Under the pieces are notes generated by a model that was not told where the DNA came from, ran no database searches, and saw only the letters and a list, made by a program, of their open reading frames with translations. A stretch of 64,000 nt of DNA from Lepidodermella squamata (lineage: Eukaryota; Animalia; Gastrotricha), in assembly GCA_047495785.1 (NCBI GenBank), contig JBLDXI010000033.1, positions 1,736,001-1,800,000 on the forward strand. The letters are read 5' to 3'. Positions within the stretch are counted from its first letter, which is position 1. Each line of letters starts with the position of its first letter. Positions 1 to 64,000 of the stretch are shown here, in pieces. A program made the position numbers and the translations under genes.

Positions 1-3000
1 TCATGGCGTTGTTAGTCGGTGGCGGTCTCATCGGGCCGGGCAGGCAAACGGTCGACATGCGCCTGACCCCGGCCGAACCAGCTCGTCGCCCTTCAGTTCC
101 CGGTCTGCTACAATTTTTCGGATCAACTGGCATAAGACGGTTGCACTCTATGAGTTGTCTCAGCTTAGGCGCTGATGTAGATGATGACGACGATAAAACT
201 ATAACTGGCGACGGCGCCGAGGCCGTTCTCGCTTTATGGTGTCGCCGCATATTTCCCGGCGACTAATCGAATTATCAGAAGAACAAACTCTCGCGCAAGA
301 ATGCTATGCTTCGTTAGTTTGAGCAGGGTAAAAATAAGGGGCAAACAATTTTGTTAGAACGATCGCAGGGAATTCCTAGGGAGTTGTTGGGCAATCGATG
401 TAAAACTAACTTGCGCCAGAACGAAAACACATCCCGGCGGGCGCGCTGGTGCGCGGCAGTCGGCGTCGACGTCATGGCGCGTTCCAGTTGCATTTGCATC
501 AGCATTTTCTCGGCGGCCGTCGGCGACGACTCACCGGCCACATCAACGCCGCTCATCGACGAGGCAGAGCGGCTCGGCGGCACGCAAAACCCGAGGTCGG
601 GCAAACTGCTCAGCCGCACGCGCCGCTTCGAACCAGCAGCGGCGGCGGGCGAGACGCTTTGGCGCAGGGCCAATTCGAGCGCATCCACGTTATGGCTCCC
701 CAGCCTCGCCCCGGGTACGTAACTGTGGCACCGAGGCAAACGGCGGGCAGTCGCCTTACTAACATCGCCCTGGGAGGGTGACGACGGCGGCGCAGCGCCC
801 GGGTCATAGCGCCCGGGTGCTCGCAGGATCCCGTGTAAAGTATCACTCGCTTCCTCGGCGTGGATCTGCGCGTCGTCTGGATCTTCCGATGACGCATCGC
901 TGTTCTCCTCCTCCTCCAACTGGGCGAGTTCTGAATCATTCGATTCGTTATCATCCTCGCTAGATGACTTGGAAGACGAGCCCTCGTCATCTTCATCAGG
1001 TCGGTTATTACTAATCGACTCACTCATAATCGCAAAATATCAGGTTGGAAAAATGTAATTTGGTGCTCTGTTCTGTAACTGGCTCGTGTTTTGGGTTTTG
1101 TGAGCTGGAAATAATAATGCAAATGAGGCGTTTCCACGCTCGACGACTAATCCCTGCGATATATGATATACACACACACACAAACGATTTAAAAATAACG
1201 GCGTGAAAATCGCACTTGTTGTTGTTAGTAGTAGTAGACTGGTTATTTTTGGTGATGGTTAGCTGTAATAGCTCACCTTCCGAAAGGCTGGCCGCCTAGC
1301 GCCAGGGCGCCGCGAACAGCGCCGGGCGAGTGCGCGCGCCGTTTGACGGTGAGCCGCGCGTCGTGCACGCCCGCCGCTTCCGCGTCCTTTGTAACGACGA
1401 CGTCGGGCGGCGTCGGCGACCACGACTCGCCGCCGCTGTTCGACCGCAGCCGCATGGCCGCGATCAGGCTGGCGGCCTCGCGTGTGCTCAAAAAACTGGC
1501 GGCCGGATCTATGCCAGTGCCGTCGGCGGAGCGCCACGGCGGTTGTAAACGCGCCTTATCCATTTAAAAAAGCTGTCGCCGGCCAAAGTTATCCATCGAC
1601 GACAAAACACAACTTCGCTTCTTTGTTGAGACTCGCGATAAAACTCGTTATTATTATGCTAAAACTACTGTGCAAGCAAGAAACCAGCGATTTTTTTTCG
1701 CCTCAGCCAAGTCGCGCTTTGATCGGTGCGTGGCGTGCGTTCAATAGGCCAATGGCTTTTCAAAGGTTGCGAAGAACGACGCGATAGAGTGCGCTTGTTT
1801 ACGCGAATATAATTTGCACGCGATGAAAAAACCTGTGTCGCTTATATACTGTGTTACGCGAACTTTTTCTGGCTTGCCCAACGAAGTTTCGCCTATTCAG
1901 ACGGCGCCAATTGACGGGCGCAATTTAGCGCACAACGAAAGAAAATGGCGGAGGAAATTAGAAAAAAACAGCAGCTCTTCAACGCGAATATATTATTATA
2001 AGAAGTAGAAGAAGACAAATCAATCGGTATATACCTATATGCGAAAAATTATAATTAGTTCACCTCGTTGCGTGCGCGTTAACTATGGCTCGGTTTCTAA
2101 TTATAAGCCGTATTTTTATGTAAAAAAATTCGTATATATATAAAAAAACTTGAACCTGAATAATGAATTATGTGCATCTGTCACGTCAACGCCGTCGTGT
2201 GAAATAATCGACGATTTGTTCGCGTGGTTCGGCGGCGCCGGGCGCCGGTGGATGACGGAGCGCGAGCGGGTGAGCGACGACGGCGACGGTAGAAGGTCGT
2301 CCTGCGGCAGCGCGAGTTTACGGCCCGCACCGGCGACCGGCGGGCCGCGCGGGGGCCTGGCGCCGGCGCCGCGGCCTTTCGCGTTGCGCTGGATATTTTC
2401 GAAACTGGCGCTGGTTCCGAGCGATGATGGGAAGTGATCGTCCTCACTGTCCTCAGCCGAGCCCGGCTTATGAGGAGGCACTTTTCTATCATCAGCAGCC
2501 ATCGTCACTTGGTCGGCGGTATAGTAATGGCATCGAAGAGGTCGCACGTGTGTGTGATCGACGGGAAATAGCTGCTAAAAACGCGCTCTAATAGTGCATC
2601 ACCGGCAGCTGCAGAAACCAAAAAATCGTAATTTGCCCAATGAAGCGTGAATTTTCAATGCCCCACTTGAGCGTAATGTGCCTCGCGTCAATACCGCTCG
2701 TCAATCAGCTTGACCATTGTGAAAGCCGATAGCGAGAAAAAACACACGTGAAGCACCTCTACAGGTAATGGCGTTATTACTTAATCGCTGTTCAATGTGT
2801 ATATTAAGCTATAGAGAACGCGGAAAAAACATATATATATATACGTATATAGGTATCAGCAAAAAGGTTAGCAATTGAAAACGAATATTTGGTCGAATAA
2901 TGAGGCATCTAACGAGGATGGTAAGATCATGTGTGTGCGTGCGCGTGTGCCTGTGTACACACACTTCTTCTTATTTTCTTCATTCGATTTAAATATAACG

Positions 3001-6000
3001 TATCCTCCTCAAAAGCGCACGTATAAGAAAGACTTCGTTATTGATGCTGGCGATAGATGGAAGCAGTGCGCAAATATGCGTATCGATTCCTATTAGCGAA
3101 ACAGCGCCAATTCGCGCGCGCTAGCAGCGCTGGCCGCTGCAATTCACCAAGCCAGATTCTCCAACTTATCTGCGCCCGCCCGATCACTTCCCTCTGGCTT
3201 TTTACGCGTCTGCTAGACAGCAGCACATAACTGCTTTGTAGCCACTTTGTAGCAAGCTGAGATTTTTTCTTTCAATATTCATTAAATTATGCACACAATC
3301 GTGTTATTCCCTATTTGCAAAAATAATAGAATACTTCCGACCGATAAATTATTGGATTGACATTGAGTAGTGGAGCGTCACGCCCTGGAGGCCTAAAATA
3401 GAAATCTAATCCCCCTCAAAGGATCGCCGCGAATTAGATAAAGCCTTCTTTGTTAGTAGGAATTGTTGCTTATTATTTATAATTTCATTTATTATTAGCA
3501 TCTAAACTAAATTGGCGGGGCGGCAAAGTGGTTCAAAACTTACTCGGACGATTCGGCGTCAAGAATCGATAGAGGCGTCATGGGTGACCATTGTGTGGCT
3601 GAATTGATAAAAACACGCCACGGCCGGTCGTCCTCTGACACCGACAGTGAAGTCGCGGGAGTCGCCGCGTCGTAGTACACGGATGATGACGGCGTAGAGT
3701 TGACCAGTTCGGGGTGCGAAAATTCCGGCGGCGGCCACCGCCGATAGATGAAGGATGTTCGTCGAAGGTTGTTTCGACGGTTGAATTCATTCGCCATCAG
3801 GTCGGCTCCACCGATTTCGCTTCTGTTCAAATAGAAAAATAGTTTAATTTGAATGTTGATAATTTTTCTCGAATTAAACTAAATTCCTTGAATAATTTCC
3901 GGATCAATAATAAGATGAAATTGAGGGCAGTGGGCCCCAATTGATTTTCGGTCTCGATTCAAAGACCTTTCAGCCTGAGCATGATGGAAATGAATACTAG
4001 GTAAGTACCAGTTAAAGTGAAGTATGAAATTGTGGGTATTTTTTCGCTCGAGTAATTACGACCCAATTTACAGTAATTCGTCTGTTTCAAGCGTGGTAAC
4101 CTGCGATGTTAGAATTACAGTGAAGAGCTAGTTCTCTTTTAAATCAATATTATCATCGCCCCTAACCTATAACTCCCCTAACCTACTACGCGTGTTTTGC
4201 GCCATTAACAGCTAATTTAGGATATTCACTTCATTTTGTAGAATCGATATCGATTTCCAGTATCGATCTTAAAAATCAGTGGTTTTTTCATAGCAGCAAT
4301 CTTGGTAGCTAAGATTGAAAATATTTATATTCCCGAGGGTAACAGGTAGGTACAATAAAAATGTGAGAGTTTTAGGTTGCATTATTGGTCAAGAAAGGAA
4401 AATTTGCTAAAACTCGCTAAAACTAGCAAGAAGAATGTCAGAACCGAAATTTTAGTGTGCAAATATGTAGACACGTTGCTGCTATCAGTTTTCAAGTTTT
4501 TTTTTACGAGTGAAAATTTTTTCTTGAACAATTTGCATGATTAACTGTCGCGGCTGCTTTTCATATCGGTTCTCTGGTAAAAAATTCAAATTTCTAATTT
4601 AGGAGGCAAATTCTTCTTCAAATTCTATTTTAAATGTTTTCAGACGACGGAGTACATATTAAATTCCGCTGCTGAGGCAAATTATCCCTATTCCATTATC
4701 CTCACCTATCTTGGTTCAGGTAGGAATTTAAAATTTCAGAAAAAATGTGATAATTGCGAGCCTAATTTTCTCTTGCTGTTGCAAGAATTGGGAATTTCCA
4801 GCGTTAAGGACTGATTTTTGGCGAATTATTATACAGTTCGTCTGAAATAAGGACAGTGCCGACTAGGCTACCATTTTTGACCTGGTAAACGACCTTGAAG
4901 TCCCAAAATGTCGGATAAGGTCCTTTCAGGCTACTTTTGGACCCAGAACACGATGACATAAAAAAAAATTAGGGGGTAAAATTTTTGGTTTGGTCATAGA
5001 TTAAATTAGATAGACCAAACGATTTAAGTAACAATCACATTAGAAACGAATCATAATTATTTAGTAAATAAAATCCCAGGATTGCGTGGGTAACAAAATT
5101 AGGCAGGTCAAGAATTGGTCGGGGATACACCGCAAATCGGGGGTGTCATGCTAGACTAACGATATGTAGTTAGACGCCCGTCTTCGGGCGGCAAATAACT
5201 CGAACCTGCGTCGCAGGTACAGGGCCGAACTGAGGCTGCCCCTCTTTTTAGATAAGGCGTCGATCACATTTTGCTTAGCGTCATAGTTGAGCTGAACAGC
5301 GGGCACGGATAAATGGCGGGTATATTCTAATTGGCTGTAAGAAGGCGATAGATGAAGTCGATGGCTCGACGAACCGGCGTGGTTAATCGCCCGATTGCAC
5401 AGATCGGGCAGGTTTGAGCAGCCTGGCGAGGAAGAACAAGTATGATTTTGGTCGTAATTACTGGTGTAAAGCGATGGCGGCCGCAACAGGCACAAGTCGT
5501 CGCGGGAGGCAAGCATGCAGCAAGCGTCGCAAGGCAAGTGGCGCGAACCTGATGTTAGCGAGCGAGCGGTGGCCGGCGACGAATTGGCCGATGACGTCGC
5601 CGAAGAAGTCGACGGCGGTGCCGGGCGAATTGTTATGCTGATCGGCGCCTGAGGCTGTGAGCCATTCATCAGCTCGCCGGAGGACGCCGAGTGAGGCGGC
5701 CGTTTTTTGATCGATATATTTTCACCCATCAATTCGCCGTCATGTTCAAATTATAGTCGTCAACTTCAGATCATCGATATTAATAGTATTAATAATTACA
5801 AAATTTACAACGAGTATATAGCTAAGAATTCAAGGTAGATTGACCAAGTGCCATTAGCCCACATGCAGGCTAGGGTGTGAAAAAAAAATCGAAGAGAATT
5901 TCCCGGATATTGATCAAGAGGAATGTTATTCGCAAATTGTTGTAGAGCTATTATCATAGACAGGTTTTCATTATTGAGGATTAGGTATACACGTTATAGG

Positions 6001-7341
6001 TATATAAAATATCTTTTGCGTGATAAATGCAGTTATCTACCATGCGAGGCTAAATTCGCACTTATTTGCTCTTAACCTAGATGTGCAAAAAAATAACAGA
6101 AAAAATTGGCAGGTGATTTCCACCCAATTCTAAGGTGAGCATCATCTATCGACTGCGCTCTTCCACGTGAAAAAAAAGAAGAGTGCGATATCTATCGAGT
6201 GGCATAACATTTATAATTCTGTAGCAAGTACTTCGCAACGCCAGATAGGCAGTCTTAGTAAAAATGATAATAATAATAATAATAAATGCAAGGCAGTGCC
6301 GTACTTTTGGCGGTATGGGGTCCCTCATTTCATGCTCGACCAAACGCGCACGGCGGGCACTTGCAGCCTTCTAAAAGACAATGATCTTAAAATGCTAATT
6401 TTATTCTTCTGACTTTTTCAGCATGGCTGAGCTGATTTTTTTTGTTCGCACTCTAATAATTAGCACGAAATGTTTAAGATTTATTAGATAACAACATTAT
6501 CAGGTATATAAATCGCAAAAAAGCATTTATATTGATTGAAAAAAATATCAAATACTACGAGAAATAAATCAAATTTAGCAGATAGAACTCGGATATAAAC
6601 GTGGAAACGGCCAATACACACACATAAGAACGAGAGACGCAAATCTCAAGTGGTCTCTGGCTCAAACCTCGGCACCAAAAAGTGTATAAAAAGATCGCCA
6701 GAATAGATCGTTCTTTATTCCAAAAAAACTGTGTATTTTACTTTCGTATTATGTAGTTCAATATAACTCAGTTGAGACTCCCCACTTGATAAACTGTGTG
6801 TGGGAAAGAAAAGTACTGAGACTGATAGTTTATCTCAGGCGGAAATACCCGGTTATCGCGATTCTGTACGCAACACGTGTCAAATTTTCTGATCCGTATT
6901 TTTTTCCTTTTTTTAGAGTAGCACTTAATTTTCTGGGAATTCAGGCCTAAAAAAGTCGACTTACTGGCTTGGGCATGATAGGCGATCTTTGAGCGAGTGT
7001 GACTTGAGAAAAAGGCATCTGCGCTGATTGAAAGATGCCGCTCGAGACTTGCTGAATAGCGGCTGGTCGATCGAAAGCGATGGCGGCGGCATAAAGTTGG
7101 AATTGTGCCGCATGATTGTCGCCTTATTCACCGGCGTCATGTGTGAATAACGCCGTCCGGCCGGATTCGCCGGCTGCGAGGCGCGAAACGGCGGCGGCCG
7201 ATGGGCGACTACATCAGCCCGTTCTTCGTGGTCCCAATCAGCCTCGCGTGAAGATAAGGAAGCGCTTGTTATCACGACTTCGTCGTCATCCGACTCGTTC
7301 ATGTAGTACGAGTCACGCAGTCGGTCGAAGTCGCCTGACAT
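1..7341 (-). CDS. Array of alternative first coding exons of an unidentified gene whose common body lies beyond the left edge (exons 6965-7341, 5161-5729, 3544-3797, 2156-2502, 1277-1563, 411-1027, <1-250)
   Basis: GC-rich ORF islands, each beginning with its own ATG. The six complete ones end at GT donors, all in phase 2 (lengths 377, 569, 254, 347, 287, 617 nt = 3n+2). Products are low-complexity and Ser/Arg/Pro-rich. Confidence 0.7.
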
Positions 7342-8968
7342 TTGGGGTTAAATAAATGCTAGTGCATGGCGGCTGAAAGCTGAAGCCTTAAAAATGACTT
7401 CTAAAAAAATGAAGATGAACAAAATATTTTTCTAAGGATTCACTGGCCGCGCTAATTTCACGCGTAATCGCATTTCCCTAGAGGTTGAACACAGACGAAG
7501 AAAACGATACAGAACATAAATAAAAATATGTCGGAAATAAAAAACCGCAGTTTTTAAGATAGGTTTATATTCATCGTGTAGATATTGCGTTATGCAAGAA
7601 ACTGCATGCACTAATGCATTCATTAAAAACGCGTTGATCGATGCCAGCAGTAGCTGCAGCAGCTGTATAACAATTTCAATTTGCCCCAATGACTCGTCTA
7701 CATTCATACAATACACATGTAATAAAAAATAAAAAAACAGAAAGCAGATCCGCTTCTACCGAAAATCATTAATGGCCACATGTTGACCAAATGCTGGAAA
7801 CAATAGCGGAGTATGCCAAGATTTTTTCCTGGCTTGGCATTTTTTGTATCACCTTCAATATTATTACTACGCTTACTCTACCAGCTCGTGTTGACATAAA
7901 CGGGCCTGTTTTTTGTTATTATTATTAATTATTACTACATTATTTCTTATTATCATCACAGCTCTCTACTACCAGGTAGGTGACGATTGCCCTTGTACGT
8001 AATAAAATAAGGAAAATGACGCAAATGCCAAGATTAGCTCAGCAACAAAAAACAGCGACCTATTGAACCTGAATTAAAATAAGGTTGTTAGTAAAAAGAC
8101 AAATTATCGAAAAACTGCGTAAGTTTCATTGTTAATATATTCAAATATTATCAGATATTATAGTTGCTGTCAGAGCCATCTTTCCGAATTAAGGAAGATG
8201 AGAATTAGTAAAACGAAGGAAAATTTTGGGATACTTAATTTTTGGCGCGAAAACTATCAGAAACTTTTCAGAGAAATAAAACGAAAGAAAACAGAACAAA
8301 AAACGCGAATAAGCACAACAAGGCTGTTAACAAAGCTCGGATCAAGAAAATTGAATTTGATAACCTGATCAACAAATGTGTCTATTGAGAGGGCTTTACG
8401 CTACGAGTTGCAGGGTGAGTACGCGCGAATCTCAGAGCTTCTAATCATCATCCTGCGTGAGCCTGAAAATACATGCCTGTGTATAATTATCGATTCGAAA
8501 AACGTTCATTGAGCAGCAACACTGATCGGAATTACAAAAGACGTGCCATGCGGTGATAGCAACAATAGGTTGTAGCAGTAAGTTAGGCTCGAAATACGCG
8601 GCGCGAAAAGTCATCATGCGTATTTGTACAAGTTGATATAATTTAAATAGCAATAATTTGTACACGGCCGGCGATTCTTCCGGAGAATTACGTACACGAA
8701 CACAAGCACACAGCAGCAGCAGGACAGAAAAAACGGAATACTGCTGTTATATCGTAGTATTGTAGTAAATATAAAACCAACCAACAAGCACATACACGTA
8801 TGCATAGTAAATCGAGCAGCTGTTACATGACGAGTGTTTTCTTTGTTTGCTTTTTTTTACATGAGAGAAAATTGAATGAAATTAGACCATGATGTATATG
8901 TATCAGCGAAAATGTAGGCGCAAAGTGCACATAGGAATGCAAAAGGTATATTATTACTAATTCGAAAG

Positions 8969-11900
8969 TCACGCTTGAGCGTAATGCGTCGCTTTTTGAG
9001 GCGGACTAGTGATGCTCATGAACTGAGACGGGTCGCCGTAGGGTGACACAACGCCGGGCAGTGCGAGACGAGCCACGCGCAGCTCAACACGTGGACCGCA
9101 CGAGCGCAGTATGTTCACGGCATCAACATGCGAGATTCCTTCGAAAGAACGGCCGTCAACTGCCAGCAGTTTATCGCCCATGTGAAGGGTAGAAGATGCC
9201 GGGCCATCCGGTTGGACCTTAGTCACATAAACTCCCTGTAAAAATTACAAGAAATTATACATTAATCAAGCATCAAAAATCCTCCTTAAACTTACATTAG
9301 GATCATCGAAAGGCAAGTAGCACCCAGAATCGCGACCGCCAGCAATGCTGAAGCCAAGACCCGGATTCTTGAGTATCACGGCTGAAAAGACGCTGTAGTT
9401 TTGCTTCGCATCAACGCTAACTAAATCTGAATCATCCAGATTATGCCCATTCACCGTCTGCTGGCCGTTTTCGGCCTGGAGTTGCTGCTGTTGTTGTTGC
9501 AGGTTCATTTCCATCGGCGCCTCGCCGCCGTTTGACACGCAAGGCGGCGACTGGGCTGGGTTCATCTGAGTCGTGCCGCCACTCGATAACTGGCCAGTTG
9601 TCGAATTGCTACCGCCGTGGTGGGTATGCGCGTCGAAACCGCTGTCAGTAGACCCAGCACCGACTGAAATCAGCGAATCCGGCTCGAGGCGGCCCAGGCA
9701 ATGCGGGGTCGAATGGCCGACGAAACCAGGTAACGCCTGTTGCGGTTGTTTCATCATTTGCCGCGGTTGCTGAACCTGGAGTAAGCCATTTGACGAAACA
9801 TTCGACGGGTTAGAAGCTATGGCGTAGACAGCTTGAGGCGAGCCTGGCTGCTGGGTGTGGAATTGACTTTGCCACTTCTGAGCACTTTGCTGGCCGTTCC
9901 TCATGTGAGGCAGGTGGAGCGAGGGAGCGGCGCTTGAAGCCGAGGTGACGCTGATTGAGCTCAACATTCCGCCGATATCGACCGGCTCATCGGCAAGGGT
10001 AGGCGGCACCCCAGTGCACCCGGCCGGGTCATCGACAGACGGGTGCTGCAGGACGGAGAGGCGGCCTGTCATCGGCCAGTCGTACGACCCCGACATGGGG
10101 CGCTGCATTTGCTGCTGCTGAGGTTGCTGCTGCATTTGAGGCGGCTTTGTCGTGCCCCGGTAAGCATGGCGTTGCGGGTGGTTTCCGGCAAATAACCGGC
10201 GCCTGGCTCCGCTTTCCGTGTCACTCATGCACTCGCGGCTTGGAATCGACATGTCCTAAAGAGAAAAAAATTCATTATGAACCATAGGACAAAAGTAAGA
10301 GGCTAAATTCTCTTTTTGAATTATGTAAATCTATCGGAAAACTTCAAACCATGCTTAAAATTAGTGAATTCGGCCTCGAATTCTAACATCAAAAATTAGT
10401 CAAGCCGGATTACGCAGAAAAAATTCACATTTTGGCTCAAATTTCTGTCTCATCAAATACCTAGTTCAACTTATTACTCATTTTGCTTCATTTTTTGATC
10501 ATTTTTTACCTGGTAATAACGATGTCCAGCGGGCGGAGGGAAGTGGAAATCGTTCATAGTTGGTCCACCGTAATAGCCCATAGGAAGAGGCGGCCGGCCG
10601 ACGGGTTGGTCTTGTTGGAAAGGCTCGAACGGCCTACAAAGTCCAGCCCCGCCGCCGTAGTGGCTCGCGCCGCCTCCACCACTGCGGCCCATGCGATGGC
10701 CGTGGAACCGGTATGCGCCAACGTCGCTCTGGTAGCCGTTGACGTCGTCCAGCCCATCGTCCATCTGCACGACCATCGGATTGCGCCGGTTCGACCGCCG
10801 CCGGTGCTGGCTAGGCACTTCATCGGGGCCCATGTAGCCCAGGTCCTGATTGCGGCGTGATCGCGGGGGGTTCGCCGTATTCTCATTATCCCCTATCGAT
10901 TCCGCGTAATTGCTATCGCGGCCCTTTCCACTGCCGCCTTGCGTGTTTTCGCCCACGTTTTCCTCCTCCTCTTCAACCCCGGCGAGGCGTTGCTGCGTGA
11001 TCGGCGGCGCGCCCCTGTGGCGCGACGACCGCCCGCCGAGTGACTGAGAGTTGCTAGAATCCTTGCACGGGCTGGCCATCGCGGCTCTCTGCGGCAAAAG
11101 AAAACACGTCAGAACACGTTGGCCACTCGACGGGTCGGTGTCTTCGTGCAATTGAACGACAGGTTTCGACTGGCCCTCTGTCAACCACAGCGCCTGTAAC
11201 TGGTGCAGGCTTATAAAACTGTACGGCAGCGAGACCAGGGCGTTGCCCGACAAAACAAGCACTTTCAGGCGCCGCAACCCGCCGAGTTGGTCGGGCAGGC
11301 GCGCTAGACGGTTATTTGCCAGTGAGAGCAATGACAAATTCGAACATGAGCCGAGTTCGCCCGGCAAATCCGCCAGTCTGTTATCATCGAGTTGCAACGT
11401 GTGAAGATGACGCAACATTCCGATTGACGGCGGCACCCAATCTATGCGATTTTTCGAGGCGTTCAACTCGGCCAGGGTTGAAATGTAGCCCAGCTGGGCC
11501 GGTAGACTCTCCAAGGCATTATTATCAACTTTGAGCGTTGTTAAATTTTCCAGGGCACATAGCGATTCCGGTAGAGACCTTAGCCTGTTCGATGACAGGT
11601 GTAGATCTCCGAGAGAAACCGGTAGCGGTTCTGACGGCAATTGAACAATGTGGTTACACGACCTAGATCAAAAATGATGAGGCGGCTTTTCAAACACAAA
11701 CGCAACAAAGGCTTACAAATCGAGGAAGATCAGCCGCGAAAGAGGTGAGAGAGCGCGTGAGGAAATGCGCGAAATACGATTGTTATCGCAACACAATTCA
11801 TGCAAGTTGGTAAGACAGCCGATAACATCTGGCATTTCCGTCAGGCGGTTTTTGCCTAGATCAAGCCGTTCCAGTTGCACCAGTGACGATATCGACTGCG

Positions 11901-12522
11901 GTAGCACCTGTATGCTATTTTCGCGCAACTCTAGAACGCGCAAGTTCGATAGGCGGCCGAGCGCGGCGGGCAAATACTCGATCGATGCGCTATTCAGACA
12001 CAATTTCACCAAACTGAAAATTTAAAAATTAGAATAGATATTTTTCATGAAATTTCCAACATACCTGAACAGATGAGTTATTGCGAGGCTAGAAATATGG
12101 ATAGGGTTAACAGACAAATCGAGGACTTTGAGACTTCTGCATGACGCGATACTTTGTGGCACATCAACTAAGAGATTACGGCTGACATCCAGTTCTTCCA
12201 ATAGCAAGCAATTTCCGAGAGAATTGGGCAACTGCGTCAACTCATTATCGCAGAGTGTCAATTTGCGAAGATTAGTACAGCTAGAAAACAACTCAGGGGC
12301 GAGAGTGGTGAGTTGGTTCTTGTCGAGATGCAACTCCTCGAGAGTCCGCTGATTTCGGAAAACATCACCCGGGATTTCCTTCAGACCCTTATGCCTATAA
12401 ATCACATCTAGAATGACATATTAATCCTGCCAGACGTTGACTTACCGATAATCTAGGATGCGCTCATCCTTGTCTCGCGATGCCCGGCAGCAAGCGAAAA
12501 GCTTCTTCTTAAATCCAGGCAT
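8969..12522 (-). CDS. ERBIN: LAP family protein (LRR + LAPSD + single C-terminal PDZ), Erbin/Densin-180-like, multi-exon
   Basis: N-terminus MPGFKKKLFACCR; tandem LRRs (12405-11200); LAPSD motif LQALWLTEGQSKP...VLTCFLLPQ; PDZ with GLGFSIAGG and VTKVQPDGPA...GDKLLAVDG split by an intron. Erbin versus Densin orthology cannot be resolved by eye. Confidence 0.85.
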
Positions 12523-15285
12523 GCCGTGTAGATAGACTTGCTCTAATTGTAAGACATCATGACCTAAACGCCTATAAATGAGTGTATAACAAGTATTTAA
12601 AACCGGTGTCGTGATGGGATTTGGTTACACATTACGCATGTCGACAGGCATTTAAGCGCTTTTGAATTTCGCGCTCACACACACACACCACACCAATGTA
12701 CTTGAGCGTTATCAAAAGTGGGCGCAGGCACGCGAAAGCGGTTATATGCGCGCGCGCACTGTTAGTAACAATTTAAACAGCGGCGGCTTTGAGCGCGTTC
12801 GGTAAAACAAACAACAGCGCGCTCCTATACGCCGCCTGCAACAACCACTGCACGACTGAGCGTGAAGAAGACGAGTCGCGCATATCGCCCACGCTCAGTT
12901 GCACGCAAAATGGCAACACTGCAAGGTCAAGGCATGATTTTCGAGCGGGTCTTCAGTTTTCCCACTTCGTCAGTTGAAACACGAGATTTTGAAGGAGACT
13001 AAATTTTCAATGTCAACATCAAAGAGGTTTACAATCCTTAGATCATCAGTCGAGTATCGACAAATAAAACATGTGGTAAATTAGTTACGGCGCAAATCAG
13101 TTTAATAAGAAGTCAACAATGTTTGCTTAAATCGCACTGAGATAAAAAAAACAGACAGTCACTCAATTGTACGATGACACAAGAGGAATATCGCAAACCT
13201 CTTGGGATCATAAACAGATCAATATGCAGATTATGAGATTACTCTCCTCGTCATGAAGTATTTGTGACATAAAATCCAAATAAACGCGTCGATGACCAAA
13301 TAGCACAACGGTTCCTGCACTGGACATTATATTGAATTCTATGACCATAAATGTTAAAGCTGCTATACATTGTTACACAGCAATCGGTCATGTGTTATGT
13401 ACGACTGGCCATTATATATGCTATGTACGACACATAACATAAATAAGCTCAACAATTCAGGAGATGAAGACTTACAATTAAATATATTATGTACTTGGGA
13501 GGTTGACAATCTGATTGTCATAATAGACCCAAACACTGTCCAATTGATTAACTATTGACTTCACAGGAAGCAGTATGAAGCGTCAACGGTATGCAGCTTT
13601 CGTGTGGAATTTGAATGATTTTGTCAAGACTATTATGTCTCACATTCATAATTCAGCATGCTTAGCAAAAAATATAAAAAATTCAAGCAAGGCGATTACA
13701 TCGGAATGTCGAGTCTTTTAAAATGAATATAAATTTTCTGAGGGTTAAGTATTTGACCTGATGGTGGGTAATGGGCATGAACAGGATGAACGAATGAACT
13801 ATTCAATAAATAGATAGATCTATTTAATACGCTTTTTAGCTCAACTATAATGTCTCCGTTGAAATAATAGGAATCAAGCTATTCAGCTAGGTCAGCAATA
13901 ACGGGCAGATTGTATTGATGACTTCCTCGCACTCGAAGGCAACGAGTGTCGGGATTTGCCAAAACAAGACAGGTTTCCCACAGCGCACATGAACAAAATG
14001 TGATGCCTTGGCGGAGCACGCGAGCCCGGAACGTGGCCATCGTCCTCCAGCTCTAAAAACTATAAACTTGTAGCCCATACATGTAGTTGATCCTCAAAAT
14101 TTTTGCTTGTGTATTCTATGAACCAAGACTAATGACCCTGTTCAATGTTCAAGACGATACTAAAACCTAAAACCTCCTGGTAACTGGTAAGAACTTTACT
14201 ACGATCAGTATGGACATCGGAAATTGGAAACAAATAATAGATATGATATATTAGCAATTAGCAGGACGCGGAAAAAGACCCACGGCTATGAAAATATACT
14301 AGTTCCAACTGAAAACAACCTCAAAGCAACAAGCAACAGTTAAAATGACATTAACAAAAACCAACAGCCTCGAAGGTACATGCTGAATGACGACCGAACA
14401 ATGACAACATCTAACATATTAAACTTATGTCAACTATCAAAAAAAATTCCATATTGCTACATGCTAATTTACTGACTTTTCGATTTACCATTAACTCTGA
14501 CACACGCAAGACCTTGTGCTCACAAATCCAGCAAAACGCTAACAGTTAGCTAAACAGACCCTTTCGACAATAAAAATCCTAAATCCTGATGGAATAAGAT
14601 GAAGTATTAGGTAGCATGAAGTGGCAATGAAAAGCCAACAGAGAGTAAAGCAAGGTACCAAGAACCAGAACCAGCCGCCAGCGACGGCAGAAAACAGGGA
14701 ACAACGGAAAAGCCGACAGCAGCAAACGGACAGAAACCTAGCGGCATCCTTTCAACTTTTTGAAAATTGCGCCTTCCAAAAATAAAAAATGCCCATAAAT
14801 ATTAAAAATTAAAAATATATAGATTTAACATAACAATAATAAATCCGGTGAAACATTCCCAATTCAAATAGCAGAATTTGGCGCGCAATTTTCAAAGATG
14901 AGGTTCTCACGCGTGGTCCGTCGGCAACATTCTCATGCCTCGCGTACCTGCATATAAGCTGTCTTCCGTCTTCCGTTCCCTATTTGGGGTCTCATGTCTC
15001 ATGTCACGCTCTCTTTTAAATCGGTATTTGGTTTTATTATGAGGAATCAAGTCAATAGTAAGTATTCAGACTGTTATATTTGTCGATTGGCAATAGTGTT
15101 GGCCAGCTCTCCACGATTGTGAGAAGTGAGCGTTTACACCTCATCGAGCGATGTGAAATTTTTGCCCTTCTATATCGATATGCAGAGTTTTCAATTATCA
15201 ATCCTTTGTTATTTCATGTTGAAAGACTCCACTCGTTTACTGTCGGTTTGCCATTTTTGCTCATTAAATGTAGTGGTATTAATGA

Positions 15286-18200
15286 ATGGGATCGCCCATC
15301 AACGTCTCGAAGCAAATGGTACCAACAGGAGCACATTCGCAGCGAATTTCCGATCCTTTCAGAGAATTGATTTCTTACTATGTGAAAAGCGAGCTTGACG
15401 AAAACTCTATTGACATTCTGAGGAGATTTGGCGCTGATCCTTTAGATGCGAAACGTAAATAAACTGATTTTTAATCAATCTGAAGGTATTTGAAATGTTC
15501 CATTTCAGGAAATAGTCGGAGTGGATTACTGGACACGGATTATCGAACCGTTACATCCGGTAGTAGCATAGGGGATCTGGTTACAGTGAGCTCATCATGG
15601 CCGTTTCCCCGTGTCCTTACCGATCGGCTTGCTGCGTGTCAGGTCACTTGTAACACGGGCTATCTGCAAGACATCGGACGAGCTTGGCTTGCCGTCGATG
15701 GCTGGTTGGCGTTGTGGAAACCTAGCGATACCTCAGGAAATAGCTTGGTTACTCTTGATCGCGTTCAGCAGTGGGGTCGAAGCATATTATGCCTCGGGAT
15801 CGTTACCCCGAAACCAGGAGTTTTCAGGGATAATGTAATTTCTCACATTCTCTGCATCGGAACCACCGACGACGTTCATATTGTTGGCGTTGTGACTAAA
15901 AGCGCTTCATCGTCAGATTCAGCTGACGAAACCTGTCAGTTAACTGACGTTTTGATGAGTTGCTCTACTGATGGAGTTGCGATGCAAGATATCGCCTGTT
16001 CGTCTAACGGACGAATTTTCCTCGCAGGTGTTGATGGATTCGTGTACGAAGTTGAATACAACGCCGTTGATACGTGGTGGACACCGAAACTTCGTCTGGT
16101 TAACCTCACATCTTCGTGGTTCCCTCTTTCATCCGTCACTAATATTTTTGGCTTATCGAAAGTTGATCCTTTGAAGCAGCTGTGTATTGACTGTGAGCGA
16201 CGAATCTTATATTCGAGATCCGAGAATGACACAATTTCTGCTTATTCTCTGGGCCAAGAAGCCATGCAAGCGTTTTATCACATGGGATCTGTGCACGTTA
16301 ACGACGCTCGAAAAGCGGCCGATCGACTATTTGGCGAAGCAGTCGCCACTGTTTCTCTCTTTCAGCATATTGTTGACATTGCTCCAGTACCATTGTCCGA
16401 TTCTACTGCGATTTCGCTTGTCGCCATTACCGATGGTGGTGCTAGAATTTATTTCTCTGCTCCCACCCAAACATCGCCAGATTTTTACCTTCGCCACATC
16501 CGGCTTCCACCAGGCTATACGCCTTCAGTAACTAGTCGGCCATCTGGCGTGTATGCAGTGTCCACGCTGCCTGGGTTTTCACTGATGTTCACCGCGGTCC
16601 AAACGCGTGCCACTCCTGCATCGCCTGGTTTATTGGCTAGGCCATCATCTGTGGACCAAACGATCGCATGGGTATACGCTTCTGGAGCTAAATCAACCAT
16701 CTTGAACCCACCTGTTGGGATGAATGGCGAAATCACGCCATCAGCATCAGGCGAATTCGTCTCGCCCGCAGCCCTCTTTCTCGGCAGGGTCCTACACGTT
16801 TCGCTGCTTACTCGAGCAAAAGAAGCTGCATCGGTTCCGCTGTGGTAATATAGTTCAGCTTATATATTATAATTGTTTGATTTCTTTGCTTTTCGTAGTG
16901 TGCGACGAAACAAACTTTTGGCTATTACTGATGGGGTCATTCACGTTATAGAAACGGTCTCTCTAGTAGACCAATTTCGATGCTTGGTTTCTCTATCAGC
17001 CGCTGCACCTGTCGACCGCGGAACGACGTCTGGCCCTCGAGATATCAACCGATTGGTCGCCCTATTGGGGCCTGTTCGCGTCTGCGCCTTGGCTCTAGCG
17101 TCATTGACTTTCGATCCAAGTCGAATTCAATGTGACCCGCAGTTGGTTTTGGCTTGTTTGAATAAGTATGGCATTCAAACCATGCCATCGAACATGGCCA
17201 ATATTCGCCAACCAGCCACGCCACAGCAACCACATTGGATGCAACATAGCTTGATTGGCGGAGCTCAGTCATCGCCTCAGACGCCTGGGGGAGCTCAACC
17301 TACCATCCAGCCCCAGCACGCCTGGAAAGCCACAACTCCTCGATCTGACGCGATCGCTCTCTGCTCCGCGCTTCTGCTGTCGCCCATATGGCAGAGTTCG
17401 TTAATTGTTCGCAACCAAATTTCAGCTAAGCCTGACATGACAATGTCGCCTAGTAAGCAACTCCAAGTTTTGCAATCGGTTTTCGAAAGCAGACTGTCGC
17501 CTTCATACCTGAATTCAACCGCTCGGGCGTTGCGATCTGTCCTTGAAATTATTTCTCGCTTCGTTCCGGCGACGACTACCCAGCCTATGGTACGTGGCCA
17601 TCACCAAGCTATGTCGCCCTTGGTCGTCGAAACCGACGAATTGCGCCGTTGGATTCACATCACTGAGCGTCTTGTTCAGTTGATCAGTCTGCTCGGTATC
17701 ATCGCAGAACACGATATCGACGCACTGCTCACCCGTGGCTGCGAATCGAGCGAGGCCCAAGCTGTTTTCGCCTCGTTGACCCTCAACCAATGGCTCGCGT
17801 CGAGCTTGGAGGATGACAACACTGTTACAAGTGCGCTGATCGCCGCTTTATTCCGCCTCTACGACCTTGCTGGTAGTGATACCGGACCTCTTAGCACCAG
17901 GCTTGAAGCTGCCTGTCCAGCTCTGTACACCCGCCTGGAACGGGTCTATGCAAAAGCCTTGCGTTTGCTCGTCGCTGCGGATAAAGCTGCTATCGATCGG
18001 CGACCTGAATTGCTGCAACAAGCAGTCGGTTTATTACGAGAAGTTGCACCGCATCTGAATCTCGCCCCTGTTTGCCAACACCTTGTTCGTCTGGGTTGCC
18101 ACGTCGGAGTTCTGGACATCTGCCTCGAAGCAGCCAGGATTCTCGATCCGCATTCGATGGCTCTGATGCATCTGAGAAATGGCCGGCCCCTCAACGACAA

Positions 18201-20175
18201 CGCTGGCCGGGCGGCTTTGGACGTTCGCCATCAGTGCTACAACCCGATTGCTCAAATGTTGAACGTGTTATTGGTTGAAAGCGGGCAGCCGGGTGGAAGT
18301 CTTGATGTTGTTCTGAAAATGATCTGCCGCGTTACCGACGATGCTGTGTTCCACTTTTTCGTCTACGACTGGTTGCTGGATAAGAACATGTCCGATCGTC
18401 TGATTGGCGCCCACCAGCCGGACGCGCCGGTCATGCCGTTCGCCGACGAATACCTTCGAATGTGCTTGGCTCTCGCGACCAGCCTCGACGGTGGAATGAC
18501 TGGTTCTGAGATGGTGTCACCCCTCCCCGGTGGTTTGAACGCGGAATCGCTTTCGGAATTGCTTGTCAATGTCTACATTAAACAAGGCAGGCATGCAGAT
18601 GCGGCTGAATTGTTAGCCCGCCTCGCCGAGGACGACTCGTCATCGTCGTCCCTGAGCGACCGCATCGCCCGACTCAGCCGAGCTATTCTTTGCCTGCGGT
18701 CGATTTGCGGCATGGATGACCAGTCGGCTACGTCTCAGCTGTTCTTGGGCGAGTTATCTGACAAACTTGAAGCTGCTCATCACCAGGAAAAACTGGCTGA
18801 GCGAGTTGCTATGGCTGCTAGAGCACCGGATGCGTCTGGTATTTTGCGGAAACATGCCGATGTCGCGCTTTCTCAGCTAAATGCAAGGCTTCTCCCCATC
18901 CAACAGGTATTTTCTTGATGTGTATATCTAAAATTGTTGAAAAACTGACGGTTTATTGTTCATCCCAGATGTATGACATTGCATCGACGTCTGAACTTCG
19001 CATTCCAGACGCTTGTCTTCCGTTGCTTCGATTTGCCAATATTACAGACGTGGGTGTCATTAAGGAAGTTTGGAAAGCCGTCGTTGATACACGTAAGCCT
19101 TTGCTCTGTTGAATATTTCCTAACAATAACCAGAAATTCTAAATTTTTGTAATGCCTAACCATCCAAATTTTCCTTAGTGAAACCACCGAATCCCCCAAA
19201 AGGCTATTGGCTGAACTAAAAATTGTTGGAGCACGCGATTTGGTAAATTTTCCAGATTCTTTGCATGCTATTTCTTGAAAAAGGAAAAATTTCCGAAAAA
19301 CAAATTCTCGGCCTTCGCGAATCAAACCCAGAAATTCATGATTTTTTCAAGAAGTAATATGCCAAGATGCGGGAAATTTCACCAAATCGCGTGCTTCAAC
19401 ATTTTTTAGTTCAGCCAATAGCTATTTTAGGGACTCGGCGGTTTCTCCAGCTGCTAAGTTACATGCTTCGAATGGAAAAAGTTCAAAGAATCCAGGATAT
19501 ATTGCTAGTAGCCTGAGAATTTGCATAAAAAGTCATATTTATAATTATTCAGTTTTGGCTAAATACGGTCGCCTGTCTGGATCCGACCAGGCTAAGATGT
19601 CTATGGCTGAAGAATTCGCCGCGATTGCTAAACAGCACATCTCGTCCGACTTGTTCTTCCCGCTTGATTTCATCATGCTGCAACTCGAATTCGCCGCCGT
19701 TGAAATGTCGTTCGGCTCCGGTTGGGTGCCGCACATTTTCCTCGACCAGCTCAACATTTCGCCTGTGATTCTGTTGAATGTCTACCGCCACGCCGTTACG
19801 GATCGTATGCAATTCTGGGAATCGGTCGGCCAGCCGCTTCACCTGGTTGAATCCGCTCTAAGCGTCGTTCAAGCTGCTGTTAATTCGATGTCAAGTGGCA
19901 GGGGCATGTCTGCGACCGAGCGCGGTCGTGTTCGTGATATCTTGGAGCAGTTTCTCGACGAATGCCGCGTTGAAGTTCAGCAGTCGCTGACACTGGTTGG
20001 CCACGACGAAACGGGAAGCGCAGGGTCTTTGCTGTCGAGAGTCAACGAGTTGAAGGGAATGCTGAGGTCCGAGCCGTCTGTGATCGCGTCTCCCTCGCCC
20101 TACCACCCGGCCGCGATTTCATCGCCTTCGCTTCTAATGAGCGCATCCCGGACACCACGTTTTGGTGCTCGCTAG
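15286..20175 (+). CDS. NUP155: Nucleoporin Nup155/Nup170 family, multi-exon
   Basis: SGLLDTDY, IGRAWLAVDGWLALW, PKPGVF, NGRIFLAGVDGFVYEVEY, RILYSRS, LRHIRLPPG, FHFFVYDWLL, LSDRIARLSRAIL, FFPLDFIMLQLE. Exons join through GT-AG introns; the start codon is inferred. Confidence 0.9.
19180..19445. mobile_element. Fold-back/MITE-like inverted repeat in a NUP155 intron
   Basis: About 100-bp imperfect arms: ...GCTATTGGCTGAACTAAAAATTGTTGGAGCACGCGATTTGGT... versus ...ACCAAATCGCGTGCTTCAACATTTTTTAGTTCAGCCAATAGC... Confidence 0.7.
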
Positions 20176-23100
20176 TCAACTTAACGCATTGATTTGAATT
20201 CAATTTTTAGGAAAAATAAAATGTTAGGCGTTTTTTGTTGTCACCGCCTCGGGTTGCGCTCCAAGCGGAGTGATTACACGTGATCAATAAACCCTTTTTA
20301 CTTCTCTGTGAATATTCTCTCACTCGATCACTGTTGATGTCCGCTTGAATTCTACTTCCGGTTCAACCAAAATACACGCTCGTCGCTTTGATTTCTGAAA
20401 TAAAACTGCGAAATTATTGAAAAACGCTTTTTTTACTTATGCAATACCAATATTATTTTCCAGTAACTGAGGTGAGAAAATATCGGAGATGTTACGAAAA
20501 GCGTTGATCAGGGTCATGAGCTGGAATTTTCCAGTAGTACATATCCAACTAGTGTGTTACCCATAACCCATAGAATCACCTTGCCACCTATTTTTATGCA
20601 AGACGAGGTCCTGCCAGCGCTCGAATTACATCGACTATAATACAAGTTCAGTTATTGGGAGGTCATATTTCCAAGGACAAGTCAGGCTGGTCTCTTCGTT
20701 CGAAACACCGCCATAACAATCGGTCAACTTACAAGTAGGTACCTGAGCCTGAAATTGTGGCTCATTTTCACGAACATTCAGTAACACGTAATGGGCACAG
20801 CGAAAGCATGATAGCTTCAAACCTTGTATTTAGGCTTGGAAGTTCCGACTTTGTACAGATAAAACCAATACCATTATTATTTGGATTTGCCACCTATTAC
20901 TACGGTTGAAAAAGAATGATGACCTGCCATGATCGAAAGCTTCTCTATACATTATTAAGTGGTTAAATCTAAAACCTGTGACATTATGTACTGTGTAGCT
21001 TGCCAAGCCAAGGACAGTACAAAAATAGGTATCATTTACCTATCAGCAGAAGGCCAAAAATACTTCGATGTCCGCGTCTAATAGGAAACTGCAACCTGCA
21101 CTCGGATGGAACCTCGACGACTAGGAAATTCAAAACTGATACTGCGAAATCTATGCGACAGCAAGATTTCCGCAAACCTTTGTTAGCGGATTTATAACAT
21201 AAAATTTTCTTTATTATTTGATCCTTTTTCCTTCATTAAATAGTATAAAAGATTGTGTATGAAAATGACAGTAATTATAACAAATTAAGGAGAAAACTGA
21301 AAAATAAATTGGATGCTGTGTACCCAACTCAAATTAATTTACACCAAGCGCACCTAGTGTCATAGGAGGACCGGCATCAAGCGCATACCTTCGTACCTAT
21401 CCTTTTCGTCAACCTGGATTAACTATACCCAATATGAACTTCAAGAAATTTCAATTACGCCAAAATAGCTACGAATTTGGCCATGCAAAACATTTCTATC
21501 CTGGGCCACGTAATCAGCCTCCTAAAAATGTCTTATCCCTATTTTGTTCAATAATGTTACCTATTAACAACATCGATCCACCTCAGTTTTGGTCGCCCTT
21601 GAGGTATAGCTAGTTCACGTATCATCTATGGGCTGCAGTGATTTTTGGCACATTGCTTTTCGAACCTAGCTGTCCACAAGTCCCTGGCGAATTCAGCATT
21701 TATAATCTCCAGTACTCATCGTTATCTCCTCCAAGTTTTCAAAGCAGAGCGCATATATCGGGTATTTGTTTCTAGTTATGAAACCAGCTTCAAAGTAGCA
21801 ATATCAATATTGGCGGTTCCATCATTTTACGAAAGTTATCGAAGCAAACTCTCAGCTACTAAAGTTGATAACATTGATAATCTTTTGAATTTACCTTCAA
21901 ACCGCAGAAAAACTCAAGACACGATAAAAATGATAATGCTAGTTACGCAGTTTTATTTATCAAATATCGCCTGTCACCTGGAGAATACGTTTGCTTTGCT
22001 TTTTCTCTCGATTCAGTGTCACAACATCAGGCAAATAGCACATGAATGATGATGACGACCAGTGTATAATATAGATAGTTATAATATATAAATTCATTTT
22101 ACAGGCTTCAAGCTTTAAGAGTCAATCGCTGTGATTTACAATAGCACAAGCGATGCTTTTTTTGGCAAAGAAATGCATTCAGCCAGCCTTCTGTATCAGT
22201 TTTCGTTCCAGCTTTCTATCAATTCATTGAAGGTTTTGAAAATATTCGTACAAAACGAATTTAAACATGAATTTCAGGAAACACGCGCGACGATGAAGAG
22301 AAATATTAGTAGTAACTGATAATTGCAAAACAGGATTTTTCAACTTCCACAATGTAATGAAGAACTTGTCAAACTTGCCGAAGAAAACGAAAATAACAGC
22401 TTCCCGCAGTACAAAAGTAATAATGATCGATTTTATTTGCATCTGACAGTCATATTTCTACTACTAACCAATCAACGACGCGGCACCAAGTACCAGTGTT
22501 CTTAACAAATGACTCTGGGCATGGTAAGATAGGACGTTGTTTTAAAAAATAGAGTTCATACATGCCAAGAAGTTGATATCAACGGATCTGTAGTATAGAA
22601 AGAGTTCGAAAATCGGTTTCGCATTATAAAAACAAAATTTCCAAAATTGCTAGATTAATAATGATCTTACAATCGATGAATTATTGAAAAAGGAGCCGTA
22701 TTAGAGAATCGGGACAGTTTTTTTAATCGAAGATCACAGACGCCTTTGGATGGCTGGCAGCGCGAGTCGTGCTCGCCTTTCAAAAACTAGCCTAGAAAAG
22801 TTATCCATCAATTATTTACTCATCAATATTCATTAAAAAAATCCACCGGAGACAACAATTTAGGAAGAGCTTGGCTGTAAACAGCAGAAGTTTCAAATAA
22901 CAAAAAAAAATCCGACATAAATTTGTAAACACGTTGCTGTTACGTACCGCTAGAGTTTGGACTCAACTAGAACGTAAATGCTACCTCATCAAGTTTTGAT
23001 GGCACACTAACACTGAGTTTTCGAGTAGAACTCGGGAAGTTGAACTTCGGCGACATAGATGCAATATTTGTATTGTAGCTTAAGCACAACAAATGCGTTC

Positions 23101-23316
23101 AAGTGTTCGATAAATTCAAACGCCCATGTTTCCGATCAGAAATCAGAAGATTGAGAAAATAACGCCCATTTCTTGGATATTTTTCTGTACATCAATTTGA
23201 ATTAAATGAGGTGTTGAAGTTATATTGTTAGAAAATGTATTAACGATATCAGAGAAAGTAGTGACCAGAAAATTAGGAAAAAATGCGCCGCGTATTTAAA
23301 ATAACAGTTCGTGAAA

Positions 23317-24332
23317 TTATTCATCGCCATCGACGCTGAGCGACTCGTCCGAAGACATGCCGGCGTCTTCTTCTGACGGACTTTTGTCGAAGAAAACATC
23401 CGGCTGAGCAGGAGTCGACAAACCAGGCGTCAGTGAATTTTGGTCGGAGGAATGGCGCAGTCTGCCGTTACCGGAAATGCGGCCTGATTGCGACGAAGAG
23501 TCGCGTAGCAGACGATAGAAATCTTCTATCTCTTGCTCTGAGATGTTCACTTGGCTGTCCTCATCGCCAGCTTCCTGCCAGCCCATCGACAGCAAAAGAG
23601 CACGTTCGGCGTCAGAGTCAACAAAACTGCTATAGTGGCAAGGCTTAGCATTCATAGTGAATTCATTTTGTATATCGAAATTGCAAGTTTTGTCAGATTT
23701 TGGCAAAGCATTGGATTCATCATTCGCAGTAAGAGGTAGCTAGTAAAATGATCTAAATTAACAGGTCATAATTTAGTGAAGCAGTTAATTACCTGAGCGC
23801 CGTTGTGCTGAAGACGCGTTTTAGCCAAATCGCGGTCGACGTACGACGGGCAGAATACGTCATCGATCATATCATATTCACGGCGCACACTAGCAACACG
23901 GGGACGGGTCGCCTGAGTCTCGTTGACTTGTCTTTCAGAAACATTTCGCATCCTGAGACCGCGCATTTGAGAATGGCGGAAAGGATTATGACCTAAAGAA
24001 TCATTAAAAACGCCTGAAAATACCACTTAGTCCAAGAAATAAAGATTTAATCGAGATTACTTGATTTGAAGTCGCTATTGGCACCATAATAGTGGGACAA
24101 TGAGAGCGGAGTCTGGTGAGTTGGCTCGTGGTAGTAATTGGGATGATGTATATGCGTAGCATTGTAACCTGGAAACGAAGACTTGAAGGCTCTATCCTTG
24201 AATGGGCTGAAAACCTGCGCGTCACAAATAATTGAAAATTACAACAGCCATCGATTTCATTAATTTATAATTTACCGATCCGTGATGCCAACTACCTCTC
24301 GGCTCAAAATCATCGCCACTCGCGTAAGGCAT
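23317..24332 (-). CDS. Vasculin/GPBP1-like protein, multi-exon
   Basis: C-terminal exon DSDAERALLLSMGWQEAGDEDSQVNISEQEIEDF plus an acidic tail resembles the vasculin motif (EAEHRLLKEMGWQE...LTEDEMREF). First exon MPYASGDDFEPRGSW ends at a GT donor. Confidence 0.6.
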
Positions 24333-25244
24333 CGTACAAAATGTAAACAAAGCGAGATAGCAAGATGAGGTACCAAAACACCGATTCAATCGAACGATTG
24401 TTGTACGAAAGTACAAAGTGAATTCAACTAGTGCTACACCATCAGTTGAAGCGAGATAATAACATTTAATCACTAAAATTACAAAAAATGCAAAGATGTA
24501 CCAATACCTAAGATGAATACCTAAGATTATCACCGCAAAAATGTCATAATTTTATATGCAGAGAGCCCAAGTAAGTTGTAAGTACATTTCATCAGTTATC
24601 ATCTAAAAATGCTTAAAATATGGTATACAGCTCATACTTCTCCATTGCCCATGAGGTGAAAAGCTGCAGATACCTTGACAGGGGGCAGCGAACACCTCGC
24701 CACTGGCTGGCGCCGCAACTACCTGTTCCAAGGGTGAATCTGAACACTGAACCCTGAACAGTGGACGATTCGATGTAGATGCACGATCCGAATCCGAAAG
24801 ATATCTCCGTCTACGATAGATCCCCTTCCCCGTTCTCCGCTTTATCCCACTATGCCCCTAATAAAGTATATTCATATTACATAATTTTATATGTTAATCG
24901 ATTATTTATAGAATATTGATTTATATTGGATCTGAACAATTTTTTAACATAAATTTAAGAAGGATGAATGATTTTGTCCTGTAATTGTTCTGTTTTCGGC
25001 GATTTCCCGGTCAACTTTTCGATTTGCAGATGTTTCCAGGATCGAAGTCGCGTGTCTAAGTCTCGAAATTTCGCGCGCTGTTGGATTTTTTTAAAAGCAT
25101 TTCATCACTTCAAACATAAACTCATTTTCGTGTCAAATGGAAGATGATTACACGCAGGGGAGATCGCATTTTACTACTTGCGATGCGAAATGTTTAACGC
25201 TGACGTGTTATTGTCTGGAATAATCAATTATGAATCATCTTCGG

Positions 25245-25257
25245 TTCTGGAACCTTC
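25245..25257. promoter_or_regulatory. Heat-shock element upstream of VCP
   Basis: TTCtgGAAccTTC is three alternating nGAAn units, ~140 nt upstream of the VCP ATG. Confidence 0.4.
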
Positions 25258-25398
25258 TTGGGTTACCACATGTCTATTTAACATCTAGGATATGGCATTT
25301 GCTGTTAATAACTTCCCTGAAGTCATTTGTATGTTGGTTTCAGCGGATATACTTGTTATTTTGTTTTAGGAATTTTAACCCTATATAAATAAGTAAAC

Positions 25399-27947
<2,549 letters not shown>

Positions 27948-28512
27948 ACGCAGCAAAACCAATTAACCAAGATTGAATAACTCAGTAAACGCTCGATGAT
28001 TTTAGGCTTTGATTATTCGCTGTAGGATGTTCGTGTGAATTTATTAAAATCAGAATTACTTGGCATTTTCATTGTGCCTTTTATTTGCTTTTCGAGTGAA
28101 AAAGATGAATTTTTTTCTCAGCTGAAAGTGATACCGGAAACGGAAACCACATGCTGTGTATTCTCTCTCTGAAAGGGACTAATTTTAGTTGGGCGGCTTC
28201 ATCATTACCATATGCATGTTTTGTGGAATAAAAACCAGAAATTTAACTTCAATTACTACATGTCGCGGTTATTTCCGGGATTGTGCTGTATCTTGTCGTA
28301 ATGTGATGATCAACATAGTCGTTTAACGACTATCAATCTATCTTCTGTTCTTACAAACTTGTCGTGATCGTCTGTGTTAGAAGCACATCAAATGTCGATA
28401 AACGAAAACAATAAAATATGTGTTTGAGCTATCATTTCGCTTTATTTTTCAATTCTTAACCTTTTGAGAAAAGCATCACATACAAACACGTTAAAACAAT
28501 GATTATTGACAG

Positions 28513-30095
28513 TTAGAAAAAGACGGGACGAGCATCATTCGGATTCTGATCAATATTTGGGCAATACGGGCAGCGGATTCGATTGCCGACTGCAAGTTTT
28601 GTAAGCACTTCGCGACTGATCACGTGACCACAGGCCAGTCGAAGTGGCGGGTTAGATGGTGTGGTCTGCTGCTTAAGAATAGGGCATGCGAAAATCGAAT
28701 GAAATACACAGTCGTCAGATATCGGAATCTCGATCGGAAGTTCGGATTCCATGTCACGCAGGAATCCCTGTGAAATCATATAAACAATAGTAACTTGAAC
28801 TTGATAATGAAGTCCGAACAACGTACCTGACATTGACGCTTTTGAACGACTTGAATAATTTGGAACAGGGGAGGTACCGCACGGCATCCTACTGCTATTG
28901 CGGTTTCCACTGCAGCTCGTTTCGGCAAACCAAGCAATTGACAGGCTGTTTTGTGGAGCATATCAGCGGCTGAAACCCACGCGCTGGGTGACAGCTGCAA
29001 CAAGTCTTGGTACGGAGTCGATGGAGCGGAGGCCAACTGACCCGGATTATTAGCGGTGGGCGAAACGGCAATGGGGGATGTTGGCGTCTGAACATTGCGG
29101 CCAGGTCCAGCGAAAGCCAAGCATCCCATCAAACTCTGAACTGCTGCCGGGTAACGGCTAGCGAAAGGGCTCAATTTCCTGGCAAGTTCCAGCATGCGTT
29201 TCCTCCATGTGATCGCTTCCGCGCCACTCTTCTCAGCACCACTTGAGAGCTCAGCTAGAAAGGCTAGGCGATGTAGCTCAAATTCAACGGGACTTCCTAT
29301 GGCTTCAAGTTCACTTCTATGGCGTTCGCACCATCTAAAAAACATTACTGTTAGTAAAGACAATTTTGACTTGATGAGACATACATTGCTGCCAAAGTTA
29401 TGTCGTGGCCTTTCTTAACGGCATCAACAACTCGATTAAGTTCAGCAATAGCTTCACAGCTGACTACATTAGTTTGGTCAAGTTTGAGATCGCAAGAATC
29501 GACTTGAGCTTCCTAAAAAGTCATAAACTAATTTATAAAAAATGTGATATGGATGGTCGCATGACATACCTTAATTAATTCGTCAGCAACGTCTAAAAGG
29601 CCATGCTGAATAAAGCATTCGTGAATGGCTTGTAGAACGCATTTCTTCGACTCCATATCCTCGAGGGAGTGAACCTCGCCAATGACAGATCCAAATTCGA
29701 GGACGAAAGACTTCAAAAATACAGATAAACTTGAAACTTCAGAATAAGGTATTGTTCTTACCTTGTCAATGTCCTTGCCGAGTTTTGACACCAATCCATG
29801 AACATCTCGATGTTCTTTTACAGAAGTATTGGTCCAGTCCGAAATTTCCTTAACAAGTTGGTACAAAAGAACGCGTTGCAACGACGATAATTCGGTGTTT
29901 CCAGCTTCCGCTAAACGAAAAAAGTACTCATTTCATCGGATAACGAAATAGTAGCTATTTAATACCATTTCTCTGAATTTCCGATCTTAATGCTTGAATG
30001 CGGCTGATGAATTCGTCATAACTACGAGAAACGTCGTCGCGATGAGAAGTAAGTTTGGACAACGTTTTACTGACTCCGCTGTCTATCTCCATCAT
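28513..30095 (-). CDS. RMND5: CTLH/GID E3 ligase subunit RMND5/GID2, multi-exon
   Basis: EHRDVHGLVSKLGKDIDK; LisH/CTLH (VEFELHRLAF); C-terminal ELPIEI...FHSIFACPILKQQTT...LACGHVIS...CPYCP degenerate RING. Confidence 0.92.
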
Positions 30096-31549
30096 TAATA
30101 AGCCTAAAGGCGGAACACGTCAATCATCACAAAACGTTTGCATGATTTCTATGTTTTCAGATGGGTATAATTATAGGCCGATCTACTTGCAGAATTGCGT
30201 GATAATTATTTTTCGAGAAAGAAGAAGTTGCTTCTGCCCAGAGCTCCAACAACCCGGTAATATCGTATCAGCATTCCTGGCCGACAGAACCGTCCAAGTT
30301 CGGGTCGGCGAGCTCTGGGTCAAACCAAACTGCGTATTGTCGAAGAGACAGGATATCTTGGCGTAACTTCTCAGGATATGCGGCGATTTGGTGAAATGGT
30401 GCAAACGGCAAAAAGGCGGTGCCCTTTACAGTGTCAGCTGCCGTAGTTCGCTACTGAGCTCGTAAAATCTACGGCGCCGAGCTGTATTTGTGAGCATCAA
30501 GGAATTCCAGGACTTCGCAAAAAAGTGTCTTGATCCCACGTCTCTCGCAGCCGACAAAGCATGACACAAAGTCGTGTCCGTCAACTTTTGTCCGCTTAAT
30601 TACTTAAGAAAGTCTATCCTCCTTCCGCCTACTACACACTCAGTCCGTCCGAAAGACGCAACAGACGAGGTTCCCAAACAAAACAAACAACCCAAATCTG
30701 ACGATACCCCGACGATACGTCGCCGGCCATCTTGTAACCCTCTAGCAAAAAAAATAAATATATTTTCAAATAATAATGCTGTCGCAAAAATATTGCCAGA
30801 CTTTTACTATTAAATAAATTACGAAATTATCGTTTTTATTAACTTGTCAAAACTACAGTGCGCACAAAAAGTCAGGTCCCATCCTGTTTTCCGCTGCAGC
30901 GAGAGCTACCGCTCAGAAATTAAAATAAATTAAAAAATTGAGAGAAAATATGAATTCCGTTGCGAAATTTGAAAAATAAATGCACAGAAAAACATGACGC
31001 TAAAACCCTCAATCCAGGTTGAGCGGGGAAAGTTGTGAAGTAAGGGATTCTTTGTTTTGGATTATCTCGAAATCTAGGACGGTTGCACCCCAGGATTTCT
31101 CGAATCTACCAGTCGTCAGGTTTCGAAGAATCCGATTTAATAACAGAATACACATGTTACCGTCTTCAATTCTGATATACATACCCTTGAAATAGAGCAC
31201 TTTCTGCAAAAAAACGACATTTTCCACTGGATTTGAACATAATTTTTACTTTCCCTCAGATCCAAGCACGGTAACCACATAGTTTTTTTAGCATGCCTTA
31301 AAGGTTGAAACTCCGCGAGTATTTTTGGTTCATAAAACCCTTGTGTTACCGTTTTCAAAATTTAGGTTCTTAAAGAATTGAATAACGCCTGCAACATCCC
31401 AGCCAAATTGATAAATTAAATTTGAGCCCAATTCAAAAGTTGAAACGGTAACATGTCCTTTTTATTTGCGTGCTTTAAAGAATCGAGATATGAGATTAGT
31501 TTTTCGTAAAGAAATCCATAAGGTTCCGTGTTCTTTTTCTAGATTCACC

Positions 31550-32197
31550 ATGTCTTCGCCCAGCTCTGCCAGTTCTGATCTTCAGGACGAAATTAACTGC
31601 AAAGTCTACGATATTTGCCGGAAACCCGCGCCTTCCTCAATCTTTTCGACACCATATATTTTTTACTTCTTCTCCGACTTCTTCTCGTTTTCTCTGACAT
31701 CGTCCTTGATCATTTTAATGTTCTGCGTCCTCAAGATCACGTCTTTCGCCCTGTATGGTAAATTTTTCAGTCTCATCTTTTGCATCATTCGACTTGTTTT
31801 AATCCTGGCTTTGTTGCTTTATTTTAGTGGATTTTCTTTTCTTCTTGGATTTTTGTTTCTTGCCATTGATTTTCATCCGTTTTTTCTTCATATTTTTACT
31901 CAGTCAAAGCATTATTGCGCTCTGCTGATGAAATTTCCTCCTTCTACGGATAAACCTATCTCGCTTGCCGAATTTGATCGCCTTTCAATAGATTACACGA
32001 ATTCGGAGTTGCAAAAGCTGAGAAATTACGTCATGAGTCCCCAATGCAATCAATGGAACCTCGTTCTGCGCCTTCGCAATGCAACACAGTTCGCATATGC
32101 TATCGATAACAATGAGATGAGGGACTGCAACTTTATGCCCGAAGTCGGTGATGAGAAATCTGAGGCTGACAGCATTAGCTCACTTGATTCGGATTGA
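31550..32197 (+). CDS. Transposon passenger: truncated NEMP/TMEM194-like nuclear-envelope membrane protein (~215 aa)
   Basis: Several hydrophobic segments followed by FPPSTDKPISLAEFDRLSIDYTNSELQKLRNYVMSPQCNQWNLVLRLRNATQFA and an acidic tail, resembling the NEMP1 C-terminal region (LLTEEEY...[34 protein letters not shown]). Confidence 0.75.
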   Translation: MSSPSSASSDLQDEINCKVYDICRKPAPSSIFSTPYIFYFFSDFFSFSLTSSLIILMFCVLKITSFALYGKFFSLIFCIIRLVLILALLLYFSGFSFLLGFLFLAIDFHPFFLHIFTQSKHYCALLMKFPPSTDKPISLAEFDRLSIDYTNSELQKLRNYVMSPQCNQWNLVLRLRNATQFAYAIDNNEMRDCNFMPEVGDEKSEADSISSLDSD

Positions 32198-32379
32198 GAA
32201 CTTATGCCGTAATTTCTCTACTCACAACTCCGAACTAGTCTAATCTATTGCGAGACTTTCAATTAGGCATTTAACTTTGTTCTCTTCATCTCCATTTTTC
32301 ATGTCCCTAATCTGTAATTGTGTAACTACGAAAATGAAATTTTTACTAATTTTCAGTCTTTTGTTTTATAGATATTATT

Positions 32380-33507
32380 ATGTTCACAACTGAGGAGAGA
32401 ATATTTGCTTTCAATAATACCAAAGTTCCCTACCGACAGTTTTGTGAAGCTTGGCGAAATCGGTTTGAAAGTAACCCCCCGAACAGAAAATACCGCCTAC
32501 GTCTTGTCAAGAAATTTAATCAGTCAGGATCGATCCATAACTTGCCGCGATCAGGTAGACCGCGCTCTGCTAGAACGGACGAAAATATTTATCACACTGC
32601 GATTGCGTTATGTGAAGACATTGCTGACCCCGAAGTTAATATTTCAGTTACGAGGCCGCGTGTCGAGGATATTGCGGACCATCTTATGATTTCCAAACAA
32701 AGCGTGCGCAATATCATACGTTTCAACTTGAAATGGCGATGCAAAACTGCATGCAGAGTCCATCAGCTGAATCAACAAGACATTTATCGCCGAGCAAACT
32801 TTTGTAGTGCAGCTCGAAGAATGCTGGAGATAGATCCGAACTTCCTGGATATGATAGTGTGGACCGATGAAGCACTGTTCACGCTCAATGGAACAGTGCG
32901 TACTAGTTACTTGCGCTATTGGGGCGACCCGGCTGATCGAAGGAAATATTACTCAAAGCGCCGTGAGCACAGTGGCGTCATGGTATCCATTGGTTTGTGG
33001 AGATATGGCATTCTGGGTCCATTCTTCTTTGATGACTTGCCACGGCTTGAGCCAAACCGACCCAAGGATAGGATCAACGCGGAAAAATATTGTCAGCTTC
33101 TTAAAGAGCGCTATTTTCCTGAAATTAATAGGCAATTTCCAATGACCGACAGCGAGTTGCGATCTGATGTTTGGTTCCAACTCGACGGCGCGCCCATTCA
33201 CACCGCCACTCAAACAAAGTATCTGCTTAACTTGCATTTTCCGGAGCGCTGGATAGGAAACAAAGGGCCTATGAATTTTCCTCCTTACTCGCCCGATTTA
33301 ACGCCACTGGATAATAGTTATTGGGGCGTTCTTCGTACGCGGGTTTATCGCCGTCGGCCATCTACTCTTCCTCATCTCAAATGGCTCATTGAAGAGGAGT
33401 GTAAAGCCATGTCACTGGACTATATTGAAAAAATTTGCACAGTGGAAATGAAAAGACGAATCAAACTTGTGTGTCAAGAAAACGGAAACTTCATCGAACA
33501 CATTTGA
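32380..33507 (+). CDS. DD41D transposase (375 aa, uninterrupted)
   Basis: N-terminal HTH and RSGRPRS linker; catalytic WTDE, QLDGAPIH and YSPDLTPLD with 41 residues between the second and third Asp. Confidence 0.95.
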   Translation: MFTTEERIFAFNNTKVPYRQFCEAWRNRFESNPPNRKYRLRLVKKFNQSGSIHNLPRSGRPRSARTDENIYHTAIALCEDIADPEVNISVTRPRVEDIADHLMISKQSVRNIIRFNLKWRCKTACRVHQLNQQDIYRRANFCSAARRMLEIDPNFLDMIVWTDEALFTLNGTVRTSYLRYWGDPADRRKYYSKRREHSGVMVSIGLWRYGILGPFFFDDLPRLEPNRPKDRINAEKYCQLLKERYFPEINRQFPMTDSELRSDVWFQLDGAPIHTATQTKYLLNLHFPERWIGNKGPMNFPPYSPDLTPLDNSYWGVLRTRVYRRRPSTLPHLKWLIEEECKAMSLDYIEKICTVEMKRRIKLVCQENGNFIEHI

Positions 33508-33733
33508 CAGTTTATTTTCGTTGACGATAATTTATTTGAATTTTTGTATTTGTATGTTGAGTTACTAGTCAAATATTGTTTTACTGTCTTCCTAGTCAAC
33601 ATGCATGCAATATTAAAATTAAAATAAAATGACTTGTAGCACCAGACTTTTACTATTGAGGCACGAAATTATAGGCAAGATTGTAATGCAACGAATATAT
33701 TTTAGTCAGTGCAGTGATCATGCAGATGAAACC

Positions 33734-34687
33734 TTATCTGCGTCTTCTTGGGACAGTGAAGCGTCCAGTGCCGTCTCTGCTTACTTCTTCCACGAGCTGA
33801 GTAGGCAGCCAGCTCTTAGCACGCTCATACATCCTCTTTCCGAGGCCAATTATGATATACCAGACATCAGATTTCGTAAAGACGAAAATCCATCTAATGA
33901 TAATGCAGATGGTGGATTCTTCCAGCATCAAGCTCTAAAAATATCGAAGTCAGGTTTATTGAGAAAGTCTGTCTTGGGTACTTACGAGAGCCAAACCGAC
34001 AGTCGTGTAATATGTCGCGGCAATTATGAACTCCCCGATGGCACAAAATAATATTTGTAGCAGCAATTCCTCGCAGCCAAGCTTGAGAAATGATTTGCAC
34101 ATCATCCATAGCGCAATTATAATGAGGTAAAAAATCAATTGGCCTTTTTTGAACGATTCTTGCTGATGAGGTAGCATTAGAATTTGGGAGATAGCTACTC
34201 TCCAAAGAGGATATTCCAGAATGAATTCGTTAAACTTTGTCCTGACTTCCAAAAAGCCGGCGAAAAAGTCATTGACCGTGTCTATCGCAATCGATTTGGC
34301 ATCAAATTTAACACCGGCGCAATAGCCCGGAATTTCAGGATAATACGCTGCGTAGACGTCCAGATCTTTCTCATCATAACTTGCATAGCAAGTCTTCCAG
34401 TTCTCGGCTGCGCTGCAATTTTGCGTCTTCCTTCCTTCTCGCTCAGCTTCGCAAACAACAAGCTCGAATGCTAAGCGGCGATAATCAGGAGTCTCATCAC
34501 TTTTGCATTTCGCGTCAGCATTAGAAATCCATTCTTTGAAACATTTTTGCTTTCTCGTTAGGAGCATTTCTTTGAATTTTCTTCCAGAAATGATTCGCAA
34601 TTGGTCAACTTCAAGAGAACTCGTTTTATCGGCAGGGATAACGCCCTGAACTAACATCGGCAGCCAGATTGCAATAAGACGGATCAT
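33734..34687 (-). CDS. Transposon passenger: Brambleberry/GEX1/Kar5-like nuclear membrane fusion protein (2 exons, ~300 aa)
   Basis: Signal peptide; six-Cys domain C-x11-C...RLAFELVVCEAEREGRKTQNC-x8-C-x22-C; C-terminal TM segments. A 51-nt GTAAGT...TTTTAG intron (33935-33985) joins ORF 33734-33931 in frame. Confidence 0.85.
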
Positions 34688-34835
34688 TCCAGCAACTTGC
34701 AAGTAAAATTAATATAATAATTCCTACATCAAAGATACAATCTAGAATCAAAGAAAGTTATTAAGTAAAATTTGAGCTAAAATCTGAATAGAAAAATTAC
34801 ATATGTTGCAAAATGAGCATAGTAAACATGTAATT

Positions 34836-35268
34836 TTAGTCTAGTTTCACCCCCGCACGATCAAAAGTCACTTGCTCGTTGTTAGCAACAAACTCAATTG
34901 CACCTCCTCTGCCCTCCTCGACAGCTACAGGACGGACTCGCCTTTTCAGCGTCTTCTTAATTAGTAATGTGAACAGGATGATTATGACTAAAAACATCAC
35001 CGCCGCCACAGCCGCAAGGCCGACTATTGCTCTATGTACAAAAGAAGATATGACTCTATTATTGTTGACGAAAACAAATATCATACTCCTTGTGGTCAAA
35101 TAATTGCACCGGGGTACTGGCTGACGGATGGCTTTGGGCCTCTGGTTCAGGTTCTTCCGACGTTCCAGCGCTGTGTAGGGATGTGGCTGTGGCTGTAACT
35201 GTGGTAGGTTGCAAGGTCGGTTGGGTTGAGCAGATCGCCCACAAAAGGCAAAGGGGAGATTCATCCAT
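34836..35268 (-). CDS. Transposon passenger: small mucin-like single-pass membrane protein (2 exons, 125 aa)
   Basis: Ser/Thr/Pro-rich N-terminal part, 55-nt GTATGA...CATAG intron (35032-35086), TM AIVGLAAVAAVMFLVIIILFTLLI followed by KKTLKRR. Confidence 0.7.
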
Positions 35269-35855
35269 GATTTTCTATAAAATTCTATTTAGAATGAGGG
35301 TAAGACGATGAGAAGATCTTGTGAGCAAATGTGCAGGAGATTACAGCGTCGAGACTACGGAAATAGCAACTGACGACTGCGGGCGAGTGCGAGAAAGGCT
35401 GAGCAACTGACCTACTATGTACTTCTAAACCGCCTTTGTTTCCCGTTTCCCCCCGTTTCCCCTGGCAACAGACGTCCGTTATTTTAATTTTAATTCATAA
35501 AAATTATTAATTATCAATTTTGACAACATATTTCTAATTATTTTCAAATTTTACCCGCGAATTTCCGGGTGAGCGGGGTGGGACCTGACTTTTTGTGCGC
35601 ACTGTATATTGAAAACACGCGCGCGACTTGGATTTCGAGGAGAAGTTTGGTAGCGAATGAAACGCTTTTTGCCCTGGATCCTTGTTGTGTTGTGCCTAAA
35701 TAACGCTATTACTGCCGTTTATCATAATCAAATTCAGGGTTTGTTACCTTTCTCTCTGGTTATCAACTCATTTCAGTGTTTCACGCGACCAGCCGTTGTG
35801 GTTTTAGAGGTTTTACTGTTTGTTGAGTTTTACAAGTGACTGCTGGAAAATCGAA

Positions 35856-37466
35856 ATGGTAACGTTAAATGGCATCCGAAGCTTTCATCTTATATGTATC
35901 ATTTTTCCAGAGCAAGCAACGCTCCCGTCGCTTTGATAAGAAAAGCGCTCTGAAGTTCCGTCTCACCCCTGGTGGTCAACTGCCAATAGATTTACGCGAT
36001 GGTGACCACGATTCCAACGAGGCATGATTGATCCAAAATTTTCTAGTTGATTACTTATTAACATTGCTATGCCAGGTCATATTGGATGATGAGGCTCGGA
36101 AGGCGGAGCAAGTAAAGTATGGGATTTTCTACGATGATGAATACGACTACCTGCAACATCTCAAATCTTCTGCCGATGTTACCCAAGTCGATATGACCGA
36201 CTTGAAAGTTGGTGCAATCGCTGACAAAAAGAATTGGATATTTCCTTCTGGATTTATGGCTGAAAAGATTGCTCAAATTGAAAACGACGCTGGTAAATAT
36301 ATCAAAATTTTGTTAAAACTATGTTTATTTAGCCTACCTGCAGAATCGATTGATGACAGCGATATCTCTGAAGTTGATCACATGTTGGAAATGGAGGGCG
36401 TTATTGAAGATGGGGAATTAGACGAAGATTTTATCATCAAAGCCAACGGAGGGCAACTTCCGATGCTCGATGACCATGGACTAATAGTCCAGGGTCAACC
36501 GAACAAGTCTGCTGGGCGGACTGCTACGGATTTTTTTGAAGATGACTATGGCAGCTCTGGATCGGATGATGACAATATGGAAGCCTACTTTGATAAGAAC
36601 TGTCAGATCAGCACGGCTCCTCACAGCACTAACCAGGATCGTTCCCTTCTTGATGAACGTTTCGCTAAGATTTTAGAGGGCTACGACGATGACGATATTG
36701 GTGCTCTTGAGGACGAAGTGATTGCCGGTGGCTCTCTGCAACCGGACGATGATCTTTTCAAGCAAGCCGAGGAGGATTTTCAGAAGAGGCGTGTCGTGAA
36801 GACTAAACCTGCTCCACCCTCAACGACGTTACCTGAAAAATCAACAACGTACGTCTAACTCATGAGTTTTCGATTAAATACAAATTCCGATATTTTACAG
36901 TTTTGTTGCTGCAAAAAAGGAATCTTGCAGATATTCCGAAGAAGAGGCTATAACCGAAGAAGAAGAAGAGGAAGAATTTGAGAGAGTGAAAGTTGCCGTG
37001 AAACCTAAACCTACTCAGCTGCTCAACTGCGAATCAATTTTATGTATGCCCATGAGCTTGAGAACGCTGGATAATCATTAATTTTATTTCAGCTTTATCA
37101 TCAAGCTGCATGCCTAGCCACTGTCCAAAAATCATATCTGATAGCGGCAAAAATCGTCAAAAAGTACCTTCTAAATTAGCAAACATTTCCAATGCGCCTG
37201 CTCAAATAGCCGAGGAGTCAAGCTCAGAGTCAAGCGACGAAGAGGATGCTAGTTCGGAGGAAGGTGATACACCAAAGAATCAGCAATTCATTCGCCGAAA
37301 GGGCGAAACTGCCGAGGAAAGGAAACAGAGAAAAGCGGCAGCAAAGCAATTGAAAAAAGAACGCAGAAATCAGAAAAAGGTTCTGAAAGATGTTTTCGGA
37401 AGAGAGAAGGGCGCTGCGGAGCGTCAAATAGCGACTGCTTTAACAGCAGCCGCTCGCCTTGTTTAA
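35856..37466 (+). CDS. LTV1: 40S biogenesis factor LTV1, multi-exon
   Basis: RFDKKSALKFRL; RKAEQVKYGIFYDDEYDYLQHLK; RSLLDERFAK...YDDDDIGAL; C-terminal RRKGETAEERKQRKAAAK...F. Confidence 0.92.
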
Positions 37467-37532
37467 TAAAATTCCAGTATATCGTATAGTTAATTCGTTC
37501 TCTTTTGAATTTAGAGATCAGTTTTACATCTT

Positions 37533-40500
37533 ATGACTGACAAAAAAGCTGCGGCGGTACCAGAAAATGAAGGTTCCTTCAAGGATCTCGCCAAAGCCAT
37601 CTTAGACCGAATCGTTTCTGATCCCAACTCCGAGGAATATACATTTCCATCATGCCTCACCGCGAAGCAGCGGGCCTATATCCACCGGCTTTGCCACTCG
37701 GCGTACAGCGGACAAGTGGCGACCCGCAGTTCGGGGAAAGGAAACAACAGAAGCCTTCATGTTTGGCTGAAAAAGAGCTCCACGGCCATGGCTAACGTTA
37801 GCTCTAGCTATTTCGACGTCAGCATTTCGCCAGCCAGCCTTCAGCACATGCAGGTTATTCTAACGAGGTCGCCGCTAACAGCGAAAGAACGAGCCGAATG
37901 CTCAACTGCCCTTGACAAATTTATTGCCGCCGAAATGCCGAGTGATTTCACGCGATCGGCTTCAGGCCAGCTTTCGACCGGTTTAGCCCAGGTTCCACCT
38001 CAATTACCGACTCAGTTAACGGTCGAGCGTCAAATGGGCATGACGCTACCCATCCAGCGTTACCGTGAGCAAATCTTAGATGCCGTTGACAGGAATCAAG
38101 TTGTGATTATTACGGGCGAGCCTGGTTGTGGTAAAACTACCCAAGTTCCTCAAATGATTTTGGACCGATGCAGCGAAAAGGGTCTGCCTTGCCGTATTGT
38201 TTGCACCCAGCCACGCCGAGTCGCGGCAGTTTCGGTAGCCGCTCGAGTTTCGACAGAGCGTAATGAGAAAATCGGCAATTCGATTGGTTACCAAATCCGA
38301 TTGGAAAGCCGAGTGTCACCGAAAACCGTTCTTACATTTTGCACCACCGGTGTGTTCCTGCGTACGATCATGTCTGGTGTCGATACTGTCGGGAAAACAG
38401 TTACTCACATTTTCATCGACGAAGTCCATGAGCGGGATAGATATTGCGACTTCCTCTTGATCGCAATCCGAGATATTTTATCCCGTTACCCAAAGTTGCG
38501 AGTGATCTTGATGTCAGCTACCATTCAGGCCGATCTGTTTTCAAGTTATTTCAATAACTGTCCGATTATTACTGTGCCTGGCAGGTCGTTCGAGGTTACC
38601 GAGTTTTATTTGGAAGATATTCTGGAGAAAACCAGTCATTTAGCGATGCTGAGATCGAGCAGTTCAGTTAATACCCAAATGATGGCAATGCTTTACGGCT
38701 TCGATGGTCCGGTCGATGAGTCGAACCAAATTGTTTCTCACATTCAGCATCAAGCCACCTCAGCTGATGCGGCTGATATGGATCGTTTGCTATATGCCGC
38801 TTTTACGAATACTCTCGACGATCCGTCAATTAAATCGATGATGGAATTGATTTTGGATCAGCGCGTCGATGTCAACTATCGGCATTCGGAAACGGGTATA
38901 ACCGCCTTAATGGTTGCGGCTCAACGCGGTCAATTGGAGCTGGTGAAGAATCTAGTTAATGATTTGGGCGCCGATTGTTCTCTTACCGCTAATTACGGCT
39001 GGACCGCTGTAGATATGGCTCAACATTTCGGTCAAGTTGCTGTCGCTCAGTTTTTGAAAGACCGTCTCAAGCTTGCTGAGAAGAGCGTGACTTCGAAGAC
39101 TGAGCCACCTCCCGAGCACAATTTAGTCGCTGAATATCATCGATTGTTTGAGGGTTACAACCTCACGAAACCGAAATCCATGGATCATCGTTTGGTTTTC
39201 ACGGTGATCAAATTGGTCCATCAAACAGCTGCCATTGAGGGGGCAATTTTGGTTTTTGTTCCCGGTTACGAAGATATCACCATTTTGCGTCAAATGCTGC
39301 TGAATGATCAGGATTTAATTCGAGGCAATACTCGGATTCAGCTGTTCACCCTGCATTCGCAAATGCAGTCTTCTGAGCAATTCCGCGTTTTCCGAAGACC
39401 CCCACCGAATATGAGAAAAGTCGTCCTATCAACTAACATCGCTGAAACCGGCATTACGATCGACGACATCGTCTTCGTGATCGACACTGGTCTAGTCAAG
39501 GAGAAGTCGTTTGACGCGACTGTTGGAGCGCACGCTTTGGAACTGCGATGGCTGTCTCGGGCCAGTGCAAGCCAGCGGCGAGGCCGCGCTGGTCGTTGCC
39601 AATCCGGTGTCTGCTATCGCTTGTACTCCCGTCGGCAGTTTGCGATGATGCCAGAAAATGATACGGCCGAAATTCTGCGCACGCCTCTTCACGAACTATG
39701 TTTGCAGGTATGAGATTTTTTTTAATATTTAAGGAGGATTTGAATTAATATTTGTTTTTAGGCCAAACTTCTGGCTCCGGTGAGTGACGGCAGTATCATT
39801 GGGTTTCTGAGTCGGGCTCCTGATCCGGTACCTGCTGAACAGACAGCGGCAGCTGTGACGTTACTGAAGCAAATTGAGGCCTTGGATTGTTTTGAAGAGC
39901 TGACCGAATTCGGCCATCACATTGTTGACCTCGCGATTCCACCTCAACTTGCGAAAATGGTTCTCTACTCGATTGTGCTGAAGTGCCTCGACCCGGTGCT
40001 TACCATCGCCTGCATCCTGGCCTACAAAGATCCGTTCATTTTGCCGCCGGGAGTTGAACAACGCCAGGCGCAGGCAATGTCTCGTCGCCGTTTTGAGGCC
40101 GGTGTCTTCTCGGACCACATGGCGCAGTTGAGATCGTTCCAAGCGTGGCAGGATGCGAAAGTCGATGGTTGGGAGGGAAATTTCTGCGAGCAGAACTTCC
40201 TGTCTCAATCGACGATGGACATGGTTGTTGGCATGCGGTCTCAGTTGCTTGGTCAGCTACGAGCCAGCGGTTTCGTCCGTGCCCGTGGCGTCTCCGATAT
40301 TCGTGATTTGAACTCAAATTCTGATAATTGGGCTGTGGTCAAAGCAGCTCTAGCCGCTGGCCTCTACCCTAACCTCGCCTATATCGATAAGGCGAAACGG
40401 CGGATTTCGACCGAAAAGCATCGACGTTGCCGGTTTCATGTCGGCTCAGTCTTCCGTCCAGGTCCTGGTATGACAGAGGGCACGAACATCGAGTCGATCC

Positions 40501-41847
40501 CGACGCAATTTTTGATTTACGACGAGCTGAGTCAAGCCGCTGGACTCACTCAAATTCGGGGTTGTACCGCCATCACAACAGCGACTGTTCTCTTGATCTG
40601 CGGACCAGCCCGCTTAGCCGATCTGGGTGCCGAAATTCCCGACGTTGCTTGCAGTGACGCTGACTCTGAGGACCAAAGTGTTCCTGCCCAGCAACCCCCG
40701 GCTATCAAAATCCCACCCGGTGCTATTGGCGACGAGCCTCCCGAGACGCCGTCTTCGGCCCCGCCTCACGATCACCGTTTCAGGATCGACAACTTCTTGA
40801 AGTTCAAGATTTCACCGCAAGCCGGGTCACTCGTTCGTCAGATGCGAGCTAAATTCCAAGCGCTAGTATTGCGCCGAATTCGAAGCCCGGGCAAGCAAAT
40901 GTCGTCGGCCGATGATGCCTTACTTCAAAAAGTCGTGCAAATCTTGTCCGCCGATGAGCAGCTTCTTGGTATTCCACCTCCGTCTGGTATCGGAAAACGA
41001 CCTCGTCCGATTGCCAACGAGGCTGTTCTGTCGACTGGAAATGACGATCCATCGGCCGAGCTGAGTAATATCACTTTTGAAGACCCGATTGACCAAATGC
41101 AGGCTCAACACTTGGCGCTGAGCTCCGTCTCTGCCGGTGGCGGATTGCACCACGGCTCCCCAAAGACCATGGTTTTGACCACTTCCCATTCAGCAACGAA
41201 TTTCAACTCGAGCCCTAAGCAGTCGGCTACTGGAGGTTCGAATACAGTAATGAAGGTATTCAGCCCGCCTCGTGTCGGTGCAAGTCGCGGCATGTTTGTT
41301 TTCGTTGTCTCTTGCCTGCGCAAATTGAGCGATTTTCACGAAGTTCGCCGCTCTGAAACGTGGAATGCCAGCGGACCTGACCAGGCCGCCAGATTTTCGA
41401 AAATTCTCGCTCAATCTGGAACAATCTACGTTCTTTTCGCTGTTGATTCTGCTGGAGGATTCAACGGGTCTGTTTTTCGATAAATTTTTGAGAACATTTT
41501 TAAGGTGGATTTTTTTCAGTTATGCTCGTTTGATGGCTCACATGTCTGGAACCTACTCGTTCAGGCTTCAGTGGATTCGAACGTGTTTGCTGCCTCAACA
41601 GCTCATCGCAGCCCGCTTGTCAGGCCCTCAGCTATTGTTTCTGAGGAATGGCGAAGCTCAGGCAGCTGCGGGTGATGGCGAGTCCTACGAATTGCCGCCC
41701 ACTGTTGGTCACACTTTGTTGCGCCTTTGGAGTCAACAGGTGGCGACAAATGCGGCTGGCAATGCTTCTCTGAATACGGCTGCGATTGACACGACCGAGT
41801 TGCTGCGATTGGTTAGTCAGCAAGCTGATTTCACCAACCAATTTTGA
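37533..41847 (+). CDS. YTHDC2: 3'-5' RNA helicase YTHDC2 (R3H, DEAH helicase with ankyrin insertion, HA2/OB, divergent YTH), 3 exons
   Basis: R3H QRAYIHRLC; GEPGCGKTTQ, DEVH, SAT, QRRGRAGR; ankyrin HSETGITALMVAA; SQLLGQLRASGFVRARG; YTH-like C-terminus. Confidence 0.93.
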
Positions 41848-42439
41848 GAGTGAAAGAAAGTCAAATTGAAGGATTTTAGCCTGATTTGTTGATTGGCTGG
41901 ATTGATTATATGAGAACTTGCTTTTTGTTTTCTACCCTTTTTGAGTTTCATTATATGTACTCCGTGTGCAACTTTGCTCAAGAAACAACCTATATTCATA
42001 CCCCTAACAAAACTCTTCTTGCCTGTAAACAATGAGGTATTCAAAATTGCTGTTCTATTTACGCAAAAGTGATGGTTTTTAGATTCTATATATAATACCT
42101 GGTGCCTTGTGCCATTCATTTGAGAGTTGATTATTTGCAATGTATCATACAACAAATTATTAGCCGTATCTATATTAGGGTACCGCTCGCGTACTTTCCC
42201 GCTCATCTTTCTCCTCATCCGATTGAACAATCTTCAGCTTTCGTTGTGTACATAACGCTATCATGGCCGCGCTTTATGCGCTCAGTGTCTCTTCTTTCTT
42301 TTGCATGATTTCTTGATTTTCAAAAAATCTTTCACGATGCTTTAACCCAATAAAAAATACGTAAGGTCGCATCGGGTTGTTTTATTTCGAGCTGGGTATC
42401 ATAAAATTCACCGGAATCTCAGGTTATTTCAGTCTGCTT

Positions 42440-43321
42440 TTACTGGCTTGGAACATCCTTAACACCTCCAACCTGCTGACACATGTGATAACGGATGTTA
42501 GTCGACATCGATTCAATGTCTCGTTTCGCGCTCTTCGGGCTCAGAACAACAACATCGAGCCCAGTGTAGGCTGCCCCAGCGTTCAGGCTCCATTTACCAA
42601 TATCGACAATAAGTCTCTGCCCGCTCGGAGCGACTTGGTTGGGGTTGGCTTTCTGAGCTCCGTCGCTGATAAGTGTAACAAATTTGAACGACGAAGGCGC
42701 GGGGACAGTGTTATTCATAGGCAGGCCCTTGGATCTAGCTTGAAACGCCGCTTTAATCATGGCGACCAGCGGTACTTTCTTGTTCTTTTTGTTCGCATTT
42801 CTGTCGGGCTTAGCGCGGCCATTGCCACCCCTGCGACCCATTGCAGTCGTTGGAGCGGCGGTCGTTGGAGCAGCCGTAGTCACAGTTTGGTTATCAGTAT
42901 TTTCTTTGAAATAGTACAGGTTAGTTCCATCCAAAATTGCGACGTAAAACTAAAGAGAAAACAATATTTTTAGGGCAACATTTTAGGAAATAAATGGCTT
43001 TACATCTTCGGGTTTAATGTCACTGCCAACTCGCCCGATCAATTTAGAAATAGGACCCAAATACGGGCTATCTTTAGCATTGCCCTGTTTTCCTCGGCCA
43101 TTAACAGGAGCCGTTGAGGCATTTTCTTTGGCTAGGTCAAGAACAATAGCAAATTTCGAGCCAGCAGCAGCCGAAGTGAAGCATTGCTGCAAAGCTAGAT
43201 CGATTCCTTCCAGTGGCTTTTTATTGTCACCGCCCCTCTGCCGTCCGTTGTCACCTGGTTTGGCCTCCGATCCAAGAAAAGCACACAGGGCTACCAGTAG
43301 CACAATTTCAAAACGCATCAT
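42440..43321 (-). CDS. Secreted basic protein with possible degenerate vWA-like fold (2 exons)
   Basis: Signal peptide MRFEIVLLVALCAFLGSEA; strands FAIVLD and VTLISDG; TTAAP repeats; TATA-like element ~65 nt upstream; short GT-AG intron joins the two ORFs. Confidence 0.6.
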
Positions 43322-44730
43322 TTCTGAATTAGTTTAACGACCACGAAAAGTAGGTATATAACTTTTTCCGTGAATTTACTCCTTTATATAAGCTATAATG
43401 CTTACGCAGGGAAACAGTCGCGTTGGCAGATGAGCACGTTTTTGTCACGACCCAGGAATGCATGCATATGAAAGTTAATTAGCATTAACATTTCGTTTGG
43501 CTTGTTGTTTTGTATTTTTTTCAGTGCCGCATCGAACTCATGCCCCCAATCTCCGGGAGGCAAATTAATTCACTGCGCAGTAGTGATATGTGTTTATGGC
43601 AGCTACAAAATCGAAAATATCATGATAAACCACTCTGGCATTAATGGACTGGTCATCTTAATTATTATTCTAGAATCATCCCCATCAAAAATAAGATATG
43701 ACGACCATTACTAGCGCTGACAAGACTTGAAAATGCCTAGAAATCCTTAGCAATAGCGACTACTTCTGGACATTTCCAAGGTTTTTTCCTGGTTTTGGGA
43801 AATTTCCAGCGGGCTCTGTTTCCCAGTTTTGCCGGTTTTGTAACACCAAGCCTGCATGACCTTTGGAAATACTGATTAATCATGGTTTGACACCAATATT
43901 CGACACAAATAGCTTGCGTTTGGTGCCAAGTTTAAAAACTTTATCCTGTTTATCCCCGAATGCCGTGAATACTCACGTGAATACCGTGAAGTCGTGATTT
44001 CAAACTTAAGGAAATCTCGCTCCGGGTTCGAGAAGGCCGCGTGTCCACGTCCTTTGGCCTTTGTGTAACCCGTTATCGATTGATATGCACAGGCCTGATC
44101 CATATAATGTCTAAAATTATTCATCAAAGGGGTTACAGCGTGTTTATAAAAAAGCCGGGCCACTGCAACAATATCCTTGCTACTGCGCGCTATCGATTTT
44201 TTCGCGGACATGCGGTTTCAGCAACAAAACTGCCGGTTTTTTATGGTCATTCTCGAATAAAATATGTCAGTTTTCATTGTGAGCGTTGGAATTCACGGCA
44301 AGCTGTGCTGCAAGATGACGAGATTCGAACTCGGGGTCCAATAACTTCTCGTACCTCATGCTCGTATCTGGTCGGAGCCGGGTTGCTCCCGTGTCTTGAT
44401 ACTTGATAAAACTAAACTTTGAATGCAACATTGCTCCTCGCAATAATTATTAATCGATATTTCAAATTTAATTATTGAGATTCATGACAGCGGTCATAAC
44501 TCGTTATTAATGGATGAAAACGATTGAATAATGTTCCCGTCAAAAGTAAAAATAAATCGATTGATTTGAATGCAGCAATCGCGTGGGCTTCAAAAACGTC
44601 AAAAACGCGCCACGTTGAAGCCGTGAAAACAAAGGTTCTTTTGCCTCACAAGGTATTTGAGTCGCGTGTGATCTAAAAGCACGAGCCGATAATGGCTGTG
44701 TTTGTGAACCTTGATCGCGTGGCACAGGGC

Positions 44731-44738
44731 CTATAAAT
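44731..44738 (+). promoter_or_regulatory. TATA box of the sHSP-like gene
   Basis: CTATAAAT after a GC-rich stretch, ~115 nt upstream of ATG 44848. Confidence 0.5.
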
Positions 44739-44847
44739 TGCGATTTATTTTCTCGATTTAATCATCACCTGCTTTTGCAATTTAAAGCTCATAGCAATCT
44801 TCTCGCTTTCATTTTCGTTCGTGTTTTGATCATTCTCTAACTTCAAA

Positions 44848-46197
44848 ATGGCCTGCTCTTACACCTCGATCCCCTCGACCTTCGCTGCTGCTGCTGGATA
44901 CACCAGCCCGATCAACGTCGAGAGCCTGCTCCGCAACAAGGTCGACATCTACTCGCCGTCGTCTGTTGAGCGCAGCCTCCTCAACGCCGCCGTCCTGACC
45001 CCGTTCGCCGCCGCTGGCATCCACAACGTCAACGCCTTCGCCTCGTCCCCGATCGCCTACAACAACGCCGCCCTGTTCGCTGGCGCTGCTGCCTCGCCGA
45101 TCGAGTGCGGAGCCGAGACCGGCCGCGTCTTCGGTGCCGAGTGCGGTGCCCAGCTGGCCGCCATCGTCGCCGCCCGCCTCAACACCTTCGTCGGCCAGGA
45201 GGTGGCCGTCCGCATCGGCGCCCAGTGGGGAGCCGAGATGTGCGCCAAGCTGGGTGCCGAGCTCGCCGTCAAGCTCGTCAACGGCTGGCCGGTCGAGCAG
45301 TGCGCCCGCTGGTGCTACACCTTCGGAGCCGAGCACGGCGCTGAACTGGGTGCCATCATCGCCCAGCGCCTGGGTGCCATCTACACCGCCGAGTTCGCCG
45401 CCCGCATCGGCGCCGAGCTCTTCGCCGACGTCTGCGCCAAGCAGTGCTACGTCATCGCCGCCCGCGTCGCCGAGTCGCGCTTCGGTGCTGCCCCCAACAC
45501 CTGGAACGCCGCCCGCCGCGCCAACAACTGGACCGGCTCGTTCGAGCGCTTCGGTGGCATCAACTACCCGACCACCTTCGGCTCCTTCGGTGCCAACACC
45601 TGGTCGAACACCCTGTCGGCTGACAACAAGCTGTACAACATCGCCTTCCGCCCGTCCTCCGAGGTCGAGCTCTACACCCTGACCCACCCGATCCGCATGA
45701 TCGACGTCGAGGGCAACCGCCAGCTGTACTTGTGCTTCGAGCTCAAGGGCTTCAAGCCTGAGGAAGTCACCGTCACCCTGAACAAGGCCGAGCGCGCCGT
45801 CGTCGTCGAGGCTGCCCACGAGGCCAAGGACGGCAAGGAGCACACCGTCGCCCGCAAGTACTCGCGCAAGTTCGTCCTGCCCGAGGTTAGTTAATCATTG
45901 AGCATTCAGTCATCACCTATTTAAATGTTAATTCCATCTTTCTAGACCCTTGCCAAGATCGACCTGACCAAGGTTGAGCTCAAGTCGTGCCTGACCCAGG
46001 AGGGCCACCTCGTCGTCGAGTGCCAGCTGCCGAAGATGACCACCGAGGAGATCGCCAAGTGCCCGACCATGTCCGAGCTGTACAACAAGCTGCCCGCCTT
46101 CGGAGGCTTCAACGCCGCCGTCCAGGCCTTCGGCGGCATCAACGGCGTCAACTGCCACGTCAACGCCGTCAAGCCCGTCACCGTCAAGACCGCCTAA
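44848..46197 (+). CDS. Small heat-shock (alpha-crystallin domain) protein with long repeat-containing N-terminal extension (exons 44848-45885, 45946-46197)
   Basis: LCFELKGFKPEEVTVTL...VVVEAAHE...VARKYSRKFVLPE|TLAKIDLTKVELKSCLTQEGHLVVECQLP; extreme C/G third-position bias. Confidence 0.85.
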
Positions 46198-46612
46198 ATG
46201 AAAGCCACATCCAAAGAGAAGATGAGCACTAATGCGCAATGCTAAAGAACTTTGCTTGAGAAAAATTGTGATACCATTCGATGTGATAATCTTGTGTTAT
46301 TCGCAGCTTTCCTCGAGACAGTAAAACAAGAGATGTTGCGTAAACGAGGTTTCGTATTTAAGGTTTCATCCAAGGTTTCCTGTGACTTAGCGGAGAGTTC
46401 AGTTTCAGTTGAAGATGATGGGTACCAAATCAGCAGGGTGAAAGTTCGCCTCCACGCCATGCAACACTTTTTGCACCAAGCTTAAATAATTTCTCCTTAA
46501 AATAAATATTCAAGTAGTCCTAATGGAATAACTTCACCCAAGTCCAGAAGGGGGTTGTCAACTTTTTCCAGAAATAATTTAAGATCATACTTCTTGGGAT
46601 CAATACTATTAC

Positions 46613-46680
46613 TATAGTATATAATATAATACTATATAATATATAATATAATATAATATAATATAATACTATATAATACA
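46613..46680. repeat. (TATAA)n microsatellite
   Basis: Imperfect tandem ATATA/ATACT pentamers. Confidence 0.85.
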
Positions 46681-46897
46681 ATACTTTATTAAGTTTTGCC
46701 CCAACGTCAGCCTCATCTGACGACAAACCCAAACCGCGATGATGAGGCGTGGTGACTGGCCCTGAGCGCGAACTTGGCCGCACGAGTCTAGCGAACCTCA
46801 CCGGTAGCTGGTCTCGAGGCGGCCGTTGATGAACGTTCCGGCCTGGTGGCTTTTAATTAGCCCCACTTCCGGAGGGGTCAGTCGCTTTCAGAGCGGA
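46675..46897 (+). ncRNA. U3 snoRNA-like RNA (divergent 5' domain)
   Basis: Box C' GATGATGA (46738-46745), box B GAGCGCGAA (46764-46772), box C TGATGA (46827-46832), box D-like CAGA (46889-46892), terminal CCGC/GCGG stem and the three internal stems of the U3 3' domain; ATACTTT near the 5' end. Confidence 0.7.
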
Positions 46898-47745
46898 TTT
46901 TCTAATGATAAACAAAACGTAATTTCAAAAATGGTATTTTCATCTCAGAATATCAACTTGGAGCTTTGAGAAATAATTTCAAGGTTGCAGGTAGATAACA
47001 AAGAAGGGTAATATAATTACCTAGATTACTTGTCATGAAATGAGATAATATCGTAAGTTATTAAGAAACGATGACATCCGAATATTCAAAGTCACTTTTT
47101 AGCATGAATGAGCTTCTTCTTAAATTTTGTATCTTGATGCTTAGCGGTCCGATTCATCTTAAATCGGTATTGGACAAAAATTGTAGTCATTTCGATTAAT
47201 CTGCGCTCATGCAAGGCAAGTGATGTGGCAAGTGATTTATTTTGTGAAGCTTCTTCGGTGTGGAGATTCTGAGGGATGGTTTCGAGCATTTGGATATCGA
47301 AAACCATTCCTCGAATTCGTGTTCCTCCTGTAAACGGCCGGAAATATTTCTTATCAATTTTCCGAATTTATTGATAAAAAATTACACGGCGGTCATCGGG
47401 TGAAAAGCAGACAGGATAAAACAAAGAGGACCGTTCCTGATTTGTTGTAGGCTCAATGATGACTTGTGAAGCGTGAAGCAGCTAGAAAACTTGTTCAAAT
47501 TATTATGATTTATGAGGATGGTGTTTGGATTTATCAATCCAATTGCGAATTGAAAATCCGAAGAATTTCAATACTGTTAACTAATTAGCCGGACTGATAT
47601 AATACGCTCGAATTTAATTACTTGCCGCGCTTCTAGATATGACGATTAAAGTATATAAGAAGGGTGGATATTGAAGAAACAATCATCGAGCTCCATTCCA
47701 GTTTTAATCAATATTTAATTTTCGCTCAAATATCAACCCATAAAG

Positions 47746-48360
47746 ATGCGCGCTGTTTTTGCTTTCGCTGCTGTTGTTCTTTTGGCTCTCGGTAAATTTT
47801 AGCTTTGAAGACGTCGTTAGATATGATATTTTTACTCATATGGTCCAATAATCAAACTCATTTTCATTCTTTTAGCTTTCTCCGAAGCCGAGGCTGGCCG
47901 CGGTAACAAGGGCAAAGGCGTGTCGAAGAGCATCTCAAAGAGCGTCTCCATCAGCGTGTCGTACAACCGGCAGCCGAAGAAGCACGCGATGAAGAAGCGC
48001 CCGGCGAAGAAGGCCTTCGTCGCTGGGCGCAAGCACCGCCGTGCCTCGTTCTCCAAGTCCGTGTCCGCGTCGGTGTCGGCCCGCACGAACAAGCACACCC
48101 GCAAGGTCTCCACCAAGAAGTTCATGCGCGTGCACAAGCGCGGATCCATGTCCGGCTCGTTCTCGCGATCGGGCTCCTTCGGCTACAACAACAAGGGCGG
48201 CAAGCGCCACGGTGGCAAGAAGTTCGGCGGCAAGAAGTTTGGTGGCAAGAAGGGCGGCAAGCACGGCAAGGGTCGCAAGGGCCACAAGAGCGGCAGCTAC
48301 TCGGCCTCCAACAACTTCTCTTACTCGGTTGCCGTCGAGACTGGTGCTGCTGCTGAGTAA
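47746..48360 (+). CDS. Secreted Lys/Ser/Gly-rich cationic protein with (Ser-X)n blocks (exons 47746-47791, 47876-48360)
   Basis: Spliced signal peptide MRAVFAFAAVVLLALAFSEAEA; TATATAAG at ~47652; strong codon bias; AATAAA downstream. Confidence 0.85.
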
Positions 48361-48576
48361 AGATTCGATCCGAAAAACTGTATTTCCTACGGATTCCTGT
48401 TGATCCAACTCTCCTTGATAATTTATTGGCGAAAGTCTGAATAAACGCTTAAATTTTCAAGTACTGTTGTTGTTGTAGTTGTTTGAACGCGAAGTTGAAA
48501 CTGCTAAGAATAGCACGAAGAGCTGCGTTCAATTGGAGACCTTATTGTTGAATACGACCCCAAGGACAATGAGCCA

Positions 48577-48648
48577 GCGTCAGTGGTGTAACGGTCAGCA
48601 TGGTTGCCTTCCAAGCAGCCGATCCGGGTTCGACTCCCGGCTGACGCA
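48577..48648 (+). tRNA. tRNA-Gly(TCC)
   Basis: Cloverleaf GCGTCAG/CTGACGC, anticodon loop CTTCCAA, GGTTCGACTCC, followed by a T-run terminator. Confidence 0.95.
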
Positions 48649-49094
48649 CATTTTTTGCATTTTTCTAATAATTTTTCATTTCATAAATTTTCTGAAATAA
48701 TAAGATTAATTCAGCGATACCTCATTTGAAGGCAACTGAAGGCGCGACAAATTTTCCGTGTTCAAAGTGTAGTATCTGTTCTTTATAATAATAATCTACA
48801 ACGCCCTCTATGTGGGGGCTTCAATATTAGCCTGATTTTTGGCTCCAAGGGCAGGCGTTTCCAGCCTGCTGGTCCCGCCCACGAGTCGGCCCGGTATTGC
48901 AGTGCTTCAGGCATTTGGCTCACCCTTTCAATGGGGCAAAAGCAATACAAAAACAAATCTCTTCTAATTTTACACTTCTCATTTAAGCGGAGGATGGTTG
49001 TTGAGTTCAGTAGCGGAGAATATAAAACTGTCAACGCGCCGCACTGTGAGGGATTTACTACATATTGCATCTATTGTCATCACAAAATATGAAA

Positions 49095-49176
49095 GCTGCT
49101 ATGCCCGAGTGGTTAAGGGGTCTGACTTGAAATCAGATGCGGTCTCCGCGCGTAGGTTCAAATCCTACTGGCAGCG
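49095..49176 (+). tRNA. tRNA-Ser(TGA)
   Basis: 82 nt, anticodon arm TCTGA-CTTGAAA-TCAGA, long variable arm, GGTTCAAATCC, discriminator G, T-run downstream. Confidence 0.95.
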
Positions 49177-50037
49177 ATCATTTTTCATATCGCTATCTCC
49201 TCACGCGTTGTAACCTCAAATGAAGCCAGTCTATATACCAGATAAAGCTAAATAAAAAATTTCTGAAATTATCGCCGTGAAATCTAGCATTAGCCACCAT
49301 CACCGATTCCCAACCAATCGATTTTTTATAAATACAATTTAATCTTTCGATTTTTTAATGTTTCTTCCGGCGTTTTAGACGAGCTGAAAGCGATGAAAAT
49401 GTTCTCGCCAACGATTTGCCCATTCAACGTTGAATCACTGTGTATTGTAGCTGGTTGGTTTTGGCCATGTGCTCGGCACATCTCTGAACTTGGGCAGCCA
49501 TGTCCGCGCTCCTCTGCAGAGGTTCCGCGCCATGAATAGCTCGAACCCGGTTGTGCTCGGAAAACAACACCTCACGAATAGTGGAATGTGTTTATTGACC
49601 GAGAATCGAAAATACACAGCGCCGCAACCCGTAGGTTAAACCGGCGGGACAGTACAGTGAGTTATCTAGTGTTATCTAGTAGTTTTCAAATTGATAGTCA
49701 TGGTAAAAGAATGATGGTGAAAATAACGGCAAAAAATGAAAACAACATGATGTTAATTGTTTCCCTTGTTTCGACTTCGGTCATAAGCGTCTGATTCAGT
49801 TCTGAACTCATGCCTTGGTCAAGCGATTTTTTTGAAGTTCACCGGCTATTTTCGTTGCGCTTTGCACCCGGAAACTTGAGGTTGTGGCAATACATTATAG
49901 CCTTGTGCCTAGTGCTTGCCAACCCTAATCGAAAGAAAAAAATATATTTTGAGCGTTAGGTATAACCAAACTTTATTTTCTGAATTTTCTCAACATTATA
50001 ATATTCATCATAAATATTAATAGATCACAGACGGAAA

Positions 50038-51495
50038 TCAATTCAGTTGGAGCATAATTTTTTCGTTGGAAAATCCACGCGATGCAATTGTTATGGCATC
50101 CTGCCACTGGTTCAGCGGAAATTTCCGAAATTTCGGCGTTTTCAGCTTGCCGCTAATATAAAGAGCACTGACATCCAGCATCACCCTACCGAATTCTTGA
50201 GGAGAGTGGTCCTTCATCCACCTGAAAAAAATTAATTGGTACCTTAACCAGTTTCGTTATACTCAGATCTTTTACTGAGTTAGCCAGAAGCCGACTACTT
50301 TGATTCCTCGGAAAAGCATGCGGAATTGAGCTGGTTTCCCGCTGAGAACGCCGTAAACAGCCATAGTTCCATTTTTTGCCAACGAATTAGCCATGTCAAG
50401 AGAAGCTGGACCTCCAATAGCGTCGAACCCTAATTTCGGAACTTCGATGTCTAGGTTCAAATTGTTGATACCCTTCTTCAACTGTTCGTCAGTTATAACA
50501 GCGTCAGCGCCGAGATTTTTTAACATAACAATAGTTTCCTGCAAATTATAGTGCGTTCACAAACTACTTCGGAGAGGCGTCCGAAGTTTTCGGCCACCGA
50601 AGTTTCGTAACAGGCCTCCGAAGTTGCGTAATCGCTGCCCGAAGTTTAGATTTTCGTTCACAAACGCGCGCACTTCGGCCAGCGCGGCCGAAGTTTTAAC
50701 AATAGGCGGTGCGCGCGCACCGAACAAAGGACGCGCACAAACTTCGGTTCGGAGAGCCCCAAAACTGCTCTCCGAAGTGCCTCCGAACCGAAGTTTGAGC
50801 GCGTCCGAAGTTATTACGCACGCACGCAAACACGCGCGCGCGCACACAGCCACTTGACCACACTGTACCAGGCGCCTCAAATTTGTCTTTCCGGTGATAT
50901 TTGACAATGCGATCCGTTTCATTAGCCATTAAAAAATTACATAGCAATAGTGATAAGCATTTAGATACTGAGAAATTAATATTGCAAAAATGTCCGGTTT
51001 CTATGGCGAATTTTTAAATCTAGAAATAGCGCGGCTCGTATGGAAAAAGTGGCTTTGATGAGAATGCGCGAGAATATTTTAGCAAATATTTTTTTATAGC
51101 GAATCTGGTGAACTGAGCGCTGAAATTTAGCTTCTTTTTATCCTCATCAGAAGGCGCGTCTCATTATGCAAACAATTCGGAGAATTAAGGTAAAATGGAA
51201 AAAAATTGCATTGACCCTGAGTAAGAGCCATACCCGCGCGTGGTGTGTGAGCGAGCGGCCAAACTTCGGCCGCGAACAATAGAAACTTCGGTCGTCACGC
51301 TGCGCGCGCGCGTAGAAAATGCCACTGATAAGGCCGCCGAAGTTTTGCTATTTCTCTCCGAAGTTTCTACTTCGCTCTCCGAAGCGGTCGGTCTCCGAAG
51401 TAGTTTGTGAACGCACTATTAGGCCTGTCCCGAATGACGTTGATGGTCTTTATCCCGGCTGAATGGGCTAATTGAATCAAAACTTGACCGAACAT
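50038..51495 (-). pseudogene. 5'-truncated tandem duplicate of MECR interrupted by a MITE
   Basis: Paralogous peptides FGQVLIQLAHSAGIKTINVIRDRP / LQETIVMLKNLGADAVITDEQLKKG...GFWLTQ and last exon. The N-terminal half is absent and an 870-bp insertion sits in the coding exon. Confidence 0.85.
50549..51418. mobile_element. PIF/Harbinger-like MITE
   Basis: 27-bp perfect TIR TAGTGCGTTCACAAACTACTTCGGAGA; TTA target duplication (50546-50548, 51419-51421) confirmed by the empty site in intact MECR; many internal CCGAAGT repeats. Confidence 0.88.
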
Positions 51496-51589
51496 CTCAA
51501 TCATTTATTGTTCAAAATATATTTTTTCTTTATTCTGGCAGGCGAAAAATTATAACATAGCAAATCAAACGTCCAGGCGTGAATAGTTT

Positions 51590-53336
51590 TCAGTTCATTT
51601 GAAGAAGTACTTTTTCGTTGGTGAAACCTTGAGAGGCAGTTTTGACCGCATCTTGCCACTGAGCCAACGGAAATTTCCGATATTTCGGCGTTTTAAGTTT
51701 GCCCGCGATATAAAGCCCACCAACTTCCTGCATTATCTTGCCAAATTCCTGGGGACTGTGCTCAGCCATCCACCTGTAAAAATTAAAAGAAAATTGAAAT
51801 AAATTAGAATATCGAGTAATTTTTATATTTTTACTGAGTGAGCCAAAATCCGACAACTTTGATGCCCCGGAAAAGTAGAACACCCTGGGGCACTTGAACG
51901 GGCTTGCCACTTAGGACCCCGTAAACAGCCAAAGTACCGCCTTTTCCTAAAGCCGAGGCAATATCTGAAGCTGAAGACCCCCCAACAGCTTCAAGACCCA
52001 ACTTCGGAGCTGCGAGACCAAGATTCAAATTTTGAAGCCCTTTCTTGAGCTGCTCATCCGTAATAACCGCATCGGCGCCCAGACCCTTCAACATATCGAC
52101 GGTCTCTTGCAAATTAGACCGGTTGCGGATTACGTTGACGGTCTTGATACCAGCCGCATGGGCCAGCTGAATGACGACCTGACCGAACGTAGAATTGGCT
52201 CCGTTCTGGATTAAAACATCGCCAGAGTTCATCGGGACAATATGCTTCAGCATTCTGAAAATTTGGGAAAAATCAGAAATTGTAATTATCATGGTTAATC
52301 AGTTAAAACTTTAATGTTAACCCTTAGCCGCCGAAGACGTGTACACGCGTTAATTCCGGAAAAAATTCACCGTGGTCGGTGGATTTGGGCTATCGAACCC
52401 ATTGTTGCGTCATAAATTATGATAAATCAATAGCAAGAAACAAGCACTCCCCGAAAATCCAAATTTTTAAAGCCATTCCGACCAGGTCGAAAATAGTGCG
52501 AAATTTTTTAAATGACTTGTTAACACGTCATGAAAACGCGTTAACACGTCATAGCAACGGCAACCCAGGTAAATTTCTTCTGAAAAAGAGGTTCGGCTTT
52601 CAATCTGAGGCTAAATGTAAGACTTTCTGCCGACTCAGAATTTGATTTTAGCCTCTTCTTGATTTTCTGGGATTTTCTGAAAGGTGCTCGACTTAACACG
52701 TCATTGCGCCGGCGGCTAAGGGTTAATCAATATTTTTTATTTAAAAAATCATTTTCGAAAATGAGTTTTCGATTATTTTTAAAATAATTGCACTTACAGG
52801 TAAGCAGTGCATGGGTTAACAACCAATGTAGCAGCAGCTTCGGCCGGTAGTTCTTTCGGCATTTTCGCCAGAAATTTTTCCTCGATAACGCCCTGTTGTT
52901 TCCACATGCCCCAGGCGCCTTTCGTGATGAGGGCCCGATCGCCCGCTTTGAAGGCTCCACTGGAAGATTTATCGATCTCAACCACGCCCTCGAGGCCAGG
53001 AGTGGCGGGAATTTTCGCTTTGACCGGGTACAATCCTTGGACAGTTAGCAAGTCACTCGGGTTGATGGGCGAATATAAAACTTTGACGTGAGCCTCGCCG
53101 GATTGAAGCTTCTCAGGCACTGGTTCTTCGACTAAAGACAAAGCAGTCAAAGGATTGCCGAACTTGGTGTAAACCAGTTTATTGAATGTTGCTTTCCAGC
53201 GCTTAATTCAAAACGTGAAAAACAATTATTTCAAAAATAATACATTTGACCATTAACAAAGGTTTGGAGAATTTTCTATATTTTCCAGCAAATCATAAAA
53301 TCCAGCAAACCCCACTTTTCACTCGTTAACAGTCAT
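51590..53336 (-). CDS. MECR: Trans-2-enoyl-CoA/ACP reductase (MDR family), multi-exon
   Basis: FGNPLTAL, SPINPSDLLTVQGLYP, PGLEGV, AATLVVNPCTAY, GDVLIQNGANS, VVGFW. The start exon is inferred. Confidence 0.9.
52321..52722. mobile_element. piggyBac-like MITE in a MECR intron
   Basis: 13-bp TIR CCCTTAGCCGCCG with TTAA on both flanks. Confidence 0.85.
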
Positions 53337-53356
53337 TTCTAACAAATTTTAAATTA

Positions 53357-55209
53357 CGTGTTTGAAGTTGGCGAACCAATAATTCAAAATTCAAACCTTA
53401 GCGAACCATCGCAAAGCTGTATTATTTTATGGGCGGAATCTGCCCAGCCGATCGTCGAACCAAGTAGGGAGTCTATTACTACGTCCTGGTGTTGATGAAT
53501 GCTCCGGGCGAGACAATAAAATAGCCCAGCGGTGCGCAAACTTGTCCGACTACAGGCTATTTTTGCGGCCGGAAATGTCCTTAACCGGCCGCATTCTCGT
53601 AATATGTTCATTTGGAATCGGCCGCAGAAATTGTTTTCTTCGTTAAAATTTTTGCAAAATCAAGACTTTGATGAACAAATTCAAAATTGAAACATATTAC
53701 CAACTTTTTGTTGGATCGAAGCGGAGAATTCGTTGAGACACCAAAAAGCCGAAATGCTACACAATCTTCTTACTTTTTATCATTTATTTCCAATCATTTT
53801 ACCAGTTTTTGGGCCGGTGACAGATTACAGATTTTCAACTAGAGTAAAATTTTATACCATAAAATAGACCCGTCTCATCCTATAGTTATATAGGCCCAAG
53901 GTCATGAAATGGGGTCTTTGCCGCACTTTCAGCGGCTTTCAGTCAAAACCCGTGTGATGCTTTTTCTGATTTTCTGGAACCAAAAATGAGCCAAGTCTCC
54001 GCAATTTCTCAGTTTTATCGAAATGATCAGGTGACCACGAAATGGGGCCCTTGGCTCGATCGGTGGTTGTTATCTCAAGTTTCTAGAAGCACAGATCTAA
54101 GAAATCAAATGTCTGCCAGGAAAAGCCTCGACCGGCCGCACTTAATGCTACTGAGCTCCGAGCCAGCCGCCAATACAGCTTGGACCGGCCGGAAAAACAG
54201 AGTTTGCGCTCCACTGACATATCCCATCGGAGGAATGTTCTCAGCTGATTGCGGAATTCCTCAACTTCTGGTGGGCCTAGTTGCGCATGGTTCATCATAC
54301 GGCGCGGAAAACACGAACTTCTTCTATTGATTGCTGCTTCGCTCAGTTGAACGGCATCATGCCATTTTTGAAAAAGCCTATCGAACGCTATTTGAGTCAG
54401 TGATATCAATTTTTCAAAGAAACTTCAATCACGGTCCCGTTCTTCTTCACCGCTATTTTCTGCTATCTTCTGCTATCTTGGGAGTCCGAATTGAGGTCTT
54501 TTCGGCTTTTTTCGACGGTTTTTAAATGACCTATTAATCATTAAATTTAGCAAATTCAAACTTCGGAGTCTATTTAAACCTGGCCCCAGAATCCCATTCA
54601 GCCATAATAACAGGCTCCCTGGATGCTGAATTTACTATAGCGAAACTTTGTGACCCGGCGAATTCTAGAAAAAGGTGTCTTCTCGCGAGTTTTCTAGTAG
54701 AACCTGCTGTAACGCAACAGTAAAACTTGTTTATAGGCTAAAATATTGATAGTGGCATGACCGGGGTGACCGTAACGTCTCAAAAGTTAGGCTCGGTAAT
54801 TACAGGTAAGTTTTCGGGTGGCATGAAATTTACTACAAGCTCATTTAAACAGTAACTTTATGTGTGTTGGGATATTCTGAGTGGCATACCACCCACGCTC
54901 ACCAAAAGTGGTGACACCACGCATTGTTCCCATAACTCATCGATTTTTCAATATTTGTTCGAGATTTTTTCGCATAGCTTTATCAAGAGGCGATTGAGCA
55001 ATACCTAAAAGGGCATCGAAACATTCCGCGCTAAAAAAACGTGTGCGCCTGAAATTCCGCGTGGGTGGGATACTACCCAAGGGGACTGGTAAGGGTTAAA
55101 AGACGCGCCACGGTCGGCACAAAGTCAAAGCGAGTTGGCAATAATTTGAAAGAGGTTTGAAAGAGGTTTGCCAAGGTTTGAAATTATTGGTTCGCCAACT
55201 TCAGACACG
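53357..55209. mobile_element. Probable non-autonomous TIR element, possibly with nested insertions
   Basis: Imperfect IR CGTGT(T/C)TGAAGTTGGCGAACCAATAAT...TTCAAACCTT at both ends; an internal piggyBac-like end ...GGTAAGGG-TTAA near 55095; no clear TSD. Confidence 0.55.
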
Positions 55210-55479
55210 AAAACAAATTAAAATTCAATTCTGCTCTCTAGTTAAAATGTTATCCTGAATTATTGAATTTTCAACCAAAATGCAATATACCATCTGATGA
55301 TGAAATGAGGCTCTGGAGAGCAGCGATTCGCCCATAGAAACAGCCCTGATAGCCAGCATAATTTATTTTCAATTATAATCTACTTTTAAATGATAAAAAG
55401 GCATTGAAAACTCAACAGTTTCATTCGCAATTTTTATTTTTTAGTAAAAATCTCAATCAAAACAAAGCTCGATGTTCTA

Positions 55480-58400
55480 TCACAATTTCGGATTTTGAAT
55501 AACTTCCAGTTTGGCCCGCCAATATTTGCGCTGACTAGCAGCTCTGAATTCGACAATATTTGTATCTCGGCAACGAATTAGCGCATCCAGGCCGAGAAGC
55601 GAAACGAAACCGATCGCTCGCCCATAACCGGCTACGTGAGAGTAGCCGCCAGCAATCATGAATCCGATGATTTTACGCGAATTGAGCCGAAATGTGAAAG
55701 CAGCATCATTGCAATTGGCAGGAATTACGCTATCATTCAAATCGTGAATCGGTTCCATATCCGGGTCGTCGCTTTCGTTTTGCTTCGTCGCATCGTCCGC
55801 ATTTTCGGGGCGGGGTAAACAGATTAGCCCGAAAGGTTGAGGCGTACCGCCATCCTTCGCCAGAATTTGCACGGGAATCAAGGCTCTCGGGTGTTTTGCG
55901 ATCAAATCTTGACTTATATGCAATTTTCTGAATTAAAATGAAATAAAATTAGTTAACACCGAAAATACTATATTTGACTCTCATTTAACTTCTTCAAAAT
56001 TCGTCTTCCTCATGGGTCATCTTTGATTCACTGAAAAAGTGCATGTCCAAGTGGTACCCACTCGCACCCAATCATGGCCGATGGCGCCGGGTATATAACA
56101 CTTTCGATTCAGAAGTCTTATGTGTTACTTTCAGAAATTTTCGCGATGTTTAACATCATTTCTGTCTACGCACCAGCCAATAACTGTACTGAATCTCTAG
56201 ATGCCTTTCTCCAAGTATTGCAAAAAGAATTTCCTCGTGTCAATTCGAAAATAGGCACCACCATTATAATGGGCGACTTATAACGGGCGCGTCATGAGTG
56301 AAAAAATCTAAATGAGCCAAATCCAGGCCCACCATCTAGACAGGAATTATTACTCGAACCGAATTATGAATTGATCGATTCCGATCTACAAGACTGCTTC
56401 AGATCATTCGAAATTAGCCATAGTTTTCCTCACACCATCAAGCGACCGGCATCTCTTACAATGCTCGATCACTTCTGGACCACAGAACAGGGAAACAACA
56501 TGTTACTTTCAGGGACAGTTAACGGACTTAGTGACCACCATGGTATATTCGTAGCAATTAGAGACGAAGGATCGGAAAAATTCGCAAATCGCACCACTGC
56601 TAAAAACAAATTTCGTAATCTGCCGAAGTCGATCAAAAGTGATTCGTCTAACTATGAAATCAGCAAAAACCTAGGAATTCCGGGCATCTTAGATAATGAA
56701 TTTTCGCAGGCCTATTGCGAACGGATCCAGAACGCAATCATTTCGGCTTTAGACAAACTTGCAGCGTTGTCGGTTAGAAAACCAAACCAAAATCGACGTC
56801 GGAAACATAAACCGTCATTTCATTCGCTCAGCAAACAGAGAACGGAACATAGACAAATTCGGAAGGCGAGACGTGCTAAGTGGCGAAACAGGCAGTTTGA
56901 ACTTCTACCGCAAAAAACCTGACGGTTTAAAATCATTCTCATGCAGGCATATCAAGGACAATGAACTAAATCAGGCATTTTCTTAGATCAAAAACATGAC
57001 TACAACCGGCTACGACGAAATTCCCGAATCAATTTTGAAATTACCGTCAGGTGCATTAAGGCCTCATCTGTTAATATTATTTAATTCGATCATTGACTCA
57101 GGTTCGATTCCTAAACAATGTAAACAACTAGTAGCAATAGTTAGCTCGCTACACAATGGTGCCTCAAAATCAGATGTAGGTAATTTTCGCCCATTTCGAT
57201 AATTTCACCGATCTCAAGAACATTCGAACGCTGCCTTTCCATCCAACACAAACACATCCAACGATATCCAATTTTTATCAGCTAGCCAATTCGGTTTTCG
57301 AAAATACCATTCAACCGACAGTTGCTTAGCAAAATTGACGAACGACTGGCGTGTGGCCCATGAATTACCGTATTTTATCGAATAGTATCCTGGGATATTA
57401 TTTTTATCCGAACTCGAAAAGTAGTGAAAAATTCGAGCTATTATTCGAGGGGGCTTTTATTCAAGGCAGCAGGTGGCAGGTTTGCACGTGGCACCTTTGG
57501 TTTCCGAAAAGAATTTAAAAAACGGAGGTCACCAGTCGATCGCCGTATCAATACTAGTTAGAATCCATCATGAAACAATTTTCGAAAAATGTCACTTGGC
57601 ACTTTTACTCGCGATACCAACTAGCTCGACCCTTCTAAAATAAATCTGCTGTCAAGTAATAATGTGAAACTGACCTACCGATTGCAATCATCAGCAATTT
57701 GGCGCAAAACCATAAATTCCCGTAGAACGTAGAAATCGCTTGCTTGACTCGACGGTATCTGAGGCATTTCCATCAGCCAAAATCGGATCAAATCCGCCCA
57801 TGGGCAGAAAAACGGACGCATGATGCCCAATTTCCGGTAATTGGTTCGTTTCGCTGGAGGGCGTTTCAAATAATTCTCCATTGAGCTTTTCTCGTTAGAT
57901 AACGCATCTTCTTCAGCAATTAGGTGACAATCAGGCCAGAAATTCAGATGAGTCGATCCGGCGAATGAACTCAATTCAGCGGGTAGATTATGCAACTCTC
58001 GTTGCGCACCAGTTCTAGCCCCGTGGTAGACAAAAGCGACCCAGAATGCAGTCGCCCATTGCGTTGGCATAATGAAATCGGTAAAATTAGCCGACTTGAC
58101 GATAATAACTGGTAATTGAACGCAATTATTCGCATACTCGGGCTGTTTCGGATTTTTTACTCTCGAACTGACCAGATGATCGGGAATTCGAGATTTATTT
58201 GCTTCCTCTCGAGCTTTTTCGTCGAAAAGCGACATCACCACCTTCTGGGTTTCAACAACTTTTTCCGCTGAATTTTCAGCAGAAGATGATAGCAAGGGTT
58301 TGATTTTGATAGGAATTCGAGGCCTAGGGTCGGAAATTATTTCCTCGTCGAAATAACCAGCCGGCCGTTGATCAACTTCCCCTTCATTTAGATCCAAAGC

Positions 58401-59602
58401 TCGAGAAATAATCGAAGAAGCTTTCGGTCCAAAAAATCTGAACATCGATAATTGCTGCGATAAATTTTTCACTTCAACTTTCTGATTTGCCGTCAATTCA
58501 GCCAACTTTTCCAACAGCCATTTTTCCAATAGAGGATGAACACCAGTTAGCCATAATTTTCCGTTATTCGATTTCAACTGGGATAATAATAGGGTACAGT
58601 GACCCACTGCGCCAGCAGGGTAAGTCTTGTGAGGGTCGTATAAAATCACGGAAAAGTGCCTCGACCCAGTCCAAAACGATTTTTGAGCAAAGGGACGGCC
58701 TTAATAAGACAAAAGTCATTTGAAATGGATTTTATCCAAACAATTTTACCTAAAGCAGGGGGGACGAACTTGCCGATAAGGTCGACTAGGGCATTCATTT
58801 TCCCAGAAAGCTCAATAACAGAGGTGAAGGAAACATCCTGGAAATAACATGAAATGATTGTCCACAAAACTGCGATGGGAAAAATATAGGTAGGTTTTTA
58901 GCTTTGCCAGGATTCGAACCTGGGGCCTCCAGCTTTTTAGAAGCCGGTGCTCTAACCAATCTGAGCTACAAAGCTTTGCGGTGATAGGGCGAATATAATC
59001 TCGAATTGAAAACGCAAACCATCATTATAGCCTCGGATTTCAACGCTCGAATCGACGATTTCAAGCCTTTATCACAGGCGAAACTCGGCAGTCGATAACC
59101 CCATTTTTCGATTACGTGGTATCGCTTCGCGTGCCAAATATGCGTGGGTAGCCAGCGAACTCGAGCTTGGCGTTTCAGATAAACCGCTCGAAGATTGACA
59201 GGCTTCCTGCGATATCTTCGACAAGGTTTTCGCTTCACTTTCCTGGTAACAAAAAAGCTGGTTGACTTTAAAGCATTCAAATGTCATCAAAAGCTCAAAT
59301 ATATCTGCTCGACTACAATGAATCTCGAATTGTAAAAGGATTTCAAATTCATAATTTGTAACTAACAGATTGGCTTCACTTTTTGCCCGAGCTGCGTTGA
59401 ACTTTTCGAGGACACTCCTAGGAACCCTCTTCGAGTTATGAGAAGCAGCTCGGCGTCGAAGATGGCGAGGCAATCGCTGAGCTGGACCCATATTCGACGC
59501 AATTCCTCCTGATTTCAACTCCCGTTCCAACGCTTCGATTGCGCTAGAATAGCGCGAAAACAACTTGCTAACCACAACTTCTCCTTTATTAGCGGAGGCC
59601 AT
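55480..59602 (-). CDS. POP1: RNase P/MRP protein subunit POP1, multi-exon
   Basis: QRLPRHLRRRAASHNSKRVP; WLPTHIWHAKRY; AFWVAFVYHGARTGAQRE; RPPAKRTNYRKLG...PFFCPW; IIGFMIAGGYSHVAGYGRAIGFV. Confidence 0.93.
55995..57360 (+). mobile_element. Degenerate non-LTR retrotransposon (APE endonuclease + RT fragments) in a POP1 intron, antisense to the host
   Basis: ISVYAP, IIMGDL, LDHFW, LSDH, GYDEIP, LFNSII.SG.IP, NFRPISI, QFGFRKYHST with stops and frameshifts. Confidence 0.85.
58899..58975 (-). tRNA. tRNA-like element with 9-nt anticodon loop (identity undetermined), inside a POP1 intron
   Basis: AGCTTTG/CAAAGCT acceptor, GCTC/GAGC D-stem, CCGGC/GCTGG stem with loop TTCTAAAAA, CCAGG-TTCGAAT-CCTGG T-arm. 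Confidence 0.8.
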
Positions 59603-59695
59603 TGTTAATATAACAACTCTAGTGAAGGTAATTTGAAAAAACGGATTTATTCGCAAAAAACATGATTTAAAAACGAGAGAAACGAGAGAAGTGAA

Positions 59696-60923
59696 TCATC
59701 GAGCAGCGATTTCACCTTGACCAGACTGAACAAGGGAAGGGAACGCATTTTGCTTACTGACAACCAACTTATTGTGCTGCCATGAAATGTAACCACGAAT
59801 TCGGCCGTCGCAAATCAAATTTGCGAGTAGACAATGAGCTTCGTCGTTATCAGCATCAGAAAGCCCGGCCAGCTTTAACGCTGCGGTAAACGCGTCAACA
59901 GGCAGTTGATGAGCGTTTAAAATCACGAAAACTCGTTTGAATAAATTTCGATAAACCAGCGTGTGAAGTTGCTCCAGAATCAGGTAAATACCACGTTCGT
60001 GGAATACCTTTTCGTGGTTATGCAAAACCTGGCGGAATCTGCCTAGATGGCCGGATCTAAGAGCTGCGGCCAACTCGCGAAATTCAGGCAGTGAGTATTT
60101 TGTCAACAGCGAATCACGGGGCATGTAACCCAATAGCAGCCGAACAGGGATCAAACAGCACAAAATTGCGCGTTTGTTCTTGCGAGACGCGCGATGGCAG
60201 CGTTCGAAAGCGAAAGATAACAGCTCATTGGCTTGAGCAAAATGGCCGTCGAACATTGCCTTCTTACCGGCAAAGTAATTGTAGGTAACCAATTGCGAGA
60301 TCGGGAAAGCGTCTTTGAAGGGCAGCGAATCGATGGCTCGCGTCAAAGCGTCGAGCATTTTAAGATTGCCGAGAAGTTGGTAGATTCGGAAAAGCTGATT
60401 GACAATGCTCATCAGACCCCATTTTTTCGTATCCTAAGAAACTATAATTAAGGAGAATTTTCCTATCATTCATCTTCGTTACCGAAATTGAAGATTTGTT
60501 ATCAGCTGTGCAATTGCGAAAACACGTGAGAAGAATATTGGACGCTTCCTCGGGTTTCCCTTCGCCAGCGTAAACCGCCAATCGTCGAAGATCAACACCC
60601 ACAATGTACAAAATCGGTAAAGTGGCGTTGCCCTGTTGAACTTTTAGCAAGTTCGTATAGGTACGCATCAAATCGGCTTCGGCTTCAAACGCTTCTTTAG
60701 GCTTTTTATCGCGTAAAAACTGAATGCAGCGAAGATGCAAAGCTACCAGGTCGCATGTGGGCTGTTTAATATGGCGCTGGCATTCAGATTCTGGGTCGCT
60801 CGGCACTTGGATAAATTTCACGTGCACATCACTCAGCGACAGTAATTTCGCTAAACGAGTGAAATTTCCAGTAGCGCCAGCGACATCAGCCTGGTGACAA
60901 TACTCCCTGAAATTCAGCGACAT
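59696..60923 (-). CDS. PCID2: PCI domain-containing protein 2 (TREX-2 subunit, Thp1-like), 2 exons
   Basis: DLRRLA...CFRNCTADN...DTKKWGLMSIVNQLFRIY; VTYNYFAGKKAMFD; RGYISWQHNKLVVSKQNAFP. Confidence 0.95.
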
Positions 60924-61027
60924 TTTCGTAATGATAAAATTCTATGGTGAAATCAAACAAAATTATTTTATTTCTTTTGAACAAAGCTATCACGCAAAAT
61001 ATTTTTCCTCGCAGCTTCAACAATTTA

Positions 61028-62382
61028 TCATGCATTTGGAGCAGCATCGCCGTTTTGTTCCGGCTCTTCGTAGCCTTCGACTTTCATGTCATTCAAGCCT
61101 AATTCTTCACATTGCTCGAATGTACGCTCGTAATCTTCAATTTTCAAATGCGCATCTTCATCTTGATAGGATTCGATGAAAATCTTGCCAGCTGGATCGT
61201 CAATAACCAGATGGTAATTCAGCTGGCGACCACTTGCCAGGTCATCCAATTTCTGGACGAAAGATTCGATTTGCGATTTACGATCACTAGCAACGCTGTC
61301 GCCGGCTACGACACCTTCAAGGTCTTCAATAACAGCTCGAATCAGCCCTTCGACCGTAGTTATCCTGCCACCCAACGTGCCAGCAGTTAGCTCGAGTTCA
61401 ACTTCCGGGATTTCGACGGCAGACGTTGCCGATTTCACGACCATTCGTTTCAAATCTTCCATTTTGGTAACATTCAACGTTATTTTCCTAGCCAGGGGAG
61501 ATACGCCGCCCCCGGGTCGAGCCTCAGCCTCACGATATCCGCAACTTGGGCAGTAAGTAGCCATCACAACGACTTCGCCGAAATTAGGGACATCGATTTG
61601 CTTCATATTAGCCTCGCAGTTAGGCTGCTGACATCTCGGACATATCGAGTTGAATTGAATTGCATCATCTTGGACAGCGCCACCTTCGTTGACTTCACCT
61701 GCCGCGGCAGGAATGTTAGAAATTCCCATTTCTTCGTCCTGAGCAGCCGTCCTGTGATAATGGTGTACTGACAGATTTGAATCGACTTGGCCAGGTATTA
61801 GCAGAGTACTGGCAATAAAGCTGTTGCCACAAGGATCATCCAATATAAAAGCAAACGAGCCGTCTTCCAACAAGGTCAATTTGCGGAGTTTCGCAATAAA
61901 CAATGCTAGTTTAACAGCATTCTCGGGATCTTTTTCAATAATATTTTCTCGCGTGATCTCAAGGTTTTCGATGGCTTGGTTCAAAAAGCCTTCAACGGTC
62001 GACAACGAGCCTAGAAGAAGTGCAAGTGCGTTTTAAACTAAGTTGAAATAACATGAAACTCACTTTGGCCAGGCTCGAAGGAAAATTCCAACACAGGAAT
62101 ATCGATTCGGGCCGTTGGCGATCGAATAACTTCTCTATCTAGATCGGTTTTAGACTCGACTTTGAGCTCGTATCGAACACCGCGTTCCGCTATTTCAGTC
62201 GCAGGCATGATATCTCGATTGGTAAAGCCGCACTCATCACAATTAAACGATGAGACCACAATTTGCTTGAAATGGGGAATCTTCGTGGGTAGCAGCTTTG
62301 TCACGCCATTTTTCAAGCAACGCATACAGAGACTTTCGATCTCTGTTATTTCTTCAACATTTGCTGAGAGTGAGGGAAACAT
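61028..62382 (-). CDS. ZPR1: Zinc finger protein ZPR1, 2 exons
   Basis: Two C4 fingers (EIESLCMRC...CDECG; CPRC...CPSCG) each followed by an A/B domain (STVEGFL, LDDPCGNSFI; TTVEGL, IDDPAGKIFI). Confidence 0.95.
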
Positions 62383-63734
62383 TTCAAAGCTTAGCGACAA
62401 AACCCTATAGATCAGAGAGCAGAGATGTAACAATTTAAACTGATGTTATCAAACGATATTCATAAGATTCACAAGACCATTTTTCGAAGATATCAATTCA
62501 CATTTTCTTCTAGCTTTGGCTGCTACATGGCTAGAGACGTGAAAGTAAATGGCGACCTCATTGTTAGCGAAACAACTGACAACTGACAAAATATTCCGTA
62601 AATGGTCCGAAATTTCATCAGTAGATGTAATTTCGAAACTGTTCTCAGACAACATTCGGAGATGCGATTTCTTGACCTAATGTACTCATTTATCTAATGT
62701 ACTAGCCATTCCTGAATTTCATTGTAAGATTTCAAGCGAATTCACTAAAACTAAGAGCAGACGAACCAAATGATGACCTAACCAAAATATCCCTGTAGGA
62801 GGTCATTCTGGAAGGATCGAGAAGGTTTTAATCTTCCCCGATTCACGATTTCTTTTTCTTTCAAAAAGGTGCGCGCCAAAAAGCGGCAAAAGCGCACACG
62901 TGGTCACGTGGTTTTTTGTAAGTAATGCACTGAATCAATTGATTAAAGTTTAACAGATTTTTCAGAATAAATTTGAATTACTATCAATAGCAAAAAGTTG
63001 CCGATATTAAGTGCATCTCTTTCGAGTTTTGAGGGACGTCGGACTTCGGCGGACCTGCGCGGGGTTGCGCTGGCTGTGATCGAGACTCAACTCTCAACTG
63101 CAAGTGTGACGTGTGAGCTGTTGAATTTTGAATTGCATGATATTTTCGGTTCGCTGATTCCGAATATCAGGCTTCTAAAGTCGAGCCACGTGAAGAATTA
63201 TGTGTTTGTTGTTCACCTGCAAATGAGGCCACAACTCAGCTCTCCGTTAACTATGAGCCAAACTGGAACCCTGAGTGAATCCCTTGATACGGTTCTCACC
63301 TTATAGCTTTCGGCAGAGTGAATTAATCTGTTCGTGCGGTGTCGCAAGGGCGTCTTTGGCGTGCAAAGAGCAAAGAAGCAATAAACCTTTAAATATCTTA
63401 AGTTTTGAGCTCCTTGGTTTTCTCCGGATGTTTCCGGTTTTCTCAACAAGGGGTGTGAAGTTTGTCTCTAATTTTGACGTTCTCCGGGCCCATTTTTTCA
63501 TAAATTGAATGTGTTTAGGTAGTATGTTGTATCCTCTGTCCCGGCTTTACGTTTTATTACATCTCACCAATTCGTAACTCGCTATGACCTAAAAATCCAG
63601 CTAACATGTCTTTTTATTCTTGTTTTATTGTGTCTAGGCCCTACAGATGGCTTGTTTTTATGTGATATAACGCCATGAGACCGTGGTGTAAATTAATGTC
63701 GAAGACAATAGTATAGCAGATAATTGACATCTTG

Positions 63735-64000
63735 ATGGCTTTGGAACCTGCTAAATGCTGTGCCTGGCTGCTGATTGTTAACACGATCCTGTTGATATCT
63801 TGCGGTAAGAACTGCCATTTTTGTACGGGCTTTCAATTAAACTTCTATTTACTCCTAGCTGATGGCGTATCTGTTTACTCGTATTTTACGGCCGTCAAGT
63901 TGAGTTACTTCAAGAGTTATGGCAACGTACAGCTTATCAGTTTCGACGTGCCATGTGACACTTGGTATCTCACTGTGTTTTTACAACCGGGCAAAACAGC
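63735..64000 (+). CDS. 5' end of TMEM8/PGAP6-like membrane protein (runs off window)
   Basis: Signal-peptide exon spliced to SVYSYFTAVKLSYFKSYGNVQLISFDVPCDT, resembling the TMEM8A N-terminus (RLSFYSWYGSARLFRFRVPPD). Confidence 0.55.
   Translation, partial: MALEPAKCCAWLLIVNTILLISCGKNCHFCTGFQLNFYLLLADGVSVYSYFTAVKLSYFKSYGNVQLISFDVPCDTWYLTVFLQPGKT

Follow-up and report, generated by a model that had tools for sequence, protein, structure and literature searches.

Within the analysed window, a stretch of 64,000 nt from the gastrotrich Lepidodermella squamata, we identified an apparently intact mariner-type element of 4749 bp (4.75 kb) occupying positions 30856–35604. It is probably an autonomous cut-and-paste DD41D (Visitor/rosa-type) transposon carrying endoplasmic reticulum (ER) or nuclear-envelope cargo that acts for the element's own transmission. 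Conserved linkage of the cargo with the transposase, the grouping of the respective transposases in one clade, homologous element ends, a conserved intron, and an excess of synonymous over non-synonymous divergence all argue that these Tc1/mariner elements make up a new clade with cargo, whose members are about 5 kb long because of the accessory membrane-protein genes that they carry. No description of this clade, or of such cargo in any Tc1/mariner element, was found in the literature, and no report dealing with brambleberry or NEMP together with a transposase was found either.

The inverted-repeat arms of the element (30854–30884 and 35576–35606) are 31 nt long and match at 30 of 31 positions (97%). 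They include a perfect 26-nt core, CAGTGCGCACAAAAAGTCAGGTCCCA, at 30856–30881 on the plus strand and 35579–35604 on the minus strand. When up to three mismatches are allowed, this core has two matches in the whole window, both at the element ends, compared with zero expected from shuffled sequences. The left terminal inverted repeat (TIR; 30856–30884, plus strand), whose first 26 nt perfectly match the right end, and the right TIR (35576–35604, minus strand), located by repeat search and motif count, are flanked by TA dinucleotides read directly from the sequence at 30854–30855 and 35605–35606. Such target-site duplications are expected for Tc1/mariner, and the left junction of TA with CAGTG is also present in three related contigs (L002, L003, L004). 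The host neighbours are an RMND5-type gene (CTLH and RING domains) upstream and LTV1 downstream. The sequence-only reading of the window had reported the perfect 26-bp TIRs with TA flanks, these two neighbours, an uninterrupted DD41D transposase, and the gene order NEMP-like (+), transposase (+), Brambleberry-like (−), mucin-like (−); the first three were confirmed, and the order and orientations are as it read them. In the site comparison, a single related host contig was found, and it shows no synteny on the downstream side of CDC48. The metagenome samples that contain the related elements described below also contain a sequence closely related to the window's CDC48.

The transposase gene (32380–33507, plus strand) is an open frame of 375 codons with N-terminal helix-turn-helix domains. 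Its catalytic residues D163, D269, and D311 align with D156, D249, and D284 of Mos1, and the spacing of 41 between the second and third of them is shared with most of its relatives. The Pfam DDE_3 model scores 23.7 bits, which is under its cut-off of 28.6. The placement among DD41D / Visitor (rosa) elements is by spacing. The tree was built from unnamed database relatives; in it, the nearest relatives lacking cargo are ordinary DD40–42D transposases, mostly from arthropods. In one subclade, the codon for the last aspartate of the catalytic triad is split by an intron.

NEMP is a fertility-linked protein of the inner nuclear membrane with RanGTP, BAF, or lamin binding as a family trait, the vertebrate NEMP1 being about 440 aa long. 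The NEMP-like gene of the element (mini-NEMP; 31550–32197, plus strand) encodes 215 aa, in which three hydrophobic helices precede a soluble motif that is conserved at the C-terminus (DKPIS..FDRLS.DYT..EL..LR..V.SP.CNQ). The Pfam NEMP model (PF10225) scores 35.8 bits against a curated cut-off of 28.7. The match is partial, spanning positions 129–239 of 249 and reaching no further than 242, the last 45% of the domain, with positions 1–128 absent; since it starts at position 129, the gene is a shortened version. The element protein resembles NEMP / TMEM194 in the last membrane helices of the domain and the conserved nucleoplasmic motif that follows them. Canonical NEMP proteins combine a signal peptide with five membrane helices, region A, and, at the C-terminus, region B (PMC4422613), whereas mini-NEMP has three helices, no signal peptide, and lacks the first half of the domain. 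An orthologue in contig L007, which is 34% (tblastn) or 38% (MAFFT) identical, scores 28.8 bits against the same cut-off of 28.7, and a pre-computed Pfam NEMP annotation exists for contig P0001.

Kar5/GEX1/Brambleberry is the sole conserved protein family known to be linked with the fusion of nuclear membranes. The gene of this type in the element is encoded on the minus strand by two exons, 33986–34687 (predicted signal peptide, six-cysteine domain, and first membrane helices) and 33734–33934 (the final membrane helices, then a basic tail), separated by a phase 0 intron of 51 nt (33935–33985; GTAAGT..TTTTAG); the joined product has 300 aa. Homologous second exons are found in contigs L008, L009, and L001, and the position of the intron after G(L/I)AL is common to these three and the window. 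The family is defined by a signal peptide, six invariant cysteines, and C-terminal membrane helices (PMC4291462). In the element protein, the N-terminus MIRLIAIWLPMLVQG is hydrophobic and is predicted, from hydropathy only, to be a signal peptide. The cysteines are C49, C61, C79, C91, C100, and C123; four of them are invariant in 10 of 10 element proteins, and the other two wherever the region is covered. Three hydrophobic segments follow near the C-terminus, at about 183–201, 208–230, and 234–252, in keeping with the two or three membrane helices of the family.

When 1.84 billion proteins were searched exhaustively with phmmer, only seven matched this product, including five element-borne relatives and a Nematostella "Protein brambleberry". 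Alignment with the latter by hhalign (probability 96.6%, E 6e-10) covers the six-cysteine domain with all six cysteines aligned, the similarity being confined to this domain at about 25% identity. No Pfam model detects the element protein, and the same is true of Nematostella Brambleberry. Compared with Brambleberry/Kar5/GEX1/Tht1, the element protein has in common the predicted signal peptide, the six cysteines of the lumenal domain, which lie at equivalent positions and include the NCS motif, and the C-terminal helices; it differs in being transposon-encoded instead of a host gene, in its size (300 aa vs. about 500–600 aa), and in the coiled-coil region, which appears reduced to about 55 residues. 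Family members have one or two coiled coils in this region; the canonical long coiled coil is not evident in the alignment or in the structure model, in which a helix of about 30 residues, predicted with low confidence, lies at 136–167, between the cysteine domain and the membrane helices.

The third cargo gene, also on the minus strand, encodes a predicted mucin-like, single-pass membrane protein of 125 aa from two predicted exons: 35087–35268 (hydrophobic N-terminus and a stretch of 46% Ser/Thr/Pro) and 34836–35031 (a membrane helix with a basic stop-transfer sequence, then a tail of 45 aa). The 55-nt intron between them (35032–35086; GTATGA..ACATAG) is predicted from the splice sites and the joined frame. 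An orthologue in L008 shares the motif MD(E/D)SPLCLL..IC, and the gene belongs to the module, in the window's subclade at least.

We infer that the genes form two convergent, inward-reading units, mini-NEMP followed by the transposase and the mucin-like gene followed by the Brambleberry-like gene. Each unit would have its promoter in a subterminal region and its terminus within the shared central spacer (33508–33733). This layout is supported by AATAAA polyadenylation signals in the spacer (plus strand 33623; minus strand 33511 and 33531), such signals being absent from both tandem gaps (32198–32379 on the plus strand and 34688–34835 on the minus strand). The left subterminal non-coding region (30885–31549, plus strand) has no ORF in the frame translations and contains the motif TGTTACCGTYTTCAA at 31155 and 31344, with an inverted copy at 31442–31456. 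It presumably contains one inward-reading promoter, and the right region (35269–35575, minus strand), judging by position only, presumably contains the other.

Related metagenome contigs encode transposases 45–62% identical to that of the window. In seven of the seven transposase-bearing contigs compared at the DNA level, a Brambleberry-like gene adjoins the transposase, often together with a small membrane gene. This adjacency is seen in L001–L005; L007 has a NEMP-like gene and then the transposase, and L008 a small membrane gene, a Brambleberry-like gene, and then a convergent transposase. An eighth contig, P0001 (4694 bp), represented by its gene table only, has the same gene order as the window. 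The cargo-linked transposases form one clade in a tree with database relatives (support 100/99), and no cargo-type ORFs were found beside outgroup DD41D transposases (0 of 80 loci). Within the clade, the Brambleberry-like gene is present in both main branches and the NEMP-like gene was seen in one subclade only; in the subclade closest to the window, it is kept upstream of the transposase. The small membrane genes of the two subclades were counted by presence and not as demonstrated homologues. Homologous ends, in which TA is followed by CAGTG..AAAAG..GTCC, delimit an element of 4.87 kb in L003 and one of about 5.3 kb in L002, compared with 4.75 kb in the window. The hosts of these contigs are inferred, since the contigs are metagenomic, and the window's own proteins have no entry in the protein collection searched.

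For the transposase, NEMP-like, and Brambleberry-like genes, pN is 0.25–0.41 and pS is 0.85–0.91, which points to purifying selection on these two cargo genes and the transposase across lineages with saturated synonymous sites. The sequence-only reading had assigned two cargo genes to the NEMP and Brambleberry families and argued that their capture was not random. Both assignments hold, the former by above-threshold Pfam matches in two independent orthologues (the window and L007) and the latter by the phmmer and hhalign matches to Nematostella. Non-random capture is strongly supported, given the same genes beside transposases of 45–62% identity, the conserved intron position, pN far below pS, and the empty outgroup loci. 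That reading's further notion of two unrelated captures is too simple in view of the different distribution of the two genes over the clade.

One point against cargo action at the envelope is that transposases of the cut-and-paste type work within the nucleus, and hence have no obvious need for envelope proteins. We propose that the transposase would carry the complete 4.75-kb element from one TA site to another, and that the accessory proteins would become embedded in the membranes of the ER and nuclear envelope, with the six-cysteine domain on the lumenal side and the C-terminal motif of the NEMP-like protein on the nucleoplasmic side. The cargo may act there on nuclear-envelope dynamics (tethering, membrane fusion) in the germline or early embryo, where transposition pays, and so raise the element's own transmission; the step affected could be the re-capture of excised DNA by the nucleus, the timing, or a bias in transmission. 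A more specific version, which we put forward tentatively and with some doubt, is that the clade uses a Kar5/Brambleberry-type fusogen and a NEMP-type tether in germline or early-embryonic nuclei to boost its own transmission. It could do so either by bringing excised element DNA, wrapped in envelope, back into the nucleus, or by skewing the fusion of pronuclei or karyomeres.

Some mobile elements of nematodes carry toxin-antidote pairs, and the module could, as the sequence-only reading suggested, act in toxin-antidote or segregation drive, the shortened NEMP poisoning host NEMP oligomers or karyogamy unless a further product of the element comes to the rescue, so that element-free progeny are penalised. 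NEMP oligomerises via its membrane helices and is harmful when over-expressed in Xenopus (PMC4422613), and mini-NEMP retains membrane helices without the N-terminal half. However, the presence of the NEMP-like gene in a single subclade, against the Brambleberry-like gene in both main branches, implies that a NEMP toxin was not the original function, and we regard this mode of action as unlikely.

Other eukaryotic elements have gained fusogens, as in Mavericks in nematodes or the env genes of retroelements. By analogy, the membrane proteins could act as an envelope set aiding passage between cells (from soma to germline) or between hosts, the Kar5-like lumenal domain being exposed outward on vesicles together with the mucin-like type I protein and the multi-pass protein. 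All three cargo proteins are indeed predicted membrane proteins with secretory-pathway topology, and the clade is present in several metagenomes. Nevertheless, such a transfer function seems improbable: no capsid, packaging, or replication gene was found among the ORFs and Pfam matches of the element, there was no match in the viral contigs searched, and the relatives of both identifiable proteins act at the nuclear envelope and not at the cell surface (PMC4422613; PMC4291462).

It is less probable still that the locus is a host co-opted, immobile gene cluster with the TIRs as relics. The one 64,000-nt window searched contains a single copy, placed neatly between two host genes, and selection on the cargo is also compatible with a function at the host level. 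Against this stand the perfect 26-nt TIR core, intact TA flanks, and intact catalytic triad, along with paired homologous ends kept in three divergent lineages. Moreover, the metagenome sample ERZ27333047 alone contains divergent lineages (L001, L002, L005), and near-identical element variants occur on different contigs, all of which fits a diversifying multicopy family. Finally, a single capture of host gene fragments, now decaying and functionless as in Pack-MULEs or Helitrons, would account for the reduced length of both nuclear-envelope-type genes and is in line with the failure of protein searches to find a close host donor, but it appears largely refuted and is the least credible explanation, given frames open across synonymous-saturated lineages with pN far below pS, the shared intron position, and the confinement of the linkage to the clade.

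Tc1/mariner is the textbook minimal transposon, consisting of two short repeats and one gene. Retention of two or three membrane-protein genes across deep divergence shows that accessory functions can arise even in elements of this kind, and the identity of the cargo points to the nuclear envelope as an interface between a DNA transposon and its host. If the proposed transmission-boosting action at the nuclear envelope is true, this would be the first known case of functions of the karyogamy type being encoded by a transposon. The element also offers compact, naturally minimised proteins of the Brambleberry and NEMP types for functional study.

Among known systems, Starships and ToxhAT in fungi, Mavericks in nematodes, which carry fusogen or toxin-antidote cargo, and Pack-MULEs likewise move host-derived genes with their own transposition enzyme, the cargo sometimes being under selection. 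In contrast to the present clade, they belong to other superfamilies and are either far larger or contain decaying fragments, and none of them has been reported with nuclear-envelope proteins. The closest comparison is with the DD41D / Visitor (rosa) elements, which have the same short TIRs, TA flanks, single DDD transposase with an N-terminal helix-turn-helix, and 41-residue spacing. The described DD41D elements are 1.0–2.3 kb long and encode the transposase only (PMC8472432), whereas members of this clade reach 4.75–5.3 kb and carry two or three accessory genes that encode membrane proteins and are conserved, the window element having three in its 4749 bp.

The mariner-type element at window positions 30856–35604 is 4749 bp long and is bounded by 31-nt inverted repeats (30854–30884 and 35576–35606) with one mismatch, in which the 26-nt core is perfect, as had been claimed in the sequence-only reading. 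This core occurs only twice in the 64-kb window with three mismatches allowed (zero expected by chance), and TA/CAGTG is read at both element ends, confirming the proposed TA flanks. The order and orientation of the four internal genes, i.e., NEMP-like and transposase on the plus strand followed by Brambleberry-like and mucin-like on the minus strand, match the earlier account, and so do the adjoining genes, an RMND5-type gene (CTLH and RING domains, minus strand) and LTV1. A 140-aa plus-strand ORF (33629–34051) was rejected as a fifth gene: it matched no family and overlaps exon 2 of the Brambleberry-like gene in antisense.

The transposase ORF (32380–33507; 375 aa) is open. Its Pfam matches comprise weak N-terminal helix-turn-helix hits and a DDE_3 hit under the cut-off, and it aligns with the Mos1 and Sleeping Beauty transposases from the PDB. 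The catalytic aspartates of Mos1 align with D163, D269, and D311. Since 41 residues separate the last two, a spacing shared by most of the relatives, the transposase is of the DD41D (Visitor/rosa-type) class of Tc1/mariner, and the initial classification holds. The transposase genes of four related metagenome contigs, from the distant subclade, have a common phase-1 intron that interrupts the third catalytic aspartate codon (..TPL G/GT..AG/AT FS.WG), at L003:1370–1412, L004:1335–1385, L002:1450–1510, and L005:980–1120; hence, ORF-based protein calls wrongly give G for D.

The NEMP-like gene (31550–32197, plus strand) encodes 215 aa, with three hydrophobic helices followed by approximately 100 soluble residues. 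Its assignment is upheld by the Pfam NEMP profile, with a score of 35.8 bits against the curated cut-off of 28.7 and coverage of profile positions 129–239 of 249. A trivial explanation, that hydrophobicity produced the match, does not apply, because the orthologue on metagenome contig L007 (34% identity by tblastn, 38% by MAFFT) reaches 28.8 bits with only its soluble motif. Conservation between the two proteins is centred on the C-terminal motif. NEMP1 oligomerises via its membrane helices and binds RanGTP and BAF via its C-terminal region (PMC4422613). For the NEMP-like protein, a word-indexed search for homologues returned nothing, and a PDB sequence search gave only noise.

The Brambleberry-like gene (minus strand; exon 1 34687–33986, a 51-nt intron, exon 2 33934–33734) encodes 300 aa. 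When run exhaustively against 1.84 billion representative proteins, phmmer yielded seven matches: five short ENA metagenome proteins, a Nematostella protein of 553 aa with the UniRef name 'Protein brambleberry', and an unnamed JGI protein of 400 aa with a similar build. A profile of ten element-borne proteins matched the N-terminal cysteine-rich domain of both the Nematostella and the JGI proteins with 96.6% probability (E ~6e-10), which substantiates the family assignment made at the outset. By definition, members of the Brambleberry family have a signal peptide, a domain containing six invariant cysteines, one or more coiled coils, and two or three membrane helices at the C-terminus (PMC4291462). 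The window protein has a hydrophobic N-terminus, six cysteines (aligned positions 49, 61, 79, 91, 100, and 123), and C-terminal hydrophobic helices; in the place expected for the coiled coils, only a short linker is evident. In the AlphaFold model of exon 1, the cysteine-rich domain is an all-helical bundle (pLDDT 85–94), for which Foldseek against the PDB retrieved nothing at E below 0.5. Pfam searches of ten family members at E up to 10 gave no match for the Brambleberry-like and mucin-like proteins, and Pfam likewise misses the named Nematostella Brambleberry.

The small mucin-like membrane gene (minus strand) encodes 125 aa once a predicted 55-nt intron is removed. Its product has a hydrophobic N-terminus, a stretch of 46% Ser/Thr/Pro, and one strong membrane helix with a basic stop-transfer sequence. 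Related contigs L001–L004 carry a small Ser/Thr-rich single-pass membrane gene beyond the Brambleberry-like gene, a putative homologue of the small gene in the window.

The nearest transposase relatives (45–62% identity) are all found on ENA metagenome contigs of approximately 1.5–6.6 kb, and the cargo is linked to them. The ENA samples with related elements include ERZ1426850, ERZ27333047, ERZ27332993, and ERZ23486764/787; a literature search for sample accessions gave no match. The closest one (P0001; 4694-bp contig, seen on four contigs) is accompanied in the gene table by a NEMP-like gene, a 234-aa minus-strand gene, and a further small gene, in the same order as in the window. In L007, the NEMP-like gene lies immediately upstream of a transposase 61% identical to that of the window, and in L008 a convergent transposase (59% identity) follows a small membrane gene and then a Brambleberry-like gene (42% identity). 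In a more distant group, a local iterative profile search detected a Brambleberry-like gene with its cysteines kept approximately 1 kb from the transposase in five of five contigs (L001–L005); its strand is minus in L001 and plus in the other four. The phase-0 intron of this gene is situated at the identical codon boundary in the window, L001, L008, and L009. In L009 (67–2680), the Brambleberry-like gene (56 and 39% identity over two aligned segments) adjoins not a mariner transposase but a 397-aa gene with a weak match to the hAT dimerisation domain; a nested insertion, rearrangement of the copy, or a chimeric assembly could account for this arrangement. Two of the related elements have MULE-type transposase genes next to them (L001:3274–4245 and L005:2786–4090), and thus these contigs derive from transposon-rich sequence.

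The maximum-likelihood tree unites nine transposases with known cargo and two whose context is unknown in a single clade (support 100/99). Its sister pair includes a transposase on contig L013, which has no Brambleberry-like ORF. On that contig (183–2213), which yielded no TIRs, an Arf/Ras-family small GTPase gene lies 280 bp downstream of the transposase (P0011; 36% identity) and is either cargo or host flank. Negative controls for cargo linkage came from JGI: of 80 loci carrying DD41D-type transposases of the outgroup (≤36% identity), none contained a Brambleberry- or NEMP-like ORF (0/80), and such ORFs are also absent from the remainder of the window. The JGI metagenomes yielded no Brambleberry-like relative and only outgroup transposases at ≤36% identity, and viral contigs yielded neither a Brambleberry-like relative nor a TIR copy. 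Paired ends were found 4.87 kb apart in L003 and approximately 5.3 kb apart in L002, and a left end in L004; these share TA/CAGTG..AAAAG..GTCC with the window TIR, and hence the related elements are still transposons.

Neutral evolution of the cargo ORFs was also considered. As synonymous sites are saturated between lineages (pS 0.85–0.91), pN and pS are given instead of a dN/dS ratio: pN is 0.41 for the NEMP-like gene, 0.31–0.33 for the Brambleberry-like gene, and 0.25–0.28 for the transposase. The small membrane gene is under weaker constraint than these three. Both chance ORFs and a composite of two separate elements were rejected, as the conserved linkage, the conserved intron, and selection speak against them. 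Conservation across the element family shows the cargo to be functional and part of the element.

We infer that transcription runs inward from each end of the element. From the left, the order is 665 bp of non-coding sequence, NEMP-like gene, 182-bp gap, and transposase; from the right, it is 307 bp of non-coding sequence, mucin-like gene, 148-bp gap, and Brambleberry-like gene. AATAAA occurs only in the 226-bp central spacer (33508–33733), at 33623 on the plus strand and at 33511 and 33531 on the minus strand, and is absent from both tandem gaps (32198–32379 and 34688–34835). Most start codons in the window and its relatives are preceded at 6–10 nt by pyrimidine-rich AG acceptor-like motifs. 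These two features fit two predicted convergent transcription units of two genes each; two-gene transcripts, introns in the 5' UTR, or trans-splicing may be involved. The motif TGTTACCGTYTTCAA is present in the left subterminal region ahead of the NEMP-like gene, direct at 31155–31169 and 31344–31358 and inverted at 31442–31456, and could be a promoter or transposase-binding repeat; its count is not significant against shuffles with two mismatches allowed.

Farther upstream of the element lies CDC48, whose best named matches, from chelicerates, a myriapod, an annelid, and molluscs among others, are 84–85% identical to it; the host is placed at the level of bilaterian animals. No protein record exactly matched any of the window's proteins. 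Nup155–CDC48 synteny is common to the window (15518–27848) and a metagenomic relative (L010–L012) from the same ENA samples as the related elements, with CDC48 96% identical in protein and 76% in DNA. The interval is approximately 3.4 kb longer in the window and includes a Vasculin-like ORF (23317–23706, minus strand). An empty-site comparison with this relative found nothing syntenic downstream of Nup155–CDC48 at the DNA or protein level. The sole long repeat of the window besides the TIRs is a 103-nt inverted repeat (19180–19445; 83% complementary, 60-nt loop) within the Nup155-type nucleoporin region. Farther downstream of the element, just beyond LTV1, two consecutive large ORFs (37533–41483) encode a helicase with R3H, DEAD/DEAH, ankyrin, HA2, and OB domains, a combination that we take to be YTHDC2-like. 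A small RNA gene cluster (46581–49176) comprises U3 (46581–46897), tRNA-Gly (48577–48649), U2 (48741–48928), and tRNA-Ser (49095–49176); tRNA-Leu lies at 58899–58975 on the minus strand.

The element is known from one copy, in the 64-kb window, and the hosts of the related contigs are putative. By family knowledge, the DD41D transposase would move the element at TA sites. The cargo may act at the nuclear envelope, judging by the sole identifiable relatives of two of the three cargo proteins, with similarity to both families being partial. The drive hypothesis of the sequence-only reading is possible. The original function cannot have been a NEMP-based toxin, given that the Brambleberry-like gene occurs in both main branches and the NEMP-like gene was observed in a single subclade. 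The DD41D elements described so far measure 1.0–2.3 kb (PMC8472432), compared with 4749 bp here. No description of such an element emerged from full-text searches that combined brambleberry or NEMP with transposase, or mariner with cargo genes, in line with the novelty originally claimed. The transposon type is already known; for the conserved accessory module of nuclear-envelope type, no description was found in any Tc1/mariner element.

What the first reader, a model, noticed from the sequence alone, without database searches (positions are those of the whole stretch)
33734..34687. Shortened Brambleberry/GEX1/Kar5-like karyogamy protein as transposon cargo
Seen: signal peptide; six cysteines with the spacing and the L..L..C....EGR.T..C motif of the Brambleberry cysteine-rich domain; only a short linker before several TM segments; a basic tail; one canonical intron. 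Known: Brambleberry has a long luminal coiled coil between the Cys domain and the TMs. Inference: a coiled-coil-reduced paralogue could be a dominant modulator or a competing fusogen. The retained intron implies DNA-level capture rather than retrocopying.
Basis: partly seen in the sequence, partly recalled or inferred. Interest (0 to 1): 0.85.

Follow-up and report, generated by a model that had tools for sequence, protein, structure and literature searches.

The report
Transposon-carried short Brambleberry-like membrane gene
An intact, expressed gene inside a mobile Tc1/mariner "jumping gene" of an invertebrate encodes a shortened relative of the Kar5/GEX1/Brambleberry proteins that fuse nuclear membranes, and related jumping genes in other organisms carry the same passenger, which has not been described for this transposon class.

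Summary
On the minus strand, 34687..33986 and 33934..33734 encode a 300-aa protein. Transcript-like contigs from two public runs lack the 51-nt intron. The protein has an N-terminal hydrophobic leader and six cysteines spaced 12-18-12-9-23, as in animal Brambleberry proteins. Only 56 residues separate the sixth cysteine from the first membrane segment, against 104-175 in Brambleberry. About three membrane segments and a basic tail follow.

Homology of the cysteine domain is significant. An exhaustive phmmer search hit Nematostella "Protein brambleberry" at E 3.5e-4 among 1.8 billion proteins. A profile-profile comparison gave 97.3% probability. The best fold match was a plant GEX1 cluster.

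The gene lies inside a 4,751-bp element with 31-bp inverted ends and a TA duplication. A DNA run holds the exact empty site and a second insertion site. The element also carries an intact transposase, a truncated NEMP-like gene and a small mucin-like membrane gene.

The layout end-repeat, small gene, Cys gene, convergent transposase recurs in metagenomic relatives. There the Cys protein is 27-43% identical, the intron position is the same, and dN/dS is about 0.3. The passenger is therefore old and selected.

What it does is inferred, not shown. Other windows of this genome gave similar findings earlier in this scan.

The parts
30854..30884 (.). Left end of the element: TA target duplication (30854-30855) plus terminal inverted repeat starting CAGTGCGCAC
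   Evidence: The 31-nt arms are 97% complementary to 35576-35606. The 26-mer occurs only twice in the window, against 0 expected. An empty-site joint 30853|35605 is present in DNA run X1.
31550..32197 (+). NEMP-like passenger gene (215 aa): about three membrane segments plus the conserved NEMP C-terminal domain, with the N-terminal half of NEMP missing. An upstream non-coding exon ends near 31447, the intron is 31448-31542, and the poly(A) site is near 32349.
   Evidence: Pfam NEMP PF10225, E 8.6e-9, 35.8 bits (cut-off 28.7), profile positions 129-239 of 249. Spliced joint and poly(A) loose end in X2.
32380..33507 (+). Intact 375-aa Tc1/mariner-type transposase. It has an N-terminal HTH. D163, D269 and D311 are invariant among three relatives, which gives DD41D spacing by my count.
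   Evidence: Pfam DDE_3 E 4.8e-5 (below cut-off) plus HTH hits. It is 59% and 45% identical to the transposases of L003 and L001. A colinear contig is present in X2.
33734..33934 (-). Exon 2 of the Cys-domain gene: third membrane segment (aa 241-266, 33916..33839), basic tail with the conserved RDGxGRF motif (33838..33737), and stop (33736..33734)
   Evidence: Exon 2 homologues follow an intron at the same position in L003, L004 and L001.
33935..33985 (-). 51-nt GT..AG intron, phase 0
   Evidence: It is removed in contigs of X2 (depth 166.6, 255 nt on the shorter side) and X3. It is not removed in DNA run X1.
33986..34687 (-). Exon 1 of the Cys-domain gene: leader (aa 1-19), Kar5/GEX1/Brambleberry-type cysteine-rich domain (aa 30-135 = 34600..34283; Cys1 codon 34543-34541, Cys6 codon 34321-34319), a 56-aa spacer, and membrane segments 1-2 (from aa 179 = 34153)
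34839..35268 (-). Small type-I membrane protein gene (about 125 aa): leader, T/S/P-rich stretch, one membrane segment, short tail. Exon 1 is 35268..35087, the intron is 35086..35032 (55 nt), and exon 2 is 35031..34839.
   Evidence: Spliced joint 35031|35087 in X2. Spliced translation. The N-terminal motif MDDSPLCLL.G.C is shared with genes at the same position in L007 and L003.
35576..35606 (.). Right terminal inverted repeat plus TA (35605-35606)
   Evidence: A 90%-identical TIR preceded by TA lies upstream of the same two genes in L007.

Best explanation
Shown: this is an intact, transcribed and correctly spliced gene for a short member of the Kar5/GEX1/Brambleberry cysteine-rich-domain family. 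It keeps the leader, the six-cysteine luminal domain and about three membrane segments. It lacks the long luminal coiled coil and the long C-terminal tail.

Shown: the gene is one of three membrane-protein passengers of a mobile 4.75-kb Tc1/mariner-type transposon. The other two are a NEMP-like half-protein and a small mucin-like type-I protein. The passengers have been inherited together with the transposase in a lineage that spans several organisms, under purifying selection.

Inferred: the protein inserts into the ER and nuclear envelope with its Cys domain in the perinuclear lumen and its basic tail on the cytoplasmic or nucleoplasmic side. There it probably binds itself or the host's Brambleberry through the Cys domain. 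Kar5p is proposed to do this through its conserved cysteines. Lacking the coiled coil, which in Kar5p is essential for fusion, it would act as a modulator of nuclear-envelope coupling, fusion or re-formation rather than as a complete fusogen. Together with the NEMP-like partner, it would favour the transposon in germline or early embryonic nuclei.

I put identity and cargo status at about 0.9 and the nuclear-envelope-modulator mechanism at about 0.3.
For: Homology. phmmer hit Nematostella 'Protein brambleberry' (A7RG01) at E 3.5e-4 and a second long relative at E 5.3e-4, among 1.84e9 proteins. hhalign of the family profiles gave probability 97.3%, E 1.9e-11, over residues 6-160. The Cys spacing is identical. 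The AF2 model has pLDDT 87-97 over residues 30-135, and its top Atlas match is a 'GAMETE EXPRESSED 1-like' cluster carrying Pfam Tht1.

Expression. Intron-less joints for three element genes, poly(A) ends and a shared 5' leader are seen in X2 and X3 and are absent from DNA run X1.

Mobility. The element has TIRs and a TA duplication. X1 shows the exact empty site. X1 and X2 show a second flank. Element depth is about 200-220 against flank depth of 64-94.

Old association. The same gene order recurs in L003, L001 and L007. L007 includes a 90%-identical TIR. Transposases are 45-59% identical and Cys proteins 27-43% identical. The intron position and the RDGxGR[FY] tail are conserved. dN/dS is 0.26-0.31.

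Control. Eighty loci with more distant transposases (26-33% identity) carry none of the passengers.

Family biology. In Kar5p all domains, including the coils and the conserved cysteines, are essential, and the cysteines are proposed to mediate Kar5p-Kar5p contacts across the lumen (PMC4291462).
Against: There are no localisation or phenotype data. No Pfam family is hit, including Tht1 PF04163; Nematostella Brambleberry does not hit it either. The membrane halves are not significantly alike. The AF2 alignment contained Brambleberry sequences, so the fold match is not fully independent. X2 and X3 are assembled contigs whose RNA nature is inferred, not recorded. The host's own brambleberry gene was not found or sought genome-wide, so there is no known partner to modulate. 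A cut-and-paste transposon has no obvious need for a nuclear-envelope protein.
Confidence: 0.6

Rival explanations
1. The Cys domain has been put to a new use away from the nucleus. The protein and the small mucin-like partner would act in the secretory pathway or at the cell surface, for example in adhesion or in membrane fusion between cells or vesicles. This would resemble the envelope-type fusogens carried by some other mobile elements, and could help the element pass between cells or from soma to germline.
For: A leader-bearing, T/S/P-rich single-pass protein is always encoded next to the gene. The family-defining coiled coil is missing. The membrane half is not recognisably Brambleberry-like.
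Against: The element also carries a true NEMP-family domain, which marks an inner-nuclear-membrane protein. A Tc1/mariner element has no capsid or packaging function that a fusogen could serve. No similarity to any known cell-cell fusogen was found.
Confidence: 0.2
2. The passengers form a selfish drive module. A defective Brambleberry-like or NEMP-like protein would poison nuclear-envelope fusion or re-formation in embryos or gametes that lack the element, and another element product would protect carriers.
For: Brambleberry is a maternal-effect gene acting in early cleavage nuclei (cited in PMC4291462). The element carries several truncated versions of nuclear-envelope proteins and is polymorphic in presence.
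Against: There is no evidence of toxicity or of a protective partner. Multi-copy transposons at varying sites are a poor fit for classical toxin-antidote loci.
Confidence: 0.08
3. It is a recent, functionless capture of a host gene fragment (a transduplicate), or an ordinary host brambleberry gene that merely lies between two unrelated transposon ends.
For: DNA transposons do pick up host fragments. No canonical host brambleberry was seen in this window.
Against: The open reading frame is intact and correctly spliced. The same gene, intron position and neighbours occur with 45-59% identical transposases in other organisms. dN/dS is about 0.3. The empty site is exact with a single TA. There is only one transposase gene and one pair of ends.
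Confidence: 0.04

Closest known systems
Kar5p / GEX1 / Brambleberry (Tht1) nuclear-envelope fusion family
   Same: It shares the N-terminal leader, the luminal cysteine-rich domain with all six conserved cysteines at the family spacing, and the C-x4-(E/S)GR-x-T-x2-C core. It has two to three C-terminal membrane segments. Sequence, profile and fold similarity are significant.
   Different: There is no room for the luminal coiled coil: the spacer is 56 aa against 104-175. The protein is 300 aa against about 500-590. The C-terminal tail is short and basic with its own conserved RDGxGR[FY] motif. The membrane half is not significantly similar. The gene is carried on a transposon rather than at a host locus.
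Tc1/mariner DNA transposons; the DD41D signature is that of the 'rosa' group (PMC7325037)
   Same: It has a TA target duplication, short TIRs starting CAGTG, and a transposase of about 375 aa with an N-terminal HTH. The spacing D..D(41)D is by my own count.
   Different: The element is 4.75 kb and carries four spliced genes instead of one. Three conserved membrane-protein passengers flank the transposase. Placement in the rosa group was not tested by phylogeny.
NEMP (TMEM194) inner-nuclear-membrane proteins
   Same: The co-carried gene at 31550-32197 matches Pfam NEMP above the curated cut-off, including the conserved C-terminal domain.
   Different: Only profile positions 129-239 of 249 are present. 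The N-terminal leader and the first membrane segments are missing.
Cargo-carrying eukaryotic transposons (for example fungal Starships, or Mavericks with fusogens; from my own knowledge and titles)
   Same: These are mobile elements that keep accessory genes beside the mobilisation enzyme.
   Different: Those elements are giant and use other enzymes. A small Tc1/mariner element with a conserved nuclear-envelope-type cargo was not found in the literature searched.

Membership tests
Kar5/GEX1/Brambleberry | [quoted passage not shown] | tested here: met
   C49, C61, C79, C91, C100 and C123. The spacings 12-18-12-9-23 are identical to those of Brambleberry from Nematostella, Elysia and Labrus.
Kar5/GEX1/Brambleberry | Significant sequence or profile similarity to family members | tested here: met
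   phmmer E 3.5e-4 to Nematostella 'Protein brambleberry' in 1.84e9 proteins. hhalign probability 97.3%, E 1.9e-11. Reciprocal tblastn E 4e-10. Top Atlas fold match is a GEX1-like cluster.
Kar5/GEX1/Brambleberry | Match to Pfam Tht1 (PF04163) | tested here: not met
   No Pfam hit at E<=1. The named Nematostella Brambleberry also gives no Tht1 hit, so this model does not cover the animal branch.
Kar5/GEX1/Brambleberry | N-terminal signal peptide | tested here: met
   Hydrophobic residues 1-19 by Kyte-Doolittle. Hydrophobic N-termini are also present in P0009, P0010 and P0011. No dedicated signal-peptide predictor was available.
Kar5/GEX1/Brambleberry | One or two luminal coiled-coil domains between the Cys domain and the membrane segments | tested here: not met
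   The spacer from Cys6 to the first membrane segment is 56 aa in the window protein, P0001 and P0011, against 104-175 aa in nine Brambleberry proteins. The AF2 model shows only short, low-confidence helices there. No coiled-coil predictor was run.
Kar5/GEX1/Brambleberry | [quoted passage not shown] | tested here: met
   Hydrophobic segments at about 182-203, 208-236 and 241-266. AF2 helices at 176-200 and 205-226.
Kar5/GEX1/Brambleberry | Nuclear-envelope localisation and requirement for nuclear or karyomere fusion | not testable with these tools
   Needs microscopy and genetics.
Tc1/mariner transposon | TA target-site duplication and terminal inverted repeats | tested here: met
   TA plus 31-nt TIRs at 30854-30884 and 35576-35606. 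The empty site retains one TA.
Tc1/mariner transposon | DDE/D transposase with N-terminal helix-turn-helix | tested here: inconclusive
   Pfam DDE_3 scores 23.7 bits, below the 28.6 cut-off, and the HTH hits are weak. D163, D269 and D311 are invariant in three relatives. The DD41D spacing is by my own count against the Mos1 motif as I remember it. 409 metagenomic relatives were confirmed by tblastn.
Tc1/mariner transposon | Compact element encoding only the transposase | tested here: not met
   The element is 4,751 bp with four expressed genes.
NEMP (for the neighbouring passenger) | Match to Pfam NEMP above the gathering score, over the full-length profile | tested here: inconclusive
   The score of 35.8 bits exceeds the 28.7 cut-off, but only profile positions 129-239 of 249 are covered.

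The most novel reading that the evidence does not exclude
A lineage of small cut-and-paste transposons has for a long time carried its own nuclear-envelope tool kit: a coil-less Kar5/Brambleberry-type protein, a NEMP half-protein and a mucin-like membrane protein. It uses this kit to manipulate the coupling, fusion or re-formation of nuclear membranes in germline or cleavage-stage nuclei. The result is a gain in transmission, for example through access to chromatin, mixing of nuclei in a syncytial germline, or drive. According to unchecked notes of this scan, unrelated transposon superfamilies in this same genome carry similar modules. That would point to a general, so far unknown, interface between DNA transposons and the nuclear envelope.
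Probability: 0.25. Interest if true: 0.9.

Novelty: new variant of a known kind. Interest (0 to 1): 0.8.

Why it matters
Kar5/GEX1/Brambleberry is the only conserved eukaryotic factor known for nuclear-membrane fusion. Its mechanism is unsolved, and no structure was found for it here.

This finding offers a naturally minimised, evolutionarily maintained version: Cys domain plus membrane anchor, without the coiled coil. It is a ready-made dissection tool for asking what the Cys domain does alone.

Tc1/mariner elements are textbook single-gene transposons. A lineage that keeps three membrane-protein passengers under selection implies an unknown way in which a DNA transposon profits from manipulating host membranes, most plausibly the nuclear envelope.

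If the protein interferes with nuclear fusion, it could also interest work on haploid induction. GEX1 mutations are already used for that in plants (titles).

Tried and rejected
- The word-indexed protein search with exon 1 found nothing. The exhaustive search was needed.
- Pfam gave no family for the Cys protein or its relatives.
- The PDB sequence search gave only chance hits at E 1.3.
- A scan of JGI metagenome contigs with the Cys-family alignment failed at first for lack of a conserved stretch. With a narrower alignment it found no relative.
- hhalign of the membrane halves against Brambleberry was not significant (probability 2%). The idea that only the coiled coil was deleted, with the rest colinear, is therefore unproven.
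- The Atlas feature search was busy for the window protein. For relative P0011 it gave only sub-threshold rows.
- Identifying the host through its CDC48 gene gave 84-85% identity to many animal phyla and no close named relative. The phylum stays unknown.
- A literature search for the 5' leader sequence gave nothing relevant.
- A composite of two elements flanking host genes was rejected. There is one transposase, one TIR pair and an exact empty site, and the TIR lies next to the same genes in L007.

Full report
**The gene**

On the minus strand an ATG at 34687 opens a 234-codon exon ending at 33986. A 51-nt GT..AG intron (33985..33935) follows, then a 66-codon exon (33934..33737) and a stop at 33736..33734. 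The product is 300 aa.

Public run contigs were laid on 30400-36100. Runs X2 and X3 join 33934 directly to 33986. DNA run X1 does not.

X2 also lacks two other introns inside the element: 35032-35086 on the minus strand and about 31448-31542 on the plus strand. It lacks one or two introns in the flanking host gene. It carries poly(A) ends. Its 5' ends at 34725 (this gene) and 35806 (the host gene) bear a shared leader ending ..TTTGTGTCTA, which is absent from the window.

X2 and X3 therefore behave as transcript assemblies, although their records do not say so. I conclude the gene is transcribed and spliced as predicted.

**The protein**

- Residues 1-19 are hydrophobic.
- Six cysteines lie at 49, 61, 79, 91, 100 and 123.
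- Hydrophobic segments lie at about 182-203, 208-236 and 241-266.
- The last 40 residues hold 10 K/R against 4 D/E and end in RRRR.

**Is the cysteine domain Brambleberry-like?**

Pfam, the PDB sequence search and the word-indexed protein search gave nothing. An exhaustive phmmer search of 1.84 billion representatives gave seven hits.

- Five are close relatives from ENA metagenome assemblies (E 1.6e-68 to 2.4e-12).
- One is P0006 (E 3.5e-4), which UniRef names "Protein brambleberry" of Nematostella vectensis, A7RG01.
- One is a 400-aa protein of the same build (E 5.3e-4).

I collected Brambleberry relatives from corals, sea slugs and a fish. Their six cysteines are spaced 12-18-12-9(10)-23. 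The window protein and its close relatives have exactly 12-18-12-9-23.

A profile-profile comparison of the two families gave probability 97.3% and E 1.9e-11 over residues 6-160. tblastn of the Nematostella N-terminus against the whole window hits only this gene, at E 4e-10.

An AlphaFold2 model of the exon-1 product is confident (pLDDT 87-97) and all-helical over residues 30-135. Its best match among ESM Atlas clusters is "protein GAMETE EXPRESSED 1-like" from plants, which carries Pfam Tht1 (TM 0.40 over 115 residues, 3.5 A). The model's alignment included Brambleberry sequences, so this last point is only partly independent.

The published definition of the family is a signal peptide, a Cys-rich domain with six invariant cysteines, one or two coiled coils, and two or three C-terminal membrane domains (PMC4291462). 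It is met except for the coiled coil.

- The stretch from Cys6 to the first membrane segment is 56 aa here and in two relatives, against 104-175 aa in Brambleberry proteins.
- The C-terminal tail is about 35 aa instead of more than 200.
- The membrane halves are not significantly alike.

I therefore file it as a short, divergent subfamily that shares the defining domain, not as an orthologue.

**Is it transposon cargo?**

Arms of 31 nt at 30854-30884 and 35576-35606 are 97% complementary. They begin TA-CAGTGCGCAC and occur nowhere else in the window. Between them lie four genes.

- A NEMP-like gene at 31550-32197 (+). Pfam NEMP scores above its cut-off, but only the C-terminal 45% of the profile is covered.
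- An intact 375-aa transposase at 32380-33507 (+). It has weak DDE_3 and HTH matches, and aspartates D163, D269 and D311 are invariant among relatives. By my count this is DD41D spacing, which the literature assigns to the rosa group (PMC7325037).
- The Cys gene (-).
- A small spliced gene at 35268-34839 (-), encoding a leader, a T/S/P-rich stretch, one membrane segment and a short tail.

In DNA run X1 a contig joins 30853 to 35605, skipping 4,751 bases and leaving one TA. Its left flank differs from the window at 15 of 454 positions. That is an empty site on another haplotype or strain.

X1 and X2 also show the element's left end attached to a different flank. In X1 the element's depth is about 200-220 against 64-94 for the flanks. 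The element is therefore mobile, or was recently, and is present in a few identical copies.

**How old is the association?**

The contigs encoding the close relatives were fetched.

- L003 has small membrane gene, Cys gene, then a convergent transposase 59% identical to the window's.
- L001 has the same order with a transposase 45% identical.
- L007 has TA plus a TIR 90% identical to the window's. The small gene follows, sharing the N-terminal motif MDDSPLCLL.G.C, and then the Cys gene.
- The Cys proteins are only 27-43% identical to the window's.
- The intron sits at the same codon in L003, L004 and L001.
- Exon 2 is homologous and ends in a shared RDGxGR[FY] basic tail.

Between the closer copies (L007 against L004 and L005), dN/dS is 0.26-0.31.

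As a control I examined eighty metagenomic loci whose transposases are 26-33% identical. Thirty-two of them have at least 1.5 kb of 3' flank. None contains any of the passengers.

The passenger is thus a selected, long-standing component of one transposon clade, not a chance capture.

**What it probably does**

This part is inference. Topology prediction puts the Cys domain in the ER or perinuclear lumen and, with three membrane passes, the basic tail on the cytoplasmic or nucleoplasmic side.

In yeast Kar5p every domain is essential for fusion, including the coils and the conserved cysteines. The cysteines are proposed to mediate Kar5p-Kar5p contacts across the lumen (PMC4291462).

A version with the Cys domain but without the coil is therefore more likely to bind and modulate than to fuse. 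It travels with a NEMP half-protein, which belongs to an inner-nuclear-membrane family. This makes the nuclear envelope the most economical site of action.

I rate this nuclear-envelope-modulator reading at about 0.3. The rivals are a secretory or cell-surface role with the mucin-like partner, a drive module, and a functionless capture. The last is largely excluded.

**Novelty**

Full-text searches found no paper linking Brambleberry, Kar5 or GEX1 with transposon carriage, or Tc1/mariner with such cargo.

Within this scan, similar passengers were already noted on other pieces of this genome. They include another 4,749-letter copy of what seems the same element, and claimed modules on Sola1 elements. 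I did not test those. Several of those follow-ups could not confirm the Brambleberry link. Here it is confirmed for this subfamily.

**Limits**

- The host phylum is unknown. Its CDC48 is 84-85% identical to many animal phyla.
- The RNA nature of X2 and X3 is inferred.
- No signal-peptide or coiled-coil predictor was available.
- No genome-wide search for a canonical host brambleberry gene was possible.

Noticed in passing
window 34725 (minus-strand 5' end of the Cys-gene mRNA) and 35806 (plus-strand 5' end of the LTV1-like host gene): In run X2 both transcript 5' ends carry about 20 extra letters ending ..TTTGTGTCTA. These letters are not in the window. Each junction lies at an AG preceded by a pyrimidine-rich stretch. 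This looks like spliced-leader trans-splicing, which would narrow down the host phylum.
   Followed up: partly
window 31758-31770: X2 contigs lack 13 bases (GTAAATTTTTCAG) inside the NEMP-like reading frame. Their removal shifts the frame and truncates the protein. This could be a micro-intron-like event, a variant copy or an assembly artefact.
   Followed up: partly
L004:1487-2680 (minus); L001:2397-3368 and L006:2-784: In L004 the position of the mariner transposase, convergent and downstream of the Cys gene, is taken by a 397-aa ORF with a weak hAT dimerisation-domain match. In L001 and L006 a MULE-type transposase gene lies directly upstream of the small gene and Cys gene pair. The module may sit beside, or move between, different transposon superfamilies.
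   Followed up: no
window 33945-34494 (as seen in run X1): A lower-depth X1 contig matches 34494-34628 with 7 differences, then skips 548 bases with 38 other letters in between. This is a diverged, internally deleted copy of the Cys gene elsewhere in that genome.
   Followed up: no
window 33558-33560: The transcript contigs of the convergent transposase gene (to 33558) and of the Cys gene (to 33560) abut. The two mRNAs may overlap at their 3' ends, which could yield double-stranded RNA.
   Followed up: no
window 35606-35806: The element's right end lies only about 200 bases upstream of the 5' end of the LTV1-like host gene (Pfam LTV, 36028-36858). That gene is still expressed and spliced in X2.
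   Followed up: no
window 32289: One X2 contig begins at 32289 with a run of 22 T, between the NEMP-like gene and the transposase gene. This could be a minus-strand poly(A) end or an artefact.
   Followed up: no
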